Shown here one piece after another: positions 1 through 32,158 of a stretch of 32,158 nucleotides of DNA. This DNA is from a virus. Taxonomy: Duplodnaviria > Heunggongvirae > Uroviricota > Caudoviricetes. A program made the translations under genes and the position numbers. Under the pieces are notes generated by a model. That model saw only the letters and a list, made by a program, of their open reading frames with translations, searched no databases and was not told where the DNA came from. Where the stretch lies: positions 1 to 32,158 of IMG/VR virus record IMGVR_UViG_2529292726_000025. One strand, written 5' to 3'. Each line of letters begins with the position of its first letter. Within the stretch, counting starts at the first letter, position 1.

Positions 1-1236
1 CTACGATAACCGCGCATTCAACATGGCTATCTGTTCGTCGTTCATGTCATCAATCCACATACCGTAAATTTCATACCCCATCTGCGCAGTTTCATGCCCC
101 ATTTGGCTGGCTATAAATGCCGGGTTCGCTCCTGCCGTCAACAGCCAGCAGGCAAAAGTATGCCGCGTATGGTACGGATTACGGCGGCGAATACCAGCAC
201 GTTTTACTGCTGCATTCCACCTTGCCCCCAAACTGCTTACCGAGTAATAAGGTTTTTGTTTTCCGTTACACACCCTGGGCATGAAAACAAAATGCAGTTT
301 TTGCTTTTCGGTTCTGCCGTACTCCCGATGATAAAAGGTGATTTCGCTTTTGCGATGATGCCCGGTCAGTTTGTATTGCTCCTTCAGTGCTTCAAGAGCA
401 GGCTGCAGTAGTGTTACTGTTCGGATCCCGGCATTTGTTTTTGGGGGACCGAACATATCAAGTATCGTCAGGTTTCTTCTGACATTCCCTATTCCCTTTT
501 CGAGATCCACATCCTCCCACGCCAGAGCTGCCAGTTCCCCGTGACGAAGTCCTGAGTAAACGGCAAATTTCCACAAGTTCTGGCTCTGTCCTTTTTCACT
601 TTCCATTAATGCATTGAATTCTGTTTTAGATAACGGATCAGGCTTTATTCTGTTTCGCTGTAATTTTTTTACTCCTTCAAATGGTTTAGTTGATATAAAT
701 CCCGACTGATACGCAAAACGCAACAGCGAACAGAGCAGGGCGATATAGTTATCAACTGTGCGCACGGTTCTTCCTTTTTTGTTGGATCTTGGATTATCCA
801 GGTAAAGCGTTTCTCCATGCAGCAGTTCATTCCGGTAGTTTAAGATATCGCTATAACGAATATGTGATATCGGGGTACTTTCACAAATTATTATTCTGAG
901 TGTTTTTAATTGTGATTTCGTTTTCTTCATTGTGTTTGTTGTTAACTCTGTCTCTTTAATTTTTGTCCAGATATCACAAAGCTCTCCGAACGTTTTTATG
1001 ACTCTCGTTGTCACCATTTTTGCCCCAGTGCTGGACTGGGGAAAACGTCTTAAATACTCAAATTCACCGGAGTTTATTTCATGAACTATCAGCGATCTTA
1101 AATTTCCGGCCTTTTTAATATTACTGTTTGTAATCTCCCAGCCTTTTAATGTTTCCCGACATCGTTTTCCTCGAAACATGAACCAGATGCGAATGTATCT
1201 ACCTCTAATCTCGACACCTGTTGGTAATTTAGACAT
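1..1236 (-). CDS. intR: Phage integrase, tyrosine recombinase (Rac IntR-like), complete 411 aa
   Basis: Full ORF with stop at window start. C-terminal catalytic signature NPYHTRHTFACW...YEIYGMW (HxxR...Y). Followed by xis, ralR, recT, recE in Rac-prophage order. Confidence 0.88.
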   Translation of the reverse strand: MSKLPTGVEIRGRYIRIWFMFRGKRCRETLKGWEITNSNIKKAGNLRSLIVHEINSGEFEYLRRFPQSSTGAKMVTTRVIKTFGELCDIWTKIKETELTTNTMKKTKSQLKTLRIIICESTPISHIRYSDILNYRNELLHGETLYLDNPRSNKKGRTVRTVDNYIALLCSLLRFAYQSGFISTKPFEGVKKLQRNRIKPDPLSKTEFNALMESEKGQSQNLWKFAVYSGLRHGELAALAWEDVDLEKGIGNVRRNLTILDMFGPPKTNAGIRTVTLLQPALEALKEQYKLTGHHRKSEITFYHREYGRTEKQKLHFVFMPRVCNGKQKPYYSVSSLGARWNAAVKRAGIRRRNPYHTRHTFACWLLTAGANPAFIASQMGHETAQMGYEIYGMWIDDMNDEQIAMLNARLS

Positions 1237-1237
1237 A

Positions 1238-1453
1238 TCATGAGTCTTTGATAAACTGATTTATCTTTGGATAGTTGTACCAGATAATCCCTCGTTTGCT
1301 GTCTGGCTTACCTAAAGGAGATACTCGTTTGAAGTGGAAGCCCTCCACCCAACAGTTCTGGCGGTATGCTTCAATTTGTCTGGCCCCCAGACCAGTGCGA
1401 AGCATCAGGCCGTATTCAACCATCCACTCTTCATTAAAGATTACTTGTGCCAT
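1238..1453 (-). CDS. Excisionase-like small DNA-binding protein (XisR/YdaQ-like)
   Basis: 71-aa ORF ([15 protein letters not shown]...) immediately upstream of int on the same strand, the typical int-xis arrangement. Start chosen at internal ATG 1453; the track ORF extends to 1477. Confidence 0.6.
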
Positions 1454-1531
1454 CGCATCACCTCTGGCAGGCGCCAATGTTAGACTGAAATTGACGCCCG
1501 ATGTTGATTATTAATAATCAGCTATGAAGTT

Positions 1532-1753
1532 TTAATTTGAATACAATGCAATTCTCGAGGACTGAAGTTTCTCGCAATTAAAATTTATCAGTTTTACTTT
1601 CTGCTCTCTGGAAACGCCTGCTTCTTTTTTACCTGAGAGCATTTTTTCGCATTCTGATTTCGTTAGTTTAGATTTTGAATATCTTGTCCAGTTAGTAGGA
1701 GTGCCACCTTCCTTTTCAATAGTGGCGGTAATTTTATACATGAACACCTCCAT
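1532..1753 (-). CDS. Small prophage protein (YdaC-like), hypothetical
   Basis: ORF between xis and ralR in Rac-like synteny. Start ambiguous (1813, 1753 or 1741); overlaps the ralR 3' end. Confidence 0.4.
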   Translation of the reverse strand: MEVFMYKITATIEKEGGTPTNWTRYSKSKLTKSECEKMLSGKKEAGVSREQKVKLINFNCEKLQSSRIALYSN

Positions 1754-1928
1754 TATTATTTCCAGTGGTTCGTTTATTCCATCTTTCGAGTGCTTCTTTT
1801 TCACTTCCACCATAACCGGTTCGGGATTCGCATCCGTTACACTTCGCTCGGTAATATCCTGAAATGGCTTTCACCGTTACTGATGGACAACCACAAAATG
1901 GACATGGTTTAACATTGTCATATCTCAT
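1734..1928 (-). CDS. ralR: RalR/Lar-like restriction-alleviation protein and type I toxin candidate, 64 aa
   Basis: Sequence MRYDNVKPCPFCGCPSVTVKAISGYYRAKCNGCESRTGYGGSEKEALERWNKRT with a Cys4 zinc-ribbon-like pattern. Located directly downstream of recT as in Rac. Confidence 0.72.
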   Translation of the reverse strand: MRYDNVKPCPFCGCPSVTVKAISGYYRAKCNGCESRTGYGGSEKEALERWNKRTTGNNNGGVHV

Positions 1929-1984
1929 AATTTTTCTCATAAAAAATATTTCAAGTTGGCGGTGCATTACACCGCCAGGCTGAA

Positions 1985-2794
1985 TTATTCCTCTGAATTA
2001 TCGATTACACTGTATTCCCCGGTTAATACAGAGGAATCTGCAGGATCGATTGTCAGTGGTTCCTTTTCATCCATTGATACTGCACGCTGGATCTCAATTG
2101 ATACGGGCAGATATTTGAACAGGCGACGAATAGCCGTTTTCTTTGCCATTTCTTCCCAGTGAGTTACCCACGGCCCGTTATTACCAGCTTTACTCAGGCT
2201 GCGCACCAGCTCAATCTGTTTGCGCGTCATAACTTCAAACTGAGTACCTCCGTCTTTCAGTCTTGCGACAGCATAGACGTGGGTAACCGGGGCATCTTCG
2301 TTTTCTCCCGGGCGGTGTATTAACTTTTCATCAAGGCCAAATTCGAAGCTAAACTCGTCACCTTCACGGACAACACGGGCTGACAGGCTGGCGATTTGAC
2401 CAGAACGGCGAGCCAGATCAATCATGCCGCGATAGCCAATGATTAGCTGAACGTTCTTTTTACCGCTCTTTTCGTTTTTATTACCAAAAGGCAGTAAATA
2501 TGCATGACCGAGGGCGCTACCTGGCTCAAGTCCGAGCTGTGAACACTGTACGATCGCACTGACAAAACTCATAGTGTCACAGTTTCCTAACGCCGGAACT
2601 TTACGAATTTCTGTGGTGGCGATACGGATCATACGTTCAGCCGTCATATGGCGTGGAAGAGCTGCTGCCAGTTGCTCTTTCATTGATGGCTGGTTAATAA
2701 AACTAATCACGTCGCTATTTTTAACTGCTGCTGGTGCACGGTTTCCCTGAGTTTTTTGCAGATCGGCTTTTGCGATTGGTGGTTGCTTAGTCAT
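1985..2794 (-). CDS. recT: RecT single-strand annealing recombinase, 269 aa
   Basis: Begins [35 protein letters not shown] and runs full length. Start overlaps the recE stop, indicating an operon. Confidence 0.9.
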
Positions 2795-5450
2795 TTGCAT
2801 ATTCCTTAGCCCAGCGGGGCAGTGATAATGTCTTAATAGCTGGCCATTCATCGGTATTCAGGCAGTCAGACAGGGTTCGCAGATTGCGGTGATATTCCTG
2901 TTGACCTGCCAGTTTTGCTTCTTCGCCCATCATGAAAATTTCAACCGGATAACGTCCGCATTCAATAGTTGTGCTGGCAACCAGAAAAACGAAAGTTGGC
3001 TGCACTCCAAACTGTGCTTCATAACCGTCACTGTAGAATGCATCCTGAACGTGATAGCGGTAGTCGTAATAAGCGGTTTTGAATCGTTGAATATCCGCCG
3101 TAGTTTTCACGTCCATGATCCAGTGAAATTCAGGGATAATTTTGTCCGGACGGCACCGACACAAAATTCCTGTTTCAGGATCTTCCCAGTAAATTGATGA
3201 TTCAGCGTGTCCGGCGCTTTCAACAAGCCATTGCCCCAGCGGCAAAGCCATAACGCTTTGATACATGAGTTCAATTTTCCGGCCTTCTTCCGCAGTGATA
3301 ACCGTTTTTCCTGTGCTTGCGCATTCCATCAGAAACGCTTTCTCTTCTTCTTTTCCGGCGTTTGTACGGCGGTTAAATTCAGGTGCTACGATAAAGCGGT
3401 TACTGAATTCTTCCGGTTCAAGTACCCGGCAGTGGAAAGCAGTTCCTAAATCGAGCGTTTTTGTCTTTGTGGTGTCCACGGGGGCATTTTTACGCCACAA
3501 ATATAGTGCCGGAGTATCAGCAATGTCATCGAGCTGAGACTTACTGATACCGGGACCCGCGTGGTAATTCTCATTCGAAATTCCGTAATAAATACCTGGC
3601 TCTATGTCTTCTACGATTACGGGATCTGCGACTTCGCCAGTTTCATCACTGCAATCGCGATGCGGATCGCTGCCAGCATTCTCATTGTGCGGATGTTCAG
3701 CGCCTTCCATTTCCTCCGGATCATTTTCCTTAGCTTCAACCTGACTCTCTTCATCGAATGTTTCCTGGTATGTTGCGTCGCCCATCACCGCACCACAGTC
3801 AGGGCAGTTATCCCCGCCAGTCTGGCCGCAGGCATTGCAGGCTATTTCCGGTTCCTGTTGCACTACTGGCTCAGGTTGATTCATATCTGGGCTGGTTTTT
3901 TCCGTTTCTGGCTGGTTCTGGTACACACAATCGCGAGTCTGGATCCCCTTTACCCATTTCGGATCGTTCGGGTCGCTAATTCCGTCAACAAATTCACCAC
4001 GTGATGCAGCAAGCAACTTATTGGCGTCAGGCTGGCTGATATTGGCTGCCTGCATAATTTTGTTTACTTCGTCAGCGGTAACTTTTACCGGCTCTGGTTG
4101 TGCGATCGTGTCAGATGCACCAGTATTTTGTTGTGAACCTGAGTACGTGCCGTTTTTACGTGCGAAGTATTCCTCTTTTGTGATTTCCGTAGCTCCCAGG
4201 GCCAGTGCTTTTTCCAGACCAGAAAGTTTGTTTGCGCGACCGTATTTTTCGCCGTCCTTATCGGTGAAAAGGAAGTAGAACGGTCCCTCACGCTCTACAG
4301 ATGGTTCGTCTTCCACTTCGCATTCGGTTTTTTCGTTGTCCGGCATTGCCGTTTCCACTGCATCAGTTTCTGGTACTGGTGACGGGAGAGTACCAGCTGT
4401 GCCCTGATTTGTTCCTTCGTCATCTTCAAACACGCCCTTGGTAGTCAGGTATTCAGTGATGTATTTGTTCAGTGCTACGGGATCTTTGTGAATGTCGATC
4501 GGACGCTCACGGACAAGGCCAAAAATAGTCTGACGGTCGTAGCGAACGGCATCGGGTTGTTTGCGCATTGATGCGGAAATGCGCTTCCAGTCTTCGCGAT
4601 CTTTGTCGATAACTTCATTTTTTGCCCAGCGATGGATGCTGCCGTCAATGTTTCCGGTATCAATATCGCCAGGCCAGAGAGCGTAGGCCAGTTCTTCATC
4701 CAGCGTTTTCCATGTCTGCTTGTATTCGCGACAAATGGCGGCAGTGACTGGGTTGATTTTTCCTGCTGAGTTTTCAGTGTTCTGTTGATTGACTCTGGCG
4801 CTGGCGAGATCAACAACAGACGTGTATTTTCCAGTCTCTTTGCGCTCTGCGTCCTGCCGTTTTTTCCAGTTACGTAATTCAGCCTGAATTTCGGGCCATT
4901 TGGCACCCGGATTACATTTGTGTTTAACCCATCCGATAGCGAACAGTTTGCGTTCCGGATACATAGCGTTAATTTCAGGCGTTTTCATCAGTGCTTCAAC
5001 GATATGCCCGTCAAAGGTAGCAACGTCTTCCTGCAGTAATTCCTGCGCGTCAATCGCCATATCAACGGTGATGTTTTCACATGTACCGAACTTAACCAGG
5101 ACCGCGTTCTGTACTTCAAGGGACAGCTTGTCAAAATTGACGTTCATCGGATCGGATTCTGGTTCGACCGGAATAAAGGAAGCGGATTCCTCATCCCAGC
5201 GGTTTTCCTGCATATATTCAGCATCCCAGGAATCGAGGGCAGGGCGGGGTATACCGGGTTTATCCTCGCAAACAAGAAATTTATAAGCGCAGTCCTGAGC
5301 AGCCGGATAATGTTCCAGGAATTGCCAGTGAAATTTTGCGCGGGCGCGACGTTCATCACCGGCTTCAATGGCAGTGGCTACAGCGACGGCACCTTCTTCC
5401 TTTATTGCCTGTTCGTCCGGAATGGCGGCGCAAATAAAGACTTTACTCAT
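2787..5450 (-). CDS. recE: RecE exodeoxyribonuclease VIII-like 5'-3' dsDNA exonuclease, 887 aa
   Basis: Very long ORF partnered with recT. The C-terminal two thirds match my recollection of RecE (...[30 protein letters not shown]...[23 protein letters not shown]...). The N-terminal region is acidic and divergent. Confidence 0.85.
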
Positions 5451-5545
5451 TTTGTTTTAACCTCATTACAGATTTCAGGGTGAACGAATCCCTGCCATTG
5501 CTGGCATTTTTAATCCGTTGGTATGGTGTTAATATGGCTGGAGGG

Positions 5546-5734
5546 TTATCCAGCCGGTGTTTCGTTATTCAGGTACAGCGATACTTTTTTTAGCGGGAGG
5601 CATTCACCAGAAATTTTTTGCTCGTCTCTTGCCTGGAGGCAGGATTCTTTACTTGCATAAATTCCGGTAATCACATTCTGTGATTCACCCGTTATAAGAA
5701 AAACCGTCATCATCAGTGCAAATGCTGAAGTCAT
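5546..5734 (-). CDS. Small protein with hydrophobic N-terminus (YdfD-like), 62 aa
   Basis: ORF overlapping the dicB-like stop by 4 nt. N-terminal hydrophobic segment MTSAFALMMTVFLITG. Confidence 0.45.
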   Translation of the reverse strand: MTSAFALMMTVFLITGESQNVITGIYASKESCLQARDEQKISGECLPLKKVSLYLNNETPAG

Positions 5735-5919
5735 TGACGTTCTCCGAAAATACCAAGTTCAAGAAGAGCAATTCGGGAAAGTATGGAATTATCATTGAGC
5801 AGATAAGGCTCATATTTCCTCATATTAATGGCATCTTCAGTAAACTCCCGGTTACTGAGCAGAACACCAATATCAAAACAACCTTCAGACGTATTAACGT
5901 TTGGTAATAACGTTTCCAT
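5731..5919 (-). CDS. dicB: DicB-like cell-division inhibitor, 62 aa
   Basis: METLLPNVNTSEGCFDIGV...FTEDAIN closely resembles my recollection of DicB (MKTLLPNVNTSEGCFEIGV...). Shine-Dalgarno GAGGA 7 nt upstream. Lies downstream of a DicF-like sRNA signature. Confidence 0.6.
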   Translation of the reverse strand: METLLPNVNTSEGCFDIGVLLSNREFTEDAINMRKYEPYLLNDNSILSRIALLELGIFGERQ

Positions 5920-6095
5920 TATCGCGTCCTCAACAATGAATTTTGTGATGCAGTGCCTGGTGCCTCCAGGTGACGTTAACCAGTTAACAATTAACGCCGG
6001 ATTAGTTGATGCTCGTTACGCCCGTAAAATACCGCCTTACTGCTTTAACTGTTCCGCGTGCGCATAGCCGCATTCACCGCATCACAAAATTCACT

Positions 6096-6137
6096 TTAAA
6101 AAGGGCGGATATCCGTTTCCGCCGAATCACCAGAAAA
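6096..6137 (-). ncRNA. dicF: DicF-like small RNA candidate
   Basis: Minus-strand sequence UUUUCUGGUGAUUCGGCGGAAACGGAUAUCCGCCCUUUUU. It has the DicF-type 5' motif UUUCUGGUGA, then a GGCGGA/UCCGCC hairpin and a U-run. Sits between ydfABC-like genes and dicB-like, as in Qin. Confidence 0.5.
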
Positions 6138-6438
6138 GTGATAACAGAGGGCGTTGCTGCGGGGTTGTCACTTAAGCGTATGGTCAACCTGACAACCCGG
6201 TGTCCTCAGCGGGGAAGGAATAACCCCGCCATACTTACCGCCGCGCCATTTCGCGGATTGCCACAACCGGAAGCGCACGGTCGAATTAAATTTAACGACT
6301 ACCTACAGAGAGACGAACTTCGCCGTGCGCTTTCGCGTTATGCCCTGACTTTTCAGGGATATATCCTTTTCAGTAAACTGTCAGTGCCGGATTCTTATCC
6401 GTGTCCGGCGCACGCACTCTACCTCACCTGTGAATAAA

Positions 6439-6813
6439 TTAATGATTAATTGATATTTTGTTGTTTGATTCAACTTTCCCATCGGATGTGTGATGCTTTA
6501 AATCACAGGAATTAATACTGCTTGCTGTAAAATGATTTTCAAGGGGAGCTATTCGAATCCCTTTCTTTTTCATTAACAAGCCAAATCCTTTATTAAGGAT
6601 GTCCATTAATTCCAGGAAGTATTTTTCATGTAAATCCTGGTTATCAGAGAGCTGCTTCTCTTCGCACAGACCGATAAAGGCACGACGCACGTTACCGGAT
6701 ATAGTATCGATGGTTTCTTTTTCTACGGTACTCAGGTCAAGAGTCGCCAGTTGGGAACGAACTATATTCGCTGCCATTTCCTGGAATTGCATTGGTAAAT
6801 CTTTAAATTCCAT
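6439..6813 (-). CDS. Hypothetical protein, 124 aa
   Basis: ORF between the ydfC-like gene and the DicF-like region on the PL-like operon strand. No recognisable motifs; the C-terminal part is low-complexity. Confidence 0.35.
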   Translation of the reverse strand: MEFKDLPMQFQEMAANIVRSQLATLDLSTVEKETIDTISGNVRRAFIGLCEEKQLSDNQDLHEKYFLELMDILNKGFGLLMKKKGIRIAPLENHFTASSINSCDLKHHTSDGKVESNNKISINH

Positions 6814-6835
6814 TATTAGCCTCGTTGGTTAGCTA

Positions 6836-7054
6836 TTAACGCGGGCATGTAATCATTCTGGCAATGCTTAATGCCGCTGCTTTTTCCAGCCTGGTGATAT
6901 CCTGCTCCAGAGCGGACAGATTTTCAGCCTGCTTAGCCCTGGCTTCATTGGCCCATTTCAGGTCCTGCGCAGCCTTAATTTTCTGGTGCATCCACTCATA
7001 AAGTTCATCATCGGTATAGTCTGGCGCGATGATGACGGGTTCTCGTTTCTGCAT
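6836..7054 (-). CDS. YdfC-like small prophage protein, 72 aa
   Basis: 72-aa ORF (MQKREPVIIAPDYTDDELYEWMHQKIKAAQDLKW...) following ydfA-like and ydfB-like ORFs, in the Qin dicB-operon order. Confidence 0.5.
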   Translation of the reverse strand: MQKREPVIIAPDYTDDELYEWMHQKIKAAQDLKWANEARAKQAENLSALEQDITRLEKAAALSIARMITCPR

Positions 7055-7083
7055 ACTGATTCCTCGCGGTGCTGCTTCGCTTA

Positions 7084-7212
7084 TCAGCCGTTAGATTTTG
7101 CCGGGCTGGAAAGCGCCTGTATAAACTCACTGAAGCTGAGAGCTTCTTCGCCTTTGGCAAGGCCTTCGAAGTATTCTTCGTAAGCCTTTTCCATGATTGT
7201 GTCGAAATCCAT
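7084..7212 (-). CDS. YdfB-like small acidic protein, 42 aa (below the ORF-track cutoff)
   Basis: Found by manual translation of the minus strand: MDFDTIMEKAYEEYFEGLAKGEEALSFSEFIQALSSPAKSNG. Tightly packed between neighbouring genes. Confidence 0.45.
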   Translation of the reverse strand: MDFDTIMEKAYEEYFEGLAKGEEALSFSEFIQALSSPAKSNG

Positions 7213-7213
7213 A

Positions 7214-7369
7214 TCACTCACCTGAGTTTCTTTCCAGCCAGCGACGGGCACCATTTTCGGTTTTAAACGTTTTGCTTTTGGTATACGTCATCGCGGTGAA
7301 CGTACCGTCCTGGTTGGGGAACACGCCACATACCAGAGATTCGTTGTTGCCAAGATCGATAGTATCCAT
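7214..7369 (-). CDS. YdfA-like small protein, 51 aa
   Basis: Internal start of the 78-aa track ORF gives MDTIDLGNNESLVCGVFPNQDGTFTAMTYTKSKTFKTENGARRWLERNSGE. First gene of the leftward operon. Confidence 0.5.
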   Translation of the reverse strand: MDTIDLGNNESLVCGVFPNQDGTFTAMTYTKSKTFKTENGARRWLERNSGE

Positions 7370-7575
7370 GTTGACCTCATTTCCCCTTAACGCCGGGGTA
7401 GCGGAACAAAAACCTGCTGCATAGTTATTAAAGTTGAACCCTGCCGTCATGTTCTTACGCCTCGGGCTGGCTACTTAACCCCTGACCACTGCCGGGTAAC
7501 TCGAAGTATTGCCCTGCATTCTGTGGGGTGGAGTGAAGGAATGAATGAAGTTTAGAAAAATGAACTTTACAGGTC

Positions 7576-7597
7576 AATGTTTTTTTATCAAAACATT
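7576..7597. promoter_or_regulatory. Palindromic operator candidate (AATGTTTT-N6-AAAACATT) in the PL-like region
   Basis: Perfect 8-bp inverted repeat in the AT-rich gap between the repressor gene's 3' end and the first leftward gene. Confidence 0.35.
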
Positions 7598-7661
7598 TTA
7601 GGCAGGCAGCTGTTAAGCCATCACCACGATGGCATACAGTTAATCAAATAGATGAGGTTGG

Positions 7662-8300
7662 TTAAATATCTTGTTGAATTTTAAAGCATACGCCCAATAT
7701 GCAAGATAGATCATCCAGCATAATTGAAGGGTAGCGAGGATTCGTGGGGACTAAAAGAATATCCGGCCCTTCTATCTCCAGTTTACGAATGACAGGTGTT
7801 GTGGTCCCTTTGGGTAAGGCAAGGACAATATTTCCTGGTTGTACGGTTCGATCGGGATCAACAAAAACTGTTGAACCATTTGGGATGGAAACTCCTCCAC
7901 CAGATGTTGACATACTGTCACTCTCTAGAACAACTGCAAAGGTATTGGCCGGGATTTCTCCGACAAGCTGCACACAAGAGGTTATTGAGGAATTTTTCAT
8001 ATAATCACTCCAGCTTGCTGCCTGCTGAAGTGATAGTAGCGGAACCGTTTTTATCGGCGGTAAAGATAGATCAAGCGAATCACCTGTATTTAACTCTCCT
8101 CCATTAAGAAGCCAATTTTCGTTTACTTTCAATATCTTTGCCAGTGAACTTATGTAACGCGAGGACGGCGCTCCTCCACCGTTCATCCATTGACTTACGG
8201 AGCCTTTTGATGCGCCAGTGGCATTGACAAGGTCTTTGCCTTTCAGGTTTAGCGCATGCATACGTTGGGTTATGCGTTCAGATATTGTTTGCTTGCTCAT
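7662..8300 (-). CDS. CI-type prophage repressor: XRE helix-turn-helix plus S24 (LexA-like) peptidase domain, 212 aa
   Basis: N-terminal HTH (LKGKDLVNATGASKGSVSQWMNG) and C-terminal S24-like region containing the Ser/Lys dyad (LESDSMS... LALPKG...VIRKL). Divergent from a cro-like gene. Confidence 0.85.
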   Translation of the reverse strand: MSKQTISERITQRMHALNLKGKDLVNATGASKGSVSQWMNGGGAPSSRYISSLAKILKVNENWLLNGGELNTGDSLDLSLPPIKTVPLLSLQQAASWSDYMKNSSITSCVQLVGEIPANTFAVVLESDSMSTSGGGVSIPNGSTVFVDPDRTVQPGNIVLALPKGTTTPVIRKLEIEGPDILLVPTNPRYPSIMLDDLSCILGVCFKIQQDI

Positions 8301-8391
8301 GTTTTGATTTTAAAACACAGATGGTTTTGTTTCTTGACTTTCTTTGGTTTTGATTATTAAACTTTTGGCGTTCAGTTTTATGGAGCGACTC

Positions 8392-8622
8392 ATGAAAAAA
8401 TCAGAAGTATTAGGCTATTTTGGCGGAGTTGTTAAAACAGCCGCAGCTCTAGGAACGTCAAAAACCACAGTCAGCATGTGGGGGGAAGAGGTTCCGTGGA
8501 AATGGGCGTTGCTAATTCAGGCAGTCACTGCCGGGGCGCTCAAATATGAGTTACACATACCGACGGTTGTCATTCCCGGTTCTGATCATAATCCGCCTTC
8601 TAACCAAGGGGGGGATTCATGA
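8392..8622 (+). CDS. Cro/YdaS-like small HTH regulator, 76 aa
   Basis: Divergent from the repressor. Start ATG 8392 with GGAG Shine-Dalgarno. HTH-like segment VVKTAAALGTSKTTVSMW. Confidence 0.6.
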   Translation: MKKSEVLGYFGGVVKTAAALGTSKTTVSMWGEEVPWKWALLIQAVTAGALKYELHIPTVVIPGSDHNPPSNQGGDS

Positions 8623-9044
8623 AAATCAAGCATGAACACATCCGCATGGCGATGAATGCCTGGGCGCATCCGGACGGCGAGAAAGTACCGGCTGCAGAGA
8701 TTACCAAAGCGTATTTCGAGCTGGGAATGACGTTCCCGGAACTGTATGACGACAGCCATCCGGAAGCCCTGGCTCGCAATACCCAGAAAATTTTCCGCTG
8801 GGTAGAGAAAGACACCCCTGATGCAGTTGAAAAAATTCAGGCGTTGTTACCAGCGATCGAAAAGGCAATGCCACCTTTGCTGGTGGCCAGAATGCGCAGC
8901 CACAGTTCTGCTTATTTTCGGGAGCTGGTGGAGACGCGGGAGCGACTGGTGAGAGACGCTGATGATTTTGTCGCAGTGGCAATCGCCGGTTTCAATCAGA
9001 TGAACCGCGGTGGCCCGGCGGGAAATGCCGTGGTGATGCACTAA
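8619..9044 (+). CDS. YdaT-like protein (proposed CII-position regulator or toxin of Rac-type prophages), 141 aa
   Basis: ORF overlapping the cro-like stop. N-terminus MKIKHEHI as I recall for Rac YdaT. Sits in the cro / ydaT / O / dnaC order. Confidence 0.55.
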   Translation: MKIKHEHIRMAMNAWAHPDGEKVPAAEITKAYFELGMTFPELYDDSHPEALARNTQKIFRWVEKDTPDAVEKIQALLPAIEKAMPPLLVARMRSHSSAYFRELVETRERLVRDADDFVAVAIAGFNQMNRGGPAGNAVVMH

Positions 9045-9067
9045 AAGCACGGTGTTCGGAGTTTTTT

Positions 9068-10015
9068 ATGAGCAGCAAGCTTCATGGTCTTGTCTGGGAA
9101 GGGTGTGCCTTCACCGGCATGATCTTATCCAGGGTGGCAGTTATGGCTCGCCTTGCAGATTACAGCAATGACGAAGGTGTGTCATGGCCTGCAGTGGAGA
9201 CCATTCGTCGTCAGATTGGGGCAAAGAGTGAATCAACGGTTAAAGCTGCGATAGCAGAACTGGAAAAGAACGGCTGGCTGACGAAGGAGGAACGTAAGGT
9301 CGGTGGGCGTAATGAAAGCAATATTTACCGTCTTAATGTGGAAAAACTCGAAGCAGCAGCAGCGGCAGCGCGTGAGGCATATAAACCGAAAAGAAAAATT
9401 AGCCAGGCAAAAAATGACCCGTCAAATATTGCCCCCTCAACGGTTAACCCATCAAATTTTGATGGATCAACCGTTGATAAAAAACAGTCGGATAGGGGGG
9501 CGATGGTTGGCCCCGATCCGTCAGTATTAAAACCTGATCCGTCAGATAAAAGATCTTTTCGTCCGGAAGCTTCGCAACCGGACATGCAGACGGCTGAACA
9601 GGATTTTTTAACCCGACACCCTGACGCGGTTGTGTTCAGTGCGAAAAAACGCCAGTGGGGTAGCCAGGAAGATTTAGCGTGTGCGCAGTGGATCTGGGGG
9701 CGAATCGTGAGTCTTTACGAGCAGGCCGTCAGCGATGATGGCGAGATTTCGCGACCGAAAGAACCCAACTGGACCGCATGGGCCAACGACGTGCGCACAA
9801 TGCGGATGCTGGATGGCAGAACTCACAGACAAATTTGTGAAATGTTTGGTCGGGTGCAGCGGGATCCATTTTGGGTAAAAAATATCATGAGTCCGTCAAA
9901 GCTTCGCGAAAAATGGGATGAACTGGTTATCCGCCTGGGGCGTTCGTCTGTACAGCGTTGTGTGAATCATATTTCTGAGCCGGATACCGAAATTCCGCCG
10001 GGGTTCAGGGGGTAA
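9068..10015 (+). CDS. Replication initiation protein (lambda O-like / YdaU-like) with internal iteron region, 315 aa
   Basis: Located immediately upstream of the DnaC-like gene. N-terminal winged-helix-like region. Central repetitive linker (DPSNI / NPSNF / DPSVL / DPSDK) encoded by DNA iterons. Confidence 0.65.
   Translation: MSSKLHGLVWEGCAFTGMILSRVAVMARLADYSNDEGVSWPAVETIRRQIGAKSESTVKAAIAELEKNGWLTKEERKVGGRNESNIYRLNVEKLEAAAAAAREAYKPKRKISQAKNDPSNIAPSTVNPSNFDGSTVDKKQSDRGAMVGPDPSVLKPDPSDKRSFRPEASQPDMQTAEQDFLTRHPDAVVFSAKKRQWGSQEDLACAQWIWGRIVSLYEQAVSDDGEISRPKEPNWTAWANDVRTMRMLDGRTHRQICEMFGRVQRDPFWVKNIMSPSKLREKWDELVIRLGRSSVQRCVNHISEPDTEIPPGFRG
9411..9552. repeat. Iteron array (candidate replication origin) inside the O-like gene
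   Basis: Four to five spaced copies of a GA(C/T)CC(G/A)TCA(A/G)(A/T)T-like motif: gacccgtcaaat, aacccatcaaat, gatccgtcagta, gatccgtcagat. Confidence 0.5.
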
Positions 10016-10021
10016 CGGGCC

Positions 10022-10768
10022 ATGAAAAATATCGCGGCAGGTGGTGTTCTTGAGCGTATCCGTAAGCTGACCCCGCAGCATGTAATCGCGCCGTACCGGA
10101 CAGTGGACGAGTGGCGCGAGTGGCAACTGGCAGAAGGGCGAAAACGTAGCGAGGAGATCAACCGCCAGAATCGCCAGTTGCGGGTGGAAAAAATCCTGAA
10201 TCGTTCGGGCATCCAGCCTCTGCACAGCAAATGCTCGTTTGCGAATTATCAGGTGCAGAACGACGGGCAAAAACACGCGCTGAGCCAGGCAAAATCCATC
10301 GCTGACGAACTGATGACCGGGTGCACGAATTTTGTGTTCAGCGGTAAGCCGGGTACCGGAAAGAACCACCTTGCAGCCGCCATTGGCAATCATCTTCTGG
10401 CGAAAGGTCGCAGCGTGATTGTGATAACGGTGGCTGATGTGATGCTGGCGTTACACAACAGCTACGACAACAAAAACTCAGGCGAAAAATTTTTACAGGG
10501 GTTGTGTGATGTTGACCTGCTTGTCCTGGATGAAATCGGAATGCAGCGGGATACGCGCAACGAGCAGGTCACGCTGAACCAGATAGTCGACCGCAGAACG
10601 GCTTCGATGCGTAGTGTCGGAATGCTGACGAACCTTAACCACGTAGCGATGAGTACGCTTCTTGGCGAGCGTGTAATGGACCGCATGGTCATGAACGGTG
10701 GTCGCTGGGTGAATTTTAACTGGGAGAGCTGGCGTTCGAATGTCAGACACCTGAGGGTTGTGAAGTAA
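10022..10768 (+). CDS. DnaC-like helicase loader (IstB-type AAA+ ATPase), 248 aa
   Basis: Walker A FSGKPGTGKNHLAAAIG and Walker B DLLVLDEIG. Immediately downstream of the O-like gene. Confidence 0.85.
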   Translation: MKNIAAGGVLERIRKLTPQHVIAPYRTVDEWREWQLAEGRKRSEEINRQNRQLRVEKILNRSGIQPLHSKCSFANYQVQNDGQKHALSQAKSIADELMTGCTNFVFSGKPGTGKNHLAAAIGNHLLAKGRSVIVITVADVMLALHNSYDNKNSGEKFLQGLCDVDLLVLDEIGMQRDTRNEQVTLNQIVDRRTASMRSVGMLTNLNHVAMSTLLGERVMDRMVMNGGRWVNFNWESWRSNVRHLRVVK

Positions 10769-10782
10769 TTTCAGGAGGATTT

Positions 10783-11178
10783 ATGGCGAAACCTTTTTCT
10801 CTCGAACAGCGGGAAGAGCTGAAGGCACGAATTATCGGGTTGGTACGCAAAAATGAACGCATGACGATGTCGCAGCTGGAGAGAGCGACAGGGGCAGGCT
10901 GGCACTCGGTCCGACGCTGCCTTGTGGATGTGCTGGCTTGTGGCGATTTATACATGTCCGGGGAATACGGTGTTTTTGCATCAGAGCAGGCGTATCGCGT
11001 ATGGCGTAAGACACCGGAGAAAAGAACCGACCTGACACTGATTCGAAAGTTACCAGACGGAGAAATACGCCGCTACGACAGGAGCCAGAACATAATCTGT
11101 CGCGAGTGCCGGAAGAGTGAGGTTATGCAGCGAGTGCTGGCGTTTTATCAGGGTAATTTTCAGGAGGTGATGGCGTGA
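10783..11178 (+). CDS. Hypothetical prophage protein with possible HTH, 131 aa
   Basis: ORF with AGGAGG-type Shine-Dalgarno. Segment MTMSQLERATGAGWHSVRRCL is HTH-like. No catalytic motifs. Confidence 0.4.
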   Translation: MAKPFSLEQREELKARIIGLVRKNERMTMSQLERATGAGWHSVRRCLVDVLACGDLYMSGEYGVFASEQAYRVWRKTPEKRTDLTLIRKLPDGEIRRYDRSQNIICRECRKSEVMQRVLAFYQGNFQEVMA

Positions 11179-11525
11179 GGGTGAGAGTCTATATCGCCGG
11201 TCCAATGACCGGGTATAAAAATTTCAACCGTGAGGCGTTCCACAATGCGGAAGAGGAACTGAAACGGGAAGGGCATACCGTCTTAAACCCGGCAGTACTT
11301 CCGGACGGGCTGACACAGCCGCAGTACATGGATATCTGCATGGCAATGATACGCAGCGTGGATGCGATTTATATGCTGAAAGACTGGCAACGGTCAGCAG
11401 GCGCTAAAGCGGAACTGGCTCTGGCGGAGAAACTGGGGCATGTGGTTATTTTTCAGAGGGGGGCGATATGCCGATTCTCTGGCTTCAGGAGGTGTGGGAA
11501 AAAGAAATGTGGGAAGGTCTTGTGA
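11175..11525 (+). CDS. Conserved prophage protein (DUF4406 / nucleoside 2-deoxyribosyltransferase-like N-terminal motif VYIAGPMTG), 116 aa
   Basis: GTG start 8 nt after AGGAGG. N-terminal RVYIAGPMTGYKNFNREAF motif. The C-terminal tail is basic and odd, and overlaps a possible small membrane ORF (11468-11617). Confidence 0.4.
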   Translation: MRVRVYIAGPMTGYKNFNREAFHNAEEELKREGHTVLNPAVLPDGLTQPQYMDICMAMIRSVDAIYMLKDWQRSAGAKAELALAEKLGHVVIFQRGAICRFSGFRRCGKKKCGKVL

Positions 11526-11620
11526 TTGTGGCCGAAACAGTTCTTTTATTATGGTCTGTGATTGCGTGTATTTTTATGATTTATTGTGAATGGTGTGAAT
11601 CTCGCGGTGGCCACTGAATT

Positions 11621-11663
11621 GCAACCATTACCCCCTGTGATGTAACTGTGGGGTAATGGTTGC
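11621..11663 (+). promoter_or_regulatory. Perfect 14-bp inverted repeat (stem-loop or operator candidate)
   Basis: gcaaccattacccc - 15 nt - ggggtaatggttgc. No U-run follows, so it is not a classical intrinsic terminator. Confidence 0.4.
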
Positions 11664-11681
11664 GCAGGCATAGCGACAGGA

Positions 11682-12119
11682 ATGGATGAGAAAAATATGA
11701 CGAAATTTACCAGAGAGCAATTGATTGCTCATGCTAATGAAAGTGTGAAATCCATGAAATTTGCTGCGCGACAGACCGTGTTTAAGACTTCAAGAGTTGC
11801 CATTGAAATGGATCTTGAGCTTGCCCGTATTGCGCTTGCCTCACTTGAAGCAATGCCAGTTGCATGGTCCTGTGCTCACAATATGGTTTTGTTCAATGCT
11901 GAATCTGTTGCGGCATACGCAAAACACTCAGCCATTGCGCCAAAACCCCTGTACGCTGCGCAACCGGCATCACTTTCACATGAGGAAGAGTTGACAATGC
12001 TGGTTAAACAATTGGTAAGTCAGTTGAAAAAAGCGAAACCAGATTGCAAATTACCGGATATGGCGATGGGGTATCTGGAGCGGAATGGGCTGATAAGCGC
12101 GGAGGATGTTTTACGATGA
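11682..12119 (+). CDS. Hypothetical prophage protein, 145 aa
   Basis: ORF with plausible start. No recognisable motifs. Confidence 0.4.
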   Translation: MDEKNMTKFTREQLIAHANESVKSMKFAARQTVFKTSRVAIEMDLELARIALASLEAMPVAWSCAHNMVLFNAESVAAYAKHSAIAPKPLYAAQPASLSHEEELTMLVKQLVSQLKKAKPDCKLPDMAMGYLERNGLISAEDVLR

Positions 12120-12410
12120 CCTGGCCGGAGGCATTCACAACGACAGGAATTGCAATGGCGGCAGCACTTGTTGTGTATTCGATTTGCCGCTGGGGATAAA
12201 AACGGTTTGCAGTGAAAGGGGAGTTAAGTAGAATTGCTGCGGGTGCTTGAGGCTATCTGCCTCAGGCATGAACACCAAAAGGCAGATAGAGAAAAGCCCC
12301 AGTTAACATTACGCGTCCTGCAAGACGCTTAACATTAATCTGAGGCCCAATCTATGTCTCACAAATGTAGGTTAGCCTCTTACGTGCCGAAAGGCAAGGA
12401 GAAGCAGGCT

Positions 12411-12566
12411 ATGAAGCAGCAAAAGGCGATGTTAATCGCCCTTATCGTCATCTGTTTAACCGTCATAGTGACGGCACTGGTAACGAGGAAAGACCTCTGC
12501 GAGGTACGAATCCGAACCGGCCAGACGGAGGTCGCTGTCTTCACAGCTTACGAACCTGAGGAGTAA
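12411..12566 (+). CDS. hok: Hok/Gef-family type I toxin (membrane peptide), 51 aa
   Basis: MKQQKAMLIALIVICLTVIVTALVTRKDLCEVRIRTGQTEVAVFTAYEPEE is a canonical Hok-family sequence with a single transmembrane helix. An in-frame upstream extension to 12354 exists. Confidence 0.8.
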   Translation: MKQQKAMLIALIVICLTVIVTALVTRKDLCEVRIRTGQTEVAVFTAYEPEE

Positions 12567-12604
12567 GAGACCAGGCGAGGGAGAAATCCCTCGCCACCTC
12601 TGAT

Positions 12605-13006
12605 GTGGCAGGCATCCTCAACGCACCCGCACGTAACCCGCTTCGGCGGGTTTTGTTTTTTCCTGGCATTCTGGTTTACAATTCGCACGTCAGCCTGAAC
12701 AACTGGCACCTGCTGCGCCAGCAGAGACAACCGATGGCGCACAAAACCAAATTTCACAATTCTGATACCGACCTTGCCATCCGGCATGGGCGGCGTTCAC
12801 ACGCATTTAAAACCGACTGGTACCAACACCCACCATGTACTGAAGAACAGGCCGAATGGCTAATTCATAACTACCGCAGACGCGGATACGAGATTAAGAA
12901 AGCCCTCAGCCTCGATTATCGTCACTGGATAATCTATGTCAGGCTCCCTTATTCCGAACGCCCACCGCGTCCGTCCCGCACATTCCAGCAACGCATCTGG
13001 AGGTAA
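12605..13006 (+). CDS. Hypothetical small prophage protein (Rem-position), start uncertain (GTG 12605 or ATG 12734)
   Basis: ORF between hok and the DUF968-like gene, as rem is in Qin. The ATG at 12734 gives a 90-aa product. Confidence 0.35.
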   Translation: MAGILNAPARNPLRRVLFFPGILVYNSHVSLNNWHLLRQQRQPMAHKTKFHNSDTDLAIRHGRRSHAFKTDWYQHPPCTEEQAEWLIHNYRRRGYEIKKALSLDYRHWIIYVRLPYSERPPRPSRTFQQRIWR

Positions 13007-13007
13007 C

Positions 13008-14061
13008 GTGCGGGTATTACTTCGACCTGTTCCGGTACCGGAACTTGGGCTGGTGGTGCTAAAACCGGGCCGTGAATCCATGCAGGTATTTCATAACCCT
13101 CGAGTGCTGGTGGAGCCTGAACCGAAAAGCATGCGTAATCTGCCGTCCGGGGTCGTTCCTGCCGTTCGCCAGCCGCTGGTGGAAGACAAAACATTGCTGC
13201 CGTTTTTCAGTAACGCACGGGTAATTCGTGCTGCTGGTGGTGCTGGTGCATTGTCTGACTGGCTGTTGCGCCATATTAAATCCTGCCAGTGGCCTCATGG
13301 TGATTATCATCACAGTGAAACCGTCATACATCGTTACGGTACCGGTGCGATGGTATTGTGCTGGCACTGCGACAACCAGTTGCGTGACCAGACATCCGAA
13401 TCACTCGGGCGGCTTGCTCAACAAAATCTGACAGCCTGGATGATTGACGTCATACGTCACGCAATAAGTGGTGCACTGGAACGGGAATTATCGCTGGCTG
13501 AATTATCCTGGTGGGCGCTCTGCAATCAGGTAGCGGACGCACTACCGGAGGCAGTATTACGTCGTTCTCTGGGGGTACGCGCGGAAAAAATCCACTCAGT
13601 ATACCGCGAGAGTAACATCATGCCGGGAGAACAGACAGCCACCAGCATACTGAAGCAGCGCACAAAAAATTTTGCGCCGTTGCCTCGCGCCCACCAGCAA
13701 CAGAACCCACCACAGGAAAAGACGGTGGTCAGCATTACCGTTGATCCGGAGTCACCGGAATCATTCATGAAGCGGCCTAAACGTCGCCGCTGGGTTAACG
13801 AGAAATACACGCGCTGGGTAAAGAAAGACACAGCCGTGTACGTGTTGTGGTAAGCCAGCAGACGATCCCCATCACCTGATTGGTCACGGTCAGGGAGGGA
13901 TGGGAACAAAGGCCCACGATATTTTCACGCTACCGCTGTGTCGGGAGCATCACAACGAGCTTCATGCGGATCCGCTGGCGTTCGAAGAAAAGCATGGTTC
14001 CCAGATTGATTTAATTTTTCGTTTTCTTGATCACGCCTTTGCAACTGGCGTGCTTGGGTAA
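13008..14061 (+). pseudogene. DUF968 / YdfU-like prophage protein with C-terminal HNH-like zinc motif, split by a frameshift near 13825-13853
   Basis: GTG 13008 follows a GGAGG Shine-Dalgarno. The frame ends at 13853 (..KYTRWVKKDTAVYVLW*). The conserved C-terminus (CGKPADDPHHLIGHGQGGMGTKAHDIFTLPLCREHHNELH...) continues in the +1 frame to 14061. Confidence 0.5.
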
Positions 14062-14073
14062 AAGAGGTGACTG

Positions 14074-14433
14074 ATGCTCATAGATTTGGTTTTCCCTTAC
14101 CCGCCGACGGTGAACACTTACTGGCGACGCCGTGGCAGCACATATTTTATCTCGGAGGAGGGAAAGCGTTATCGCCGGGCTGTGGCGCTTATTGTTCGCC
14201 AGCAGCGGCTGAAATTAAACCTGTCCGGAAGGCTGGCGATAAAGATTATTGCAGAGCCACCGGATAAGCGCCGCCGCGACCTGGACAATATCCTGAAGGC
14301 ACCACTGGATGCGCTGACGCATGCCGGACTACTTATAGACGACGAGCAGTTTGATGAAATCAATATTGTGCGCGGTCAGCTCGTTCCTGGTGGGCGGCTG
14401 GGGATAAAAATCACAGAACTGGAGTGCGCATGA
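14074..14433 (+). CDS. rusA: RusA Holliday-junction resolvase, 119 aa
   Basis: RusA-family signature ...PPDKRRRDLDNILKAPLDALTHAGLLIDDEQ... Typical position upstream of Q. Confidence 0.85.
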   Translation: MLIDLVFPYPPTVNTYWRRRGSTYFISEEGKRYRRAVALIVRQQRLKLNLSGRLAIKIIAEPPDKRRRDLDNILKAPLDALTHAGLLIDDEQFDEINIVRGQLVPGGRLGIKITELECA

Positions 14434-15119
14434 ATAACCAGTATTTACAGTTTGTGCGTGAGCAGCTCATTATCGCCACCGCTGATTTGAGTGGGGCAAC
14501 AAAAGGTCAGCTTGAAGCCTGGCAAGAGAATGCCATGTTCGATACAGGGCGTTACAGGCGTAAAAAAATCCGGTACCGCGATGAAGTGACTGGAAAAATG
14601 ATAACGCGGGATAATCCACCAATCCCGGGAAAGCAATCGCTGGCGAAAGGTTCATCAATTGCCCTGGTCAGTCCGGTTGAGTTTTCGACATCATCATGGC
14701 GACGCGCCGTTCTGTCTCTTGAAGAGCATCAGAAGGCGTGGGTGCTGTGGGTATACAGTGAAAATCCGAGTTGGGATTATCAGGTGGTCATTGCGAAATG
14801 GGCGTGGGATAAGTTTCAGGTGCATTTTGGCACCAGAAAAATTACAGGGAAAACGCTTGAGCGTCTGAAGAAATTAATCTGGCTGGCGGCGCAGGATGTC
14901 AGGGGGAGGATTACTGGGCGTGACGTCTACCAGCGACAGGAACTTGCCAGACTGTGTGGAGTTAAGCCTGACAACTGGAGCCATAATTATGCGAACTACT
15001 GGCGTGAGATGTGCGACATTTTTAAGAAACTCGATACAGAATCCTTGATTTGCACCGTGAAAATGAGATCGCAACAAAAAGCGACCTTTTCACGACGAGA
15101 TATTGCAAAAGTCAATTAA
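14424..15119 (+). CDS. Late-gene antiterminator Q-like protein (QuuQ / phage 82 type), 231 aa
   Basis: Position directly after rusA and directly before a promoter/terminator pair, matching the hok / rem / ydfU / quuQ order in Qin. Assignment is by synteny and size, not a verified motif. Confidence 0.45.
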   Translation: MRMNNQYLQFVREQLIIATADLSGATKGQLEAWQENAMFDTGRYRRKKIRYRDEVTGKMITRDNPPIPGKQSLAKGSSIALVSPVEFSTSSWRRAVLSLEEHQKAWVLWVYSENPSWDYQVVIAKWAWDKFQVHFGTRKITGKTLERLKKLIWLAAQDVRGRITGRDVYQRQELARLCGVKPDNWSHNYANYWREMCDIFKKLDTESLICTVKMRSQQKATFSRRDIAKVN

Positions 15120-15165
15120 ATCGCATACATTTTATGTAAATGTGATATTTTGCCGTATAGTGTGT

Positions 15166-15190
15166 AAACCCACTTAAATGCGGGTTTTTT
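15166..15190 (+). terminator. Intrinsic terminator-like hairpin plus U-run downstream of Q (tR'-like)
   Basis: aaaccc..gcgggttttttg: a 6-8 bp stem followed by T6. Confidence 0.4.
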
Positions 15191-15220
15191 GCTTAACTCT
15201 GTGGACCTTTTTATCTGTAG

Positions 15221-15246
15221 TTGTAAGATATGGATATTCTTACAAT
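15221..15246 (+). promoter_or_regulatory. Palindromic promoter/operator candidate upstream of the kinase
   Basis: ttgtaaga-N9-tcttacaa, an 8-bp inverted repeat. Its TTGTAA and TACAAT hexamers resemble -35 and -10 elements. Lies 18 bp upstream of the kinase ATG. Confidence 0.35.
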
Positions 15247-15263
15247 TTAGGTCGGTGAGCTTA

Positions 15264-16018
15264 ATGGAAGAACAGCACGGTAATTACTTTATAAAACGAA
15301 TTCAGTTGATTGGAAGGGGTGCATTTGGCTTTGTTGAACACGTTAAGGTTTACAACCTCAACAAGGGTGAATGTGGGGATTATGCTAGAAAGGTGAAAAA
15401 CCAGAGCTTTTGGCGCAAATAGAGCAGTTTAGAAGGCGTTTTAAAAGGGAGGTCGTGTATCAATCACATTGCGTACATAGCAATATTGTTCCTATTTATT
15501 TGTGCGATTTGTTTGCCGAGAATCCATGGTTCATTATGGATAAAGCAGAATGTGATCTTGAGCACGAAATAACGAACAACCTTCTTACAACAGATCAAAA
15601 AATTTCAATAGTGAAAATGGTATTAGATGGTGTAGCTCACATCCATGCGAAAGGCTATTTACACAGAGATATAAAACCATTTAATGTCTTGCGATTTAGC
15701 GACGGAACATACAAGGTGTCTGATTTTGGTCTGGTAAAAGATACAAATCCCGAAGGGGATACCACTAAATTGACCGAGATCGGTACCCGTATGGGAAGTA
15801 CAAGATATATGGCTCCCGAGATTTTATATAATGCCGAGTATTCAGTTAAGACTGATGTTTATGCGGTGGGGCGGTTAATTGAGGACTTAAATTTAGATGA
15901 TAAAAAAATAAAGCCTATCATAGCGAAGTGTACCAGGATGGATAAAGATGATAGATATCAGACAATAGATGATGTGGCGTTTGATTTTGTGCATTCTTTT
16001 TTAAGGAGTGAGTCATGA
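15264..16018 (+). CDS. Hanks-type (eukaryotic-like) Ser/Thr protein kinase, interrupted by a -1 frameshift in an A5 run (15396-15400)
   Basis: Glycine loop IGRGAFGFV, beta-3 lysine YARKVK, catalytic loop HRDIKPFN, DFG (VSDFGL) and APE (YMAPEIL). The N-lobe fragment 15264-15422 and catalytic fragment 15410-16018 are in different frames. Confidence 0.8.
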
Positions 16019-16758
16019 TTCAGCTGATAGCGACTTCATCATTCTCGTATCCAAAAGAACCAGGTAGGGTCAACGAAGATTCATTGCTTCCTCCCAAAAT
16101 TGTAGGGGATGGCATCTTATTTGCCGTAGCTGATGGTGTAGGTTCATACACTGGTGCCAGTCAGGCTTCATCAATGGCAATTGCTGAACTTTCAGCATTG
16201 ACAAGCTTATCTTTTGACACAGTTCCGGATGTATTTGATGAAGTTAAGCGAAAGGTTATGTCGTTAGCTGATGTTAATGATGAGTTCGATAAAGCTGCTA
16301 CTACACTTACGTTTTGTTATGTTTGTGATAGCGGAATTATTATTGGTCATATTGGTGATTGTCGTTTGTATTGCATTGGAGAGAAGAAAGCATACCAATT
16401 GACGAAGGACGATACCAGGCATCAGATGCTAATTGATCAGAATATTTTTAAACCCAGAGATTTGAAGGATAAACCGGGCAAAAATATCTTAACGACGGCT
16501 ATAGCCTCAAATGTTGATATGGAATACGACTGTGATTTTATCACATGGAAAGATTTACCTAGTATTAACGGGGTATATCATCTGTGTATCATGTCTGATG
16601 GGGTTCATAACGTTTGGGAAAAACGCCCCAGATTTACATCAAATACGATGAGTAATAGTCAGAAGTTTTCTAATGGCATTTTGCGTCGTATAGAGAGAGC
16701 CGGACCTGATGATGACTTTTCTTTAGTAAGTATAATGGTGCGTGTGACGTCAGATTAG
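16015..16758 (+). CDS. PP2C-family (PPM) Ser/Thr protein phosphatase, 247 aa
   Basis: PPM motifs NEDS, FAVADGVGS, HIGDCRLY, MSDGV and PDDDFS. ATGA start/stop overlap with the kinase indicates translational coupling. Confidence 0.8.
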   Translation: MIQLIATSSFSYPKEPGRVNEDSLLPPKIVGDGILFAVADGVGSYTGASQASSMAIAELSALTSLSFDTVPDVFDEVKRKVMSLADVNDEFDKAATTLTFCYVCDSGIIIGHIGDCRLYCIGEKKAYQLTKDDTRHQMLIDQNIFKPRDLKDKPGKNILTTAIASNVDMEYDCDFITWKDLPSINGVYHLCIMSDGVHNVWEKRPRFTSNTMSNSQKFSNGILRRIERAGPDDDFSLVSIMVRVTSD

Positions 16759-16831
16759 TTGTATAAACTCAGTAGGGAATGCTAATTTCACATACAACAT
16801 AGTTAAAGAAAACTTAATTTTAATGTAAAAA

Positions 16832-16855
16832 GGCTGCCCTCAGGCGGTCTTTTTA
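16832..16855 (+). terminator. Intrinsic terminator after the kinase/phosphatase cassette
   Basis: ggctgcc-ctca-ggcggtc hairpin (with G-U pairs) followed by ttttt and preceded by an A-run. Confidence 0.5.
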
Positions 16856-16977
16856 TGCTCGAAAATTGATGCAGTACGTTAAACGCGCTGGTGGTTGCGA
16901 ATACCGGTCTTTCAGCTTGCTGGCTTTTTAGACAAGAGTTATTGGTATGTCACGTTAACCAGAAAAGGGAAAAAGAC

Positions 16978-17175
16978 ATGCTAAAACAGCAGGATATGAC
17001 CGAAACCGCCAGAGTGGTGTTTAATGAATTAAGCGTCACCGAACCGGCGACCGTCGGGGAAATTGCGCAGAATACTTACCTTTCACGCGAACGCTGCCAG
17101 TTAATCCTGACCCAGCTTGTTATGGCGGGTCTGGCAGATTATCAGTTCGGTTGTTACAGACGCCTTCCGCAGTGA
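16978..17175 (+). CDS. Small putative winged-helix DNA-binding protein, 65 aa
   Basis: ATG 16978 with upstream GGGAAAAAG. Sequence MLKQQDMTETARVVFNELSVTEPATVGEIAQNTYLSRERCQLIL. Lies upstream of the methyltransferase gene. Confidence 0.4.
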   Translation: MLKQQDMTETARVVFNELSVTEPATVGEIAQNTYLSRERCQLILTQLVMAGLADYQFGCYRRLPQ

Positions 17176-17325
17176 AGGCTTTTTAATTTGTGGTAATGGG
17201 CGGCTGGTGGGTGTTAGCGGCACCTGCCAGCCATCTGCTCATGCGTTGGGGTCACAAGCAAACCTCAGGCCCATCTGCTTTGCGCAAAAGCAGTATGAGC
17301 CTATCAGAGAAGTGCTTATTGATCT

Positions 17326-17820
17326 ATGACTAATACTGTAAAAATATCCAGTTGTGAGTTAATCAACGCTGATTGCCTGAAATTTATCCAGACCTTACCG
17401 GAAAACTCTGTCGATCTGATAGTCACAGACCCGCCATACTTTAAAGTGAAGCCCGAGGGCTGGGATAACCAGTGGGAGGGCGACGATGATTACCTGAAAT
17501 GGCTGGACCAGTGTCTGGCGCAGTTCTGGCGGGTACTGAAGCCTGCCGGAAGTCTTTACCTGTTCTGTGGTCATCGCCTGGCATCTGACACCGAAATCAT
17601 GATGCGTGAGCGCTTTAATGTGCTGAACCACATTATCTGGGCGAAGCCGTCCGGACGCTGGAACGGGTGCAATAAGGAAAGTCTGCGGGCGTATTTTCCG
17701 GCAACAGAGCGCATTCTGTTTGCAGAACATTATCGGCACCATTCAAACATCTCCCCAAGTCTACTAAAGTCTTTCAAAACCCCTTATAATCCGCGTATTA
17801 AAGCCCCGTTCGTCTTTTGA
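17326..17820 (+). pseudogene. DNA N6-adenine (or N4-cytosine) methyltransferase, DPPY-first type, 3'-truncated at about 17750
   Basis: N-terminal motif IV LIVTDPPYF and conserved core through ERILFAE. The C-terminal AdoMet-binding FxGxG region is absent; the last 20 or so codons are junk-like and span a 23-bp direct repeat. Confidence 0.65.
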
Positions 17821-17844
17821 CGTCTACTAAAGTCCCTCAAAATC
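17759..17844. repeat. Imperfect 23-bp direct repeat pair at the prophage/satellite junction (att or Int arm-site candidate)
   Basis: gtctactaaagtctttcaaaacc (17759-17781) and gtctactaaagtccctcaaaatc (17822-17844), 20 of 23 identical. Followed by gggggtac / gtaccccc inverted repeats before int. Confidence 0.5.
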
Positions 17845-17906
17845 TACGGTCAGATGGGGGTACTTATGGGGGTATTTACTGTTCGGTTTAGTGGAGGTAC
17901 CCCCAA

Positions 17907-19121
17907 GTGAAACTCAATGCCCGTCAAATAGACACAGCCAAGCCAAAAGAGAAGGCTTACAAGCTGGCCGATGGTGGCGGTTTGTATCTCTTGGTAAAAC
18001 CTAATGGAGGTAAATACTGGCGACTTAAATATCGTGTAGCTGGTAAAGAGAAGCTATTGGCACTAGGTGTTTATCCTGAGGTTACTCTAGCCGATGCTCG
18101 GGCAAAACGTGAAGATGCGAAAAGAGGTATCGCTGGTGGTATCGATCCGATGGAAGCGAAACGAGAGGAAAAGATTGCCCGGGAAACGCAGTTAAACAAC
18201 ACCTTCAAAGATATTGCCATTGAGTGGCACAGCAGCAAATTAAAAAAATGGTCTGCTGGTTATGCTTCAGACATCCTCGAAGCCTTCAACAAAGATGTGT
18301 TCCCTTACATTGGCAAAAAAACCATCGCCGAAATCAAACCACTTGAACTTCTGAATGTGCTGCGGCGCATCGAGGGGCGCGGTGCTACAGAAAAAGCCAA
18401 AAAAGTGAGGCAGCGGTGCGGGGAAGTTTTCCGCTATGCAATAGTCACTGGTCGCGCAGAGTATAACCCTGCACCAGACCTTACTAGCGCGATGCAAGGC
18501 CATGAATCTAATCATTACCCTTTCCTTACAGCCAAAGAATTACCTGATTTTTTCAAGGCATTGTCCAGTTACTCAGGAAGCGCATTGGTTGTTATGGCGG
18601 CTCGTCTACTGATTATCACAGGCTTGCGGACTGGCGAACTACGTGGCGCATTATGGGATGAAATTGATTTCAACAAGGCTCTCTGGGAGATACCCGCTTC
18701 ACGTATGAAAATGCGGCGGCCTCATATTGTGCCATTGTCTGAGCAGGCTCTTTCGCTTATTGGGAAGATTAGAGAAATAACAGGCAATTACCCTCTTATG
18801 TTTCCCGGGCGCAATGATCCAAGGAAAACAATGAGCGAGGCCAGCATAAACCAAGTGTTTAAGCGCATTGGCTACGCTGGACGTGTAACTGGTCATGGGT
18901 TCCGGCACACTATGAGTACGATTTTGCATGAGCAGGGCTATAACACCGCGTGGATAGAAACGCAGCTCGCTCACGTTGATAAGAACTCAATTCGTGGCAC
19001 ATACAACCATGCGCAATATCTGGATGGAAGGCGGGAGATGCTTCAATGGTATGCCGACTATATGGATTCTCTCGAGCATAGCGGAAATGTGGTGCATATG
19101 GTGTTTGAAAAACACGCATGA
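17907..19121 (+). CDS. P4-type tyrosine integrase, 404 aa
   Basis: GTG start after a GGAGG Shine-Dalgarno. P4-like N-terminus (KAYKLADGGGLYLLVKPNGGKYWRLKYR) and catalytic R..HxxR..Y (RTGELRGALWDEIDF; HGFRHTMST; RGTYNHAQY). Confidence 0.9.
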   Translation: MKLNARQIDTAKPKEKAYKLADGGGLYLLVKPNGGKYWRLKYRVAGKEKLLALGVYPEVTLADARAKREDAKRGIAGGIDPMEAKREEKIARETQLNNTFKDIAIEWHSSKLKKWSAGYASDILEAFNKDVFPYIGKKTIAEIKPLELLNVLRRIEGRGATEKAKKVRQRCGEVFRYAIVTGRAEYNPAPDLTSAMQGHESNHYPFLTAKELPDFFKALSSYSGSALVVMAARLLIITGLRTGELRGALWDEIDFNKALWEIPASRMKMRRPHIVPLSEQALSLIGKIREITGNYPLMFPGRNDPRKTMSEASINQVFKRIGYAGRVTGHGFRHTMSTILHEQGYNTAWIETQLAHVDKNSIRGTYNHAQYLDGRREMLQWYADYMDSLEHSGNVVHMVFEKHA

Positions 19122-19772
19122 AACAACTGGACAAGTATACAGAGGTTTACTAAAGTATAGGGGAGTAGATTGATAAAAACTCACAGAGGATTACTATTTA
19201 ACAGTTAGCCCTGGAGAAGGGCAATCGCTCTTTTAACAACGAAGATGGAATCTTCTACGCAGCTGAAAAGCTGGATGCTCTTTAACAGCCTTTGGTGCTT
19301 TCCTGATGCAGGAAAGAATAGGGATACATGCACCTTTACAATGCATGTAATGATTCATCCATGAGGCTGCGGATCGCTGACAAAGCGCAATTGCTCTTTA
19401 ACATTGATGTGGGCGGGATGGTTCGTCCCGCAGTGACCGATAGATTTCTATCGGGAAACATACAATGATTCAAATATGAATCTACGGCGCTGACAAAGCG
19501 CAATTGCTCTCTTGCCTGCCCACCATGCCCTGAAAAAGGGCGTTCTTTAAAACTACTGGATGTCACGCCTAATAGCGTGATCCTGCCGAAATGCAGGGTA
19601 GCTCTACCCTTGTGGAGCAAACAAACCAAAACAATCTGACTATCTTTTATAAAAGACCGCAATATGTTTTTCATATTGTGGTCTTTGGCGTATTCGACAT
19701 TTGATGCAAATAAAACTCTCGCCATTCGTTGCAGGAGGGAGTTATTGCGTCATTAGTACAGGATATTAATAA

Positions 19773-19976
19773 ATGGCTAATTACAATTCATTAATTCGTC
19801 TCTCTGAAGTTCAAAGGCGAACTGGTTATAGCAAAGCATGGATTTATCGTCTTATTAGTCAGGGGAGGTTCCCTAAACAGGTAAAAATTGGAAGTCGGGC
19901 AATTGCTTTTGTTGAGTCTGAAATAGATGAATGGATTGAGAAGTGTATATTAGAATCTAGAGACGAGGTGGCCTGA
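19773..19976 (+). CDS. alpA: AlpA-family transcriptional regulator / excisionase-like protein, 67 aa
   Basis: LIRLSEVQRRTGYSKAWIYRLISQGRFPKQVKIGSRAIAFVESEIDEWI is a typical AlpA/Xis MerR-like HTH. Downstream of a P4-type int. Confidence 0.8.
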   Translation: MANYNSLIRLSEVQRRTGYSKAWIYRLISQGRFPKQVKIGSRAIAFVESEIDEWIEKCILESRDEVA

Positions 19977-20407
19977 TGGAAAAGAAAAACCGCCCATTAC
20001 AGGCGGCTAATTCAGATATTCGTGTATCTGATGTTACGCCCCTTACAAAATCCCTTCAAGCACCAAAGCGCACACCGAAAAAGCATCGTGCCAGAGTCTA
20101 TATGCTGCGTACTGGTATAGAGGGATGGACAGAAAATGACATTCTTCGCTACTGCCGTCTGTCTTCTGGTCGTAACTATGCAACAGAGTTAGAACGCCAG
20201 CTTGGAATCACTCTGGAGCGTATCGACGAAAAGAATCCTGATGGTATCGGAACACACCTTCGCTACCGTTTCTCCTGCCGTGGTGATGTTCTGAAAGTGA
20301 TCACTCATATTAACCATCTTGCGAACATAAATGATCACAACGGACTTTCTCAGCAGGAAATTGCCGACATTCTGAAACTCTACCCGGACGCGTTTAACGC
20401 CGCCTAA
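19976..20407 (+). CDS. Hypothetical satellite-element protein, 143 aa
   Basis: ORF coupled to the alpA stop (ATGA overlap). Basic N-terminus. No assignable motifs. Confidence 0.45.
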   Translation: MEKKNRPLQAANSDIRVSDVTPLTKSLQAPKRTPKKHRARVYMLRTGIEGWTENDILRYCRLSSGRNYATELERQLGITLERIDEKNPDGIGTHLRYRFSCRGDVLKVITHINHLANINDHNGLSQQEIADILKLYPDAFNAA

Positions 20408-20419
20408 CGGAGACTGAAA

Positions 20420-21253
20420 ATGAACATCGAAAAAAGCAGATTAATTTCTGAGGCCGCCCCTCATCTGAACGCCTCTCTGGGCACAATTAACGGTAATGAA
20501 TTTGCCGCAATTGTCCCGGTTATTCCTGGTCATATCGGTGGGCGTGAAACCAATATTGTTAGCGCAAAAGCGTTACACAAAGCGTTGGGCGTGGGAAAAG
20601 ACTTCTCTACATGGATCACTGATCGCATCTCTGAATATGACTTCACCATTGGGCACGATTACTCAGTCCATAAAACAATTTCCCCAAATTTGGGGAAAAG
20701 CCCGAATGGCGCGGCTTACAGCAAGATTAAGCAGTCTGGCAGACCCGGCAAAGACTATCTGTTAAGTGTCGGAATGGCGAAAGAACTGGCAATGATCGAA
20801 CGCAATGATCAGGGTCGCGCTATCCGCCGTTATTTCATCCAGTGCGAGGAAGAATTACAGCGTAGCGTGCCTGAAATCGCCGCCCGCTATCGTCGCCAGC
20901 TAAAAGCCCGTATCAGTGCCGCAAACAACTTTAAGCCAATGTGCGATGCGCTGAATATGGCCCGTGCCGAGATGGGTAAAACGACGCAGCAACACCACTA
21001 CACAAACGAGAGCAATATGATTTCTCGTATCGTTCTTGGTGGGCTAACTGCTAAGCAGTGGGCGCGGATAAATGGCTATTCTGGCGAACCTCGCGACCAT
21101 ATGAACGCAGAACAGCTTGAGCACCTCTCATATCTCGAAAGCACCAATATCACGTTAATTGATATGGGCATGGAATATGAGCAGCGCAAAGGAGAACTCA
21201 CCCGCCTGTCGCAACGCTGGCTCGCCAAGCGTCTGGAGGTGGTCAATGTCTAA
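20420..21253 (+). CDS. Phage antirepressor-like regulatory protein (Rha/KilAC-type, tentative), 277 aa
   Basis: Size, position and general composition suggest an antirepressor-family regulator (...SAKALHKALGVGKDFSTWITDRI...). Not verified by motif. Confidence 0.4.
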   Translation: MNIEKSRLISEAAPHLNASLGTINGNEFAAIVPVIPGHIGGRETNIVSAKALHKALGVGKDFSTWITDRISEYDFTIGHDYSVHKTISPNLGKSPNGAAYSKIKQSGRPGKDYLLSVGMAKELAMIERNDQGRAIRRYFIQCEEELQRSVPEIAARYRRQLKARISAANNFKPMCDALNMARAEMGKTTQQHHYTNESNMISRIVLGGLTAKQWARINGYSGEPRDHMNAEQLEHLSYLESTNITLIDMGMEYEQRKGELTRLSQRWLAKRLEVVNV

Positions 21254-21428
21254 GCCAACAGGAACACCACAACCACAAAAACGCTACAAAGATGCCCACG
21301 GAGCACTCGTTACTGTCGAAAGCGTGTCTCACAACCGAGTGACGTTTTATCGCGACGGGTATCAATCGCCATGCGTACAACCGCTGGCGCGTTTCATGAA
21401 GGAGTTCGCGGAGGTTAACAAATGCTAA
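21246..21428 (+). CDS. Hypothetical small protein, 60 aa
   Basis: Start overlaps the stop of the upstream gene; part of a tightly packed operon. Confidence 0.35.
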   Translation: MSKPTGTPQPQKRYKDAHGALVTVESVSHNRVTFYRDGYQSPCVQPLARFMKEFAEVNKC

Positions 21429-22288
21429 CCGTCCAGAAGAAGACATTTTCACTGGCTGGTATGTCGCCAAAATCCAGCAATATGACGGCAAAGTCAGGCA
21501 TTAATACAGCAGATGCAAGCAAAGTTTATCATTTGCTGGTGGTCGGAACGGATGCCTTAACCATATCAGAAATCTCGGGCGATGATATTAGCATTGAGAA
21601 GGTCAGCGGCTGCGCCAGAAAATTTCTGGTCGTAGATGATGTCTTCCGCTCGTGTAGTGACTCCACAAAAACATTCGTCCACGCGCGTGACGTTAACGAA
21701 ATGAGCGCGATGTACTGTGCATCTGGTGCTTCCAATAGCGAGTTTTCGGAGTCCATAAAAAAGAGCTTGCCGTTATGCGGCAACACGGTTTATGGTTATA
21801 AGGCACCTCATAAAACGGGTGCCGGGATTGGCGTCCTGGTAAATCGAATGGCGACATATGACGCGCCGAGCGTCTTTTTTTATGTCGTAGGTCTGACTCA
21901 CCCATTTTTTGGGCGTTGGTGTATAATCCAGCGCCTTTGTCAATCAATGGTGGCTCAGGCAGGGGCTTCTTCGGAAGCGCCGGTATCCATTCGAGCCGGT
22001 TACGCCAACCCTGTCTGGGCTACCACCAGCGAAATTGGCGTTTCCGGTGGTAGCGTTACATGCTATCGAATGGAGGCTGCCACATGCTGGCTACTACCCC
22101 TACCCAAAAACCGCAATTTATCTGGATTATCGCCGCAGTTCGCCGCAGTTCGCCGCGATTGCCCGACAATTACCGCCAAAATTCATCATATTGCTGCCGA
22201 GTCTGAACGCGATGCTCGCCGTTCTCTGGTGCGCGATCACGTCTGCTTTTTTGCTGGTCGTATCCGCATGGAGGTGGCACATGATTAA
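21422..22288 (+). CDS. Hypothetical satellite-element protein, 288 aa, containing a tandem DNA repeat
   Basis: Long ORF in the operon. Contains the 10-bp tandem duplication cgccgcagtt at 22133-22160. Confidence 0.4.
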
Positions 22289-22499
22289 AACCTACGATGT
22301 GCATATGGATCCCCTCGAACGCACAAGCCAGATCATCACACTGACAGAAGTGATTAACGACATTCTGGTGAGCAACTCTCCCTCACGAGACGAAAGACTG
22401 AAGGCGTTACTCGCGATATTGGATCTCGCCGTTCGTGACGTTCATTTCCTGCTGGAAGGTGGCGAAATGCCAGGAAAAACGGGGGCAACCAATGAATAA
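22281..22499 (+). CDS. Hypothetical small protein, 72 aa
   Basis: ATG 22281 with GGAGGTGG Shine-Dalgarno. Overlaps the upstream stop. Confidence 0.4.
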   Translation: MIKTYDVHMDPLERTSQIITLTEVINDILVSNSPSRDERLKALLAILDLAVRDVHFLLEGGEMPGKTGATNE

Positions 22500-22686
22500 C
22501 TCAATTAATACCCCTCGCCTTACGTCCGCACTTCAATTAATCGAGCAAGCAGCGGCTGTCCTGGTTGCTGTCAGTCTTTCGGCTGAAGAAATGGACGCTG
22601 CTGATGTCGTGGATGCGATTAAAGCGTGCTCATCTTTGGTTAACGATGCCCGTGCCGAGCTGGTAATTCTTGGGGGTGAAAAATGA
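22492..22686 (+). CDS. Hypothetical small protein, 64 aa
   Basis: Start and stop overlap neighbouring genes. Confidence 0.35.
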   Translation: MNNSINTPRLTSALQLIEQAAAVLVAVSLSAEEMDAADVVDAIKACSSLVNDARAELVILGGEK

Positions 22687-22946
22687 ATATCAACTTAATT
22701 TATCGTCATCCGTGTGAGCTGGAAATTGAATCATTGCTGGGGCGTGAAGAGCCATATCCAGACACATTCACTCCCGCAGATTGCGCGACTGAACGGCTTA
22801 CCAGAGCGCGCACAGGTCTGGTTCATGTGATGAATGAGATTGTTCCCTCGGTGGGAGGGGAACAGGCGACAGTAATCAATAGCTGGCTACAAAAAGTTAC
22901 CTCCCTGATAGATATCGGTTTAATCGATGTGGAGAGTGCGAAATGA
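22683..22946 (+). CDS. Hypothetical small protein, 87 aa
   Basis: ATGA overlap coupling within the operon. Confidence 0.4.
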   Translation: MNINLIYRHPCELEIESLLGREEPYPDTFTPADCATERLTRARTGLVHVMNEIVPSVGGEQATVINSWLQKVTSLIDIGLIDVESAK

Positions 22947-23164
22947 CCAACATCCAGCTCATTGAAGCGCAATGTCGCATCGAACAGGTTCAGACTGTTT
23001 TAGGGTTCTGGCTTGAAGGGGCCAGCCCCAGCAACAGAGACAAGTTAATGATTGGCGCGGTTATGTCACTGCTCAATGGCGTACCAGAAGCTATTCAGGA
23101 AGCGGACGAATTGTTGGGCAAATATGAGTTACAGAATCATTCAGGCGAGGCGAAACATGAATAA
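22943..23164 (+). CDS. Hypothetical small protein, 73 aa
   Basis: ATGA overlap coupling within the operon. Confidence 0.4.
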   Translation: MTNIQLIEAQCRIEQVQTVLGFWLEGASPSNRDKLMIGAVMSLLNGVPEAIQEADELLGKYELQNHSGEAKHE

Positions 23165-23759
23165 TTTCTTAACCTTCCATGCAGAAGCAACGCCTGACGG
23201 CGTAAACATCATGCACCGCAGCAACGATGGCATGACAGAACGCGTTGAGACCGTCTCATATATTGATGCCGTAAATCGTCTGGATGCCGGGGATTATGAC
23301 GATAAACCAGATGAAGGCATGTTTATACATCTCGCTATTGCCAGTGGCGGCAACCAGGGATATTTCGATTACACATCACAGCATCACGTGATTATGTGGC
23401 GCTGGCTGATAGCAACAGCATTCATCAATGAAATGAGAAAGGAAAACGGCACCGTCAGCATTATTGATGACAGTGGCAATCATTCCGTGGTTTCTGTTTA
23501 TTCCAATGGCATCGTCGCCATGCCGCTGTATCCAGTAGCAGAGCGCCTCGCTATGGCAAACAACATTGAGGGCGCAATGATCGAGAAATATGGTGTTGAT
23601 GTCGGAACAAAGAATGCCATCATTTTTTACAGCAACATGTTCGATGTCGAACAGGGAACACTCACTTCGTTTGGGCGAGAAGTGCTTGCCGATCTTCACA
23701 ACAGCTTTATTGCCGAACTAAACGAAAACGGCATCCCAGAAGCACCAGTGACGCACTAA
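23157..23759 (+). CDS. Hypothetical protein, 200 aa
   Basis: Start overlaps the upstream stop. Immediately precedes the primase gene. Confidence 0.45.
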   Translation: MNNFLTFHAEATPDGVNIMHRSNDGMTERVETVSYIDAVNRLDAGDYDDKPDEGMFIHLAIASGGNQGYFDYTSQHHVIMWRWLIATAFINEMRKENGTVSIIDDSGNHSVVSVYSNGIVAMPLYPVAERLAMANNIEGAMIEKYGVDVGTKNAIIFYSNMFDVEQGTLTSFGREVLADLHNSFIAELNENGIPEAPVTH

Positions 23760-23771
23760 ACGGGGGCCAGA

Positions 23772-26528
23772 ATGCGAAACATTGATCTTATCCGTCAGGT
23801 TATCAGTGCGTCTGAAAACAACTGGCCTCATGTGCTGGGCTGTCTGAACATAAATGTCCCTGACTCTCCTCGCCGTCATGCTCCCTGCCCTGCATGTGGG
23901 GGCAAAGATCGATTCCGGTTCGACGACAACGGGCGCGGTAGCTTCATCTGTAATCAGTGCGGCGCTGGTGATGGGCTGGATTTAATTAAACGCGTAAATA
24001 ACTGCGACACAACAGAGGCGGCGCTTCTTGCCGCTGATGTTCTGGGTATTGATTACCGGACAACGGAAACACCAGAAGCCACCAGCCAGAAACGGGAACA
24101 ACTGGAAACCGAGCGCCAGCGACGCGAACAGGAGCGCCTGAAAAGGGCAGAGAAGGACGAACAACAAAGACGGGATACGTTTTCCCGTCAGTTTGATGAC
24201 ATGCGCAGAAAGGCTGTAAACGGCAAATCTGATTATCTGGTTGCGAAAGGGGTAGGTGATTTTACATTCCCAGTGTTGCCCGATGGATCTCTGTTGCTGG
24301 CGCTGGTGGATAAATCCGGCGCAGTCACAGCAGCACAGACTATTACCTCACATGGTGAAAAAAGACTCCTGACAGGTTCAGCAAAGCGAGGGGCATATCA
24401 CGCCATAAACGCACCAGAAACAACACAGAGCATCTTAATCGCAGAAGGGCTGGCAACGGCATTATCTGCCCATTTAATTCGTCCAGAATCGCTGACAGTG
24501 GCGGCGATTGATGCCGGGAACCTGTTATATGTCGCCCAGGTACTGCGGGATAAATTTCCTTCAGCACAAATCATCATTGCTGCGGATAACGACCACAGCG
24601 AAGGAAGACAAAACACGGGGAGAATAGCAGCAGAAAAAGCAGCTTTATCTGTTTCTGGATGGGTGGCATTACCCCCGACAGATCACAAAGCAGACTGGAA
24701 TGATTACCACCAAAAACACGGCATTAAATGCGCCACAGAAGCGTTCAATAAGTCAATGTACCAACCACAGGGTAATGGCGTGAAACAGCAGCCACAGACC
24801 ATTGAGGGAAGCGATTTTAAGGTTATGGATACCGACCCACTGAAACCAAGAATAGAAAGCCGCGAGGATGGTATTTATTGGGTATCTCCGAGAGCTGACA
24901 GCCAGAGTGGAGAAATCATCAATAACGAAAGCTGGTTATGTTCTCCGTTAAGCGTTATCGGTACTGGCAGAGACGATAAAGACCAGTATCTCATTCTTCG
25001 CTGGCTGTCGTTTGGTTCTGAAACGCCGACAACCGCTGCCATTCCACTGGCTGATATTGGTGAACGTGAAGGATGGCGCACACTTAAAGCTGGTGGGGTA
25101 AATGTCACGACCAAAAGCAGCCTCAGAGCAATACTGGCAGACTGGCTACAACGCAGTGGCTCTCGTGAATTGTGGCGTGTTGCTCATGCCACTGGCTGGC
25201 AATGCGGAGCGTACATCATGCCTGATGGGGAAATCATCGGAACACCTGAAAATCCTGTGCTGTTCAGCGGGAGAAGCTCAGCCGCAGCCGGATATACCGT
25301 CTCAGGGAGCGCGAAAAGCTGGCGTGATAACGTGGCGCGTCTGGCCTTTGGTAACTATTCAATGATGACCGGGATCGGCGCAGCACTGGCAGCGCCATTG
25401 ATTGGGCTGGTGGGCGCTGACGGGTTCGGCATTCATTTCTATGAGCAGTCGAGCGCAGGTAAGACCACCACGGCAAACGTGGCGAGCAGCTTATACGGCA
25501 ACCCTGATTTACTGCGGCTGACGTGGTACGGAACCGCGCTGGGGCTGGCAAATGAAGCCGCCGCCCACAATGACGGACTAATGCCGCTTGATGAAGTTGG
25601 TCAGGGCGCTGATCCTGTCAGTGTTTCACAGTCTGCCTATGCGTTATTTAACGGTGTAGGGAAACTGCAAGGCGCTAAAGATGGTGGAAACCGGGATCTA
25701 AAACGCTGGCGTACAGTGGCAATCAGCACTGGAGAAATGGATTTAGAAACATTTATCGCTACTTCCGGGCGAAAAACCAAAGCCGGGCAACTGGTGCGAC
25801 TGCTGAATATTCCGTTGAGTAAAGCAGTACGCTTTCACGATTACCAGAACGGAAAACAGCACGCAGACGCACTGAAAGACGCTTACCAGCATCACCACGG
25901 CGCAGCCGGGCGTGAGTGGATTAAATGGCTGGCAGACCACCAGCAACAGGCTATTAAAACTGTTCGTGACTGCGAAAGCAGATGGAGAAGCCTGATTCCA
26001 TCCGATTATGGTGAGCAGGTTCACCGTGTAGCCGCGCGATTTGCCATTCTGGAGGCCGCATTGCTGTTAGGCGAGGTTGTAACAGGCTGGGATGCTCAGA
26101 CATGCCGTGATGCGATACAGCACAGCTATAACGCATGGTTGCGCGAGTTCGGCACAGGTAACAAAGAACATCAGCAGATTATTGAACAAACGGAGGCATT
26201 TCTTAATGCCTATGGGCTTAGCCGTTTTGCACCATTTCCATACAGCCCGGCAGATTTGCCAATCAAAGATTTAGCCGGATACCGTCAGCGTGGAGAACAT
26301 GACGAAAGCCCAATGATTTTCTACACATTCCCGGCCACATTTGAAAAGGAGATCGCATGTGGTTTCAACGCAAAACAGTTTGCTGAAGTGTTGAAAAAAG
26401 CCGGGATGCTAACCCCACCAAACAGCGGTCGTGGATACCAAAGAAAATCACCACGTATTCAGGGACGACAAATAAACGTTTATGTACTCAATTACCAGCC
26501 AGGAGATTACAACTCATCTGAAGAATGA
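23772..26528 (+). CDS. Satellite-phage primase / replicase (P4 alpha-like), 918 aa
   Basis: N-terminal zinc-binding primase motif (CPACGGKDRFRFDD...FICNQCG). Large multi-domain protein. Iteron origin lies immediately downstream, as with P4 alpha and ori. Confidence 0.8.
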   Translation: MRNIDLIRQVISASENNWPHVLGCLNINVPDSPRRHAPCPACGGKDRFRFDDNGRGSFICNQCGAGDGLDLIKRVNNCDTTEAALLAADVLGIDYRTTETPEATSQKREQLETERQRREQERLKRAEKDEQQRRDTFSRQFDDMRRKAVNGKSDYLVAKGVGDFTFPVLPDGSLLLALVDKSGAVTAAQTITSHGEKRLLTGSAKRGAYHAINAPETTQSILIAEGLATALSAHLIRPESLTVAAIDAGNLLYVAQVLRDKFPSAQIIIAADNDHSEGRQNTGRIAAEKAALSVSGWVALPPTDHKADWNDYHQKHGIKCATEAFNKSMYQPQGNGVKQQPQTIEGSDFKVMDTDPLKPRIESREDGIYWVSPRADSQSGEIINNESWLCSPLSVIGTGRDDKDQYLILRWLSFGSETPTTAAIPLADIGEREGWRTLKAGGVNVTTKSSLRAILADWLQRSGSRELWRVAHATGWQCGAYIMPDGEIIGTPENPVLFSGRSSAAAGYTVSGSAKSWRDNVARLAFGNYSMMTGIGAALAAPLIGLVGADGFGIHFYEQSSAGKTTTANVASSLYGNPDLLRLTWYGTALGLANEAAAHNDGLMPLDEVGQGADPVSVSQSAYALFNGVGKLQGAKDGGNRDLKRWRTVAISTGEMDLETFIATSGRKTKAGQLVRLLNIPLSKAVRFHDYQNGKQHADALKDAYQHHHGAAGREWIKWLADHQQQAIKTVRDCESRWRSLIPSDYGEQVHRVAARFAILEAALLLGEVVTGWDAQTCRDAIQHSYNAWLREFGTGNKEHQQIIEQTEAFLNAYGLSRFAPFPYSPADLPIKDLAGYRQRGEHDESPMIFYTFPATFEKEIACGFNAKQFAEVLKKAGMLTPPNSGRGYQRKSPRIQGRQINVYVLNYQPGDYNSSEE

Positions 26529-26550
26529 GCTTCTTCATGTGCGTAGAAAA

Positions 26551-26668
26551 GGTGTTGGTTCAGTTGGTTCAGTTGGTTCAATTTGTAAAGAGTATTGTTT
26601 TATAAGGATTTTATTCTTTTTATTGAACCAACACTGAACCAACAACACGGTATTTTGAACCAACACAA
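26551..26668. repeat. Candidate replication origin: iterons TTGGTTCAG x3 and inverted GAACCAACA x3 flanking an AT-rich spacer
   Basis: ggtgttggttcagttggttcagttggttcaa ... AT-rich 40 bp ... ttgaaccaacactgaaccaacaacacgg..ttgaaccaacac. Confidence 0.6.
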
Positions 26669-26984
26669 TGTGACTGAATTGATGCGCACAACACCTGGCT
26701 GGCATCAGAGAGTGTTTTACGAGACTTTCGTAAAATCCTGTGTACAAGGGCGTGACGTTTTTGAAAGTGAGCACTACGAAATTTTCGTAGTTCAAAAAAC
26801 AGCCTTTGAGAAGTTGTTATGCCTGTTCAGCAAACCATCCGCATAGCTGATCGCGAATCAAATTACCAATGGAGCCAGAAGCAAGGGCAGAACTGGAAAG
26901 CGCCTGCCGTGAAGAGTAATGCGACACCATAAATATAGTTTTTAGAGTCCATAAAAAACCTGTCAAAACCTGACATACAGAACG

Positions 26985-27017
26985 ATGCCACCAGCTACTG
27001 AGCGGTGGCATTTTTTT
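26985..27017 (+). terminator. Strong intrinsic terminator
   Basis: atgccaccagc-tactga-gcggtggcat hairpin (GC-rich stem of about 10 bp) followed by tttttt. Confidence 0.65.
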
Positions 27018-27112
27018 GTGCTATTTGTTTCATATTTTGCAATTACGATGATGAATATTGCGATTTGTGAAACTATAATAACTGTTGTTTTATACAGTTC
27101 TAAGGGGGCGTT

Positions 27113-27286
27113 ATGGCTATTTCAGTAAAGCCAGTATTGATAAGTGAGAAGCAAATGGAAGCGATAAAGAAAATTCAGGAGGAGCAGCGTAAAAAATCAG
27201 AGGTAGGAGTTGCGCCAACGATCCACGAAATTGCTCGGGGATTAATGGATAAGGCGCTGGCTTACACTTTAACTGGACGTGGGTAA
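27113..27286 (+). CDS. Small putative ribbon-helix-helix-like DNA-binding protein, 57 aa (below the ORF-track cutoff)
   Basis: Manual translation: MAISVKPVLISEKQMEAIKKIQEEQRKKSEVGVAPTIHEIARGLMDKALAYTLTGRG. Shine-Dalgarno AAGGGGG 5 nt upstream. First gene after the terminator and an AT-rich promoter-like region. Confidence 0.45.
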   Translation: MAISVKPVLISEKQMEAIKKIQEEQRKKSEVGVAPTIHEIARGLMDKALAYTLTGRG

Positions 27287-27290
27287 ATCA

Positions 27291-28757
27291 ATGGCTACGT
27301 GGCAACAGGGTATTAATTCTGGTGGTTTTCTGGCTGGCATCGGTACGCAAAATGAGAATGCGCCAAAGGCAAGCGACATTAACGCAACGCTTGGTCTGAT
27401 CCGCGAAAACAATGAACTGGCTCGCTCAGGTGCAAATAACGTTGGTCTGACCGCGTTACGTGGTCTGGCTGGAGTTGCTGATATTTATAAGCAGCAGCAA
27501 CAGCAGGAGCGTAAAGCGGCATTCCAGAAAGGTTATGCAGATGCTTATGCGTCCGGCGACAGGGAGCAGATGCGTAATCTTATTACAGCATTCCCAGAAG
27601 AGTTTGAGGAAGTCCGTAAAGGGATGAGTTATGTCGATGATGCTCAAAGGGATGATTATGGCAATCTGGCGCTCAAAGCACAGGTAGCCTCATCGCTTGG
27701 TCCGGGCGCATTTGGCAGGTTCATGATGGATAATGAGCAGGAGATGCGTCGTTTAGGTATCCCTCCAGAAACTATTGCTGAAATGCAGGTTAATGACCCG
27801 CAGGGCTTCCAGCATTTCGCAGGTAATCTGGCGCTGTTTTCTCTCGGTCATGAGAAGTATTTCGATATCAAAGATCAAATGGAAGGTCGGGATATTGAGC
27901 GCGGCGAGTTGGCAGAGACAATCCGCAGCAATCAGGCTGGCGAAGCACTTCAGGCGAGAGGGCAGGATATTAGCCGAGCAAATGCGTTAACGTCAGCATA
28001 TGCACCAACAGCAGCAATGCAGAATTACAATCAGTACGCTCAAATGTTAAAGGCGGATCCAGAGGGGGCGGCGGCATTTGCGGCAGCGGCTGGAATTAAT
28101 ACAAACGCCAAAAAATTAATGAGTGTTAGGGAAAACGATGATGGCACTGTCACAAAATACTACACAGACGGAAGTGAAGAGCAGGGAAAACTAAACCAGC
28201 CAATATCTGGAGATGGGTTTCGTCCAATAGCTTTGCCAACAGCTCAAAAGATCATGGAAAAGTCGCCAGAAGGGGCTAAAAAAGCTGCTGGATTTGCATA
28301 CAGAGTTAGGGATGCTCTTGATTCAATGGATACACTGAAAGGCCAGATTAGCCCACAGCGAGTGGCGATCATTAATAATGCTTTGGGTAATGGGACGCTG
28401 GCTAACTTAACGCTCAGCCCAACAGAGCAGCAATACGTTGTTAATGCTAATGACGCAATAATGGCAATACTCCGTCAGGAAACAGGGGCAGCTATCGTAC
28501 CTGCTGAAATGTCAAAATATTATCAAATGTATTTCCCTCAGCCTGGTGATTCCACAAAAACCATTGATACCAAGCGCCGGAAGATGGAAAACCAGTTCAA
28601 TTCGCTGAAAGCTGCTTCTGGTCGAGCTTATGATGCTTTGCGGGTTATTTCAGCAGTTGACAGAGGAACTTCTTCTTCGTCGCAGACATTGCCGCAATCT
28701 GAGCAGGTATCACAGCCAGCAGCCAGCAGTAACTTTTCTTCACTATGGGGTGATTAA
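27291..28757 (+). CDS. Large Gln/Ala-rich, predicted alpha-helical protein of unknown function, about 488 aa
   Basis: Long ORF (the track gives GTG 27279; ATG 27291 is more likely). No Walker, nuclease or other catalytic motif seen. Coupled to the downstream gene by a TAATG overlap. Confidence 0.6.
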   Translation: MATWQQGINSGGFLAGIGTQNENAPKASDINATLGLIRENNELARSGANNVGLTALRGLAGVADIYKQQQQQERKAAFQKGYADAYASGDREQMRNLITAFPEEFEEVRKGMSYVDDAQRDDYGNLALKAQVASSLGPGAFGRFMMDNEQEMRRLGIPPETIAEMQVNDPQGFQHFAGNLALFSLGHEKYFDIKDQMEGRDIERGELAETIRSNQAGEALQARGQDISRANALTSAYAPTAAMQNYNQYAQMLKADPEGAAAFAAAAGINTNAKKLMSVRENDDGTVTKYYTDGSEEQGKLNQPISGDGFRPIALPTAQKIMEKSPEGAKKAAGFAYRVRDALDSMDTLKGQISPQRVAIINNALGNGTLANLTLSPTEQQYVVNANDAIMAILRQETGAAIVPAEMSKYYQMYFPQPGDSTKTIDTKRRKMENQFNSLKAASGRAYDALRVISAVDRGTSSSSQTLPQSEQVSQPAASSNFSSLWGD

Positions 28758-30862
28758 TGGCTAAAGCATGGAAAGATGTTATCGCCTCTCCACAGTATCA
28801 GGCGTTAGCACCAGAACAAAAAACGCAGGCTCAGGAGCAATACTTCAACGAAGTCGTTGCCCCGCAAGCCGGAGAAAGTGTAGAGCAGGCTAAGCAGGCT
28901 TTTTATGCTGCCTATCCACTACCATCAACGAATGAAATAGACCGAGCCCAATCAGCAACTCAAAATATTCAACATACATCATCTGATAATTCTCTTGCGT
29001 CAGGGTATGCAAAGTTAGCGACTCAGCAAAGAGAGGGGCTTGAACGTTCAGCAGAACAGGGAGCCAGTCTTGGGGCTGCGATGCGCGATGCTATAACAGG
29101 CGAAAGCCGAATGACTCCAGAGATGGAGAGACTGCAAAATGTCGACCTTGCCCCAGAGTTAACCTCACTCAGCATGGATGCTCTAAAAGCTCGATGGTCT
29201 CAACTTTTCGGCTCTGACGCATCTCAGGAAAAGATTCTTCAGAGCATGGGAGCGAAATTAAGGCAGGATGAGAAGGGTAACACTATCGTTTCCCTACCAT
29301 CCGGTGATTATGCTCTGAACAAGCCGGGTTTATCACCGCAAGACGTGGCATCGTTTCTGGCTAATGCGCTGGCGTTTACACCAGCGGGCAGGACCGGAAC
29401 GGTGCTGGGGGCCATAGGGAAATCAGCAGCTACAGATTTAGCACTACAGGGAGCCACCAGCCTCGCTGGTGGAGAAGATATTGATCCGTTACAAACGGTA
29501 ATCTCTGCTGGCATTGGCGGCATTGGTAAGGGTCTGGAGAATACAGTGAGTGCCGTTTCGAGGGCCGTTCGCGGTGATATGGCACCGGAAGCGAAAGCCG
29601 CTGTTGATTTTGCATCGGAAAGAACCCTACCGTTAATGACCAGTGACGTACTGAAAGATAAAAACACTGTGCAGAGTCTGGCCCAGAAAACAGGCGAAAA
29701 AATTCCTTTTTTTGGAACGGGTACGAACAGGCTGAATCAACAACAGGCTCGGGAAAATCTGGTCAGAACATATAACGATGGTCTGGGAGGCATTTCAGAT
29801 AAACAGCTTTATGAGTCTGCTACTAAAGGGCAGCAAAAATTCATTGAGGCCGCAGGTAAGCGATATAACCGCATAATTGACGCTATGGGGGATACCCCTG
29901 TCGACCTATCAAACACGGTAAAAGCTATCGACAATCAGATTGCCGTGTTAAGCCGCCCGGGCAAATCTCAGGATAGAGCCGCGGTAAAAGTCTTGCAGCA
30001 ATTTAAAGACGATATCACCAGCGGACCCAATGACCTGCGTCTGGCGAGAGAAAACAGAACTGACCTTCGAAAGCGGTTCATGAATTCAAACGAGACTGTT
30101 GATAAAGACACGCTCCAGAAAGCCAGCGATATTGTCTACAAGGCATATACGCTGGATATGAGAAGGGCAGTAGCCCAGAAACTGGGTTCAGAAGAAGCAG
30201 CCAATATGGCAAGGGTTGATCGCTCATGGTCTAAATTCAATGACATGATGGGAAGAACGCGCGTTCAAAAGGCAATAGCCAGCGGCAAGGCCACGCCTGA
30301 GGATGTAACAAAACTCGTGTTTAGCCAAAGCCCATCAGAACGTTCTCAGCTTTACAGGCTTCTGGATGACAATGGTAGGCAAAACGCACGAGCAGCCATA
30401 GTTCAGAATGCTGTAGATAAGGCGACTGATCCGTCTGGAAATATCAGTGTTGAGAAGTTTATTAATGCGTTACACCGGAACAGGAAGCAATCAGCAACTT
30501 TCTTTAAAGGCGTGCACGGAAAGGAACTGGACGGCATTATTAAATACCTCAACGATACCAGACAGGCGGCAAAGGTTGACGGTCAGAAATTAAACAGCCA
30601 GAAACTTTATGGCCTGCTGGTTGGTGGAGGCGCTATAAATGCGGCAGTTCTGGCGGGGATGCTGAAAACGGCTGCGTTTGTTGTTCCTGCTGCTGGTGCT
30701 TTAGGCGGAGCAGCGAAGGCATACGAAAGCCCTGTTATACGAAATGCCTTATTACGTCTGGCAAATACGCCAAAAGGTAGCACAGCATATGACAGAGCGA
30801 TCAGTACAGTCACACAATCACTGACCACAGCAGCACAAGCATCGCAAAAGGAAGCTCAATAA
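28757..30862 (+). CDS. Large unknown-function protein with C-terminal glycine-zipper-like hydrophobic segment, 701 aa
   Basis: Long ORF. C-terminal LYGLLVGGGAINAAVLAGMLKTAAFVVPAAGALGGAAKAY is membrane-helix or glycine-zipper-like. Otherwise helical and Q/A/K-rich without catalytic motifs. Confidence 0.6.
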   Translation: MAKAWKDVIASPQYQALAPEQKTQAQEQYFNEVVAPQAGESVEQAKQAFYAAYPLPSTNEIDRAQSATQNIQHTSSDNSLASGYAKLATQQREGLERSAEQGASLGAAMRDAITGESRMTPEMERLQNVDLAPELTSLSMDALKARWSQLFGSDASQEKILQSMGAKLRQDEKGNTIVSLPSGDYALNKPGLSPQDVASFLANALAFTPAGRTGTVLGAIGKSAATDLALQGATSLAGGEDIDPLQTVISAGIGGIGKGLENTVSAVSRAVRGDMAPEAKAAVDFASERTLPLMTSDVLKDKNTVQSLAQKTGEKIPFFGTGTNRLNQQQARENLVRTYNDGLGGISDKQLYESATKGQQKFIEAAGKRYNRIIDAMGDTPVDLSNTVKAIDNQIAVLSRPGKSQDRAAVKVLQQFKDDITSGPNDLRLARENRTDLRKRFMNSNETVDKDTLQKASDIVYKAYTLDMRRAVAQKLGSEEAANMARVDRSWSKFNDMMGRTRVQKAIASGKATPEDVTKLVFSQSPSERSQLYRLLDDNGRQNARAAIVQNAVDKATDPSGNISVEKFINALHRNRKQSATFFKGVHGKELDGIIKYLNDTRQAAKVDGQKLNSQKLYGLLVGGGAINAAVLAGMLKTAAFVVPAAGALGGAAKAYESPVIRNALLRLANTPKGSTAYDRAISTVTQSLTTAAQASQKEAQ

Positions 30863-30921
30863 CAGATGACCATGGATGGTTGGCTATAATAGTAATTAGT
30901 TTTTTCAAATAGTTATGAACA

Positions 30922-31320
30922 TTAACACTTGCCTTTAACATTGCCGACAAATGAGCCTGTAAATGAGCCTATATCAGATCGACTAATTGTTCGTGTATGG
31001 ATCACTTTTCCGTCATTTGAGATTGCCCATGTGACAAGCGTCAGTTGACCATCTCGATAGCTTCTTCCCATCATGGCATTCGGAGATAGCGGGTAATAAT
31101 CAATACCTCCACCTATACCATCTTTTGCCAAGATAAGATCCGCCTTCTCTTTACTTATTACCAAATGAAAGGTATCTGGTATAGATGATAACTTATAGTT
31201 ATACCCATCTGAACTTGAGGCTTCTTGTCCTTTCAGATCACCAATAATCCAGCATTCAGCGTTCGCTCCAAAAGAAGCAAATAATAAACCGGAGACAACC
31301 AATCGCTTCAATTGATTCAC
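30922..31320 (-). CDS. Small secreted protein (signal peptide) of unknown function, about 132 aa
   Basis: GTG start preceded by AAGGGAGG. N-terminus VNQLKRLVVSGLLFASFGANA|ECW is signal-peptide-like with an A-x-A cleavage motif. The track ORF extends further upstream to 31617. Confidence 0.45.
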   Translation of the reverse strand: MNQLKRLVVSGLLFASFGANAECWIIGDLKGQEASSSDGYNYKLSSIPDTFHLVISKEKADLILAKDGIGGGIDYYPLSPNAMMGRSYRDGQLTLVTWAISNDGKVIHTRTISRSDIGSFTGSFVGNVKGKC

Positions 31321-31670
31321 ACCAACCCTCCCTTTAGCGTTGTTTAGAATGGCAATCATCATATATCCAAGACATGGCATTTGGTACATAGCTTGGGTCG
31401 GGATTTCAAATCCGCCCCCGTTGATGGGGTCGTTACAGTACGCGCATATCCGCTTTATGTGAAACAGGAAGATTTTTCTGATATCACTGCCACAGCAAAA
31501 CACCAATTTCGAGACAAGTACGCGCGCGAGGGGTATCAGTTGCAAAAAGTTTTGCAACTGCGTCCGACCAGTACGCACACAATGGGTAAGCGTAAACTGA
31601 CCGCCGTATGTAGCCATCAGACGAGAATTGGTAACTTAGACGCCCATCTGATATAGACGGACATCTAAGT

Positions 31671-32096
31671 ATGGAATTACAGGACTGGCGAAAAGAACCT
31701 CGTAAAAACTATTCGAATGAATTCAAACTTCGTATGGTGGAACTGGCATCACAACCTGGAGCTTGTGTTGCACAGATTGCACGTGAAAATGGCGTCAATG
31801 ATAATGTTATTTTCAAATGGCTCAGGCTCTGGCAGAACGAAGGGCGTGTTTCGCGGCGTCTTCCGGTAACGACCTCTTCTGACACTGGCGTTGAATTATT
31901 ACCTGTAGAAATAACGCCGGATGAGCAGAAAGAACCTGTGGCGGCCATTGCGCCGTCTTTATCCACTTCCACTCAGACCAGAGTCAGTGCCAGTTCCTGC
32001 AAGGTGGAATTCCGTCACGGTAACATGACGCTGGAAAATCCATCGCCAGAGCTGCTCACAGTGTTGATCCGTGAACTGACCGGGAGGGGAAGATGA
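31671..32096 (+). CDS. IS66-family accessory protein (orfA / TnpA-like), 141 aa
   Basis: N-terminal HTH-like region (YSNEFKLRMVELASQPGACVAQIARENGVNDNVIFKWLRLW) typical of IS66 orfA. Confidence 0.7.
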   Translation: MELQDWRKEPRKNYSNEFKLRMVELASQPGACVAQIARENGVNDNVIFKWLRLWQNEGRVSRRLPVTTSSDTGVELLPVEITPDEQKEPVAAIAPSLSTSTQTRVSASSCKVEFRHGNMTLENPSPELLTVLIRELTGRGR

Positions 32097-32158
32097 TCTC
32101 ACTCCCATCAGGTACCCGTATCTGGCTCGTTGCCGGCGTTACCGATATGCGTAAATCC
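32093..32158 (+). CDS. IS66-family orfB (TnpB-like), 5' fragment cut by the window end
   Basis: Begins MISLPSGTRIWLVAGVTDMRKS, the characteristic IS66 TnpB N-terminus. Confidence 0.65.
   Translation, partial: MISLPSGTRIWLVAGVTDMRKS

Follow-up and report, generated by a model that had tools for sequence, protein, structure and literature searches.

A dicB-type cell-division-inhibitor operon in an Escherichia coli prophage, with one additional gene and a shortened DicF locus

The region described here is an ordinary cell-division-inhibitor operon of an E. coli prophage, of the dicB type; it is a known module, and its unusual points are limited to one extra gene and a shortened DicF locus without the ftsZ-silencing sequence. 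It lies in IMG/VR virus record IMGVR_UViG_2529292726_000025, and by the window we mean the whole stretch of 32,158 nt that was analysed. On the minus strand come, in this order, ydfA, ydfB, ydfC, an ORF of 124 amino acids, about 520 nt of non-coding RNA, dicB, a ydfD-like gene and then recE-recT-ralR-xis-int, with the gene for a cI-like repressor upstream of the operon and co-oriented with it. The features are as follows.

7662..8300, minus strand: cI-like repressor with a helix-turn-helix and an S24 LexA-type peptidase (Pfam Peptidase_S24, 50.5 bits, and HTH_3; 'LexA family protein' in a near-identical genome)
7549..7577, minus strand: sigma-70-like promoter TTGACC-17-TAAACT, a candidate of the dicBp or pL type (consensus scan)
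7214..7369 (ORF extendable to 7450), minus strand: ydfA, 51 aa, DUF1391 (Pfam, 99.4 bits; ydfA by PGAP on identical DNA)
7084..7212, minus strand: ydfB, 42 aa (PHROG 2061, 1.8e-27; collinear with K-12 ydfB)
6836..7054, minus strand: ydfC, 72 aa (PHROG 1744, 2.4e-39; PGAP 'protein YdfC')
6439..6813, minus strand: 124-aa accessory gene between ydfC and the dicF leader (PHROG 6937, 5e-77, 'unknown function')
6137..6438, minus strand: structured precursor leader of about 300 nt, homologous to the K-12 ydfC-dicF leader
6098..6136, minus strand: short DicF-locus allele, UUUCUGGUGAUUCGGCGGAAACGGAUAUCCGCCC followed by UUUUU, syntenic with K-12 dicF
5920..6097, minus strand: structured dicF-dicB spacer with a 20-bp long-range closing helix (STnc100 match sub-threshold)
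5731..5919, minus strand: dicB, 62 aa, a MinC-dependent division inhibitor by family membership, with a divergent C-terminus (Pfam PF05358, NCBIfam NF049927)
5546..5734, minus strand: ydfD-like small protein, DUF1482 (PF07358), 62 aa, with a hydrophobic N-terminus
2787..5450, minus strand: hybrid RecE-type exonuclease, 887 aa, with a Qin-YdfE-like N-terminus and the C-terminus of Rac RecE (Pfam DUF3799/PDDEXK)
3900..4021, no strand: crossover interval between a Rac-derived arm and a dicB-carrying prophage backbone (blastn)

Much of this layout had been proposed in a first-pass annotation. The three ydfABC-like ORFs of 51, 42 and 72 aa are all present on the minus strand at the positions that it gave, and the run of the operon into recE-recT-ralR-xis-int is upheld by the ORFs and by the NCBI annotation of identical DNA; E. 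coli 510016 carries a 100%-identical stretch with a matching gene annotation. The RalA sRNA accompanies ralR (Rfam, 225 bits). The candidate promoter stands upstream of ydfA, and TTGACC also occurs at the K-12 counterpart.

The closest characterised relative is the dicBF operon of the K-12 prophage Qin (Kim), ydfABC-dicF-dicB-ydfDE, with which the window is collinear. DNA identity is 86-96% over the alignable blocks (ydfABC, the leader and spacer, and the start of ydfE/recE), with 95.6% in the ydfA block and about 86% over 5815-6432; with flanks homologous to this degree, the pattern is not due to chance. The two share the leader, the base of the terminator and the dicF-dicB spacer, and ydfE, at the downstream end in Qin, corresponds to the N-terminus of the window's exonuclease. 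They differ in that the window has the added 124-aa gene, a DicF locus of 34 nt (53 nt in K-12) that has had its interior replaced or deleted and that the Rfam model RF00039 does not recognize, a cI/LexA-type S24 repressor in place of DicA, and an intact exonuclease gene that continues into the Rac genes recT-ralR-xis-int. The products of the last two genes before the exonuclease have also diverged, as described next.

The 62-aa ORF proposed as DicB-like proved to be a genuine DicB. Over its full length it scores 125.5 bits with Pfam PF05358 (cut-off 27) and 114.2 bits with NCBIfam NF049927 (cut-off 100), and it is 63% identical to K-12 DicB overall; the divergence lies in the C-terminal half, where the last 27 aa are unlike those of the K-12 protein that has been characterised. 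Judged from its family membership, this DicB allele would inhibit the Z ring in a MinC-dependent manner. The small hydrophobic YdfD-like ORF was likewise borne out (DUF1482, 54 bits, cut-off 25); its product is 44% identical to K-12 YdfD and its gene overlaps dicB by 4 nt at the dicB stop codon. The 124-aa gene, which the first reading could not place in Qin, indeed falls in a gap of the K-12 alignment between ydfC and the dicF leader, as an insertion of about 375 nt. No match to its product was found in Pfam, NCBIfam or PADLOC, and a profile search of PDB sequences gave an insignificant best match (E = 0.49). Homologues are confined to Escherichia, Salmonella and Enterobacter. The N-terminal half is common to variants of 133 aa, and variants of 109 aa align over about 106 residues with a different C-terminus. 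An AlphaFold2 model built from a 20-sequence alignment has three helices and a disordered tail, with a mean pLDDT of 57, too poor for a fold search.

It had also been suggested that a Qin-like dicBF operon was grafted onto Rac-like recET. The left arm is Rac, since window positions 1388-4021 are 99.9% identical to K-12 Rac (blastn); the graft itself has to be redrawn, with the junction inside recE. Residues 1-255 of the exonuclease are 87% identical to K-12 Qin YdfE, and the adjacency of dicB, ydfD and an exonuclease gene is therefore ancestral. Residues 475-887 are 100% identical to K-12 RecE, and the NCBIfam equivalog PRK09709 gives the whole protein 990.7 bits, below its cut-off of 1269. 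With a RecE C-terminus behind a YdfE-like N-terminus, the nuclease domain is, by sequence, a member of the family and the protein as a whole a mosaic. Positions 3900-7700 match the prophage at the ompW site of E. coli 510016 with 99.6% identity (blastn), and Rac recET is joined on through homologous crossover within recE.

At the position of dicF, between ydfC and dicB and with the conserved processing leader ahead of it in the syntenic K-12 alignment, stands an element of 34 nt plus a U5 tail, comprising a 13-nt single-stranded 5' end, a 6-bp stem and an 8-nt loop. With DicF it shares only nt 1-10 and the terminator base GGCGG...CCGCCCUUUUU, the inner stem-loop being replaced. The GC-rich 6-bp stem followed by UUUUU has the form of a Rho-independent terminator, and a terminator scan matches 6123-6104; the predicted fold (-10.7 kcal/mol, against -15.9 for K-12) is that of a weaker terminator. 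The first-pass annotation had read a DicF-like sRNA signature here and had itself named an Rfam scan, beforehand, as the first half of a refuting test. Over 2.5 kb that scan with RF00039 gave no match, either at the gathering threshold or at E<=10; restricted to 101 nt, it scored the short allele at 16.6 bits, where the cut-off is 48, and deleted 17 inner positions of the model. For comparison, K-12 DicF scores 76.7 bits, an E. albertii variant 43.5 and the terminator of the Rac sieB-kilR region 39.1. What stands of the signature is the syntenic locus, nt 1-10 and the terminator base; the ftsZ-antisense part is absent. A simple deletion of canonical DicF was considered as the origin of the allele and rejected, as the 5' arm has four substitutions and the allele has its own diversified spacer haplotype. 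Missing dicF annotation was also discarded as evidence, since PGAP annotates no dicF even on canonical copies. A literature search on truncated or variant DicF found nothing relevant.

The consequences for target recognition can be judged from what is known of DicF, which uses its 3' region to pair with ftsZ and pykA, and its 5' end for xylR (PMC5069750). In K-12, ftsZ control is abolished by DicF9, a mutation that breaks up the pairing predicted between the 3' region and ftsZ, and is left in place by DicF3, a mutation at the 5' end (PMC5069750). Pairing was assessed by scans for contiguous helices and 20-nt windows in place of whole-length RNAduplex. With canonical DicF these scans recover xylR at nt 5-17 (13 bp), pykA at nt 26-45, manX at nt 35-53 and ftsZ at nt 33-52; with the short allele none of the four sites is found. 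The segments that pair with ftsZ, pykA and manX are absent from its alignment, and half of the xylR site is lost, the 13-bp duplex shrinking to about 6 bp, GGUGA(U).

The RNA on either side of the short allele is structured. The leader (6137-6438) has a minimum free energy of -127.9 kcal/mol (z = -3.4). In K-12 the operon RNA is processed by RNase III as well as RNase E, and a 190-nt species arises through an RNase III site situated about 137 nt upstream of DicF (PMC10448788). The DNA between the sRNA and dicB had been called rich in hairpins, and the spacer is in fact strongly structured (-85.5 kcal/mol, z = -5.8 against shuffles); its 20-bp closing helix is probably an RNase III substrate. 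In an RNAalifold consensus of 22 haplotypes this helix persists with one-sided changes alone; two compensatory pairs occur in an inner hairpin. The 3' end of a reported 72-nt DicF (53+19 nt; PMC5069750) would land in the 5' strand of the predicted helix. The spacer aligns end to end, GUCACCUGGAGGCACCAGGCAC hairpin included, with the Rfam STnc100 model (RF02076), at 31.2 bits and E = 2e-4, below the cut-off of 47 bits and with its central part not conserved; the K-12 and Rac homologues score 28-38 bits. Eleven copies of STnc100 are given in the ncRNA table of EDL933 (PMC5331693). In Rac, the sieB-kilR intergenic region shares with the window the terminator base and the downstream structured leader, here ahead of kilR, an FtsZ-directed inhibitor different from dicB. 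The DicF 5' seed is missing there and the hairpin interior is different and longer, although the region scores above the window's element with the DicF model. Among paralogous loci, the hairpin interior varies, and the base and downstream leader are conserved. A shared terminator and RNase III-type leader before both dicB and kilR suggests that prophage division inhibitors have a control cassette in common.

The short allele is present in 442 of 5,426 complete E. coli genomes (about 8%), O157:H7 strains among them, and in 43 IMG/VR contigs, as 31 haplotypes in diverse contexts. O157:H7 strain Z563 has the module with the 124-aa gene and the short allele at 98.5% identity. Related dicB-carrying lambdoid phages and prophages of pathogenic E. 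coli also include ompW-site prophages (PPompW). At ttcA, the prophages of O55:H7 TB182A and strain 2013C-4991 have the order dicB, DUF1482, recE, recT, ralR, xisR, intR, and phage Tritos has CI, ydfABC, DicF, dicB, ydfD and exonuclease VIII in the order of the window; unlike the window, Tritos and O55:H7 have the canonical 53-nt DicF. For EDL933, four DicF copies are listed, every one a long form of 52-56 nt (PMC5331693). The exact two-parent combination of the window occurs as a single piece in no complete genome of the set, the best match having 80% coverage and 94% identity. A scan anchored on the seed would be biased towards seed conservation, and it was therefore repeated with a 3'-anchored pattern that leaves the seed unconstrained. 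The 41 independently sampled loci obtained in this way show no variation from -14 to +13 relative to the mature 5' end, and 8 of the 16 columns just upstream of this block vary. A pure terminator does not need such a block, which hints at a retained seed or processing function.

We consider it probable, taking these comparisons together, that the region is the Qin-collinear early-left (pL-type) operon of a lambdoid prophage, with DicB as its inhibitor, a short element that is mainly a terminator and processing site, and a crossover in recE. Inactivation of the cI-like S24 repressor would allow leftward transcription from the promoter near 7549-7577. The transcript would cross ydfA, ydfB, ydfC, the 124-aa gene and the structured leader of about 300 nt before meeting the short intrinsic terminator that occupies the place of DicF. 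Homology with K-12 suggests that read-through would proceed via the structured spacer of about 180 nt, with the closing helix as the likely RNase III site, and such transcripts would then reach dicB, the ydfD-like gene, recE, recT, ralR, xis and int. DicB, with MinC, would act on the FtsZ ring and inhibit division, as expected of its family. The short allele would serve mainly to limit dicB expression, as an intra-operon terminator and processing site and not as an ftsZ antisense RNA; the ground for this is that the inner stem-loop, with the experimentally mapped sequences that pair with ftsZ, pykA and manX, has been lost. The most likely arrangement would be division inhibition by DicB alone.

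The first-pass annotation implied instead a DicF-like antisense sRNA that blocks ftsZ translation and inhibits division jointly with DicB. The syntenic position, the identical first 10 nt and the shared terminator base speak for this, and on paper nt 1-8 can pair with the ftsZ Shine-Dalgarno region in a G-U-rich helix of 8 bp. Nevertheless, the low covariance-model score and the loss of the very segment that pairs with ftsZ in K-12, where the DicF9 and DicF3 phenotypes place ftsZ control in the 3' region and not at the 5' end, make it very improbable. The best duplex with the ftsZ leader is also weaker than most shuffled controls, although whole-length RNAduplex energies are dominated by long looped duplexes and discriminate poorly. 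One might also argue, from the missing inner stem-loop and from the toxicity of the operon, which would select for its disablement (PMC5069750), that the prophage is degenerating and that the element is what is left of a decayed dicF, without function. We regard this too as improbable, if less so: 31 haplotypes have kept an intact hairpin and U tract, with changes that maintain the pairs, the adjoining dicB, ydfD-like gene and recE are intact ORFs, and the allele has diversified as a lineage and is not a single, isolated deletion.

A better case, though still for an unlikely reading, can be made for a functional, Hfq-dependent, trans-acting sRNA (a 'mini-DicF') that would use the 13-nt 5' seed on a regulon without ftsZ, in addition to terminating transcription. 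The -14 to +13 block is invariant even where the search left the seed unconstrained, and the neighbouring leader and the loop vary; the hairpin is maintained through a wobble change (GGUGG), the U5 tail is as in K-12, the processing leader upstream is conserved and the allele is widespread. Against it, the match to DicF is limited to nt 1-10, the xylR duplex is halved and the ftsZ, pykA and manX sites are gone, and the invariance of the block could equally follow from pairing predicted within the precursor, between this block and the beginning of the leader. It is with considerable doubt that we raise the idea of a distinct, selectively maintained sRNA lineage that has shed ftsZ, pykA and manX targeting and kept an invariant 13-nt 5' seed.

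The module as such is well known, and public sequences identical to it already carry the dicB annotation. The short allele, however, is invisible to Rfam-based annotation. As dicF copies in pathogenic E. coli are counted from Rfam or BLAST matches to the 53-nt form, such counts miss the truncated allele, which hundreds of genomes carry ahead of an intact dicB. If the allele is only a terminator, these prophages would inhibit division via DicB alone; if it is an sRNA, EHEC would gain one further DicF-family regulator with a different target range. Should the proposal of an sRNA lineage be true, sRNA regulation by these prophages would have been separated from division control, and EHEC would possess an uncounted DicF paralogue.

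The minus strand of the window carries the genes listed below (ORF listing of positions 1–12000), in the order that the first-pass annotation had claimed for them.

Open reading frames of the dicB operon and the genes that follow
7214–7450 (51-aa form 7214–7369), minus strand: ydfA, DUF1391 (Pfam)
7084–7212, minus strand: ydfB, 42-aa ORF, matches PHROG 2061
6836–7054, minus strand: ydfC, 72-aa ORF, matches PHROG 1744
6439–6813, minus strand: orf124, 124-aa ORF (ORF listing)
5731–5919, minus strand: dicB, 62-aa ORF, Pfam PF05358 and NCBIfam NF049927
5546–5734, minus strand: ydfD-like 62-aa ORF with a hydrophobic N-terminus, DUF1482, overlaps dicB
2787–5450, minus strand: exonuclease gene, 887 aa; then recT, ralR, xis and int

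The operon is real, was correctly placed, and is essentially an ordinary dicB operon. Its DicB passes both curated cut-offs, matching PF05358 over the full length (125.5 bits against 27) and NF049927 (114.2 bits against 100), and the assignment made on first reading stands; identity to K-12 DicB is 63% overall: the first 35 residues are almost unchanged, and it is in the C-terminal part that the two proteins diverge. The small hydrophobic YdfD-like protein is likewise present, scoring 54 bits on DUF1482, where the cut-off is 25, and sharing 44% identity with K-12 YdfD; the ydfABC block has 95.6% DNA identity to K-12. No convincing ORF is listed in the ~520 nt between orf124 and dicB. A prophage of E. 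coli strain 510016, annotated at NCBI as ydfA, hypothetical protein, ydfC, hypothetical protein, dicB, DUF1482 protein and exonuclease, matches positions 5400–7700 at 100% identity, and one carried by many O157:H7 genomes matches them at 98.5%. Among 5,426 complete genomes of E. coli, 175 have 80% or more of the module. At 7662–8300 (minus strand) lies a cI-like repressor gene, a 212-aa ORF with HTH and S24 domains. In the near-identical strain 510016 the annotation shows no more than a 112-aa ‘LexA family protein’ and a cro-like gene with a frameshift, so that the immunity region may be damaged there and intact in the window. Opposite ralR, Rfam detects the RalA antitoxin RNA (1557–1735, plus strand; 225 bits), one of two type I toxin-antitoxin RNAs, the other being sok (12241–12416, plus strand; 121.7 bits), which adjoins hokD.

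Aligned pairwise with Qin of K-12 (NC_000913.3), the minus strand shows a collinear operon, homologous to dicBF. K-12 Qin differs in having no orf124, as the first-pass annotation had correctly stated; in the window, ~375 nt holding this gene are cleanly inserted after ydfC and before the long dicF leader. The orf124 protein belongs to PHROG 6937 (‘unknown function’; 5e-77) and has no match in Pfam, NCBIfam, PADLOC or PDB sequences; its homologues, from Escherichia, Salmonella and Enterobacter, are all annotated ‘hypothetical protein’. Variants of 133 aa have the N-terminal half in common with it, and those of 109 aa, alignable over ~106 residues, depart from it at the C-terminus alone. The AlphaFold2 model, three helices and a disordered tail, is of low confidence (pLDDT 57). 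Because other prophages have different genes between ydfC and the dicF leader, some of them antisense, this position looks like an accessory-gene slot.

The element at the DicF position is a truncated, Rfam-negative allele, termed here the short allele. K-12 dicF (positions 4383–4435 of the Qin sequence L002) is UUUCUGGUGACGUUUGGCGGUAUCAGUUUUACUCCGUGACUGCUCUGCCGCCC followed by U5; at the syntenic place in the window (6136–6098, minus strand) the sequence is UUUCUGGUGAUUCGGCGGAAACGGAUAUCCGCCC followed by U5. DicF nt 1–10 and the GGCGG...CCGCCC terminator base are retained, with substitutions in the 5' arm and without the inner stem-loop of the K-12 element. The fold (−10.7 kcal/mol; K-12, −15.9) comprises a 13-nt single-stranded 5' end, a 6-bp stem and an 8-nt loop; the terminator-like hairpin is intact and is detected by a terminator scan. 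The earlier reading of a DicF-like sRNA does not survive the covariance model, since the window stays under the Rfam cut-off of 48 bits: it has no match at the gathering threshold, none at E ≤ 10 in 2.5 kb of it, and at best 16.6 bits, with 17 inner model positions deleted, when the search is limited to 101 nt. As a control, K-12 dicF scores 76.7 bits; the terminator between sieB and kilR in Rac, which is not regarded as DicF, reaches 39.1 bits on RF00039, under the cut-off. We found no description of the truncated allele in the literature searched. A third allele, in E. albertii (L014:4612–4661), has a complete 5' region, with nt 5–17 for xylR pairing, and a different inner loop that lacks the ACUCCG anti-Shine-Dalgarno motif; at 43.5 bits it falls just below the Rfam cut-off.

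The target-pairing segments of DicF have been lost. A pairing scan (simple helix plus 20-nt-window duplex, with sites compared with those of Balasubramanian et al.) places on canonical DicF the sites for xylR (nt 5–17, 13 contiguous bp), pykA (nt 26–45), manX (nt 35–53, 13 bp) and ftsZ (nt 33–52), and finds none of these on the short allele, where the xylR duplex is reduced to GGUGA. Duplexes formed by the short allele and the ftsZ leader over their whole length have energies that do not improve on shuffled controls. Judged from sequence, the short allele would therefore be unable to act on ftsZ as DicF does.

A 71-nt query spanning the short allele is covered to at least 80% in 442 of the 5,426 genomes; the canonical form occurs in 3,979. 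PGAP annotates neither, so that a missing annotation is uninformative. E. albertii has the short allele too, as do 43 viral contigs of IMG/VR, which give 31 haplotypes. It has its own version of the dicF–dicB spacer and is present both with and without orf124; it is a diversified lineage rather than a single recent deletion. In a scan anchored on the 3' half of the hairpin only (41 loci), no variation occurs in the 27 nt that surround the expected mature 5' end (−14 to +13), eight of the 16 columns directly upstream vary, the hairpin loop is polymorphic (C/U), and there are two stem variants, one of which keeps pairing via wobble. An invariant block beside a variable flank and loop argues against pure decay; a seed or a role in processing may have been kept. 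Pairing with the start of the leader would account for the invariance equally well: in the predicted fold of the precursor (6098–6445, minus strand), the DicF 5' region and the preceding 14 nt pair with the first ~20 nt of the leader, directly after the orf124 stop codon, and the differences found in K-12 affect both strands of this helix and partly compensate each other. A residual sRNA role for the short allele is possible, and we consider it rather unlikely.

The structured leader is conserved. Its ~300 nt are homologous to those of K-12 (~86% identity over 5815–6432) and fold better than shuffles (z = −3.4); in K-12, a 190-nt species arises from RNase III cleavage of the leader, and the 5' end of the 53-nt form is generated by RNase E (PMC10448788). 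The spacer between the terminator and dicB, described at first reading as rich in hairpins, is indeed strongly structured (z = −5.8). It is dominated by a 20-bp long-range helix in which GUGAAUUUUGUGAUGCGGUG, directly 3' of the terminator, pairs with CACUGCAUCACAAAAUUCAU, which directly precedes the Shine-Dalgarno sequence of dicB. In a set of 22 distinct haplotypes (Qin, short-allele, Rac and Shigella types), this helix is maintained by one-sided changes only (G-U to G-C, U-A to U-G), and an inner spacer hairpin shows two compensatory pairs. We infer that the published 3' end of the 72-nt DicF (53 + 19 nt) lies in the 5' strand of the 20-bp helix, as RNase III cleavage predicts. Rfam STnc100 is sub-threshold on the spacer in all loci tested (28–38 bits against 47). 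The Rac sieB–kilR intergenic region (L004:4956–5172) has the same terminator base and the same structured leader ahead of kilR, so that the terminator-plus-leader cassette seems general in front of prophage division inhibitors.

The operon had also been read as Qin-like dicBF grafted onto Rac-like recET. There is a Rac-derived arm, positions 1388–4021 having 99.9% DNA identity to K-12 Rac; the junction, however, lies inside recE. Exonuclease residues 1–255 are 87% identical to K-12 Qin YdfE (an IS2-truncated pseudogene downstream of ydfD), and residues 475–887 are 100% identical to K-12 Rac RecE. Positions 3900–7700 have 99.6% identity to the ompW-site prophage of strain 510016, and the remaining window to ~31.6 kb has 99.9% identity to that strain. 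With Rac identity to the left and 510016 identity to the right, the arm appears to have been joined by homologous recombination in the conserved central recE segment (3900–4021). Nor is the adjacency of dicB, ydfD and exonuclease a product of grafting, as it is ancestral to Qin-type phages: phage Tritos has CI, ydfABC, an annotated 53-nt DicF, dicB, ydfD and exonuclease VIII, and O55:H7 TB182A and strain 2013C-4991 have at the ttcA site the full order dicB, DUF1482, recE, recT, ralR, xisR, intR. The exact two-parent combination, found in one piece nowhere in the complete-genome set, is ordinary lambdoid mosaicism; since the two parental prophage sites have the same orientation and are separated by only about 100 kb of E. 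coli chromosome, the clean junction may stem from inter-prophage exchange or be an assembly chimera.

Further along the window, a protein-kinase-domain gene overlaps a PP2C-family phosphatase gene (15410–16758, plus strand) just downstream of the Q antiterminator gene. A separate integrase-bearing element (~17900–31600; integrase 17907–19121) is inserted after the lambdoid prophage's Q gene and a truncated DNA-methyltransferase gene; it encodes an AntA/AntB antirepressor, a TOPRIM-DUF927 primase and P22-like ejection proteins, and this block alone is found at 99.8% identity in many otherwise unrelated E. coli genomes. Positions 21803–22288 (plus strand) are a P1-type c4/icd module, and the window thus has a second, unrelated division inhibitor: Rfam detects isrK (67 bits) and C4 antisense RNA (79.5 bits), directly upstream of and overlapping a gene annotated in a 99.9%-identical genome as ‘host cell division inhibitor Icd-like protein’.

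The RNA element of the short allele is most likely an attenuator and processing site. The S24/LexA-type cI-like repressor (7662–8300) would control a promoter near 7549–7577, and transcription would be partially terminated at 6098–6123; read-through RNA would be processed in the 20-bp helix, leading to expression of dicB, the ydfD-like gene and the recombination genes, and division would be blocked by DicB through MinC.

What the first reader, a model, noticed from the sequence alone, without database searches (positions are those of the whole stretch)
12200..12600. Hok-family type I toxin with candidate antisense (Sok-like) control region
A canonical Hok peptide is encoded at 12411-12566. The upstream leader (12200-12410) contains an inverted repeat (ctatctgcc / ggcagatag, about 12252-12291) and short direct repeats. 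A perfect 8-bp hairpin (ggcgaggg / ccctcgcc, 12577-12598) follows the stop. These fit the fold-back structures of hok mRNAs, with a Sok-like antisense RNA expected on the minus strand over the leader. An in-frame upstream extension (from 12354) may play a mok-like coupling role.
Basis: partly seen in the sequence, partly recalled or inferred. Interest (0 to 1): 0.42.

Follow-up and report, generated by a model that had tools for sequence, protein, structure and literature searches.

The report
Intact prophage hok/mok/sok toxin-antitoxin locus
This is an ordinary, apparently intact copy of the well-known hok/sok "host-killing" toxin-antitoxin module carried by an E. coli lambdoid prophage; it has the same toxin peptide as E. 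coli K-12 HokD and is a close relative of the experimentally studied hokW-sokW.

Summary
Window 12206-12661 carries a complete hok/mok/sok type I toxin-antitoxin locus.

- **Toxin:** Hok (12411-12566) matches Pfam HOK_GEF (E = 1e-23) and is identical to K-12 HokD.
- **Leader:** it matches Rfam RF01794 at 121.7 bits. That hit lies on the hok strand, so it identifies the hok mRNA leader, not Sok itself.
- **Canonical parts, all present:** a hok promoter; a 5' tac element pairing with a 3' fbi element, with compensatory changes in diverse homologs; a metastable 5' hairpin; the mok Shine-Dalgarno sequence held by an anti-SD box; mok in frame with hok; a post-stop protective hairpin; and an intrinsic terminator.
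- **Sok:** it maps to 12362→12292 on the minus strand (71 nt). Its promoter fails a consensus scan, but both hexamers and the spacer are identical to the sokW promoter, whose antitoxin function was shown experimentally in Sp5.
- **Integrity:** no IS element or frameshift disrupts the locus, unlike K-12 hokD, which keeps only the part from the hok SD onward.

It is an already known kind of element, present in thousands of E. coli genomes. The one mildly interesting point is a hypervariable Sok 5' tail and target loop among otherwise conserved prophage copies; neutral drift explains it adequately.

The parts
12206..12234 (+). hok promoter: -35 TTTGCA (12206-12211), 17-nt spacer, -10 TAGAAT (12229-12234). 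It places the transcription start at about G12241.
   Evidence: This is the only sigma-70-like site the scan found in 12000-12800. The -10 TAGAAT is conserved in nearly all 75 close homologs, while the spacer and -35 vary. The predicted start coincides with position 1 of the Rfam model.
12241..12661 (+). Full-length hok mRNA, about 420 nt, running from the tac element to the intrinsic terminator.
   Evidence: MFE -171.6 kcal/mol, z = -7.25, with the 5' end paired to the 3' end. About 94% identical to the 933W hokW transcript region.
12241..12252 (+). tac (translational activator element), GGGUGCUUGAGG. It pairs with fbi in the full-length RNA, with 12259-12269 in the nascent RNA, and with ucb after 3' processing.
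   Evidence: A 12-bp tac-fbi duplex is present in 19 of 19 intact diverse loci with compensatory changes.
12243..12269 (+). Metastable 5' hairpin of the nascent transcript: tac pairs with the sequence just downstream, GCCUCAGGCA.
   Evidence: The first 35 nt fold at -19.6 kcal/mol, z = -5.1. RNAalifold keeps this helix in the 19-sequence consensus. Inverted repeat I6.
12253..12289 (+). Body of the tac stem-loop.
   Evidence: (I1). The 65-nt fold stacks GGG.GCUU/AAGC.CCC (tac/ucb) on this hairpin.
12296..12302 (+). ucb (anti-SD box), GCCCCAG. It pairs with the mok Shine-Dalgarno region CUGAGGC (12340-12346) in the closed form.
   Evidence: Seen in the MFE structure and the RNAalifold consensus, alignment columns 57-62 with 102-107. 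Column pair 62/102 shows AU in 13 sequences and GC in 6.
12292..12362 (-). Sok antisense RNA gene, 71 nt: a 14-nt single-stranded 5' tail (GUGAGACAUAGAUU), a long terminator hairpin, and a UUUU 3' end.
   Evidence: Coordinates were transferred from the sokW feature of 933W. The fold is -29.2 kcal/mol, z = -5.3. The Sp5 northern probe for sokW ends at the equivalent of 12362.
12369..12397 (-). Sok promoter: -35 TTGCCT (12397→12392), 17-nt spacer, -10 TAACCT (12374→12369), then 6 nt to the start at 12362.
   Evidence: A single match in the window against 0 expected. Identical to 933W/Sp5 across both hexamers and the spacer. The Sp5 'pro-less' primer changes exactly this -10 hexamer and abolishes antitoxin function (the mapping of the primer to the hexamer is my inference). 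It fails the generic consensus scan at 7 of 12 matches.
12342..12379 (+). Sok target hairpin (mok SD / dcb). GAGGC (12342-12346) pairs with GCCUC (12375-12379). The inner stem is 12349-12357 with 12365-12373, and the loop is CUCACAA (12358-12364). It contains the mok SD GAGG (12342-12345) and the mok AUG (12354).
   Evidence: Fold -13.3 kcal/mol, z = -2.7. All 19 alleles among close homologs keep a comparable hairpin, at about -9.6 to -15.5 kcal/mol.
12354..12566 (+). mok reading frame, 70 codons, in frame with hok and sharing its stop codon.
   Evidence: The GAGG-N8-AUG arrangement is conserved in 19 of 19 diverse loci, but the frame is not: 11 in frame, 6 in the +1 frame, 2 short ORFs.
12411..12566 (+). 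hok toxin gene, 51 aa. The SD GGAG lies at 12398-12401.
   Evidence: Pfam PF01848, E = 1.2e-23. PHROG 251 'MokW-like host killing', E = 2.8e-33. The peptide is identical to K-12 HokD, with one synonymous nucleotide difference.
12409..12546 (+). Long-range helix that sequesters the hok start region: 12409-12419 pairs with 12535-12546.
   Evidence: Present in the MFE and the RNAalifold consensus with compensatory changes: column pair 174/309 UA 8, CG 7; 180/303 GC 7, AU 5; 182/300 AU 16, GC 3.
12549..12552 (+). UACG motif at the Tyr47 codon (TAC). A12550 is the candidate site for TadA A-to-I editing, which would recode Tyr to Cys.
   Evidence: TTACGAA is invariant in all 19 diverse homologs. Editing of K-12 hokD mRNA at about 6% is reported in PMC12214031. 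Editing of this copy was not tested.
12574..12595 (+). Post-stop hairpin, 9 bp with a GAAA loop. It is the expected 3' end and exonuclease block of the processed, translatable hok mRNA.
   Evidence: (I8). A compensatory A-U to G-C change relative to 933W and other homologs is seen. The role is inferred from R1 (PMC9841398).
12616..12628 (+). fbi (fold-back inhibitory element), CCUCAACGCACCC. It pairs with tac, leaving one bulged C.
   Evidence: (I5). The duplex energy is -21.5 kcal/mol, and it begins 49 nt after the stop codon.
12635..12661 (+). Intrinsic terminator of the hok mRNA: AACCCGC-UUCG-GCGGGUU followed by UUGUUUUUU.
   Evidence: Found by the terminator scan. Conserved in most close homologs and in K-12 hokD.

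Best explanation
Window 12206-12661 is a complete, undisrupted hok/mok/sok type I toxin-antitoxin locus of the prophage hokD/hokW subgroup. It sits between the replication genes and the nin/Q region of a lambdoid prophage.

**Shown here:** the anatomy below, and its conservation across homologs.

**Inferred from plasmid R1 and Sp5:** the dynamics, toxicity control and biological role. The likely mechanism is as follows.

1. A weak promoter (12206-12234) makes a hok mRNA of about 420 nt.
2. While the RNA is being made, its 5' tac element is held in a local metastable hairpin.
3. In the finished RNA, tac (12241-12252) pairs with fbi (12616-12628). The mok Shine-Dalgarno sequence is held by the anti-SD box ucb, and the hok start region is paired with 12535-12546. 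This form is stable and untranslatable, and Sok cannot bind it.
4. Slow 3' trimming back to the hairpin at 12574-12595 removes fbi.
5. tac then pairs with ucb. This exposes the mok SD and AUG in a hairpin whose loop is the entry site for Sok.
6. Sok is a labile 71-nt RNA (12362→12292, minus strand) made from its own promoter. It binds through its single-stranded 5' tail, and RNase III cleaves the duplex.
7. When Sok supply stops, ribosomes translate mok. Because mok is in frame, they run into hok, open its start site, and the 51-aa Hok peptide depolarises the inner membrane.
For: - **Toxin identity:** Pfam HOK_GEF at E = 1.2e-23 and PHROG 'MokW-like host killing' at 2.8e-33. The peptide is identical to K-12 HokD.
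- **Leader:** Rfam RF01794 at 121.7 bits, full length.
- **Promoter and terminator:** both sit at the expected ends of the transcript.
- **Closed form:** the MFE of the full transcript closes the 5' end on the 3' end, z = -7.25.
- **tac-fbi pairing:** a 12-bp duplex lies 45-56 nt after the stop codon in 19 of 19 intact loci from Escherichia, Kluyvera, Citrobacter, Photorhabdus, Erwinia and Pantoea. Compensatory changes include U-A to C-G at position 4 and G-C to A-U at positions 11 and 12.
- **Whole-transcript covariation:** RNAalifold finds 21 pairs with double-sided changes, including the ucb/SD helix and the helix around the hok start.
- **Alternative 5' folds:** the metastable and tac-stem folds are each significant.
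- **Sok:** it folds as a 5' tail plus hairpin plus U-tail, z = -5.3. Both hexamers and the spacer of its promoter are identical to the Sp5/933W sokW promoter.
- **Experiments on the close relative:** in Sp5, HokW is toxic, sokW made from its own promoter neutralises it, mutating the promoter removes protection, and RNase III and Hfq contribute (PMC8621323).
- **Integrity:** the alignments show no insertion, frameshift or premature stop. By contrast, K-12 hokC has lost fbi after an insertion, and K-12 hokD has lost everything upstream of 12398.
- **Canonical mechanism:** taken from PMC9841398.
Against: - No expression data exist for this copy.
- The Sok promoter matches only 7 of 12 consensus positions, and the generic scan did not call it.
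- The predicted MFE of the 3'-trimmed RNA (12241-12600) stays in the closed SD/ucb form and does not switch to the open form. Thermodynamic prediction therefore does not reproduce the activation step.
- The Sp5 locus lies elsewhere in its prophage and in the opposite orientation to neighbouring transcription. Its demonstrated role therefore cannot simply be transferred.
- Hok here has Tyr47 where other Hoks have Cys. Full toxicity may depend on low-level RNA editing.
- NCBIfam Hok models score below their curated cut-offs: 48.5 bits against 73.
Confidence: 0.85

Rival explanations
1. The locus is structurally intact but physiologically silent. Like the intact chromosomal hokA and hokC loci of wild E. 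coli strains, it is transcribed and fully repressed, and it never produces enough Hok to matter. On this view it is a passively inherited passenger in the prophage.
For: [quoted passage not shown] The hok -35 is weak and variable. Tyr47 stands in place of Cys, and only about 6% editing is reported for hokD mRNA. The near-identical prophage in strain 510016 carries pseudogenes (cro and DUF968 frameshifted) and an inserted element, so the prophage may be decaying.
Against: The hok coding sequence is under strong constraint across prophage copies: pi = 0.012, and 0.020 at third codon positions. Every regulatory helix is kept, some with compensatory changes. The relative that is about 94% identical, hokW-sokW, is active in its native prophage: HokW protein appears after induction, and deleting the locus halves phage release. 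The exact peptide, K-12 HokD, is listed among the Hok coding sequences that cause lysis when overexpressed.
Confidence: 0.2
2. The machinery is the same, but its biological role is tied to prophage induction, as for hokW-sokW. After SOS induction, Sok disappears and Hok accumulates in the inner membrane. This advances growth arrest and lysis and raises phage release. Here hok points the same way as early-right transcription (replication genes to Q). Read-through transcription could therefore also interfere with the convergent Sok promoter.
For: Sp5 data: sokW RNA vanishes after mitomycin C, HokW is made in a RecA-dependent way about 1 h before the endolysin, and deleting the locus delays arrest by about 40 min and halves released phage. 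The window locus lies on the + strand between the + strand replication genes and rusA/Q. At least 56 of 80 IMG/VR copies share this downstream context.
Against: In 933W and Sp5 the locus is at the far right end of the prophage, in the opposite orientation to the late genes, so the regulatory context differs. Transcriptional interference is pure inference. The prophage here may be defective, in which case helping phage release would be irrelevant.
Confidence: 0.35
3. The machinery is the same, but its main role is addiction or defence. It would kill cells that lose or delete this prophage segment (killing like post-segregational killing). Alternatively it would abort infection when a virulent phage shuts off host transcription, as R1 hok/sok excludes T4.
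For: The canonical hok/sok role is post-segregational killing, and hok/sok on a high-copy plasmid protects against T4. hok genes are about four times enriched in prophages. The window also carries a second type I toxin-antitoxin system, ralR/ralA, and a kinase/phosphatase pair downstream of Q. Morons of this kind are often linked to exclusion.
Against: hok is not enriched near defence systems (section heading; discussion text). Chromosomal hok loci failed post-segregational killing tests. T4 exclusion needed a high-copy plasmid. None of this could be tested here.
Confidence: 0.25
4. It is only a hok gene remnant with no working antitoxin RNA, like K-12 hokD/relF.
For: PGAP annotates only a hokD CDS here. 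The generic scan called no antisense promoter.
Against: K-12 hokD shares sequence only from 12398 rightward. The window keeps the whole 157-position leader, the mok SD and AUG, and a Sok gene and promoter with hexamers and spacer identical to the validated sokW promoter.
Confidence: 0.03

Closest known systems
hokW-mokW-sokW of Stx2 phages 933W and Sp5 (E. coli O157:H7)
   Same: About 94% nucleotide identity over the aligned locus (92.5% in the database search). The order and length of parts are the same: promoter, tac, the 71-nt Sok with its extended hairpin, in-frame 70-codon mok, 51-aa Hok, post-stop hairpin and fbi. The Sok promoter hexamers and spacer are identical.
   Different: - Four Hok residues differ at the C-terminus (…FTAYEPEE here, …FVDYESEK in HokW).
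- Six of the first 16 Sok nucleotides differ, so the recognition tail is a different allele.
- 933W lacks the terminator that immediately follows fbi here.
- The position in the prophage differs: the right end beside tail-fibre genes and in the opposite orientation in 933W, against between replication and nin/Q genes here.
hokD (relF) of the Qin cryptic prophage, E. coli K-12
   Same: The Hok peptide is identical. The 3' UTR, fbi and terminator are nearly identical. The downstream neighbours match: K-12 has rem, ydfU (DUF968) and a Q-like gene; the window has a 90-aa ORF in rem's position (its homology to rem was not tested), then DUF968, rusA and Q.
   Different: In K-12, homology starts only at the hok SD (window 12398). 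The hok promoter, tac, ucb, mok, Sok and the Sok promoter are all replaced by relBE. The window copy is the intact form of that locus.
hok/sok (parB) of plasmid R1, the paradigm
   Same: The logic and the named elements are the same: tac/fbi, ucb/dcb, mok coupling, the metastable hairpin, 3' processing, a Sok RNA with a 5' tail, and RNase III (PMC9841398). All have sequence counterparts here.
   Different: Plasmid Hok-family peptides are only about 42% identical; HokW against R1 Hok is 44%. The Sok hairpin is about 16-20 nt longer than the Rfam consensus. mok is in frame with hok here; in R1 it is out of frame (my own recollection, not checked here). The locus is in a prophage, not on a plasmid.
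hokC (gef)/mokC/sokC of the E. coli chromosome
   Same: Hok is 82% identical, mok is in frame, and the leader family is the same, RF01794 at 118 bits.
   Different: The Sok hairpin is short. In K-12-type strains an insertion just after the post-stop hairpin removes fbi (identifying it as IS186 is my recollection). The window locus has no such disruption.

Membership tests
hok/sok (Hok/Gef) type I toxin-antitoxin family | A hydrophobic Hok peptide of about 50 aa that matches the Hok/Gef profile | tested here: met
   PF01848, 82.9 bits against a cut-off of 22, E = 1.2e-23. PHROG 251, E = 2.8e-33. NCBIfam Hok subfamily model scores below its cut-off, 48.5 against 73.
hok/sok (Hok/Gef) type I toxin-antitoxin family | A conserved structured hok mRNA leader (Rfam RF01794) ending at the hok AUG | tested here: met
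   121.7 bits against a gathering score of 59, model positions 1-157, + strand, 12241-12416. The strand and end point were the same in 22 hits in 20 other loci.
hok/sok (Hok/Gef) type I toxin-antitoxin family | Long-range tac/fbi pairing between the 5' and 3' ends of the full-length mRNA | tested here: met
   The MFE pairs 12241-12252 with 12616-12628. A 12-bp duplex is present in 19 of 19 intact loci with compensatory changes.
hok/sok (Hok/Gef) type I toxin-antitoxin family | An upstream overlapping mok reading frame with its own SD, which an anti-SD box (ucb) sequesters | tested here: met
   GAGG at 12342-12345, AUG at 12354, 70-codon ORF. The SD and AUG are conserved in 19 of 19 loci. The ucb/SD helix appears in the MFE and the alifold consensus with covariation.
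hok/sok (Hok/Gef) type I toxin-antitoxin family | A cis-encoded Sok antisense RNA: a 5' single-stranded tail, a terminator hairpin and a U-tail, complementary to the mok translation-initiation region | tested here: met
   12362→12292 folds as a 14-nt tail, a hairpin and UUUU, z = -5.3. Coordinates come from the 933W sokW annotation.
hok/sok (Hok/Gef) type I toxin-antitoxin family | A functional Sok promoter on the opposite strand | tested here: inconclusive
   TTGCCT-17-TAACCT at 12397→12369 is unique in the window and identical to the Sp5 promoter, whose mutation abolishes antitoxin function. It matches only 7 of 12 consensus positions and the scan missed it. There are no expression data for this copy.
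hok/sok (Hok/Gef) type I toxin-antitoxin family | A stable hairpin after the stop codon that defines the 3' end of the processed, active mRNA | tested here: met
   A 9-bp hairpin at 12574-12595, -19.7 kcal/mol, z = -5.6, with compensatory changes in homologs. The processing itself was not tested.
hok/sok (Hok/Gef) type I toxin-antitoxin family | Hok is toxic and Sok neutralises it in vivo | not testable with these tools
   Indirect only. The peptide is identical to K-12 HokD, which is reported as lytic when overexpressed. The hokW-sokW relative was validated experimentally.
hokW-sokW subgroup (Sp5/933W) | The same Sok recognition tail, so the antitoxins could substitute for each other | tested here: not met
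   Six of the first 16 Sok nucleotides differ. The predicted tail-target duplex is -27.7 kcal/mol for the cognate pair and -9.9 kcal/mol with the 933W-type target.
hokW-sokW subgroup (Sp5/933W) | The same position and orientation in the prophage | tested here: not met
   In 933W the locus lies at 58.4-58.7 kb, next to L0134-L0136 and on the opposite strand to the late genes. In the window it lies between DUF4406/hypothetical genes and DUF968/rusA/Q, on the same strand as them.
K-12 hokD/relF type (regulatory region lost) | The leader, mok and sok are absent | tested here: not met
   The window has all of them. K-12 homology begins at 12398.

The most novel reading that the evidence does not exclude
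Among prophage copies whose hok coding sequence is almost invariant (pi = 0.012), the Sok 5' tail and its target loop (12347-12368) exist as at least 10 distinct alleles (loop pi = 0.39), and the target hairpin is kept in all of them. The most novel reading is that this is selected diversification. Each prophage's Sok would then recognise only its own hok mRNA: predicted tail-target duplex averages -26 kcal/mol for cognate pairs and -11 kcal/mol for non-cognate pairs. Co-resident or superinfecting lambdoid phages could then not disarm each other's toxin. That would make a set of orthogonal addiction or exclusion 'specificities', comparable to immunity groups.
Probability: 0.25. Interest if true: 0.4.

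Novelty: already known. Interest (0 to 1): 0.12.

Why it matters
It matters little beyond correct annotation. Reference annotation marks only a 'hokD' CDS here. In fact the locus is a complete hok/mok/sok module with a Sok gene, unlike the truncated K-12 hokD that lends it its name. It could serve as a natural 'intact hokD' for studying what prophage-borne hok/sok does (lysis timing, prophage retention or phage exclusion). It could also help test whether the allelic Sok tails are specific to their own targets.

Tried and rejected
1. **Promoter scan for Sok.** The generic sigma-70 scan of 12000-12800 found no minus-strand site. I located the promoter through homology with the validated sokW promoter instead.
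2. **Folding the 3'-trimmed mRNA (12241-12600).** I hoped to see the switch to the open tac/ucb form. The MFE stayed closed, with the metastable hairpin, so this neither supports nor refutes the activation step.
3. **YUNR U-turn motif in the target loop.** It is present in the window allele (CUCA) but in only about 11 of 19 alleles, so it is not usable as a defining feature.
4. **Do copies within one genome avoid sharing a Sok-tail allele?** Seven of 8 same-genome pairs differ, but random draws would give about 90% different. No signal beyond chance.
5. **Is the hypervariable patch more variable than unconstrained sequence?** No. The loop has pi = 0.39 and the hok promoter spacer has pi = 0.415, so neutral drift at an unconstrained loop is a sufficient explanation.
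6. **NCBIfam Hok models.** They score below their curated cut-offs. The PGAP 'HokD' name probably comes from matching the identical reference protein rather than from these models (my inference, not checked).
7. **An early assumption that was wrong.** I first assumed the whole window was collinear with strain 510016. Only 3623 onward is (99.7%). The left 3.6 kb is Rac-like.
8. **A weak Rfam hit.** The hok 3' UTR gives a sub-threshold isrK hit, 27.9 bits against 50. I judged it a generic match of two hairpins plus a terminator.
Full report
**1. What is there**

The region contains a 51-codon ORF at 12411-12566 on the + strand. Its product is MKQQKAMLIALIVICLTVIVTALVTRKDLCEVRIRTGQTEVAVFTAYEPEE.

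- It matches Pfam HOK_GEF at E = 1.2e-23 and PHROG 251 'MokW-like host killing' at 2.8e-33.
- An in-frame ATG at 12354 extends it to 70 codons.
- The post-stop hairpin is real. It is 9 perfect pairs at 12574-12582 / 12587-12595, about 3 nt left of the stated coordinates.
- The short direct repeats (D1-D7) are either the two sides of the Sok hairpin (TTAACATTA twice) or chance-level pairs.

**2. Identity by comparison**

- A 551-nt query around the locus finds matches in 4743 of 5426 complete E. coli genomes, with a median of 2 places per genome and up to 11. The gene is annotated hokD throughout, and one genome (strain 510016) matches at 100%.
- In the phage collection, 83 records match. Among them is 933W, where the authors annotated mokW, hokW and an antisense sokW.
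- A pairwise alignment with 933W is about 94% identical from upstream of the promoter to just past the fbi element. It lets the 933W features be transferred: sokW corresponds to window 12362→12292 on the minus strand.
- The Sp5 (Sakai prophage 5) copy of hokW-sokW has been tested. HokW is toxic. sokW expressed from its own promoter neutralises it. Mutating the promoter removes protection. RNase III and Hfq contribute. After mitomycin C, sokW RNA disappears and HokW accumulates in the inner membrane. Deleting the locus halves phage release (PMC8621323).

**3. The Rfam hit needs care**

RF01794 'sok' hits 12241-12416 at 121.7 bits, but on the + strand, ending at the hok AUG. In 20 other hok loci from six genera, all 22 hits were likewise on the hok strand and ended at the hok AUG. 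The model therefore describes the hok mRNA leader, which contains the complement of Sok. It is strong evidence for a hok-type leader and only indirect evidence for Sok.

**4. Anatomy on the + strand**

- **Promoter:** the only sigma-70-like site in 12000-12800 is TTTGCA-17-TAGAAT at 12206-12234. It places the start at about 12241, which is position 1 of the Rfam model.
- **Terminator:** an intrinsic terminator lies at 12635-12652 followed by a T-run.
- **Closed form:** the 422-nt RNA folds at -171.6 kcal/mol (z = -7.25). Its first 12 nt (GGGUGCUUGAGG) pair with 12616-12628 (CCUCAACGCACCC), which is the tac/fbi closure of the hok paradigm (element names from PMC9841398).
- **Nascent form:** the first 35 nt alone form a -19.6 kcal/mol hairpin in which tac pairs with 12259-12269. 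This is the metastable structure.
- **Sok target:** 12336-12385 form the SD/dcb hairpin carrying the mok SD (GAGG, 12342-12345), the mok AUG and a 7-nt loop, CUCACAA (all).
- **Closed-form sequestration:** the mok SD pairs with GCCCCAG (12296-12302), and the hok start region (12409-12419) pairs with 12535-12546.

**5. Conservation and covariation**

I collected 53 loci from one-per-species genomes and 80 from IMG/VR.

- In a 19-sequence alignment spanning Escherichia, Shigella, Kluyvera, Citrobacter, Pseudocitrobacter, Photorhabdus, Erwinia and Pantoea, RNAalifold predicts 75 pairs. Of these, 21 have double-sided changes.
- A direct search finds a 12-bp tac-fbi duplex (-17 to -26 kcal/mol) 45-56 nt after the stop codon in all 19 intact loci. 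Compensatory changes include GGGUGC/GCACCC to GGGCGC/GCGCCC, GAGG/CCUC to GAGA/UCUC, and GAAG/CUUC.
- The K-12-type hokC copy serves as a negative control. An insertion after its post-stop hairpin removes fbi.

**6. The minus strand**

- The 71-nt RNA from 12362 to 12292 folds as a 14-nt free 5' tail, a long hairpin and UUUU, at -29.2 kcal/mol, z = -5.3.
- This subgroup's hairpin is 16-20 nt longer than the Rfam consensus.
- The promoter is TTGCCT-17-TAACCT (12397→12369), then 6 nt to the start. It occurs once in the window against 0 expected.
- It matches only 7 of 12 consensus positions and the generic scan missed it.
- Both hexamers and the spacer are identical to 933W/Sp5. The Sp5 'promoter-less' primer alters exactly this -10 hexamer. 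That mapping is my reading of the primer YO-421 sequence.

**7. Integrity**

There is no insertion, frameshift or stop codon relative to 933W or to most of the 75 unique close homologs. K-12 hokD, whose peptide is identical, shares sequence only from 12398 (the hok SD) rightward. Its promoter, tac, ucb, mok and sok have been replaced by relBE. The window therefore holds the intact form of the locus that K-12 has in truncated form.

**8. mok**

The SD-N8-AUG arrangement is conserved in 19 of 19 loci, but the reading frame is not: 11 are in frame with hok, 6 are in the +1 frame and 2 are short ORFs. This fits the established view that the act of translating mok matters, not the Mok peptide.

**9. 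Context**

- From 3623 onward the window is 99.7% identical to a lambdoid prophage of strain 510016.
- The locus lies on the same strand as, and between, the replication genes plus DUF977 and DUF4406, and a 90-aa ORF in the position of K-12 rem, followed by DUF968, rusA and Q.
- At least 56 of 80 IMG/VR copies share that downstream context. K-12 Qin has the matching gene order (rem, ydfU/DUF968 and a Q-like gene).
- In 933W the locus sits at the right end of the prophage, in the opposite orientation to the late genes. The induction-linked role shown for Sp5 may therefore not transfer directly.

**10. Mechanism and its status**

- **Shown here:** the parts, their positions, their alternative pairings and their conservation.
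- **Inferred from R1 and Sp5:** slow 3' trimming, the refolding, Sok binding through its tail, RNase III cleavage, coupled mok-hok translation and membrane depolarisation.
- **Not reproduced:** the MFE of the trimmed RNA does not switch to the open form.
- **Open:** the biological role. Candidates are helping lysis, addiction, abortive infection, or none. Intact chromosomal hok loci failed post-segregational killing tests.

**11. Side observation**

- Among 72 close copies, diversity is 0.012 in hok, 0.045-0.09 in most of the leader and 3' UTR, and 0.32 in 12347-12368 (0.39 in the loop). There are 19 alleles of 12340-12381, and all keep the hairpin.
- Predicted duplexes between the Sok tail and its target average -26 kcal/mol for cognate pairs and -11 kcal/mol for non-cognate pairs.
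- However, the unconstrained hok promoter spacer is equally diverse (0.415). Alleles within one genome differ no more often than chance predicts.
- Selection for orthogonality is therefore possible but not required.

**12. Verdict**

This is a correct call of a well-known element. It is already known as a kind and as a sequence, and it is of low interest.

Noticed in passing
window 12347-12368: This patch covers mok codons 2-4, the Sok 5' tail and the target-hairpin loop. It is hypervariable among prophage copies (pi 0.32-0.39, at least 10 alleles), while the hok coding sequence is nearly invariant (pi 0.012). The hairpin is kept in every allele, and cognate tail-target duplexes are predicted to be much stronger than non-cognate ones. 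The hok promoter spacer is equally diverse, so neutral drift suffices as an explanation.
   Followed up: partly
window 1532-1967: A second type I toxin-antitoxin system lies in the window. Rfam RalA hits 1557-1735 (+) at 225 bits. A RalR ORF (MRYDNVKPCPFCG…) lies at 1734-1967 (-), and an ORF in the position of rcbA lies at 1532-1813 (-). The arrangement is the same as in the K-12 Rac prophage.
   Followed up: partly
window 1-3622 versus 3623 onward: The prophage is mosaic. From 3623 onward it is 99.7% identical to the prophage next to ompW in strain 510016. The left 3.6 kb is Rac-like instead of that prophage's int/xis arm.
   Followed up: partly
window 12549-12552 (also 12505-12508): A UACG motif sits at the Tyr47 codon in the context UUACGAA, which resembles the tRNA-Arg anticodon loop (my recollection). 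It is invariant in 19 diverse hok genes. TadA editing there would recode Tyr47 to Cys; editing of K-12 hokD mRNA at about 6% is reported (PMC12214031). A second UACGA lies at Val32/Arg33, where editing would be synonymous.
   Followed up: partly
window 21803-22030: Rfam isrK (67 bits) and C4 antisense RNA (79.5 bits) lie side by side. By the annotation of strain 510016, they fall in a second integrative element: its own integrase, an antA/antB antirepressor, an Icd-like gene and a TOPRIM/DUF927 primase. That element is inserted into the prophage after a truncated DNA methyltransferase gene. The arrangement resembles a P1/P7-type c4-icd-ant immunity module (resemblance is from my own knowledge).
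   Followed up: no
window about 15455-16758: A protein kinase gene and a PP2C phosphatase gene lie directly downstream of the Q antiterminator gene, according to the annotation of the near-identical genome. This is another moron-type pair that might act in exclusion or lysogeny control.
   Followed up: no
window 12116-12199: An unannotated 27-codon ORF (MTWPEAFTTTGIAMAAALVVYSICRWG) encodes a hydrophobic peptide and ends just upstream of the hok promoter. It has no family match. The segment is present upstream of hok in about 21 of 80 IMG/VR copies.
   Followed up: partly
window 12575-12656: The hok 3' UTR (post-stop hairpin, fbi, terminator) gives a sub-threshold Rfam hit to isrK: 27.9 bits against a gathering score of 50, E = 5e-4. 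This is probably a generic match of two hairpins plus a terminator.
   Followed up: no
window 12936-14061 and about 8392-8635: In the near-identical genome, PGAP marks the DUF968 gene and the cro-like gene as frameshifted. In the window, the DUF968 ORF stops at 13853. The prophage may be decaying.
   Followed up: no
L015 (E. coli CP178308, hokC locus), alignment A2 columns 363-425: In the K-12-type hokC copy, sequence diverges right after the post-stop hairpin and there is no fbi. This fits the reported insertion-element inactivation of hokC and served as a useful negative control for 'intact'.
   Followed up: partly

Follow-up and report, generated by a model that had tools for sequence, protein, structure and literature searches.

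A mobile Hanks kinase–PP2C cargo cassette of temperate phages and its proposed role as a phosphorylation-based phage-exclusion switch

In the window, by which we mean the whole 32,158-nt stretch of viral DNA analysed here (IMG/VR record IMGVR_UViG_2529292726_000025), positions 15265-16758 on the plus strand encode a Hanks-type Ser/Thr kinase (254 aa when intact) followed by a PP2C phosphatase (247 aa). We are nearly certain that the pair is a mobile two-gene cargo module of temperate phages, consisting of a minimal, domain-less RD-type Hanks kinase and a cytoplasmic PP2C. The prophage that carries it is a decaying lambdoid element of E. coli integrated at ompW, in which the cassette is the first cargo past the late antiterminator gene Q. 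By analogy with the three-gene KKP system, there is about an even chance that the intact module acts as a phosphorylation-based toxin/antidote switch that excludes other phages. The window copy itself cannot work, because its kinase is split, while its phosphatase is intact.

The cassette encodes a minimal Hanks kinase and a PP2C phosphatase

The coding features of the cassette are as follows.
15265..15422, plus strand: N-terminal kinase fragment, with the Gly-rich loop GRGAFG and the beta-3 Lys (YARKV), followed by an out-of-frame stretch up to a stop
15394..15395, plus strand: 10-bp deletion (TTTAGCCCCC absent) that breaks the kinase frame, from pairwise comparison with locus L001
15410..16018, plus strand: C-terminal kinase fragment, with the alpha-C Glu, the HRDIKPFN catalytic loop, DFG, the activation loop and APE
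16003..16008, plus strand: Shine-Dalgarno sequence AAGGAG of the phosphatase, within the end of the kinase gene and 6 nt before the ATG
16015..16758, plus strand: intact PP2C/PPM Ser/Thr phosphatase of 247 aa (WP_000615424.1), from profile searches

The assignment to a Hanks kinase and a PPM/PP2C phosphatase, originally read from motifs, was upheld by profile searches, AlphaFold models and motif conservation. After repair of the frame, the kinase matched Pfam PF00069 with an E of 1.9e-33, and PF00069 and PF07714 were the only Pfam domains found in it, so that its 254 aa amount to the kinase domain alone; PGAP labels positions 15455-16018 as 'protein kinase domain-containing protein'. The intact allele (WP_000392434.1, carried by E24377A and strain 503025) has both the motifs and the bilobal fold of a Hanks kinase, and the top PDB matches of its AlphaFold model (pLDDT 89.9) were PknB/Stk1. 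Catalytic residues of both proteins were invariant among 31-40 homologues. In the kinase these are G17, G19, G22, K43 and E66, the catalytic-loop residues H137, R138, D139, K141 and N144, and the DFG triplet D157-F158-G159. Traits of an RD kinase were also evident, with an invariant HRD and an activation-loop Thr174 kept in at least 90% of the sequences; the loop was disordered in the model. PADLOC models of the defence kinases mad6, PD-T4-6 and Stk2 matched the kinase domain, in each case over the catalytic core only.

For the phosphatase, matches were obtained to PF13672 (E 2.1e-14), NCBIfam Stp1_PP2C (E 1.4e-26) and phrog_5650 (E 6.7e-65). Its AlphaFold model (pLDDT 93.5) was closest in the PDB to PstP, Stp1 and tPphA (TM 0.75-0.80), with the beta-sandwich fold and the metal-binding Asp residues of motifs I, II, VIII and XI that define the PPM/PP2C family; residues D22, D40, G41, D195, G196, D233 and D234 were invariant in homologues. 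A comparison with PADLOC models gave no convincing match to the phosphatase, the best being PDC-M21C with an E of 0.007. The phosphatase ATG (16015-17) overlaps the kinase TGA (16016-18) in an ATGA junction, and the translational coupling proposed at 16015-16018 is thus backed by an overlap visible in the sequence.

A 10-bp deletion inactivates the kinase in the window

The original prediction had noted a frameshift in the kinase gene. The broken frame is present: alignment to the intact 254-aa allele, which is found in 19 other E. coli genomes, revealed a 10-bp deletion and ruled out a single-base slip in an A5 run. The deletion is shared by strain 510016, which was assembled independently, and is therefore a real mutation. 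No uninterrupted frame in the window joins the ATP-binding and catalytic elements of the kinase; the deletion, lying behind the beta-3 Lys, parts the ATP-binding elements of the N-lobe from the catalytic core, and the kinase is therefore dead. Since the same prophage contains further pseudogenes (Cro/CI, DUF968 and a truncated methylase in the PGAP annotation), the lesion may be ordinary decay. With the kinase dead, the biological consequence specific to the window is small.

The cassette occupies an exchangeable cargo block behind Q

The flanking features are listed below.
14424..15119, plus strand: Q-type late antiterminator, the upstream neighbour (PF06323, E 4e-84; phrog_304, E 9e-103)
15142..15150, plus strand: extended -10-like motif TGATATTTT, in the backbone just left of the cargo boundary
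15157..16845, plus strand: exchangeable cargo block with the whole kinase-PP2C cassette, from comparison with a prophage of different cargo
15166..15190, plus strand: tR'-like terminator hairpin with U-run at the 5' end of the cargo, from fold energy
15221..15245, plus strand: perfect 8-9-8 palindrome TTGTAAGA-N9-TCTTACAA in a conserved leader, with arms at 15221-28 and 15238-45
16826..16855, plus strand: cassette terminator with symmetric A-run and U-run flanks (-18.3 kcal/mol, z -4.48)

The predicted cargo position straight after Q holds, as the Q gene (called by PGAP at 14430-15119 as 'bacteriophage antitermination protein Q') lies directly upstream and the late region resembles that of Stx phages. 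In intact relatives the order is Q, the cassette, a small wHTH gene, a DNA methylase, tRNAs and lysis genes. In related phages the post-Q slot carries Shiga toxin. Backbone homology to a prophage of E. coli strain 41 stops at 15156 and restarts at 16846, and the same interval of strain 41 holds two unrelated genes. The alternative post-Q cargo proteins of strain 41 and Enterobacter gave no Pfam or PADLOC match. The cargo block of about 1.7 kb has a GC content of 36-41%, against 48-56% in the flanks, in agreement with the AT-richness noted earlier. Its right boundary coincides with the cassette terminator, the strong fold of which (z about -4.5) bears out the claim that the cassette has a terminator of its own. 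Differing composition, presence or absence among sister phages and an own terminator are together the hallmarks of a lambdoid moron.

The two other flanking elements of the original prediction stood only in part. In relatives, the hairpin past Q has the fold of a canonical terminator (-13.5 kcal/mol, z -4.3), but a window-specific G>A change at 15172 weakens it here (-8.1 kcal/mol, z -1.4). It is part of the swappable cargo and not of the Q backbone. The arrangement of Q followed by a hairpin was also seen in phiES15 and at four further loci (L030, L033, L034 and L067). A scenario in which the weakened terminator raised kinase production and thereby selected for kinase loss was ruled out by strain 510016, which carries the deletion without the 15172 change, so that the deletion came first. 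The palindromic promoter/operator-like site is real as a palindrome; the promoter/operator label is unsupported, because a consensus promoter scan of 15000-17400 returned 6 sites where 6.6 were expected from shuffled sequence, none of them in the leader. Between alleles with a dS of about 0.15, the leader (15191-15264) has changed at 2 of its 74 positions, and both changes fall at mirror positions of the palindrome (G-C to U.G). Folded as RNA, the palindrome reaches -10.8 kcal/mol (z -3.65); it is degenerate in L030. It is thus a candidate operator or a candidate RNA hairpin. The extended -10-like motif at 15142-15150 was likewise not called by the scan; it recurs after Q in 55989 (TGATATATT), phiES15 (TGATATTAT), L030 (TGATATTGT) and strain 41 (TGATATTTT), and may represent a PR'-like late promoter.

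This layout bears on a different function, a lytic host-takeover or counter-defence module that helps the carrier phage and is expressed from Q-dependent late or other lytic operons. Its kinase would phosphorylate host machinery or defence proteins in the manner of the T7 kinase, and its phosphatase would limit the damage or erase host defence phosphorylation. The T7 kinase is reported in a preprint to disarm bacterial defences broadly. A terminator hairpin precedes the cassette, so that read-through would need Q, and the scan detected no promoter of the cassette's own, both as expected for late lytic expression. However, the strong own terminator and the conserved leader are those of an autonomous moron, and together with the genomic contexts described below they lead us to regard host takeover as unlikely.

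Kinase and phosphatase genes are obligately paired across phage slots

The original prediction had called for a survey of homologous cassettes, and this showed the kinase-then-PP2C order in 95 kinase-seeded and 78 PP2C-seeded loci. A PP2C gene lay directly downstream on the same strand in all 95 kinase-seeded loci, with a 4-nt overlap in 74 of the 95. When the search was seeded with PP2C, both genes were full-length in 75 of the 78 loci, the three exceptions being one frameshifted kinase and two contig edges. Obligate co-occurrence and co-translation, mostly through the 4-nt overlap, thus resemble those of toxin-antitoxin pairs in both sets of loci. Even the more distant PP2C P0261 follows a 253-aa kinase, and HigBA genes and a transposase adjoin it.

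Carriage in E. coli is about 1%. A housekeeping role had been named as an alternative to be checked; the cassette is not a housekeeping module, since it was confined to about 50 of 5426 complete E. coli genomes and every copy was in a prophage. Among the carriers are ETEC (E24377A and 510016-like strains) and EAEC 55989. Megablast found no match to the cassette among 50,697 phage records, and a protein-level search identified two isolated temperate phages that carry it, phiES15 and Flotzy. The family ranges over environmental, enteric, insect, plant and marine Gammaproteobacteria.

That ETEC and EAEC strains carry the cassette, and that its slot is shared with Shiga toxin, could point to a lysogenic-conversion virulence factor that acts on the mammalian host like NleH, OspG or YpkA. 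We hold this to be highly improbable, because the family extends to environmental, insect, plant and marine bacteria, a secreted effector would gain nothing from a phosphatase partner made in the same cell, and the nearest structures are the bacterial PknB/Stk1 and PstP/Stp1.

We then took 74 non-redundant contexts and sorted them by the gene immediately upstream. Eighteen were post-Q, with three groups of Q proteins (PF06323/phrog_304, lambda-type PF03589 and phrog_943), 14 followed Rz-spanin genes, nine lay behind a co-oriented CI with a divergent Cro, and four came after N-like antiterminators. The slot behind CI is where lambda keeps rexAB. The cassette thus uses at least four accessory slots of temperate phages of Gammaproteobacteria, namely post-Q, post-lysis, post-CI and post-N. 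Additional contexts were a Mu-like prophage, a P2-tail border and the early region of a Haemophilus prophage, and at a non-phage Xanthomonas locus the cassette lies beside a NACHT protein and SymE.

These contexts can be read in several ways. About 32 of the 74 are co-directional and straight after Q or lysis genes, and other copies sit in Mu late or early lytic operons, as host takeover would have it; against this, nine contexts are co-oriented directly behind CI, a position expressed in the lysogen, and some copies lie outside prophages, adjoining NACHT/SymE or HigBA genes. [quoted passage not shown] The pair has the reversible design of a writer and an eraser, and KKP governs Pf prophage induction through MvaU phosphorylation. 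However, the cassette hops among unrelated phage types, slots and non-phage loci, which argues against wiring into a single circuit, and it is dispensable: sister prophages of the same backbone carry other cargo, and the window strain tolerates a dead kinase. A regulatory switch therefore seems to us quite improbable.

Against phage exclusion stands that expression in the lysogen is plausible only for the CI-linked copies, given the usual Q-dependent late or lysis-proximal position of the cassette and the lack of a consensus promoter; in the CI-linked copies the repressor promoter could be the source.

Translation signals and decay set the phosphatase apart from the kinase

The Shine-Dalgarno sequence of the PP2C gene was stronger than that of the kinase gene in 52 of 53 non-redundant loci (-8.2 versus -4.3 kcal/mol; Wilcoxon p 5e-10). 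The kinase was disrupted with an intact PP2C in the window lineage and at loci L031, L063 (Trp to stop), L065 (stop at codon 3) and L094, while no locus with an intact kinase and a broken PP2C occurred among the kinase- and PP2C-seeded loci. This asymmetry of 5-6 against 0 comes from a small sample (two-sided binomial about 0.03-0.06), and two of the cases, frameshifts close to A-runs, may stem from sequencing errors. Between two E. coli alleles dN/dS was 0.03 for the kinase and 0.12 for PP2C, and both genes are thus under purifying selection.

The Shine-Dalgarno bias and the kinase-only decay are suggestive of a design in which the antidote is in excess and the toxin gene is lost on decay. 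Taken with the dN/dS values, they fit a toxic kinase restrained by an over-made phosphatase. Self-restraint by a toxic enzyme also accounts more naturally than host takeover for an over-produced phosphatase and kinase-only decay.

A proposed mechanism for the intact module

In a phage-exclusion switch of this kind, the kinase would be the dangerous effector. The phosphatase, over-made by virtue of its much stronger ribosome-binding site, would keep the activation loop of the kinase (Thr174) and the cellular substrates dephosphorylated. Infection by a second phage might then shift the balance, in that a phage protein blocks the phosphatase or activates the kinase, or expression is lost. The freed kinase would autoactivate and phosphorylate host proteins, phage proteins or both, and as a result the infected cell or the incoming phage would be arrested. 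We infer that the kinase is toxic, what triggers and what stops the infection, and the exclusion of phages, from genomic context and gene design.

Should the module prove to act in defence or exclusion, no simpler phosphorylation-based system would be known, since it consists of two small enzymes and lacks sensor domains. The toxin-antidote principle of KKP would then no longer be tied to three genes and specialised domains but would hold for kinase/PP2C modules in general, and the cassette would provide a tractable system for studying how a bare kinase/phosphatase pair senses infection and what it targets. Such cassettes are common among the temperate phages of Gammaproteobacteria from enteric, plant, insect and marine settings, ETEC and EAEC prophages included, and annotation pipelines may call the kinase a lone PD-T4-6-like or generic kinase and miss its obligate phosphatase partner.

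Comparison with known systems

The original prediction held that a kinase paired with a phosphatase had no established precedent. This is outdated, since work published in 2024 established KKP as a toxin-antitoxin and anti-phage system that operates by phosphorylation (PMC11341870). KKP (PfkA/PfkB/PfpC), the closest characterised system, is a kinase-kinase-phosphatase module found in Pf, P2, P4 and Mu prophages (Guo et al. 2024, PMC11341870). Its kinases are the toxin and its PF13672 PP2C is the antitoxin, and T4 Gp59 inhibits the phosphatase and so triggers defence; the logic of kinase toxin, phosphatase antidote and phage trigger has thus been demonstrated (PMC11341870). The search of its authors describes PP2C followed by two kinases of 300-430 aa, and the kinases carry C-terminal CSD (PfkA) and FHA (PfkB) domains and are toxic only jointly (PMC11341870).

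Like KKP, the present cassette is a prophage-borne Hanks kinase with a PF13672 PP2C, and it shares the location on mobile elements, as cargo that moves across temperate phages of Gram-negative bacteria. Gene order, gene number and described domains set the two apart: unlike the three-gene KKP, the cassette has two genes, kinase first and then PP2C, in the 95 kinase-seeded and 78 PP2C-seeded loci, and its single 254-aa kinase has no CSD, FHA or other accessory domain. KKP toxicity requires the two CSD/FHA kinases, which counts against a KKP-like mechanism for a kinase without either domain. Our literature search for this kinase-then-PP2C two-gene family found no description of it, the kinase-phosphatase references all leading to KKP; nor is the family described in DefensePredictor, the PADLOC 'embedded systems' preprint or the honey-bee prophage paper.

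PD-T4-6 is a single 436-aa protein encoded by one ORF (62620-63930) and cloned without a phosphatase (Vassallo et al. 2022, PMC9519451). Several PADLOC PD-T4-6 models match the cassette kinase domain (best E 2e-35), but the match is limited to the catalytic core (positions 11-201 of 327), and unlike the single-gene PD-T4-6, a kinase of about 436 aa whose C-terminally extended protein is enough for defence, the cassette kinase has 254 aa and is always paired with PP2C. Stk2 of Staphylococcus epidermidis and Stk of phage 933W are Hanks kinases that respond to a protein of the infecting phage by abortive infection or exclusion; both are single-gene systems without a dedicated phosphatase. The PADLOC Stk2 model covers only part of the cassette kinase (E 2e-28). 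The 933W Stk is prophage-encoded near the immunity region, which the CI-linked copies of the cassette family recall; no 933W or Stx-phage record was among 28 tblastn matches at E <= 1e-8.

The housekeeping eSTK/eSTP pairs PknB-PstP, Stk1-Stp1 and StkP-PhpP and the T6SS pair PpkA-PppA are likewise writers and erasers encoded by adjacent genes, and they provide the nearest solved structures and profiles. However, the kinases of these pairs are large receptors in the membrane that bear PASTA, FHA or vWA modules, and the pairs are chromosomal, universal in their species and usually have the phosphatase gene first, whereas the cassette is minimal, cytoplasmic, AT-rich, phage-carried and present in about 1% of E. 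coli. Lambda rexAB and other lambdoid morons are two-gene exclusion cargo behind cI or in slots near Q and lysis genes. The cassette resembles them in its own terminator, a composition unlike the backbone and its presence or absence among sister phages, while its biochemistry is unrelated to theirs. Tentatively, and at somewhat short of even likelihood, we propose that the cassette is a distinct, minimal two-protein phospho-switch immune system rather than a degenerate KKP, in which a single domain-less RD kinase would be the abortive or exclusion effector and the over-produced, translationally coupled PP2C would be both its brake and the sensor of the infecting phage, the pair moving between temperate phages of Gammaproteobacteria as exchangeable cargo that uses at least four moron slots.

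Identity of the kinase and the phosphatase

Two co-directional genes on the plus strand make up the cassette, and gene layout together with profile and structure matches confirmed the kinase/phosphatase arrangement described in the original prediction.

15265–16758, plus strand: kinase and PP2C pair, co-directional genes
15265–15422, plus strand: kinase N-terminal piece, with the Gly-rich loop GRGAFG and the beta-3 lysine in YARKV
15410–16018, plus strand: kinase C-terminal piece in a different frame, with the alpha-C Glu and the HRDIKPFN, DFG and APE motifs
16015–16758, plus strand: PP2C phosphatase, intact gene

With its frame repaired, the kinase matched Pfam PF00069 (E 1.9e-33) and PHROGs phrog_2361 'serine-threonine kinase' (E 3e-97), and NCBIfam comparison gave nothing diagnostic for it. 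The phosphatase matched Pfam PF13672 (E 2.1e-14), the NCBIfam Stp1/PP2C model (E 1.4e-26) and PHROGs phrog_5650 (E 7e-65). The closest solved sequences were S. aureus Stk1/PknB, StkP, PknB and IRAK4 for the kinase, and PstP, Stp1, tPphA and PppA for the phosphatase. AlphaFold2 models from 40-sequence alignments reached pLDDT 89.9 for the kinase, whose best Foldseek matches were PknB and other kinases, and 93.5 for the phosphatase, which best matched PstP, Stp1 and tPphA (TM 0.75–0.80). Catalytic residues were all invariant across 31–40 homologues, both in the kinase (G17/G19/G22, K43, E66, H137-R138-D139-K141-N144 and D157-F158-G159) and in the PP2C (D22, D40-G41, D195-G196 and D233-D234), and no domain other than the catalytic one was found in either protein. 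Profiles, models and invariant residues thus agree with the predicted identities, and that the pair is a Hanks-type kinase and a PP2C phosphatase is a near certainty.

Alignment with nearly identical loci of E. coli revealed that the window's kinase reading frame is broken by a 10-bp deletion (TTTAGCCCCC) after 15394; 19 other genomes encode the intact 254-aa kinase (WP_000392434.1). The same deletion is present in ETEC strain 510016, the closest public assembly, which matches the window at 99.9% over 3900–31585 with 29 substitutions and no gaps. Since both share it, the deletion is a real mutation of the lineage and not a read error, and the window's kinase copy is inactivated. The phosphatase ATG overlaps the kinase TGA as ATGA, with an AAGGAG Shine-Dalgarno sequence 6 nt upstream. 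Fifteen of the 29 substitutions are clustered at 3910–4006, and the outer parts of the window (1–3899 and 31586–32158) are unrelated to the strain 510016 record, which makes a close but distinct strain, or a recombinant prophage, the source of the window. The prophage of the sister strain contains two more frameshifted pseudogenes annotated by PGAP, corresponding to these window positions:

8392–8635: Cro/CI-family regulator
13008–14061: DUF968 protein

Given this general decay of the prophage, selection is not required to explain the kinase lesion.

A conserved, mobile two-gene module

Homologue searches returned about 200 proteins per gene across Gammaproteobacteria, the kinases mostly of about 250 aa and the phosphatases of about 247 aa, from genera including Yersinia, Hafnia, Providencia, Proteus, Xenorhabdus, Photorhabdus, Serratia, Pantoea, Pectobacterium, Enterobacter, Klebsiella, Cronobacter, Gilliamella, Haemophilus, Pasteurella, Aeromonas, Vibrio, Photobacterium, Pseudomonas, Acinetobacter and Xanthomonas. 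Many kinase and PP2C matches lay on equally long contigs, consistent with both genes sharing contigs. In all 95 kinase-seeded loci (80 on IMG/VR viral contigs, the other 15 in genomes or isolated phages), the PP2C gene came next after the kinase on the same strand, with the exact 4-nt overlap in 74. The reciprocal PP2C-seeded search yielded 78 new loci, 75 with both genes full-length; of the remaining three, one had a frameshifted kinase and two lay at contig edges. No orphan kinase or orphan PP2C was seen among these 95 and 78 loci. Searched with a profile, 1.84 billion cluster representatives yielded a compact core of ~20 clusters at E < 1e-60 (70 at E < 1e-30), and a second-tier family member still stood behind a 253-aa kinase, with HigBA genes and a transposase as neighbours.

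The gene directly preceding the pair served to sort 74 non-redundant contexts.

Q-like antiterminator: 18 of 74 contexts (PF06323/phrog_304, 13; lambda-type PF03589, 3; phrog_943, 2)
Rz-like spanin: 14 of 74, after lysis genes and, where checked (loci L010, L012 and L037), before terminase
CI-type repressor: 9 of 74, co-oriented, with Cro divergent
N-like antiterminator: 4 of 74

The slot behind CI is the position of rexAB in lambda. Other contexts included a Mu-like prophage, the border of a P2-type tail cluster, the early region of a Haemophilus prophage, a small element encoding a PM2/PRD1-type coat protein and, outside phages, a Xanthomonas locus adjoining genes for a NACHT protein and the toxin SymE. 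The pair is also present in two isolated temperate phages: Cronobacter phage phiES15, after Q and already annotated as putative kinase and phosphatase, and Escherichia phage Flotzy, behind the lysis genes. About 50 of the 5426 complete E. coli genomes have the cassette, always on the chromosome, and its two alleles there share 94.8% identity. Together the two genes constitute a conserved and mobile module.

Variant architectures were also observed among proteins P0254 and P0365 and at locus L100: a core-family PP2C of 371 aa in fusion with an HNH_2 nuclease domain, a protein of 580 aa joining PP2C and kinase domains, and a more distant PP2C overlapping by 4 nt a preceding 441-aa kinase (L100 771–2809) of the PD-T4-6 length class.

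Selection, ribosome-binding sites and decay of the pair

Between the two E. coli alleles, dN/dS was 0.03 (kinase) and 0.12 (PP2C), indicating strong purifying selection where the genes are intact. In 52 of 53 non-redundant loci, PP2C had a stronger predicted Shine-Dalgarno sequence than the kinase (anti-SD duplex energies averaging −8.2 vs −4.3 kcal/mol; Wilcoxon p 5e-10), which, with the conserved start/stop overlap, predicts that the phosphatase is made in excess. Disruptions beyond contig edges all fell in the kinase (5–6 vs 0 in PP2C), a small count in which frameshifts near A-runs are possibly sequencing errors: the 10-bp deletion of the window lineage, C-terminal frameshifts close to A-runs in loci L031 and L094, a stop in place of the invariant Trp of the PWF motif (L063), a stop at codon 3 (L065) and a rearranged kinase (L093). 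A broken PP2C beside an intact kinase was seen at no locus of the set. The kinase is of the RD type, with an activation-segment Thr, T174, that is kept in at least 90% of sequences, and residues 171–177 of this segment are the only low-confidence stretch of its model. RD kinases with a conserved activation-loop Thr are expected to need loop phosphorylation for activity, which offers the phosphatase an obvious route to hold the kinase off.

Purifying selection, ribosome-binding-site asymmetry, kinase-only decay and RD type fit a toxic enzyme under an over-produced antidote. In such a mechanism, PP2C would restrain the toxic kinase, possibly by way of activation-loop phosphorylation, and the pair would serve phage exclusion. 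A minimal, mobile kinase/PP2C toxin-antidote module for phage exclusion is the best explanation, to which we give roughly an even chance; the module is a good experimental candidate but no categorical surprise.

An exchangeable cargo block behind Q

The prophage of strain 510016 is integrated beside ompW. In the window, RusA and a PF06323 Q antiterminator (14424–15119) precede the cassette, and intact relatives have the order Q, kinase, PP2C, 65-aa wHTH-like protein, DNA methyltransferase, tRNA genes, and lysis and terminase genes, a late region that we take to be Stx-phage-like. Cassette GC content is 36–41%, vs 48–56% in the flanks. E. coli strain 41 has the same backbone with two unrelated, unannotatable genes at the cassette position; homology to it stops at window 15156 and restarts at 16846, placing the cargo block at 15157–16845. 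This comparison bounds an exchangeable block behind Q, in support of the earlier reading of the cassette as cargo. The block holds the two genes, a palindromic leader and a terminator at either end.

15166–15190: 5' terminator hairpin of the cargo, by folding
15221–15245: perfect 8-9-8 palindrome in the leader
16826–16855: strong 3' terminator (−18.3 kcal/mol, z −4.5)

The cargo of strain 41 (L179 1433–2464), genes of 75 aa and 265 aa without a Pfam or PADLOC match, likewise has a hairpin in front and a terminator behind; different two-gene cargo on the same Q backbone marks the post-Q slot as a cargo-exchange hotspot with unknown genes. The 65-aa protein between cassette and methylase (16978–17175; phrog_331, with a weak TrmB-type winged-helix match, E 0.003) is part of the phage backbone and not of the cargo, because it is present in cassette-free strain 41 and absent from the cassette-bearing locus of EAEC strain 55989.

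Further right, homology to intact sister prophages ends within the DNA methyltransferase gene at 17734, and an integrase-led element runs from 17735 to 26528, probably further, with an HTH protein, an AntA/AntB antirepressor and an Icd-like protein after the integrase.

17907–19121: tyrosine integrase
23772–26528: TOPRIM/DUF927 primase

It resembles a P4-like satellite or an integrative element inserted into the late region, where it seems to have displaced the tRNA genes and those for lysis and terminase.

Relatives have a canonical 5' hairpin (−13.5 kcal/mol, z −4.3), which a stem substitution in the window, G>A at 15172, weakens to −8.1 kcal/mol. This change is specific to the window strain, being missing from strain 510016 and all other alleles examined, and is thus later than the kinase deletion. 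The leader (15191–15264; L015 4072–4146) is unusually conserved, with 2 of 74 nt differing between the two E. coli alleles against a synonymous divergence of ~0.15 (Poisson P ~0.001). Both changes fall at mirror positions of the palindrome, turning a G-C pair into U.G; a third variant, L030, has a degenerate version of the palindrome. Conservation and mirrored changes hint at a functional RNA hairpin or an operator. The promoter/operator call of the original prediction went unsupported, as the leader gave no promoter match in a consensus scan, and the number of sites in the region was at chance level (6 vs 6.6 expected). In one viral contig (L034 5250–6003), ~700 nt separate the post-Q terminator from the kinase, including an opposite-strand 90-aa ORF (5317–5589, naive ORF caller), so the cassette leader is separable from the Q/terminator unit.

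Just left of the cargo boundary sits an extended -10-like motif, TGATATTTT, and similar motifs follow Q in 55989, phiES15, L030 and strain 41. We infer that it is a candidate PR'-type late promoter, with the 5' hairpin as its tR'. One main rival to phage exclusion is a host-takeover or counter-defence function of the carrier phage itself, expressed late.

Comparison with known systems

933W Stk and Stk2 are single-gene systems, and no Stx-phage or 933W record was among the tblastn matches at E <= 1e-8. PD-T4-6 is a single 436-aa kinase, cloned alone (PMC9519451 supplement). Matches of the PADLOC models PD-T4-6, mad6 and Stk2 were restricted to the catalytic core of the cassette kinase. The nearest structures are those of housekeeping PknB/PstP-type pairs; unlike the cassette kinase, however, the kinases of these pairs are large receptor kinases, universal within their species. 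No paper on this two-gene kinase/PP2C family was found in the literature searched.

The view that pairing a kinase with a phosphatase in a prophage is without named precedent no longer holds, as the kinase-kinase-phosphatase module KKP has already been characterised (PMC11341870). KKP, the closest characterised system, combines a PF13672 PP2C with two kinases and is carried by Pf, P2, P4 and Mu prophages; toxicity comes from the two kinases jointly, the phosphatase is the antitoxin, and defence is triggered when T4 Gp59 inhibits the phosphatase (PMC11341870). KKP also tunes Pf induction via MvaU phosphorylation (PMC11341870), and a KKP-like regulatory role in lysogeny is the other main rival to the phage-exclusion module. 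The cassette has neither of the two defining architectural features of KKP that were compared, three genes and CSD/FHA-bearing kinases; the likeness to KKP stands as a functional analogy.

What the first reader, a model, noticed from the sequence alone, without database searches (positions are those of the whole stretch)
15380..15425. -1 frameshift inside the kinase N-lobe at a homopolymeric A5 tract
The kinase reading frame stops at 15420-15422 (...YARKVKNQSFWRK*), while the rest of the catalytic domain continues in the +1 frame from about 15389. Adding one A to the AAAAA run at 15396-15400 would restore a continuous ...YARKVKKPELLAQIEQFRRRFKREVV... kinase. This could be a homopolymer sequencing error, slipped-strand inactivation of a toxic gene, or a phase-variable or programmed-frameshift switch.
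Basis: seen in the sequence. Interest (0 to 1): 0.55.

Follow-up and report, generated by a model that had tools for sequence, protein, structure and literature searches.

The report
Ten-base deletion breaks prophage kinase gene
A protein kinase gene in a decaying E. coli prophage is broken by an inherited 10-base deletion, not by slippage in the neighbouring run of five A's, so it is an ordinary pseudogene and not a frameshift switch.

Summary
The kinase frame (15264-15422) stops at TAG 15420-15422. The rest of the Pkinase domain continues in the -1 frame, which is open from 15389 to 16018.

The cause is not the A5 run. Intact alleles in 48 of 49 complete E. coli genomes, 21 of 21 IMG/VR contigs and 4 of 4 metagenome contigs keep the same A5 run. 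They carry 10 extra bases (TTTAGCCCCC or variants) between window 15394 and 15395. Putting those 10 bases back gives a gene 765/765 nt identical to an intact allele (WP_000392434, 254 aa).

The deletion allele is found with an identical junction in E. coli strain 510016 and in all seven further contigs whose DNA I read (NCBI, ENA and Logan). At least 24 contigs encode its exact product. It is therefore inherited and not an assembly error. A6 or A3 frame-restored products are absent from about 15 billion proteins. There is no slippery heptamer and no downstream RNA structure.

The gene sits in a defective lambdoid prophage between Q and an intact, overlapping PP2C phosphatase gene. The prophage also has a frameshifted DUF968 gene, a truncated methylase gene and an inserted integrase element in place of the late genes relatives carry there.

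Verdict: an ordinary lineage-specific pseudogene. Interest is low.

The parts
14424..15119 (+). Phage antitermination protein Q gene, directly upstream of the kinase cassette
   Evidence: Pfam Phage_antiter_Q E=4.2e-84. PGAP annotation of the near-identical stretch of strain 510016.
15167..15190 (+). Hairpin plus T-run (AAACCCAC-N6-GCGGGTTTTTT), a likely tR'-type terminator between Q and the kinase. It has one stem mismatch here and is perfect in the 55989 allele.
   Evidence: Read from the sequence. The equivalent perfect 8-bp stems in L003 and phiES15 were found. The consensus scan did not flag it. Its function is inferred.
15221..15245 (+). Perfect 8-bp inverted repeat TTGTAAGA-N9-TCTTACAA, 19 nt upstream of the kinase ATG. 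Possibly an operator.
   Evidence: The core TTGTAA...TTACAA is kept in the 55989 allele, with position 7 varying. Function unknown.
15264..15422 (+). 5' kinase fragment: 44 native residues (Gly-loop GRGAFG 17-22, beta3 Lys43 in YARK) followed by 8 out-of-frame residues (KNQSFWRK) and TAG
   Evidence: The exact 52-aa product is on 22-24+ contigs.
15394..15395 (+). Junction of the 10-nt deletion. Intact alleles have TTTAGCCCCC, TTTAGCACCC or CTTAGCACCC between these two bases.
   Evidence: Alignment A1, pattern check, repair test giving 765/765 nt identity, spacer spectrum.
15396..15400 (+). A5 run. This is wild-type sequence (codons GAA AAA CCA = E48 K49 P50 in intact alleles) and is not the lesion.
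   Evidence: Invariant in all four sequences of A1 and in all loci checked.
15389..16018 (+). 3' kinase part in the -1 frame: alphaC Glu66, HRD 137-139, DFG 157-159 and APE 187-189 (intact numbering). Candidate restarts are TTG 15410 and GTG 15455. PGAP and the gene callers chose GTG 15455 (187 aa).
   Evidence: PGAP feature at L001 3306-3869. The 187-aa product is on 20 contigs.
16015..16758 (+). PP2C-family Ser/Thr phosphatase gene. It is intact, overlaps the kinase stop by 4 nt (ATGA) and has its own AAGGAG Shine-Dalgarno sequence at 16003-16008.
   Evidence: Pfam PP2C_2 E=2.1e-14. 0 nt differences from the allele paired with an intact kinase. phrog_5650 E=6.7e-65.
16978..17175 (+). 65-aa conserved phage ORF of unknown function, followed by a terminator-like hairpin at 17162-17179
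   Evidence: phrog_331 E=1.4e-37. Terminator scan. Present in all related loci.
17326..17740 (+). 5' remnant of a DNA methyltransferase gene. Homology to the intact 349-aa gene ends at 17740.
   Evidence: Pfam N6_N4_Mtase, profile positions 1-106 of 221. BLAST end point. PGAP note 'missing C-terminus'.
17907..19121 (+). Tyrosine integrase of a second mobile element. That element takes the place of the rest of the methylase gene and of the tRNA and holin genes that follow it in strain 503025.

Best explanation
The kinase gene of a two-gene kinase/PP2C-phosphatase cassette has been made a pseudogene by a single 10-nt deletion. The cassette is carried between Q and the late genes of a lambdoid prophage. 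The deletion removes TTTAGCCCCC, which covers codons 45-47 and the first base of codon 48, immediately after the catalytic beta3 lysine.

The deletion shifts the frame by the equivalent of -1, so translation ends 8 codons later. What remains is a 52-aa peptide holding the Gly-loop and Lys43. A downstream fragment may also be made from GTG 15455. It would lack the Gly-loop, Lys43 and the alphaC Glu66, so it cannot be an active kinase. That last step is inferred from the established Hanks-kinase motif requirements.

The deletion arose once, on the allele type found in strain 503025, and is inherited in one E. coli lineage whose prophage is decaying in other places too. The A5 run next to the junction is normal coding sequence and took no part. 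The phosphatase gene is untouched and has its own ribosome-binding site.

Shown: the lesion, its ancestry, its distribution and the absence of revertants. Inferred: loss of kinase activity, and the idea that the intact cassette acts as a kinase-effector/phosphatase-antidote (toxin-antitoxin or phage-exclusion type) module.
For: The 10-nt gap relative to two diverged intact alleles, with A5 conserved.

Reinserting TTTAGCCCCC at 15394|15395 gives 765/765 nt identity and an identical 254-aa protein to strain 503025.

48 of 49 complete genomes span 111 nt for the 101-nt query. Only strain 510016 matches 100%.

The window differs from 510016 by 7 SNPs in 7651 nt, and its first 3.6 kb has no match at that place in 510016. 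It therefore comes from a separate genome.

The exact 52-aa product is on 24 contigs read, out of 35 index blocks. The seven contigs returned as DNA all have the identical junction, and those long enough show the same gene order.

A length-tolerant pattern scan found 25 of 25 IMG/VR and metagenome matches with a 10-nt spacer.

The intact alleles differ by 20 synonymous and 3 nonsynonymous changes, dN/dS 0.035. The single-ORF form is therefore the one under selection.

L45, removed by the deletion, is invariant in homologues from phages Flotzy and phiES15.

Neighbouring lesions: DUF968 frameshifted, methylase truncated at 17740, integrase element in place of the tRNA and holin genes that follow the methylase in strain 503025.
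Against: No expression or activity data exist, so residual function of the fragments cannot be excluded. Low-level spontaneous -1 slippage somewhere in the 31-nt overlap (15389-15419) cannot be ruled out by sequence alone. Whether the loss was neutral decay or selected is not resolved.
Confidence: 0.9

Rival explanations
1. Sequencing or assembly error: a miscounted homopolymer, so the true genome carries an intact gene.
For: The break lies next to T, C and A homopolymer runs.
Against: The difference from intact alleles is 10 nt, not 1. The identical junction is in every assembly read from different sources and platforms: strain 510016 and seven NCBI, ENA and Logan contigs. It is also in a complete genome that differs from the window by SNPs.
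Confidence: 0.01
2. Programmed -1 ribosomal frameshift, or a phase-variable (contingency) switch at the A5 run, that yields full-length kinase in a fraction of cells or translations.
For: One extra A, or a -1 slip within 15389-15419, would give a continuous 251-aa ORF. AAA AAC is moderately slip-prone (my own knowledge).
Against: Intact relatives have the same A5 in frame, so the tract did not evolve as a switch. The 0-frame G_AAA_AAC does not fit X_XXY_YYZ. There is no downstream structure (MFE -11.5 kcal/mol, z -0.24). The A6 and A3 products are absent from about 15 billion proteins. The split form is confined to a rare allele. The restored product would lack invariant L45 beside the catalytic lysine. 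A run of 5 is shorter than typical contingency tracts (my own knowledge).
Confidence: 0.02
3. Selected (adaptive) loss of a toxic or costly kinase with the antidote phosphatase retained. This would be toxin-first decay of a phosphorylation-based toxin-antitoxin or abortive-infection module, as opposed to neutral prophage decay.
For: Independent kinase-inactivating alleles exist elsewhere: C5 to C4 in four SRA assemblies on an otherwise intact prophage background; an IS1 insertion at kinase nt 230 in 12 contigs; IS5-like junction products. The phosphatase is full length (247 aa) wherever the contig reaches its end. In the characterised KKP module the kinases are the toxin and the PP2C is the antitoxin (PMC11341870).
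Against: Those alleles were found by searching with the N-terminal fragment, so ascertainment is biased. Truncated phosphatase products also exist in the collection and were not analysed. Inactivated alleles amount to tens of contigs, against 669 and at least 1000 contigs for the two intact alleles. The intact kinase shows strong purifying selection (dN/dS 0.035). Neighbouring genes in this prophage are broken as well, which fits general decay.
Confidence: 0.2
4. The two ORFs form a functional split kinase, with the N-lobe peptide and the C-terminal fragment assembling in trans.
For: Both pieces are open reading frames. An SD-like AAGGGAGG precedes GTG 15455.
Against: The 52-aa piece ends inside beta3 with 8 foreign residues. 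The 187-aa piece starts after the alphaC Glu. The SD-to-GTG spacing is only 2 nt. The arrangement is not conserved: it is 1 of 49 complete genomes and 0 of 25 scan matches.
Confidence: 0.02

Closest known systems
Intact allele of the same gene: E. coli prophage serine/threonine-protein kinase WP_000392434 / WP_000392435 (254 aa, phrog_2361), paired with PP2C phosphatase WP_000615424 / WP_000615423
   Same: Identical nucleotide sequence apart from the 10-nt deletion. Same position between Q and the methylase gene, same 4-nt overlap with the phosphatase gene.
   Different: The window allele is frameshifted and split into 52-aa and roughly 187-202-aa ORFs.
Kinase + PP2C cassettes of Escherichia phage Flotzy and Cronobacter phage phiES15
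   Same: Kinase of about 255 aa followed by an overlapping gene of about 247 aa in the late region of lambdoid phages (annotated PP2C in phiES15, 'hypothetical protein' in Flotzy). Kinase identity is 45% and 40%. YARKxL, HRD and DFG are conserved.
   Different: Those copies are intact. In Flotzy the cassette follows the lysis genes instead of Q.
KKP (PfpC-PfkA-PfkB) kinase-kinase-phosphatase module of Pseudomonas Pf prophages (PMC11341870)
   Same: A prophage-borne Hanks-type kinase with a PP2C phosphatase. In KKP the kinases are the toxin and defence effector and the phosphatase is the antitoxin. This is a plausible model for how the intact cassette works.
   Different: [quoted passage not shown] Here there are two genes in the order kinase-PP2C, and only a bare Pkinase domain is found. 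No experiment exists for the E. coli cassette.
Stk of Stx phage 933W and related phages (prophage kinase that excludes phage HK97; Friedman et al. 2011, cited from my own knowledge)
   Same: A kinase-domain protein encoded by a lambdoid prophage.
   Different: Only 25.7% identity over 68% of the query. stk lies in the immunity region (record annotation). No adjacent PP2C gene is known to me.
PADLOC defence kinase models: mad6, PD-T4-6, Stk2
   Same: The intact kinase matches them at E=1e-39, 1e-34 and 5e-28.
   Different: The matches cover only the shared kinase domain of longer profiles (for example positions 51-243 of 659 and 11-201 of 327). They are not specific evidence of membership.

Membership tests
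Hanks-type Ser/Thr protein kinase (Pfam PF00069) | Gly-rich loop GxGxxG and beta3 AxK lysine | tested here: met
   GRGAFG at residues 17-22 and YARK with K43, both in the 5' fragment 15264-15422.
Hanks-type Ser/Thr protein kinase (Pfam PF00069) | alphaC Glu, HRD catalytic loop, DFG, APE | tested here: met
   E66, HRD 137-139, DFG 157-159 and APE 187-189, all in the -1 frame ORF. Pkinase E=1.8e-29.
Hanks-type Ser/Thr protein kinase (Pfam PF00069) | All motifs on one polypeptide (a functional gene) | tested here: not met
   The motifs are split over two frames by the 10-nt deletion.
Programmed -1 ribosomal frameshift site | Slippery heptamer X_XXY_YYZ in the 0 frame | tested here: not met
   The 0-frame reading is GTG AAA AAC, i.e. 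G_AAA_AAC. No canonical heptamer lies in the 15389-15419 overlap.
Programmed -1 ribosomal frameshift site | Downstream stimulatory RNA structure | tested here: not met
   15401-15470 folds at -11.5 kcal/mol with z=-0.24 against shuffles.
Programmed -1 ribosomal frameshift site | Two-frame arrangement conserved among homologues | tested here: not met
   48 of 49 complete genomes and 25 of 25 scan matches are single-frame. The phage homologues are single-frame.
Phase-variable homopolymer (contingency) locus | Tract length polymorphism between or within strains | tested here: not met
   A5 in every sequence examined. A6 and A3 products are absent from the collection.
Phase-variable homopolymer (contingency) locus | A long tract, typically 7 or more | tested here: not met
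   The run is 5 A. The threshold is from my own knowledge.
KKP kinase-kinase-phosphatase module | Gene order PP2C, kinase, kinase, with CSD and FHA accessory domains (the CSD on the PfkA-like kinase) | tested here: not met
   The order is kinase then PP2C, there are two genes, and Pfam finds only Pkinase and PP2C_2.
KKP kinase-kinase-phosphatase module | Kinase toxicity neutralised by the phosphatase; anti-phage defence | not testable with these tools
   Needs expression and phage-challenge experiments.
933W-type Stk exclusion kinase | Close sequence relationship and location in the immunity region | tested here: not met
   25.7% identity over 68% of the query. Here the gene lies downstream of Q.
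PD-T4-6 / Stk2 / mad6 defence kinases (PADLOC) | Match to the family profile beyond the generic kinase domain | tested here: inconclusive
   The E-values are strong, but only the kinase-domain parts of longer profiles are matched.

The most novel reading that the evidence does not exclude
The intact kinase/PP2C pair is an uncharacterised two-gene, phosphorylation-based toxin-antitoxin or abortive-infection module of lambdoid phages, a minimal relative of KKP. Its kinase is lost repeatedly and independently while the antidote phosphatase is kept: by the 10-nt deletion here, by C5 to C4 contraction one base away, and by IS1 and IS5 insertions elsewhere. The T4-AG-C5-G-A5 stretch just after the catalytic lysine would then be a mutational soft spot.
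Probability: 0.15. Interest if true: 0.4.

Novelty: already known. Interest (0 to 1): 0.1.

Why it matters
It matters little for biology. It corrects an attractive but wrong reading (a homopolymer switch) to a plain inherited deletion in a decaying prophage.

The practical lesson is that a frame break beside a short homopolymer should be compared with intact alleles before slippage is invoked. Here the frame arithmetic (-10 is equivalent to -1) imitates the loss of a single base.

There is one secondary point. The intact kinase/PP2C cassette is common in E. coli prophages (two intact alleles on 669 and at least 1000 contigs) and is under strong purifying selection. I found no functional study of it in the searchable literature. 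The intact allele, not this broken copy, would be the thing to test for toxin-antitoxin or phage-exclusion activity.

Tried and rejected
Homopolymer miscount: rejected by alignment and by independent assemblies.

Microhomology-mediated deletion: the only ambiguity at the junction is within the T run, and no flanking direct repeat brackets the 10 nt (read). The mechanism of the deletion itself stays unknown.

Programmed frameshift: no heptamer and no structure.

Phase variation: A6 and A3 products are absent. That look-up covers only the products that start at ATG 15264. Calls made from the upstream TTG start were not looked up.

Rfam: no RNA family at or near the site. The sigma-70 promoter scan found nothing upstream of the kinase and no more sites than in shuffles.

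Literature: four searches found no paper on this E. coli cassette or its WP accessions, and a fifth on the PADLOC family PD-T4-6 added nothing. Only the analogous KKP system was found. The DefensePredictor paper has no kinase/PP2C system.

P0002 became accessible after a homologue search. P0003 (44 aa, ending ...YARKV, 11 contigs) could not be examined. A T4 to T3 contraction giving GTT TAG would explain it, but this is unverified.

The clustering of independent lesions near the N-terminus was considered as evidence of a hotspot. I set it aside as largely an ascertainment effect of querying with the N-terminal fragment.

Full report
**1. The observation**

- An ORF starting at ATG 15264 encodes MEEQHGNYFIKRIQLIGRGAFGFVEHVKVYNLNKGECGDYARKVKNQSFWRK and ends at TAG 15420-15422.
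- The -1 (+2) frame is open from 15389, after a TAG at 15386-15388. It reads KGEKPELLAQIEQFRRRFKREVVYQSH... and runs to 16018.
- Pfam places the downstream ORF on Pkinase profile positions 41-190 (E=1.8e-29). An intact homologue covers positions 3-190 in one frame.
- The AAAAA run is at 15396-15400.

The split of one kinase domain over two frames is real.

**2. What the lesion is**

A megablast of 15150-16800 against 5,426 complete E. coli genomes found the locus in 50 of them. The best hit (strain 510016) spans 1651 nt like the window. The others listed span 1660-1662 nt.

Alignment with two diverged intact alleles (strains 503025 and 55989) shows a clean 10-nt gap in the window and in 510016. 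The gap lies between GGT (ending at 15394) and GAAAAACC (starting at 15395). Intact alleles carry TTTAGCCCCC or CTTAGCACCC there, and they have the same A5 run.

In intact genes the A5 is ordinary coding sequence (GAA AAA CCA = E48 K49 P50 of ...YARKVLAPEKPELLAQ...). Reinserting TTTAGCCCCC at 15394|15395 makes the window gene 765/765 nt identical to the 503025 allele (WP_000392434, 254 aa). The deletion is therefore the only difference, and it is recent.

Because -10 is equivalent to -1 modulo 3, adding one A would also restore the frame. The product would be 251 aa. It would lack L45, A46 and P47 and carry E48K. L45 is invariant in the four-sequence alignment that includes the phage homologues.

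**3. Real or artefact, and how widespread**

A 101-nt junction query matched 49 genomes. Only 510016 matched at 100%. The other 48 span 111 nt.

The window is not the 510016 record. It differs by 7 SNPs over 7651 nt, and its first 3.6 kb has no match at that place in 510016.

The exact 52-aa product is in the 15-billion-protein collection on 22 contigs, including an NCBI protein from 'E. coli 2875150'. The 187-aa downstream product is on 20 contigs.

A contig look-up read 24 contigs, out of 35 index blocks, from NCBI assemblies, an ENA metagenome and Logan SRA assemblies. The seven returned as DNA carry the identical junction with A5. Where the contig is long enough, the gene order is the same: Q, split kinase, PP2C, 65-aa ORF, truncated methylase, integrase. 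One of them (L007) has an intact DUF968 gene, so the kinase deletion and the DUF968 frameshift are separate events.

I also ran an unbiased, length-tolerant pattern scan (GATTATGCTAGAAAGGT N{0,14} GAAAAACCAGAGCTTTTGG). It found 21 IMG/VR and 4 metagenome matches, all with a 10-nt spacer: 16 TTTAGCCCCC, 8 TTTAGCACCC and 1 CTTAGCACCC.

The two intact 254-aa alleles are on 669 and at least 1000 contigs. They differ from each other by 20 synonymous and 3 nonsynonymous changes, giving dN/dS 0.035 for the kinase and 0.12 for the phosphatase.

The single-ORF form is therefore the conserved, selected form. The split form is a rare allele inherited in one lineage.

**4. Tests of the switch ideas**

- The 0-frame reading GTG AAA AAC gives G_AAA_AAC, which is not an X_XXY_YYZ heptamer.
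- The 70 nt downstream fold no better than shuffles (-11.5 kcal/mol, z=-0.24).
- The A6 (251 aa) and A3 (250 aa) frame-restored products are not in the collection.
- The A-run is 5 in every sequence examined.
- No Rfam family lies at the site.

Programmed frameshifting and phase variation are unsupported.

**5. Context**

The gene follows the phage Q antiterminator gene (14424-15119, E=4.2e-84) and a terminator-like hairpin. It is followed by an intact PP2C phosphatase gene (16015-16758) that overlaps the kinase stop by 4 nt and has its own AAGGAG. This phosphatase gene is nucleotide-identical to the copy paired with an intact kinase.

The surrounding element is a lambdoid prophage remnant.
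- RalA sRNA lies at 1557-1735 and the hok/sok antitoxin RNA at 12241-12416.
- Genes for an integrase, RecE- and RecT-type proteins, RusA and Q are present.
- DUF968 is frameshifted.
- The DNA methylase gene is cut at 17740.
- From 17907 an integrase/TOPRIM-DUF927 element stands where strain 503025 has the rest of the methylase gene, three tRNA genes and holin genes.

The kinase deletion is one of several inactivating lesions in a decaying prophage.

**6. What the intact cassette is**

The kinase is a bare Hanks-type domain with GRGAFG, K43, E66, HRD, DFG and APE. It matches phrog_2361 at E=2.4e-98. Its closest solved relatives are bacterial PknB-type and eukaryotic PAK/CDK kinase domains.

The same arrangement, a kinase of about 255 aa followed by an overlapping gene of about 247 aa, occurs in Escherichia phage Flotzy after the lysis genes. 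It also occurs in Cronobacter phage phiES15 between Q and the lysis genes. Kinase identity is 45% and 40%. It is thus a mobile accessory ('moron') cassette of lambdoid late regions.

PADLOC defence-kinase profiles (mad6, PD-T4-6, Stk2) match, but only over the shared kinase domain. The 933W Stk exclusion kinase is only 25.7% identical.

The nearest characterised system is the Pf-prophage KKP module. There the kinases are the toxin and defence effector and a PP2C is the antitoxin (PMC11341870). Its gene order, gene number and accessory domains differ from this cassette.

By analogy, I infer that the intact cassette is a kinase effector held in check by its phosphatase. This is inference only. 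I found no paper on this cassette.

**7. Consequence of the deletion (inferred)**

The 52-aa peptide carries the Gly-loop and Lys43 but nothing else. Any product from GTG 15455 lacks the Gly-loop, Lys43 and the alphaC Glu66. By the established requirements of Hanks kinases it would be inactive. The SD-like AAGGGAGG ends only 2 nt before that GTG. The phosphatase can still be translated from its own ribosome-binding site.

**8. Seen in passing: other broken alleles**

Searching with the N-terminal fragment and reading cluster members showed other, independent kinase lesions elsewhere in the population.
- A C5 to C4 contraction (GCCCCG) one base from the window's junction, in four SRA assemblies. 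One of them (L014) reaches far enough to show intact DUF968 and methylase genes. It gives the same KNQSFWRK* tail.
- An IS1 insertion at kinase nt 230, in 12 contigs.
- IS5-like and further IS1-like junction products.
- An unverified 44-aa product ending ...YARKV.

These could hint at recurrent loss of a costly kinase. However, the search was biased towards N-terminal fragments. Truncated phosphatase products also exist. Broken alleles are tens of contigs, against 669 and at least 1000 contigs for the two intact alleles. I give selected loss only about 0.2.

**9. Verdict**

The interpretation centred on the A5 tract is wrong in mechanism. This is a 10-nt deletion pseudogene inherited in one E. 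coli lineage within a defective prophage. It is ordinary and of low interest. The intact kinase/PP2C cassette, not this broken copy, is the thing worth testing experimentally.

Noticed in passing
L014-L017 (Logan assemblies ERR11528715, SRR33053977, SRR12779529, SRR9326092), kinase codon 47: An independent 1-nt frameshift allele of the same kinase: C5 to C4 (GCCCCCG becomes GCCCCG), one base from the window's deletion junction. It gives the same out-of-frame tail KNQSFWRK*. One locus (L014) extends far enough to show intact DUF968 and methylase genes.
   Followed up: partly
L018-L023, kinase nt 230; also proteins P0006, P0045, P0046, P0043: Further independent disruptions of the kinase in other E. 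coli. There is an IS1 end (GGTAATGCTGCCAACTTACTGATTTAGTG...) inserted at nt 230 in 12 contigs. Junction peptides suggest an IS5 insertion at the CTAG in codons 41-42 and another IS1 insertion near nt 96. A 44-aa product ending YARKV (P0003, 11 contigs) may reflect T4 to T3 creating a TAG. That last case is unverified.
   Followed up: partly
window 15221-15245: A perfect 8-bp inverted repeat TTGTAAGA-N9-TCTTACAA, 19 nt upstream of the kinase start codon. The core TTGTAA/TTACAA is kept in the 55989 allele. It may be an operator for regulating the cassette.
   Followed up: partly
window 17740-19121 and onward to about 31600: Homology to the intact DNA methylase gene ends at 17740. A second element begins there: tyrosine integrase 17907-19121, antA/antB-family antirepressor, Icd-like protein, TOPRIM/DUF927 primase, DNA ejection and injection protein genes. 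It stands where strain 503025 has three tRNA genes and holin genes. The same 13.8-kb element is 99.8% identical in many unrelated E. coli.
   Followed up: partly
window 21803-21880 and 21943-22030: Rfam matches to isrK (67 bits) and the C4 antisense RNA (79.5 bits), a P1/P7-type ant immunity RNA, inside the second element.
   Followed up: no
window 12936-14061: The DUF968 gene is split (305-aa ORF 12936-13853 plus 53-aa ORF 13900-14061) and is annotated 'frameshifted' in strain 510016. It is intact (373 aa) in one contig (L007) that carries the kinase deletion, so the two lesions arose separately.
   Followed up: partly
window 1557-1735 and 12241-12416: RalA sRNA (antitoxin of RalR; 225 bits) and the sok antitoxin RNA next to hokD. 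Both are type I toxin-antitoxin loci of Rac- and Qin-type cryptic prophages. The window's left 3.6 kb resembles the Rac-type int-recT-recE arm of O55:H7 strains and not strain 510016.
   Followed up: no
window 15167-15190: The terminator-like hairpin between Q and the kinase has a stem mismatch here (AAACCCAC / GCGGGTTT). It is a perfect 8-bp stem in the 55989 allele and in phiES15. This may affect read-through into the cassette.
   Followed up: no

Follow-up and report, generated by a model that had tools for sequence, protein, structure and literature searches.

A DNA methyltransferase (methylase) gene of a Rac/lambda-like prophage is interrupted, in the 32,158-nucleotide stretch of DNA analysed here ("the window"), by an island that we assign to the EcCIMP1 family of phage-inducible chromosomal islands (PICIs). 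The island is approximately 18.4 kb long, and its normal home, judged from its other copies, is the 3' end of thrW. We consider it about 85% probable that the island's integrase, acting off target, inserted it at a look-alike of its attachment site (a pseudo-attB) in the methylase. A known PICI family has here gone off target, which is rare, and no new kind of system is involved; what is new, and small in scale, is a documented prophage-embedded off-target insertion by a tRNA-specific PICI integrase, together with a natural hint that attR deletions may arise without a tRNA target. The methylase annotation itself becomes ordinary, that of a pseudogene produced by insertion of a known PICI family.

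The interrupted methylase gene and its two junctions

The open reading frame at the left junction (17326-17820) specifies 164 amino acids, of which codons 1-136 are the N-terminal half, with the DPPY motif, of a lambdoid-prophage methyltransferase, and the last 28 codons are foreign. It covers positions 1-106 only of the 221-position Pfam profile N6_N4_Mtase; the intact homologue in H10407 (ETEC), with 349 amino acids, covers positions 1-219. In the intact protein DPPY lies near the N-terminus and the FxGxG AdoMet motif, DFFMGSGST, at the C-terminus, and comparison with M.RsrI, CcrM and MboIIA gives two separate matching stretches, the first of which is all that the window's frame retains. By this permuted motif order the interrupted gene is classified as a beta-class DNA methyltransferase. 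An earlier reading made from the sequence only, that the gene keeps DPPY and loses its AdoMet-binding region, is borne out by the profile coverage and by the C-terminal position of the AdoMet motif in the intact homologue. With the DPPY half kept and the AdoMet motif absent, the 164-residue product is predicted to be an inactive chimera. The possibility that homologues are naturally only about 164 residues long, with the same C-terminus, was checked and ruled out: the intact protein has 349 residues, and full-length copies run across the junction site in 1,865 genomes.

17326-17734, plus strand: methyltransferase 5' fragment, codons 1-136 plus 1 nt, N6_N4 (DPPY); from Pfam, identity to the H10407 gene and the annotation of strain 510016
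17729-17734, plus strand: ATTATC, common to the methylase target, the thrW 3' region and the right end of the element; putative crossover region of attL', from the alignment of target, attL', attR' and thrW attL/attR
17735-17741, plus strand: GGCACCA, the last 7 nt of the thrW tRNA-Thr (tRNA replacement sequence) and the first element-derived DNA; from homology to thrW copies and the EcCIMP1 boundary
17735-17820, plus strand: foreign tail of the reading frame, 28 codons (RHHSNISPSLLKSFKTPYNPRIKAPFVF) and a stop, read through non-coding DNA of the element; from translations

The H10407 gene is identical to the window up to ATTATC and, as an example of the intact sequence, reads GCAGAAC ATTATC AGGGACC GTATCGCCCG at the junction. 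Methylase-derived sequence stops at 17734, the end of ATTATC (codon 136 plus one base), which puts the breakpoint at 17734/17735. The frame had earlier been described as junk-like from about 17750, with a breakpoint coincident with the first of two 23-bp repeats; alignment to the intact gene moves the end of the methylase to 17734, and that repeat begins 24 nt further on, inside the inserted element. In 510016 the methylase fragment is annotated "missing C-terminus".

A megablast search of 5,426 complete E. coli genomes with window positions 16800-19200 gave a full-length match in one genome, strain 510016 (99.8%). All 29 other matches listed begin at position 17729, with 99.3-99.6% identity, and beneath 27 of these 29 the annotation reads tRNA-Thr followed by integrase. 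Two of the 30 matches listed, in 21EVA and ECNB21-M121, have no tRNA annotation; as candidates for further non-thrW insertions they were rejected, being tandem arrays behind a 46-bp copy of the thrW 3' end. Window positions 17729-17741, ATTATCGGCACCA, are the final 13 nt of thrW, and the intact methylase has ATTATCAGGGACC there, a resemblance that makes the methylase site a pseudo-attB. ARAGORN detected no tRNA gene or fragment over the window, where thrW is represented by these 13 nt only. The published EcCIMP1 boundary falls on the base, 17735, at which foreign DNA begins in the window.

The right junction lies outside the window and was inferred from 510016, which is 99.9% identical to it over 3900-31585. 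The order in 510016 is the methylase 5' part, int, the island of about 18.4 kb, then ...GTGTATTGTTCCTATTATC joined directly to ACCGTATCGCCCG..., and the remaining methylase gene; downstream of the methylase 3' part are prophage tRNAs (Ile/Thr/Gly) and then holin and endolysin genes. Because the missing 3' half of the methylase adjoins the far end of the island, the event was an insertion and not a deletion. The two halves are identical to intact 349-residue genes except for 4 nt at the junction, the target bases AGGG, which are absent from the right junction (attR'). The ends of the island in the methylase match its ends at thrW to the base (left GGCACCATTCAAAC, right TTCCTATTATC), and strains M10, 21EVA, BKQ37E and H10407, among others, have the same island with the same ends, there placed between thrW and the paoD side. 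No thrW-flanking or paoD-side chromosomal DNA was co-transferred at the 510016 junctions. Insertion at the prophage's own tRNA-Thr gene was also considered and rejected: its position in 510016 is about 850 bp downstream of the junction, and its 3' end, GTAGTCGGCACCA, is different.

The sequence-only reading had proposed a satellite-type element inside a prophage gene rather than at a tRNA, and the thrW copies, the far junction in 510016 and the separate integrase of the prophage agree with it. It had also suggested looking beyond the window for a cognate attR, and a matching ATTATC repeat is present at the other end of the element in 510016. The outcome that it named as contrary, no matching repeat at the far end together with an int belonging to the prophage, is the reverse of what was found, with ATTATC at the far end and the prophage integrase at 1-1236.

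The methylase junction occurs in 1 of the 5,426 complete genomes, and the exact junction 27-mer had no match in metagenome and viral contig collections. This rarity, and nothing else, would suit an assembly chimera in which a prophage contig was falsely joined to an island contig. That explanation is extremely improbable, given that the same junction and reading frame are present in a closed genome, several drafts, an ENA metagenome assembly and a Logan assembly, and that the reciprocal junction is present in 510016. The exact 164-residue product is found on at least ten contigs (several NCBI assemblies, the ENA metagenome and the Logan run), indicating a real, vertically maintained feature of a lineage.

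The island and the prophage that carries it

Starting at 17729, the window shares 99.3-99.6% identity with an island of about 18.4 kb at thrW in hundreds of E. coli genomes. The features that define the island and its host prophage are as follows.

1-1236, minus strand: the host prophage's own integrase, Arm-DNA-bind_2 type
14424-15119, plus strand: a further prophage feature
17742-17906, plus strand: P' arm of the att site and int upstream region; adjoins thrW in 1,034 genomes, with blocks kept in 75-87% identical relatives
17907-19121, plus strand: tyrosine integrase, 404 amino acids, thrW specificity; Pfam Arm-DNA-bind_3, Phage_int_M, Phage_integrase
19773-19976, plus strand: alpA, AlpA-family regulator; Pfam Phage_AlpA, protein identical to the MP1 copy WP_000035054.1
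20420-22288, plus strand: Bro/immunity zone, with an AntA antirepressor (20420-21253) and an Ash-family protein (21422-22288)
21803-21880 and 21943-22030, plus strand: RNAs of the Bro/immunity zone, isrK and C4 antisense RNA respectively
23772-26528, plus strand: replication protein, 918 amino acids, with zinc ribbon, Toprim and DUF927 primase/helicase; family scans
27279-30862, plus strand: captured P22-type DNA ejection/injection proteins, 492 and 701 amino acids; Pfam Inj_translocase, PHROG 917 and 770
31586-32158, plus strand: IS66-family insertion sequence breaking the element in this strain only; HTH_Tnp_1 orfA at 31671-32096

Homology to 510016 and M10 ends at 31585. The island carries, in succession, int, alpA, antA, ash/icd with a C4-type RNA, the primase, P22-type ejection genes and perC; a 143-codon frame lies between alpA and the AntA gene, small frames lie between the C4 zone and the primase, and perC is found with a pRiA4b-ORF3 gene beyond the window. 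The sequence features expected of a Gram-negative PICI are present: int and then alpA co-oriented at the att end, a primase of its own and a length of about 18.4 kb, within the 10-20 kb range. The two ejection proteins are the only late-type genes in the island, which has no full virion or lysis set.

The int gene has approximately 99.5% nucleotide identity to copies beside tRNA-Thr. The closest integrases in the phage collection are those of Sf6, HK620, CUS-3 and Kapi1 (the IntS group), at 49% amino acid identity. The earlier label "P4-type" therefore holds for the Arm-DNA-bind_3 domain architecture and not for close kinship with P4 Int. Since the integrase of the prophage is a separate gene, at 1-1236, the int gene at 17907 is not the prophage's.

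The prophage occupies ompW in 510016. Its head and tail genes are of lambda type, its RalA and sok RNAs of Rac type, and ISEc10 splits the gene for the large terminase subunit; the prophage is decaying. Within the prophage the island follows Q and precedes the lysis and morphogenesis genes; its int, alpA and primase genes are on the strand that also carries Q, the methylase and the lysis genes. This co-oriented position in a prophage is the geometry of helper-embedded PICIs (HE-PICIs), and together with persistence in a lineage, on at least ten contigs from several assemblies, it would fit a true helper-embedded element for which the methylase is an evolved regular site, the lambdoid prophage is the helper and excision restores the gene. 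We think such an arrangement quite unlikely. The same integrase (99.5% at the nucleotide level) is at thrW in hundreds of genomes, whereas the methylase junction is in 1 of 5,426 and absent from the metagenome and viral collections. The methylase is outside the 14 late-gene sites of HE-PICIs and is not mentioned by Tommasini et al. (PMC10111431), and the 4-nt loss means that excision would leave it frameshifted. The P22-type ejection genes, and the podovirus helper Kapi1 of a relative, also stand against a lambda-like host prophage whose terminase is IS-disrupted in 510016; given these captured genes and the P22-like helper of the relative EcCIMP1, a helper role for the host prophage is doubtful.

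The thrW site of 510016 holds a decayed relative of the island, with an Int identical at 402 of 404 amino acids, from which IS1/IS100 deletions have removed everything beyond antA, attR included. Occupancy of thrW may have favoured the off-target event, which is a weak explanation since tandem arrays at occupied thrW are common.

Attachment cores, the right-end deletion and candidate arm sites

The sequences at the four relevant sites align as follows.

Target, intact methylase: GAAC ATTATC AGGG ACC GTATCG
attB at thrW: CTCCT ATTATC GGC ACC ATTAAAATC
attL' (window, 17729-17741): GAAC ATTATC GGCACCA TTCAAAC
attR' (510016): TTCCT ATTATC ACC GTATCG

The target shares ATTATC (6 of 6) with the primary core and then GG.ACC with a one-base offset. 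A genome is expected to contain only about five copies of the relaxed pattern ATTATC-N(0-1)-GGNACC; the only places with it in approximately 400 kb of retrieved DNA are thrW-type att junctions, among them the 3' copies of tRNA-Thr in tandem arrays, and the methylase site. By this rarity and restriction, the site was not chosen at random. As judged from the alignment, the att core imitates the 3' end of thrW and reads ATTATC(GGCACCA); the 23-bp repeats are no part of it. Two marks of secondary-site use by an integrase are present: the ends of the element are the ones it has at the primary site, and the target resembles the core.

In the reading we prefer, the thrW-specific tyrosine integrase of the island would have acted on this secondary site, and strand exchange inside ATTATC would have joined the methylase 5' half to the left end of the island (GGCACCA), yielding attL'. 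A crossover in ATTATC between the methylase and an attP carrying GGCACCA reproduces attL' exactly; attR' is 4 nt (AGGG) shorter than reciprocal exchange predicts, and in this respect the junctions depart from a conservative exchange. An alternative split, with an attP lacking GGC and a crossover in CACC, fits attR' and needs the loss of one A at attL'. A pre-existing methylase allele with one base deleted, which would have been a near-perfect pseudo-attB, was sought in the 5,426 genomes and found in none.

Right ends at thrW are themselves variable. The attR form ATTATC-GCACC is found in approximately 450 genomes, ATTATC followed directly by ACC in approximately 12, and the complete ATTATCGGCACC in 2; at attL the intact tRNA end was always retained in the copies inspected. 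The attR' sequence reads ATTATCACC, exactly as the attR of M10-type thrW copies. This identity, the tRNA-derived GGCACCA in attL' and the imperfect reciprocity of the junctions would all be expected if a thrW::island segment had been moved, independently of the integrase, by illegitimate recombination at microhomologies, ATTATC on the left and ACC on the right. An attP of the EcCIMP1 family is expected to carry GGCACCA anyway, as tRNA replacement sequence, and random breakage would not produce two ends that match the site-specific ends to the base. In addition, the closest relatives of the element, 21EVA and BKQ37E, have the ATTATCGCACC form of attR, which rules out ATTATCACC as a marker of the donor clade and argues that the ACC form was not inherited from it. 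Since flanking DNA from the thrW or paoD side was not co-transferred either, we regard microhomology recombination as very unlikely and retain off-target integration as the explanation.

The loss of 4 nt at attR' begins exactly where the attR copies at thrW lack 1 or 3 nt. Damage of this kind to tRNA fragments was reportedly first described by Williams in 2002. It is not mentioned in Mageeney 2020. For PICIs at Thr and other tRNAs, Tommasini et al. (2023, PMC10111431) describe attR tRNA-fragment deletions of variable length from a fixed position in the acceptor stem, and suggest that the tRNA is debilitated upon PICI excision. The present junction, one natural example, suggests that attR deletions of such elements may be independent of a tRNA target. 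If the loss was made during integration, attR "damage" would be a property of the recombination reaction, with one cleavage point right after ATTATC. The predicted attP is ...TTCCTATTATCGGCACCATTCAAAC... and the predicted empty site GAACATTATCACCGTATCG; with AGGG gone, excision would leave the methylase 4 nt short and frameshifted.

A broader reading, which we think unlikely, takes the nested insertion as a snapshot of how helper-embedded satellites originate. Late transcription modified by Q could read into int-alpA and couple excision to induction of an atypical helper, and the 4-nt loss at a non-tRNA target would be attR damage made by integration itself. Were this so, the damage would be independent of the target and would not reflect selection on a tRNA fragment.

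Whether or not the loss arose during integration, excision would leave the methylase permanently frameshifted. The case implies that the integrase of a tRNA-specific PICI is able to use a look-alike site in a prophage, and such nested composites are possible raw material for dedicated helper-embedded satellites.

Repeats between attL' and int were compared as candidate binding sites.

17759-17781, plus strand: 23-bp direct repeat, copy 1, GTCTACTAAAGTCTTTCAAAACC; conserved half GTCTACT.AAGT
17822-17844, plus strand: 23-bp direct repeat, copy 2, GTCTACTAAAGTCCCTCAAAATC, 63 bp from copy 1
17854-17877, plus strand: doubled motif ATGGGGGTACTT ATGGGGGTATTT, a tandem ATGGGGGTAYTT pair; candidate Int arm-type site, centred at about +134 from the crossover
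17897-17905, minus strand: inverted copy of the GGGGGTAC motif, over the int ribosome-binding region and GTG start

The two direct repeats had been noticed in the sequence-only reading and are indeed present, identical at 20 of 23 positions by count (21 nt at 90% in an automated repeat search), as are the inverted repeats GGGGGTAC / GTACCCCC at 17850-17863 and 17897-17910, with the integrase (17907-19121) after them. The chance expectation for such a direct-repeat pair is, by our own arithmetic, about 2e-3 in the window. That reading had offered the direct repeats as att core remnants or Int arm-type sites. The first suggestion is contradicted by their distribution: these repeats (GTCTACTAAAGT) are present in every thrW copy and absent from the right end, and being internal to the element and confined to one arm they are not remnants of a core. 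The second is possible.

In relatives whose attL-int spacers are 75-87% identical, the first half of each repeat (GTCTACT.AAGT) has been kept, in contrast to a drifting second half; also kept are CTTATAATC, AAATCTAC, the GGGGGTA doublet and the inverted copy that overlies the int start. Only the arm next to int has the sequence GTCTACTAAAGTC; a third, weaker copy closely follows int. At the far end of the element a co-oriented doubled GGGGGTA lies about 78 bp before the crossover (L001 39283-39306). The attP of HE-PICIs has a doubled motif at -81/+132 that is proposed to serve as arm-type or AlpA sites (PMC10111431). Because the GGGGGTA doublets are on both arms, co-oriented and near this geometry, they rank above the 23-bp repeats as candidate Int arm sites. 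The 23-bp repeats most likely either bind a second factor of AlpA/RDF type or act as P' arm sites like those of KplE1. The 23-bp repeats, the GGGGGTA doublet and its inverted copy all lie in the P' arm of the island and the control region of int. A simple scan of the attL-int spacer (17742-17906) for a sigma-70 consensus promoter gave nothing above background.

Comparison with known systems

Satellite P4, which integrates at leuX, has in common with the island an Arm-DNA-bind_3 integrase, alpA, a large primase, a C4/CI-type antisense RNA and an icd-like gene (the last from the annotation of the 510016 copy). The P4 genes psu, sid and delta were found neither in Pfam/PHROG scans of the main reading frames nor in the RefSeq annotation of the whole element; in P4-like satellites these core genes, which serve capsid-size hijacking, accompany alpha, int and alpA.

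The IntS module of KplE1/HK620 (Panis et al., PLoS Genet 2010, PMC2951348) shows the same co-oriented succession of tRNA, attL and int, and two of the 49%-identical Sf6/HK620-type integrases are annotated "prointegrase IntS". In KplE1, attL overlaps the int promoter and the P' arm sites share TAAA (PMC2951348), a motif also found in the 23-bp repeats here. With this KplE1-type layout, and no gene between attL and int, the int upstream region lies inside attL. The systems differ in target (argW in KplE1, thrW here) and in the directionality factor (the RDF TorI as against an AlpA-type protein).

Phage lambda is the paradigm of integration at secondary attachment sites. A secondary chromosomal attachment site is also reported for SGI1 (PMC2297512). 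The likeness lies in a rare site that partly matches the core and in element ends that are unchanged; the difference is that the site described here is inside another mobile element and that the right junction has lost 4 nt.

HE-PICIs (Tommasini, Mageeney and Williams, NAR Genom Bioinform 2023) resemble the present case in that a PICI is nested in a gene of a lambdoid prophage, co-oriented with late transcription, and has a doubled arm motif on each side of the crossover, about 80 bp ahead of it and about 130 bp beyond it. The "damage" on the attR side is shared with the tRNA-targeting PICIs of the same study. HE-PICIs, however, rely on an integrase clade of their own and recur at 14 sites in structural late genes, whereas here a thrW integrase has used a non-structural gene once; the motif sequences also differ (TGGGGGTA as against TGTATTGC). 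Neither a recurrent late-gene target nor an excision that restores the gene is found here, the latter as predicted from the junctions.

EcCIMP1 of E. coli MP1 lies in tRNA-Thr between proA and yagU, flanked by the core TCCTATTATC; its excision and circularisation take place only in the presence of the P22-like phage Kapi1 and require int and alpA, and Kapi1 transduces it (Pick, Stadel and Raivio, ISME J 2025, PMC11773190). It differs from the island in its late/accessory zone, with DUF2824, ejection protein and transglycosylase genes in MP1 vs two ejection genes here, and in size and location (19,963 bp at thrW vs about 18.4 kb in a prophage methylase, with an IS66-family insertion here). The two are 97.9% identical over attL to int and 94.3% and 98.4% identical over alpA to the primase, and their AlpA, PerC and pRiA4b-ORF3 proteins are identical. 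They also share the order int, alpA, antA, ash/icd, primase, the left boundary GGCACCA..., the right boundary ...TCCTATTATC, and P22-type ejection genes.

Attachment ends and tandem arrays at thrW

Where EcCIMP1-family PICI occupy thrW, the tRNA-Thr gene that is their usual integration site, the attR repeat at the far end of the island stops 1 nt short of the tRNA 3' end in about 450 genomes and 3 nt short in about 12, and is complete in only 2. This attR lies at 38421-38438 of one thrW-locus record (L002) and is found also in L006-L009 and in E. coli MP1 (L010), the carrier of EcCIMP1, in which the one-base loss occurs at the EcCIMP1/Vat island junction as well (record position 3,565,708). 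At the loci of 21EVA (L016) and ECNB21-M121 (L017), another element ends in 46 bp copied from the 3' end of thrW, and the island follows behind it (approximately 2395-2513). These two loci are tandem arrays at thrW, with two att lengths in use.

E. coli 510016 shares both the prophage and the island with the window and holds a second, decayed island copy at thrW (L005, 17132-19731), reduced to int, alpA, a single ORF and the beginning of antA; the 510016 genome therefore contains two related integrases. The copy at thrW was cut off by IS1/IS100, and the deletion reaches rclC.

Mosaic structure of the host prophage

Features of the lambdoid prophage around the island, in window positions:
1-3900, left prophage end: integrase, RalA region, RecT and the start of a RecE-like gene
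1557-1735, RalA, the antitoxin sRNA of RalR
12241-12416, sok antitoxin RNA
15410-16758, Ser/Thr protein kinase gene and PP2C phosphatase gene, overlapping by 4 nt

By its RalA and sok RNAs, the early region of the prophage is Rac-like. The left end is unrelated to the 510016 locus (L001) or only 85% identical to it, whereas the remainder is 99.9% identical, indicating that the integration/recombination module was swapped by mosaic exchange between otherwise identical prophages. The kinase and phosphatase genes, placed between antiterminator Q and the methylase, might form a phage-exclusion or signalling pair.

Regulatory and late modules of the island

Features of the island, in window positions:
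19209-19510, int-alpA spacer, in which the 23-nt repeat CGCTGACAAAGCGCAATTGCTCT occurs three times, with two identical copies and a third at 74%
21803-21880, isrK RNA
21943-22030, C4 antisense RNA
27279-30862, pair of genes for ejection/injection proteins of P22 type (Inj_translocase; PHROG 917/770)
31586-32158, IS66-family insertion sequence
31671-32096, IS66-family orfA, followed by the start of a further IS ORF, presumably tnpB

The CGCTGACAAAGCGCAATTGCTCT repeats could be operators for the alpA promoter region. They are overlapped by a palindrome and fall within a minus-strand ORF of 129 aa, labelled hypothetical in RefSeq. The isrK and C4 antisense RNAs, both Rfam matches above the gathering score, constitute a P1/P4-type RNA immunity module; they lie within or adjoining the ash gene.

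Sequence comparison places the end of the match to the island copies of 510016 and M10, a strain with a near-identical island at thrW, at 31585; the IS66-family insertion breaks up the island in the window's strain.

The late zone carries the two P22-type genes, a set unlike that of EcCIMP1, suggesting that late genes were captured from podovirus helpers and that this zone is exchanged in modules.

What the first reader, a model, noticed from the sequence alone, without database searches (positions are those of the whole stretch)
19122..19772. 650-bp non-coding region between int and alpA with repeated motifs
No convincing ORF is present; the only minus-strand ORF lacks a ribosome-binding site and overlaps the repeats. 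The region has a 22-bp direct repeat (gctgacaaagcgcaattgctct at about 19376 and 19488) and three copies of GCTCTTTAACA (about 19227, 19277, 19396). This could hold regulator binding sites, a small RNA, or the element's control switch, which in satellites often senses the helper phage.
Basis: seen in the sequence. Interest (0 to 1): 0.42.

Follow-up and report, generated by a model that had tools for sequence, protein, structure and literature searches.

The report
Nut-site array upstream of satellite alpA
The repeats between int and alpA are a one-strand array of lambdoid-phage "nut" RNA signals (boxA motifs plus boxB hairpins of several phage types), so this phage satellite probably switches on its master activator AlpA when a helper phage makes its N antiterminator.

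Summary
The repeats are real and far from chance. They are parts of lambdoid-phage nut sites, not generic repeats.

- **boxA:** GCTCTTTAACA is the boxA element. Three perfect matches to the published consensus GYTCTTTAANA lie at 19277-19552, all on the + strand.
- **P22/933W boxB:** the 23-nt direct repeat carries GCGCUGACAAAGCGC. Window 19457-19504 is 94% identical to the annotated nutL of phage 933W.
- **Other boxB types:** the exact lambda nutR boxB (19527-19541) and an HK620-type boxB (19582-19597).

Related E. coli elements, mostly at tRNA-Thr, carry 391-, 427- or 651-nt versions. They differ by whole boxA+hairpin modules and show pair-preserving stem changes. Orthologous satellites in Pantoea, Providencia, Enterobacter and Yokenella have analogous arrays.

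A promoter-like site precedes the array, and a strong hairpin lies between it and alpA.

Best reading (inferred, not shown): N from an induced lambdoid helper loads onto RNA polymerase at these sites. Polymerase then reads through into alpA and the satellite operon.

I found no paper linking nut sites to satellites. The phage signal that turns on alpA in Gram-negative PICIs is described as unknown. EcCICFT073 lacks such sites, so this applies to one family only.

The parts
19128..19156 (+). Promoter-like site (TGGACA-17-TAAAGT) just after the int stop codon; candidate start of the leader transcript
   Evidence: Consensus scan. Invariant in 13 E. coli variants. TGGAAA-17-TATATT sits at the same position in Pantoea L011. 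TGGACA is also present ahead of the Enterobacter and Yokenella arrays. Prediction only.
19192..19222 (+). Degenerate boxA-like TACTATTTAACA (19192-19203) plus a lambda-like boxB hairpin GCCCU-GGAGA-AGGGC (19208-19222)
   Evidence: The GGAGA loop fits the G-N-R-N-A pattern. No phage nut with this exact hairpin was found. One stem mutation is uncompensated in two variants.
19226..19273 (+). boxA CGCTCTTTTAACAA (one extra T) followed by hairpins 19241-19255 and 19260-19273 (CAGCU-GAAA-AGCUG)
   Evidence: In 19241-19255 the 5th stem pair is A-U here and G-C in relatives. In 19260-19273 an A-U pair becomes U.G. In the 428-nt variants the loop is GACAA (P22 type) through a 1-nt indel.
19276..19349 (+). 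boxA TGCTCTTTAACA (19276-19287) followed by two hairpins not assigned to any phage type (19298-19316, 19325-19349)
   Evidence: Perfect match to the BoxA consensus and to rrn boxA UGCUCUUUA (PMC2724277). Hairpins. No phage counterpart was found for 19298-19316; 19325-19349 was not searched.
19374..19388 (+). P22/933W-type boxB, copy 1 (TCGCTGACAAAGCGC; GCGCTGACAAAGCGC in two 651-nt relatives)
   Evidence: Lies within the first arm of the 23-nt direct repeat (19375-19397).
19392..19454 (+). boxA TGCTCTTTAACA plus a spacer homologous to HK620/phi21-type nutL (19392-19412), then hairpins 19413-19431 and 19437-19454
   Evidence: Identical at 20 of 21 positions to the nutL leader of Erwinia phage vB_EhrS_49, upstream of its annotated N gene. 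Similar to phi21 boxA-L. No phage counterpart was found for 19413-19431; 19437-19454 was not searched.
19457..19504 (+). Segment homologous to the nutL of Stx phages 933W and H-19B: spacer hairpin 19467-19482 plus the exact P22-type boxB GCGCTGACAAAGCGC (19487-19501)
   Evidence: 45 of 48 identical to many Stx and lambdoid phages. The hit overlaps features annotated 'nutL' in AF125520 and GQ499361. The same segment lies upstream of N in O157 prophages. boxB sequence as in PMC11480772.
19505..19541 (+). Degenerate boxA TGCTCTCTT, a 13-nt spacer, then the exact lambda nutR boxB GCCCTGAAAAAGGGC (19527-19541)
   Evidence: nutR boxB sequence 5'-agcccugaaaaagggc-3' in PMC2724277. This module is present only in the 651-nt variants.
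19542..19597 (+). Core module present in all E. coli variants: boxA GTTCTTTAAAA (19542-19552), hairpin CACGC-CUAAUA-GCGUG (19564-19579), and HK620-type boxB CCUGC-CGAAAU-GCAGG (19582-19597)
   Evidence: Consensus boxA. CCYGCCGAAATGCRGG occurs at 116 sites in 77 viral loci. Of these, 96 have a boxA within 45 nt upstream, and 39 loci carry two divergent copies 1.15-3.0 kb apart, the nutL/nutR geometry. It is the nutL of HK620, HK630, HK140, mEpX2, CUS-3, N7 and HZ41. The stem differs from the phage form by a compensatory C-G to U-A change. The CUAAUA hairpin resembles the phi21 hexaloop CUAACC but has no phage counterpart.
19652..19686 (+). 15-bp hairpin (dG -20.8 kcal/mol) followed by UUUGGCGUAUU; candidate terminator between the array and alpA
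   Evidence: One G.U pair favours the + strand RNA. Homologous hairpins (ACCGCA.AUG...CAU..UGUGG) precede alpA in Pantoea L011 and Enterobacter L019, each followed by a second hairpin (a U7 tail in L011; a weaker U-rich tail, UCUUUUGUU, in L019). The consensus terminator scan did not call it. It could also be a protein-binding palindrome.
19773..19976 (+). alpA (Phage_AlpA family), the gene the leader runs into; RBS AGGA at 19760-19763
   Evidence: [quoted passage not shown]

Best explanation
The int-alpA spacer encodes an untranslated leader of about 600 nt. It carries a tandem array of lambdoid nut sites: boxA motifs for host NusB/NusE, plus boxB hairpins for phage N proteins of at least three specificity classes (lambda, P22/933W, HK620-type), and possibly others.

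Proposed mechanism:
1. In a quiescent cell, transcripts from the promoter just after int (or read-through from int) stop before alpA. They stop at the 19652-19686 hairpin or by Rho acting on the untranslated RNA.
2. When a lambdoid helper is induced or infects, its immediate-early N protein binds a matching boxB on the nascent leader.
3. N, together with Nus factors bound at boxA, makes RNA polymerase resistant to terminators.
4. Polymerase reads into alpA and on through the unidirectional satellite operon, possibly also through the downstream C4/CI-like RNA immunity region.
5. AlpA then drives excision and replication.

Several boxB types in series would let one satellite respond to several helper families.

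Shown here: the sequence identity of the elements, their strand bias, their modular evolution, and their occurrence in orthologous satellites.

Inferred: transcription of the leader, termination before alpA, and N-dependent read-through.
For: - Exact 15/15 matches to lambda nutR boxB and P22 boxB, and 45/48 to the annotated nutL of 933W.
- The HK620-type boxB is validated as a phage nut by nutL/nutR geometry and adjacent boxA in viral contigs and named phages, and upstream of an annotated N gene.
- Three perfect BoxA consensus matches, against 0.28 expected.
- Every element lies on the alpA-sense strand, and there are none elsewhere in the 32 kb.
- Variants differ by whole boxA+hairpin modules, with pair-preserving changes that include G-C to U.G, tolerated only in the + strand RNA.
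- The + strand folds better than the - strand (-206 vs -192 kcal/mol; z -7.8 vs -5.2).
- Orthologous satellites (Int 61-63%, AlpA 73-75%) in Pantoea and Providencia have boxA+hairpin arrays on the same strand, as do alpA loci in Enterobacter and Yokenella (AlpA 75-79%; Int 73% in Yokenella, no int within the Enterobacter locus). Loops are GAAAA, GAAGA or GAAA on different stems, and terminator-like hairpins lie between the array and alpA in Pantoea, Providencia and Enterobacter.
- The satellite's injection protein is closest (66%) to phages N7 and HZ41, which carry the HK620-type nutL.
- Literature: alpA upstream regions confer helper-dependent, SOS-independent induction, and the inducer is stated to be unidentified (PMC6092414; PMC11773190).
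- Established knowledge, from my own memory and not checked here: N supplied in trans acts on any transcribed nut site, and N proteins are specific for their own boxB.
Against: - There is no expression or binding data; the promoter and terminator are consensus-level predictions, and the terminator scan did not call the 19652-19686 hairpin.
- Geometry is often non-canonical. Several boxB hairpins lie 30-80 nt from the nearest upstream boxA, or directly before the next boxA. The boxA paired with the lambda boxB is degenerate.
- Three searched hairpins and the GGAGA hairpin have no phage counterpart.
- EcCICFT073, whose alpA is induced by lambda and phi80, has no recognisable nut site.
- Only 4 of 80 distant AlpA loci have arrays. 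Close relatives carry a DUF6387 gene there instead.
- Part of the array could be a recent recombinational import from Stx-like phages.
Confidence: 0.6

Rival explanations
1. Decoy or sponge. The leader RNA is made to titrate the helper's N protein and host NusB/NusE. This would damp helper early gene expression, either as satellite interference or as defence, rather than control alpA.
For: Many boxA and boxB elements of several specificities sit in one RNA with no cognate N gene. From my own memory, transcribed boxA can compete for host factor, and satellites commonly interfere with helpers.
Against: The array always sits directly upstream of alpA, on the sense strand, with a terminator-like hairpin between them, in five genera. 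A single-copy leader from a modest promoter-like site is a weak sponge. The two roles are not mutually exclusive.
Confidence: 0.12
2. N-independent, rrn-like antitermination. The consensus boxA motifs recruit the host NusB/E/A/G-SuhB complex. This protects the long untranslated leader and operon from Rho, or conversely promotes Rho termination as at suhB, with no phage input.
For: The boxA copies match the rrn/gamma-proteobacterial consensus better than lambda's own boxA does. The hairpin-then-boxA order resembles what I recall of rrn leaders.
Against: This does not explain exact lambda, P22 and HK620-type boxB hairpins, nor loop conservation on varied stems across genera. One boxA would suffice.
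Confidence: 0.12
3. Non-functional debris. The spacer holds fragments of lambdoid pL-nutL and pR-nutR regions picked up by recombination between satellite and helpers, kept by chance.
For: A 48-nt stretch is 94% identical to Stx-phage nutL. The boxA+spacer segments resemble HK620-type nutL and nutR. Satellites of this kind are known to capture helper genes (PMC10111431).
Against: Only nut elements were kept, with no N gene or operator fragments. All are in one orientation. Modules are gained and lost as units with pair-preserving changes. Independent arrays with different sequences occur in five genera.
Confidence: 0.08
4. DNA-level protein-binding sites for AlpA, integrase arm domains, or the AntA/B-like protein.
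For: Direct and inverted repeats are present. AlpA autoactivates its own promoter in EcCICFT073. The 19652-19686 palindrome is sequence-conserved across genera and could be an operator.
Against: The repeats coincide base-for-base with known RNA elements. The G.U-type substitutions and strand bias point to RNA. Arm sites of related elements flank attP, not the 3' side of int (PMC10111431).
Confidence: 0.06

Closest known systems
Lambda nutL/nutR with N protein and NusA/B/E/G (processive antitermination)
   Same: boxA plus a boxB hairpin on the transcribed strand. The exact nutR boxB GCCCUGAAAAAGGGC lies 13 nt after a boxA-like element (19505-19541). The array lies upstream of terminator-like structure.
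   Different: The element has no N gene, no pL/pR operators and no phage early operon. There are many sites in tandem with mixed specificities. It sits in a satellite and feeds into alpA.
nutL of Stx phages H-19B and 933W, and of P22 (GACAA-loop boxB)
   Same: 45/48 identity across the spacer hairpin plus boxB. The long boxA-boxB spacing with an intervening hairpin recurs in the array.
   Different: The phage's own upstream boxA-like segment is not included. The boxB is duplicated and followed by an rrn-type boxA.
HK620/HK140/mEpX2/CUS-3-type nut sites (CGAAAU-loop boxB)
   Same: Same loop, with a stem that differs by one compensatory pair. One boxA+spacer is 20/21 identical to the nutL of Erwinia phage vB_EhrS_49, which carries this type of boxB. 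The satellite's ejection-protein cargo is closest to phages that use this nut.
   Different: In the phages the boxB lies 13-15 nt after boxA and comes as a divergent nutL/nutR pair around the immunity region. Here it lies 29 nt after boxA with an extra hairpin between.
rrn operon leader antitermination (boxA, Nus factors, SuhB)
   Same: The boxA copies are of the rrn consensus type (UGCUCUUUAACA). The leader is long and untranslated.
   Different: rrn leaders have one boxA and no phage-specific boxB hairpins.
Helper sensing by other satellites (SaPI Stl-antirepressor; P4 activation through P2 Cox/Ogr; alpA induction in EcCICFT073 and EcCIMP1)
   Same: Couples satellite activation to an early helper-phage product. 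AlpA is the downstream master activator.
   Different: The proposed sensor is an RNA element that reads the helper's antiterminator, not a repressor-protein interaction or a promoter activator. EcCICFT073 has no such sites.

Membership tests
Lambdoid nut site | boxA matching the consensus (GYTCTTTAANA; rrn UGCUCUUUA; lambda CGCUCUUA) | tested here: met
   Three perfect consensus matches at 19277, 19393 and 19542 on the + strand; expected 0.28. Consensus taken from PMC5725501 and PMC2724277.
Lambdoid nut site | boxB stem-loop with an N-specific loop | tested here: met
   Exact lambda nutR boxB (19527-19541), exact P22 boxB (19487-19501) and HK620-type boxB (19582-19597).
Lambdoid nut site | boxA 5' of boxB on the same strand with a short (about 8-15 nt) spacer | tested here: inconclusive
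   The spacer is 13 nt for 19505/19527, but that boxA is degenerate. It is 29 nt for the HK620-type boxB and about 83 nt for the P22-type copy 2, both with intervening hairpins (the annotated 933W nutL spans 67 nt). Several boxB hairpins lie 3 nt before the next boxA.
Lambdoid nut site | Lies in a transcript between a promoter and terminators | tested here: inconclusive
   A promoter-like site at 19128-19156 and a -20.8 kcal/mol hairpin at 19652-19686. No transcript data are available.
Lambdoid nut site | Cognate N gene immediately downstream of nutL, within a phage immunity region | tested here: not met
   The downstream genes are alpA, a 143-aa ORF with no Pfam match, and antA/B. No N homologue was found. 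These are orphan nut sites.
Lambdoid nut site | N- and Nus-dependent read-through of terminators | not testable with these tools
   Needs reporter assays with N supplied in trans and with nus mutant hosts.
Gram-negative PICI / P4-like satellite (the host element) | Unidirectional int - alpA - Bro/antirepressor zone - primase, with no full virion gene set | tested here: met
   Int, AlpA and AntA domains. A primase with TOPRIM/DUF927 domains and the gene order appear in the RefSeq annotation. C4 and isrK RNAs are present. This matches the four-zone scheme of PMC10111431.
Intrinsic terminator (19652-19686) | GC-rich stem directly followed by a U-tract | tested here: inconclusive
   The stem is stable but AU-rich in the middle. 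The tail UUUGGCGUAUU is weak and the scan did not call it. The Pantoea homologue is followed by a second hairpin with a U7 tail; the Enterobacter one by a hairpin with a weaker U-rich tail (UCUUUUGUU).

The most novel reading that the evidence does not exclude
This satellite family uses a modular, multi-specificity array of orphan nut sites as a broad sensor for lambdoid phages. The helper's N antiterminator would be the long-sought inducer that turns on alpA, and possibly overrides the satellite's own RNA immunity. Helper range would evolve by gain and loss of boxA+boxB cassettes.
Probability: 0.5. Interest if true: 0.8.

Novelty: new variant of a known kind. Interest (0 to 1): 0.68.

Why it matters
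For Gram-negative PICI-type satellites it has been known since 2018 that helper phages switch on alpA. The phage signal is described as unidentified (PMC6092414) and is still not specified in the 2022-2025 papers I read.

An array of N-utilisation sites in front of alpA gives a concrete and cheap test for one widespread family. That family is present in roughly 280-300 of 5426 complete E. coli genomes, judged from an evenly spaced sample of hits.

If the model holds, the satellite eavesdrops on the very first helper gene product by borrowing the helper's own RNA signal. That would be a new way for a satellite to sense its helper. It would explain multi-helper range through swappable RNA cassettes. 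It would also provide natural multi-input antitermination parts for synthetic biology.

Tried and rejected
- **Rfam:** the gathering and E-value searches gave no family in the spacer.
- **Minus-strand ORF 19336-19725:** rejected as coding because it is not conserved across the indel variants.
- **EcCICFT073 int-alpA spacer:** no nut sites, only GAACAAC-type iterated repeats. The idea does not generalise to all PICIs.
- **Eighty distant AlpA loci:** only four have arrays. Strict boxA counts elsewhere are near background.
- **Exact searches of IMG/VR** for hairpins 19564-19579, 19413-19431, 19298-19316 and the GGAGA boxB found only the satellites themselves or unrelated contexts.
- **Short-module BLAST against phages** gave one informative hit (Erwinia phage 49) and otherwise noise.
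- **EcCIMP1 (OR778291):** not in the collections, so the phi21-type prediction for the Kapi1-induced reporter could not be checked.
- **Other AlpA satellites** among the HK620-boxB viral loci: none found.
- **Literature searches** combining PICI, satellite or alpA with nut, boxA, boxB or antitermination returned nothing relevant. One search was wasted on alpaca papers. Subscription-only papers were not searchable.

Full report
**Setting**

The window is part of the E. coli strain 510016 chromosome (100% match; annotation). Positions 1 to about 17,730 are a Rac-like lambdoid prophage next to ompW.

From about 17,730 onward lies a P4/PICI-type satellite. Its genes are:
- int, 17907-19121 (Arm-DNA-bind_3, Phage_int_M and Phage_integrase domains);
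- alpA, 19773-19976 (Phage_AlpA);
- a 143-aa ORF;
- an AntA/B-like protein;
- a DUF4222 protein;
- isrK and C4 RNAs (21803-22030);
- an Icd-like gene;
- a TOPRIM/DUF927 primase;
- P22-like ejection proteins.

The finding is the 651-nt int-alpA spacer.

**Observation**

The 23-nt direct repeat is exact (19375-19397 and 19488-19510) and extends upstream imperfectly. GCTCTTTAACA occurs exactly twice (19277, 19393), and a third copy carries an extra T (19227).

No ORF is conserved. The RefSeq minus-strand 'hypothetical protein' disappears in relatives that differ by a 224-nt indel.

**What the motifs are**

GCTCTTTAACA is boxA.
- The rrn boxA is UGCUCUUUA (followed by ACAA) and lambda's is CGCUCUUA (PMC2724277).
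- The gamma-proteobacterial consensus is GYTCTTTAANA (PMC5725501).
- The window has three perfect consensus matches, all on the + strand within 19277-19552. The expectation is 0.28 for the whole 32 kb on both strands, and 0 of 100 shuffles reach three.

The 23-nt repeat contains the P22-type boxB GCGCUGACAAAGCGC (sequence in PMC11480772).
- It is exact at 19487-19501 and 14/15 at 19374-19388.
- Window 19457-19504 is 45/48 identical to many Stx and lambdoid phages.
- The hit overlaps features annotated nutL in 933W and related records.
- In O157 prophages the same segment lies between the immunity genes and a P22-like N gene.

Positions 19527-19541 are the exact lambda nutR boxB. Positions 19208-19222 are a lambda-like hairpin with loop GGAGA.

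Positions 19582-19597 (CCUGC-CGAAAU-GCAGG) match a boxB type that I validated here.
- CCYGCCGAAATGCRGG occurs at 116 sites in 77 viral contigs.
- Of these, 96 have a boxA within 45 nt upstream.
- In 39 contigs two copies face outward 1.15-3.0 kb apart, which is the nutL/nutR arrangement around an immunity region.
- It is the nutL of HK620, HK630, HK140, mEpX2, CUS-3, N7, HZ41 and some Stx phages. Several records annotate it as a putative Nut boxA site.
- In Erwinia phage vB_EhrS_49 it lies upstream of the annotated N gene.
- The satellite's version differs by a compensatory C-G to U-A stem change.

The boxA+spacer at 19392-19412 is 20/21 identical to the vB_EhrS_49 nutL and resembles the phi21 boxA-L.

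None of these boxA and boxB motifs occurs elsewhere in the window, and none is on the minus strand. The other hairpins I searched (19298-19316, 19413-19431, 19564-19579) have no phage counterpart by exact search; 19325-19349 and 19437-19454 were not searched. The GGAGA hairpin has none either.

**RNA-level signals**

The + strand folds into a chain of local hairpins. Its energy is -206 kcal/mol (z -7.8), against -192 kcal/mol (z -5.2) for the minus strand.

Thirteen distinct E. coli versions were collected from E. coli chromosomes and from viral and metagenome contigs; most of those whose left flank was held lie at the 3' end of tRNA-Thr. They are 391/392, 427/428 or 651 nt long and differ by whole boxA+hairpin modules.

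Pair-preserving changes are seen:
- G-C to A-U in 19241-19255;
- A-U to U.G in 19260-19273;
- G-C to U.G in the P22-type boxB of the 391-nt variants (L007, L130).

The U.G cases are compatible only with the + strand RNA. One hairpin switches between a GACAA loop (P22 type) and a GAAA loop through a 1-nt indel.

One uncompensated stem mutation occurs in the GGAGA hairpin of two variants, which argues that this hairpin is less constrained.

**Wider distribution**

An evenly spaced sample of the 664 matching E. coli genomes suggests that roughly 280-300 carry the satellite-type spacer. Twenty-nine carry the 651-nt form. The remaining matches are nutL of resident prophages.

Among 80 AlpA loci from other species, four have arrays.
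- Pantoea septica (L011) and Providencia alcalifaciens (L071) are clear orthologues: Int 61-63%, AlpA 73-75%, and the same downstream genes.
- Both have + strand boxA+hairpin arrays, a promoter-like site ahead of them, and terminator-like hairpins before alpA.
- Enterobacter (L019) and Yokenella (L024) arrays carry lambda-type loops on different stems: ACCCU-GAAGA-AGGGU, GCGCU-GAAAA-AGCGC and GGCU-GAAAA-AGCC.

Conserved loops on varied stems are what recognition of boxB by N peptides would predict.

Many other relatives instead have a DUF6387 gene between int and alpA. EcCICFT073 has no nut-like element. The feature is therefore specific to certain lineages.

**Mechanism (inferred)**

1. A promoter-like site (19128-19156) starts a leader of about 600 nt.
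2. The leader carries the array, then a C-rich, G-poor stretch, then a -20.8 kcal/mol hairpin (19652-19686), then alpA.
3. N supplied in trans is known to act on any transcribed nut site, and N proteins are specific for their own boxB (established knowledge, from my own memory).
4. The simplest reading is therefore that helper N converts polymerase on this leader to a terminator-resistant form and turns on alpA.
5. N-modified polymerase is processive. It could also run through the downstream C4/CI-like RNA immunity region into the replication genes.

This agrees with published data. alpA upstream regions confer helper-dependent, SOS-independent induction, and the inducer is unidentified (PMC6092414; PMC11773190; bioRxiv 2022.09.08.507074).

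A circumstantial link exists to the likely helpers. The satellite's injection protein is closest (66%) to phages N7 and HZ41, which use the HK620-type nut found in the core module of every E. coli variant.

**Rivals**

The rivals are an N/Nus decoy, N-independent rrn-like antitermination, recombination debris, and DNA-binding sites. I weigh each in the rivals section. None explains as well the combination of several exact boxB types, one-strand orientation, placement before alpA and recurrence across genera. None is excluded without experiments.

**Novelty**

Nut sites and N antitermination are classical. I found no paper linking them to satellites, PICIs or alpA. The paper on helper-embedded PICIs does not mention them. 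Subscription journals could not be searched.

I rate this a new variant of a known kind: orphan nut sites of several specificities used by a satellite.

Noticed in passing
window 17326-17741 (junction at 17729-17741), and L001 36950-37700 beyond the window: The satellite interrupts a DNA-methyltransferase gene of the Rac-like prophage. It lies downstream of the prophage Q gene and in the same orientation as late transcription. The junction (ATTATCGGCACCA) mimics the 3' end of tRNA-Thr, the site where most relatives whose left flank was recovered are found (thrW in the three annotated E. coli chromosomes), so this looks like a secondary-site insertion. It produces a 'helper-embedded' arrangement. 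The word 'methyltransferase' does not occur in the main text of PMC10111431.
   Followed up: partly
window 21803-22030: Rfam isrK (21803-21880) and C4 antisense RNA (21943-22030) lie next to an Icd-like gene inside the satellite. This looks like a P4 CI-type RNA immunity module downstream of alpA and antA/B. N-modified polymerase from the leader might override it.
   Followed up: no
window 27279-30862: The satellite carries P22-like DNA ejection/injection protein genes. The best phage matches are the podophages N7 and HZ41 at 66% identity, and both use the HK620-type nutL.
   Followed up: partly
L031 1416-2297; also L024 1419-2312: Close relatives (Int 97% identical in L031) have a roughly 295-aa DUF6387 gene between int and alpA in place of the nut array. 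Yokenella has both the array and the gene. The int-alpA zone seems to be an exchangeable control zone.
   Followed up: partly
L126 11185-11250 and 11440-11500 (EcCICFT073, E. coli CFT073): The int-alpA spacer of the prototype PICI has iterated GAAACAACG/GACACAAC-type repeats and no nut elements. This suggests a different, probably DNA-level, control.
   Followed up: no
window 19652-19686; L011 about 2391-2414; L019 about 713-735: The hairpin before alpA keeps its sequence as well as its pairing across genera (ACCGCA.ATG...CAT..TGTGG). It might double as a protein-binding palindrome, for example for AlpA autoactivation, rather than being only a terminator.
   Followed up: partly
window 1557-1735 and 12241-12416: Rfam RalA (antitoxin sRNA of RalR) and sok (next to hokD) lie in the prophage part of the window.
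   Followed up: no
window 15410-16758: The prophage carries an adjacent Ser/Thr protein kinase and PP2C phosphatase pair between Q and the interrupted methyltransferase gene.
   Followed up: no
window 19336-19725 (minus strand): RefSeq annotates a 129-aa hypothetical protein (WP_225389441.1) across the nut array. It is not conserved in the 391- and 427-nt variants and is probably a spurious call.
   Followed up: yes

Follow-up and report, generated by a model that had tools for sequence, protein, structure and literature searches.

What would a phage satellite without portal, coat, scaffold, tail or terminase genes do with an operon for ejection proteins? The question is raised by a stretch of 32,158 nucleotides (the window), in which a gp20-gp16 operon sits directly after the primase and the iteron origin of a satellite-like element. 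An earlier note on this DNA had proposed an undescribed membrane-acting anti-phage module here, with a remnant of podovirus ejection proteins as the alternative.

The satellite and its backbone

By its gene order integrase-AlpA-AntA-Ash/C4-primase, the element is an integrative phage satellite of about 18-19 kb. Its left end is marked by the att core ATTATCGGCACCA (17729-17741), followed on the plus strand by the gene of a P4-type tyrosine integrase (17907-19121), so that the left-end part spans 17729..19121. The satellite primase-helicase, with Zn-ribbon, Toprim, and DUF927, lies on the plus strand at 23772..26528 (phrog_1139, E 3.5e-178), and 3' of the primase is the iteron origin (26554-26666) with three copies of GTTGGTTCA and three of the inverted TGAACCAAC. 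The context of a P4-like satellite given in the earlier note was largely right in its primase and origin, but without Sid, Delta, and Psu, none of which was found, the element is no canonical P4. In the E. coli form of the satellite, no recognisable terS or capsid-redirection gene was found.

Convergent to the operon, the minus strand encodes a 146-aa protein (30922..31362; phrog_2651) with a signal-peptide-like N-terminus. Its gene occupies the slot of the sieA-type genes in P22-like phages and in the A34-type satellite. The A34 satellite encodes here a SieA-like multi-TM protein of 204 aa that contains the motif NRYPGEARRARK (phrog_7745, E 3.5e-4) and is 94.6% identical to the product of the gene adjoining gp16 in the P22-like phage L014.

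Two intact homologues of P22 ejection proteins

The operon comprises three co-directional open reading frames on the plus strand, at 27113-27286 (57 aa), 27291-28757 (488 aa counted from the ATG, 492 aa if the upstream GTG is used), and 28757-30862 (701 aa). These frames had been described correctly, as had the coupling of the two large genes, which overlap by one base at TAATG. The claim that the large proteins have no recognisable motifs was wrong, since both give very strong family matches. The 488-aa protein matches PF16928 (E 8.8e-85, 284 bits at a cutoff of 29.7) and, over its full length, phrog_917 (E 3e-145). The 701-aa protein matches phrog_770 with residues 19-700 (E 9.4e-155), its relatives carry PF26808 (Phage_P22_gp16), and every one of the 2,417 members of the main gp16 cluster has 701 aa. 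It is 84% identical to its counterpart in phage L012 and 67% to that in phage N7, and the gp16 relatives in complete P22-like morphogenesis operons are 67-87% identical. Six relatives with ≤87% identity were sampled, and each is located inside such a complete operon, with the order portal-scaffold-coat-gp4-gp10-gp26-gp14-gp7-gp20-gp16. The earlier note had itself held that this context would speak against its anti-phage module, and the module as proposed is not upheld given the clear gp20/gp16 homology and the lack of any defence-system match in PADLOC.

The large proteins are rich in Ala (13.7-13.8%) and Gln (7-8%), as had been claimed, while Lys reaches 6.7% only in the 701-aa protein. The hydrophobic Gly/Ala-rich stretch of the latter is present, but it lies at residues ~616-653, short of the C-terminal end, and is conserved in phage gp16 proteins. 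Judged from the family matches, the two large genes are intact and homologous to P22 gp20 and gp16 over their full length. gp20 is the periplasmic tube of the DNA conduit and gp16 its inner-membrane part. The podovirus alternative was thus right in its homology, but not in calling the genes a remnant, because the pair is intact, is conserved at the same place in hundreds of genomes, and is one version of an entry-protein cassette.

The dN/dS values of 0.15 for gp16 and 0.28 for gp20 indicate purifying selection; much of this signal may date from the alleles' time in phages. Synonymous sites in the cassette have diverged about ten times as much as those in the backbone, certain blocks match phage alleles at 100% identity, and DNA similarity to phages begins exactly at 27281. 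According to windowed identities, the 488-aa gp20 is itself a mosaic of phage-type sequence in the first ~80 residues and satellite-type sequence in the C-terminal two thirds. The satellite genes are mosaics that have recently and repeatedly recombined with P22-like phage alleles.

A common platform for exchangeable entry genes

The strong terminator that had been noticed ahead of the operon is confirmed (~26984..27019, plus strand; dG -24.1 kcal/mol, z -5.9, followed by a T run (T7)). None of 200 shuffles folds equally well, and a feature scan of the sequence lists its inner stem. The terminator insulates the cassette from the primase/origin transcription unit. Of the claimed promoter, only a perfect and conserved -10 element (TATAAT, 27074-27079) could be retained; there is no -35 element, and a generic sigma-70 scan gave no promoter for the stretch from the terminator to the first gene. 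The -10 element is part of a conserved expression platform (27030..27112, plus strand), about 90 bp of which can be aligned across 14 elements from several genera with differing downstream cargo, the -10 element and its flanking columns being invariant. The platform also carries repeated ATTGCAAT / TTTCA..TGAAA elements, which are operator-like in appearance, and a Shine-Dalgarno sequence (AAGGGGG, 27103-27109). The lack of a full sigma-70 consensus fits a regulated or activator-dependent promoter, and the missing -35 element together with the operator-like repeats suggests that the cassette is off by default.

The same platform is kept across all cassette types. At every one of 56 related IMG/VR loci, as at 5 loci from other genera, a virion entry cassette follows immediately on the small gene, whose family always directly precedes virion entry genes. 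The content of the 56 cassettes differs: 13 contain P22 ejection proteins, nine T7/podovirus internal virion proteins, three a tape measure, 17 an SLT-protein with Dit and baseplate hub, and 14 other hub, fibre or phrog_7694 sets; a terS-like HTH protein is part of some sets. By gene content, the cassette is a swappable set of virion entry parts behind a common promoter and small gene. The homologues of the 57-aa protein have 53-61 aa and share an invariant GVAPT.H.IARGL.DKAL motif. The structure model of the protein contains two helices and gave no fold match, the sequence gave no profile match, and an RHH fold is unconfirmed. The protein is probably a regulator of the cassette.

The junction from primase to gp20 was found in ~291 of 5,426 complete E. 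coli genomes, and the four-gene form gp14-gp7-gp20-gp16 in ~235 E. coli genomes. The window's satellite form has neither gp14 nor gp7, and has 176 bp in place of 1,263 bp. The two-gene form recurs independently in Serratia and in the IMG/VR loci L020-L023. The gene downstream of gp20-gp16 varies between relatives while the pair stays.

A possible link to P22-like helpers

A 22-bp motif is present twice in the window, compared to 0.01 matches expected from shuffles. Copy 1, AGTTTTCGGAGTCCATAAAAAA (21741..21762, plus strand), exactly matches a sequence inside terS of CUS-3-type P22-like phages; it is identical to positions 64-85 of L005, with unrelated flanks, and lies in an Ash-like ORF outside the operon region (26975-30870). 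Copy 2 has two mismatches and is located just upstream of the terminator (26937..26958, plus strand). Both copies are found in the same arrangement in all P22-type satellites with enough flanking sequence, and among satellites exact copies of the 22-mer occur only in those with a P22-type cassette. The 80 IMG/VR loci with the 22-mer comprise 64 phages, nine satellites, and seven short terS-only pieces; in 63 of the 64 phages it lies inside TerS. It is also present in CUS-3, N7, phiv205-1, and 720R6. A related P22-like phage of E. coli has its pac site inside terS (10.1101/2022.10.28.514194). The motif is a candidate pac site or pac-site mimic of the satellite; copy 1 precedes isrK by 41 nt and could alternatively be part of the immunity region.

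In the assembly GCF_900093485.1, a circular record of 19,226 bp holds the satellite in circularly permuted form, and the same assembly includes a P22-like phage of 41,305 bp with the 22-mer. Across genomes, the satellite and a CUS-3-type terS prophage occur together in 45 cases compared to 36 expected, an enrichment that is not significant, and the window's own strain has no second match.

Comparison with known systems

With P22 and its relatives (Sf6, HK620, CUS-3, N7; genus Lederbergvirus) the cassette shares the families PF16928 and PF26808, the protein sizes, the order 20 then 16, the translational coupling, the gp16 hydrophobic segment, and an exchange of segments in mosaic fashion that has been described for the phage alleles. 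However, the genes here are part of an ~18 kb integrative satellite, follow a primase and an origin, are led by a satellite-specific small gene and promoter, and in the window form lack gp14 and gp7. The Gram-negative PICIs and P4-like satellites of Enterobacterales (EcCICFT073, P4) resemble the element in integrase, AlpA, and primase, in the P4/P1-type immunity RNAs (C4, isrK) with the Ash/Icd region, in integration at a tRNA 3' end (thrW), in the size of 18-19 kb, and in accessory or defence genes at the ends. In contrast to those, Sid/Delta/Psu, capsid-size, and Rpp/Ppi-type packaging genes were not detected here, the post-primase operon encodes virion DNA-delivery parts, and the implied helper is a P22-like podovirus and not P2 or a lambdoid cos phage. 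Capsid-forming PICIs (cf-PICIs) build capsids of their own and take the tails from the helper. Like these, the satellite would supply part of the virion instead of relying wholly on its helper, but cf-PICIs contribute head and packaging genes whereas this family has only entry/ejection parts and no capsid genes.

The tail assembly inhibition (Tai) systems share the slot adjoining pri and the general target, the virion tail or entry apparatus. He et al. 2024 (PMC11364771) place them in the accessory region downstream of PICI pri, describe their genes as chosen for no homology to known anti-phage systems, and report one version that acts on P22 and HK620. By that description, the present cassette is set apart by its full-length structural homologues, with up to four genes and 4.3 kb. 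In the searchable literature, we found no description of satellites with such ejection-protein cassettes.

Function of the cassette

The explanation that we favour, with about as much doubt as confidence, is that the operon is a virion-entry cassette of a satellite exploiting P22-like podoviruses, whose gp20-gp16 pair is loaded into helper virions. The cassette would be switched on during the growth of a P22-like helper that has a CUS-3-type small terminase, the small protein probably regulating it. Satellite gp20 and gp16 would be built into helper procapsids, satellite DNA would be packaged from the terS-like 22-bp site, and in the next infection the satellite's own cognate pair would build the DNA channel. 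The steps of expression, virion incorporation, and transfer are proposed from the presence and conservation of the genes. Ejection proteins enter procapsids ahead of the DNA; particles with helper DNA would therefore get satellite proteins too, and the benefit to the satellite is not self-evident. It is known that foreign ejection proteins assemble into P22 virions, that gp7 is interchangeable while gp16 and gp20 function only if they are cognate to each other, and that mutations which escape SieA fall into the C-terminal regions of these two proteins (PMC10461980). Because the pair is both the minimal interchangeable unit and the target of SieA, the likely payoff would be altered or protected DNA entry.

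According to PMC11364771, the region adjoining PICI pri is a demonstrated immune hotspot and Tai proteins spoil virion assembly. This position counts against an entry cassette and would suit a defence that is Tai-like in effect, which we regard as rather unlikely: non-cognate gp20-gp16 would co-assemble with the phage's own proteins, and progeny particles would be full but unable to deliver DNA, so that the population is protected. Mismatched gp16/gp20 indeed lead to assembled, non-infectious P22 particles (PMC10461980), in NRZ14408 the satellite alleles differ strongly from their counterparts in the co-resident phage (~34% identity for gp20, ~26% for gp16), and defence genes (Abi_2 and AAA_15/21 pairs) flank the cassette in relatives. 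Yet it is hard to see why most copies hold the full gp14-gp7-gp20-gp16 set if one poison subunit is enough, and why it is just the self-sufficient cognate pair that the minimal form retains. The proteins have their full length, with blocks up to 100% identical to working phage alleles, the spoiled particles would carry satellite DNA too given the pac-like site, and the terS-like proteins in some sister cassettes point to piracy and not to immunity. PADLOC did not report a match for such a defence, nor for a module expressed in the lysogen that would insert into the envelope and block the phage or kill the infected cell. The association of gp16 with membranes (PMC10461980), the hydrophobic Gly/Ala segment, the transcriptional insulation, and the site between defence-rich regions fit such a membrane-acting module, but we consider it very improbable: the segment is an ordinary gp16 feature common to phage copies, the promoter without -35 element and with operator-like repeats suggests a default-off state, and sister cassettes of tape-measure, baseplate-hub, and tail-fibre genes make no sense as membrane effectors.

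The genes could also be a functionless passenger, a P22-like prophage block from gp14 to sieA that was captured by recombination and persists through linkage to a useful neighbour (the SieA-like or another envelope gene) or through recency. The A34-type satellite has the whole contiguous phage block including the SieA-like gene, the window form with its shortened segment resembles a deletion or recombination derivative, and the raised synonymous divergence implies that the alleles largely evolved elsewhere. Nevertheless, a passenger seems improbable given that hundreds of genomes and thousands of database entries have the frames intact, that the pair stays while the downstream gene changes, and that the cassette has a conserved promoter and small gene of its own. 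At least five unrelated kinds of entry proteins on one platform, at 56 of 56 loci across genera, are not accounted for by chance capture.

If the reading as a virion-entry cassette is true, the satellite would equip hijacked virus particles with its own DNA-delivery parts, and could, for example, enter lysogens that exclude ordinary P22-type particles.

Identity of the two large proteins

The three co-directional genes following the satellite primase had been read in an earlier note as a possible undescribed membrane-acting defence module or, alternatively, as a remnant of podovirus ejection proteins. The gene arrangement was described correctly: the open reading frames encode 57 (27113-27286), 488 (27291-28757), and 701 residues (28757-30862), and the claimed TAATG coupling is confirmed by the one-base overlap of the two large genes. 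The 488-residue frame starts with an ATG that is also used by RefSeq; an alternative GTG upstream would yield 492 residues. This protein matches the Pfam family Inj_translocase (PF16928, the P22 gp20 family) over residues 12-228 with an E-value of 8.8e-85 and 284.3 bits, the curated cutoff being 29.7 bits, and PHROG 917 ('released from the phage upon host infection') over its entire length (residues 1-488, E 3e-145). The 701-residue protein matches phrog_770 ('DNA transfer protein', gp16) over residues 19-700 (E 9.4e-155). Its assignment as gp16 is based on this match and on PF26808 (Phage_P22_gp16), which is carried by all of its close database homologues, the model having been scored on these homologues and not on the window protein. 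It is 84% identical to gp16 of phage L012 and 67% identical to gp16 of phage N7. The hydrophobic stretch noted earlier is real (Gly/Ala, residues ~616-653), but phage homologues share it. Sequence searches of the PDB with both large proteins retrieved no solved relative, and an NCBIfam scan of all three proteins gave nothing useful. In RefSeq the large proteins are already named 'phage DNA ejection protein' and 'injection protein'. Judged by their sequences, both are ordinary members of known families.

Relatives sampled at 69-87% identity come from E. coli, Salmonella, Citrobacter, and Yersinia, and all of them, together with phage N7, sit within complete P22-like operons with the order portal, scaffold, coat, gp4, gp10, gp26, gp14, gp7, gp20, gp16. 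The earlier note had itself named such a setting as the observation that would speak against a defence module. Because the relatives belong to complete morphogenesis operons and a PADLOC-DB scan assigned neither large protein to a defence-system family, the idea of a new membrane-acting defence module finds no support. In the phages gp20 lies between gp7 and gp16 in the morphogenesis operon, which is not the case in the window, where gp16 follows gp20 without gp7 or any morphogenesis operon. A four-gene form found in other satellites additionally contains gp14 and gp7 but no head and tail genes. The C-terminus of gp20 (..SLWGD) and the N-terminus of gp16 (MAKAWKDV..) occur as a combination both in the satellites and in the P22-like phage of E. 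coli strain NRZ14408, which would fit a matched interface between the two proteins.

The promoter platform and the small protein

The claimed strong terminator in front of the operon is an extended GC-rich hairpin with seven T on its 3' side (26984-27019) and has a dG of -24.1 kcal/mol and a z-score of -5.9, and no sequence was equally stable in a shuffling test. The AT-rich promoter held up in part: a generic sigma-70 scan was empty between the terminator and the first gene, but a perfect TATAAT is present at 27074-27079. It lacks a -35 element; relatives of several genera retain this hexamer together with about 90 bp of surrounding sequence, and the promoter, the operator-like repeats, and the ribosome-binding site are kept in all cassette types. 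In the alignment of these relatives the repeats ATTGCAAT/ATTGCGAT and TTTCA..TGAAA (27030-27080) overlap the cassette promoter between -35 and -10, and in some relatives TTTCA..TGAAA forms a perfect palindrome. Their layout suggests a binding site for a dimeric regulator (repressor or activator), which might be the small protein.

The small protein had been called RHH-like, a label without support, given that hhalign against an Arc/Mnt alignment returned a probability of 0.2% and that Pfam gave no match. A profile search of the PDB retrieved nothing relevant, and the sole match in PADLOC-DB was to Cas11a at chance level (E 0.017). In the AlphaFold model (pLDDT 77.6) the N-terminal part is extended and the rest forms two helices. 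An origin as a leftover of gp7 or gp14 was rejected, as the protein is similar to neither. Because tblastn found no match among 50,697 phage records, the protein is regarded as specific to satellites. Its homologues, found only in such satellite elements, share the invariant motif GVAPT.H.IARGL.DKAL and are always encoded directly 5' of genes for virion entry proteins.

The satellite element

The window derives from E. coli; across 24.7 kb its identity to strain 510016 is 99.94%. The element of ~18 kb comprises a P4-type integrase (17907-19121), AlpA, an AntA antirepressor, a DUF4222 protein, an Ash/Icd region with isrK and C4 RNAs (21803-22030), a DUF927 primase (23772-26528), and iterons (26554-26666), so that the placement of the genes in a cargo slot after satellite primase and origin was largely correct. 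It shares with P4-like elements the C4 RNA (79.5 bits), isrK (67.1 bits), Phage_ASH, AlpA, and an integrase with arm-binding domain, and with Gram-negative PICIs the order int - alpA - pri/rep, a size within the range of ~10-20 kb, and a specific att site. isrK (21803-21880) and the C4 antisense RNA (21943-22030) together form an RNA immunity module of the P4/P1 type; the element itself lacks sid, delta, and psu, none of which is present in the PGAP annotation either. The left half of the element, scanned with Pfam and PHROG, and the genes to the right of the cassette, scanned with Pfam, gave no match to Psu or Ogr/Delta; the two libraries hold no known model for Sid, and several small open reading frames of the element lie outside these scans. 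Because Sid, Delta, and Psu were not found, we regard the backbone as PICI/P4-like and not as canonical P4.

The junction core ATTATCGGCACCA (17729-17741) corresponds to the 3' end of tRNA-Thr (thrW). Here the satellite splits the DNA-methyltransferase gene of a lambdoid (Qin-like) prophage (split and junction at 17326-17820 and 17729-17741 in the window; 10427-10837 and 29277-29913 in the related record L001), and the same integrase (98% identical) is found at thrW in strain A34. The insertion in the window has the appearance of an integration at a secondary site, within a prophage. A helper-embedded relation to the surrounding prophage, or a cos site shared with it, was rejected since element and prophage have no similarity. 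The prophage carries, downstream of its Q antiterminator, a moron-like insert of low GC content (0.38-0.39) encoding a PP2C phosphatase and a protein with a protein kinase domain (15455-16758; 8556-9859 in L001). At the other end, the window diverges from strain 510016 after 31585, and because an IS66-family orf1 (TnpA-like, 31671-32096) lies past this point, the terminal stretch (31586-32158) of this copy contains an IS insertion to the right of the cassette.

The genes directly following gp16 differ between satellites. In the four-gene satellite of strain A34 (record L003, 20968-21582, minus strand) a 204-residue SieA-like protein with multiple transmembrane segments and the motif NRYPGEARRARK is encoded directly 3' of gp16, and it is 94.6% identical to the product of a gene adjoining gp16 in a P22-like phage. 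sieA has been reported in P22-like prophages only (PMC10461980). The copy on the satellite may act in the exclusion of P22-like phages. In the window the equivalent position (30922-31362, minus strand) is taken by a 146-residue phrog_2651 protein with a signal-peptide-like N-terminus, possibly a periplasmic exclusion or moron protein.

Exchangeable cassettes behind a common platform

Scanning IMG/VR identified 56 loci, all with one common layout. The P22 type accounts for 13 of these (4 two-gene, 9 four-gene) and a T7/podovirus core type for nine, while three encode a tape measure, 17 encode an SLT protein with either Dit and a baseplate hub or a hub, seven a hub with a terS-like HTH protein, five phrog_7694 with a terS-like HTH protein, and one each only a hub or a tail fibre. 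For example, a Serratia cassette contains gp20 and an SLT-gp16 fusion, an Erwinia cassette a 1,049-residue tape measure (phrog_1107), a Klebsiella cassette an SLT protein and Dit, and the cassette of an element from a metagenome T7_gp14-like as well as internal virion proteins. Genes recognisable as defence genes (Abi_2, AAA_15/21 pairs) flank the cassette and do not lie within it. The gap between primase and cassette holds, on the opposite strand, an AAA_15/AAA_21 ATPase with a partner of ~190-200 residues in Raoultella (L016, 7384-9310) and Klebsiella (L018, 7348-9330), and a number of relatives have Abi_2 genes 3' of the cassette. It is the flanks of the cassette that seem to be the true defence hotspots.

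The primase-to-gp20 junction is present in 291 of 5,426 complete E. coli genomes. Because 235 of the 291 have the four-gene form (small gene, gp14 (DUF2824), gp7 (PF25688), gp20, and gp16), the two-gene form of the window is a minority of roughly 56 genomes. It has 176 bp in place of 1,263 bp of the four-gene form, and similarity to phage DNA begins exactly at 27281. All 2,417 member sequences of the main gp16 cluster are 701 residues long. Comparing the two satellite forms gives a dN/dS of 0.15 for gp16 and 0.28 for gp20, with a synonymous divergence (0.21-0.36) that exceeds that of the primase (0.027) about tenfold. The alternative raised in the earlier note, ejection protein genes, is therefore correct with respect to homology but not with respect to a remnant, the pair being intact and widespread. 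The gp20 of the window is a mosaic, of which the first ~80 residues are of phage type (97-100% identical to phage alleles) and the remainder of satellite type, and its gp16 has blocks that are 100% identical to a phage allele. Given this mosaicism and the intact reading frames, the cassette keeps swapping segments with P22-like phages.

Relation to a proposed P22-like helper

The 22-mer AGTTTTCGGAGTCCATAAAAAA (21741-21762) is identical to a stretch inside terS of the NRZ14408 P22-like phage, the flanks being unrelated. A second copy with two mismatches is found in direct orientation just 5' of the terminator (26937-26958); the two matches in the window compare with 0.01 expected. The exact 22-mer is present in 80 IMG/VR loci, namely 64 phages, nine satellites, and seven short terS pieces, and in 63 of the 64 phage loci it falls within the TerS N-terminus. 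The terS type concerned is that of CUS-3, N7, phiv205-1, and 720R6, and among the satellites only those with a P22-type cassette have the exact 22-mer. In P22-like phages terS contains the pac site, for which E. coli phage Gally provides a demonstrated case (10.1101/2022.10.28.514194). By sequence, the 22-bp copies are a candidate pac-site mimic, and their derivation from terS implies satellites of P22-like podoviruses. Because the first copy is only 41 nt upstream of isrK, it could also have a role in the immunity region.

In the NRZ14408 assembly (GCF_900093485.1) the satellite is a separate 19,226-bp record (NZ_LT599831.1) that is circularly permuted within gp16 (1,878 + 229 nt), and a complete 41,305-bp P22-like phage (NZ_LT599830.1) is permuted within terS. 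These permuted separate records indicate that satellite and phage were both excised in the sequenced culture, and suggest excision or replication at the time of sequencing. Together with the terS-like 22-bp site they are circumstantial evidence for the helper-dependent induction, packaging, and high-frequency transfer that characterise PICIs. Papers on NRZ14408 do not mention its phage records. Using a chimeric query for counting, we found the satellite platform in 499 genomes and CUS-3-type terS prophages in 393, and both in 45 genomes versus 36 expected, which is not significant and speaks against a tight dependence on a resident helper.

Possible function of the cassette

P22 virions assemble with foreign ejection proteins (Leavitt et al., PMC10461980). 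The same study found gp7 to be interchangeable and gp16 and gp20 to function only as a cognate pair, located mutations that escape exclusion by the inner-membrane protein SieA in the C-terminal parts of gp16 and gp20, and counted both genes among the most variable of the virion cluster. The minimal cassette of the window is exactly this self-sufficient pair. Going beyond gene presence, conservation, and context, the best reading, to which we give about even chances, is that the satellite's own gp20-gp16 pair would be loaded into helper procapsids, and that particles with satellite DNA would build a satellite-specified conduit. The payoff would likely be altered or exclusion-resistant DNA entry. 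The main competing explanation, which we consider rather unlikely, is a defence by poisoning similar to Tai. In its favour, mismatched gp16/gp20 yield dead particles; PMC11364771 describes the slot adjoining pri as an immune hotspot, and this slot is common to Tai systems and the present cassette. However, the satellites retain complete gene sets and a pac-like site, and sister cassettes carry terS-like genes. Less likely again are a functionless passenger, which would be improbable, and, with slightly lower odds still, a membrane effector expressed in the lysogen.

Extending the loading of satellite ejection proteins to the whole family leads to a more tentative proposal, which we hold to be possible but would not bet on. 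A widespread Enterobacterales satellite family would combine one promoter and small-protein platform with an exchangeable cassette that re-equips hijacked virions with the satellite's DNA-delivery parts, which are P22-type gp20-gp16 here and a T7-type core, tape measure, baseplate hub, or tail fibre elsewhere. With the P22-type pair, particles carrying the satellite would deliver DNA even to cells that shut out ordinary P22-like particles, for instance via SieA. These satellites, with a pac site copied from the helper's terS, would be the first of P22-like podoviruses to be described.

In the literature on satellite-encoded ejection, tape-measure, or tail proteins, including PMC10085698, we found no prior description. 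A satellite family encoding ejection or entry proteins, its conserved platform, and its terS-derived site thus appear to be undescribed in the literature searched. For screens of defence islands, this means that large 'unknown helical proteins' beside a satellite primase can be virion parts and not immune effectors. Known satellites hijack their helpers by redirecting capsid size, packaging, or late transcription, and to our knowledge none brings its own genome-ejection machinery. If the cassette works as proposed, it would add control of the DNA-entry step as a new layer of satellite-helper conflict. Roughly 5-9% of complete E. coli genomes would then contain candidate satellites of P22-like phages, which would provide a natural system for studying what the hypervariable ejection proteins adapt to, with host envelope factors and SieA-type exclusion among the possibilities. 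A further implication is that satellites could change the range of hosts that transducing particles effectively reach.
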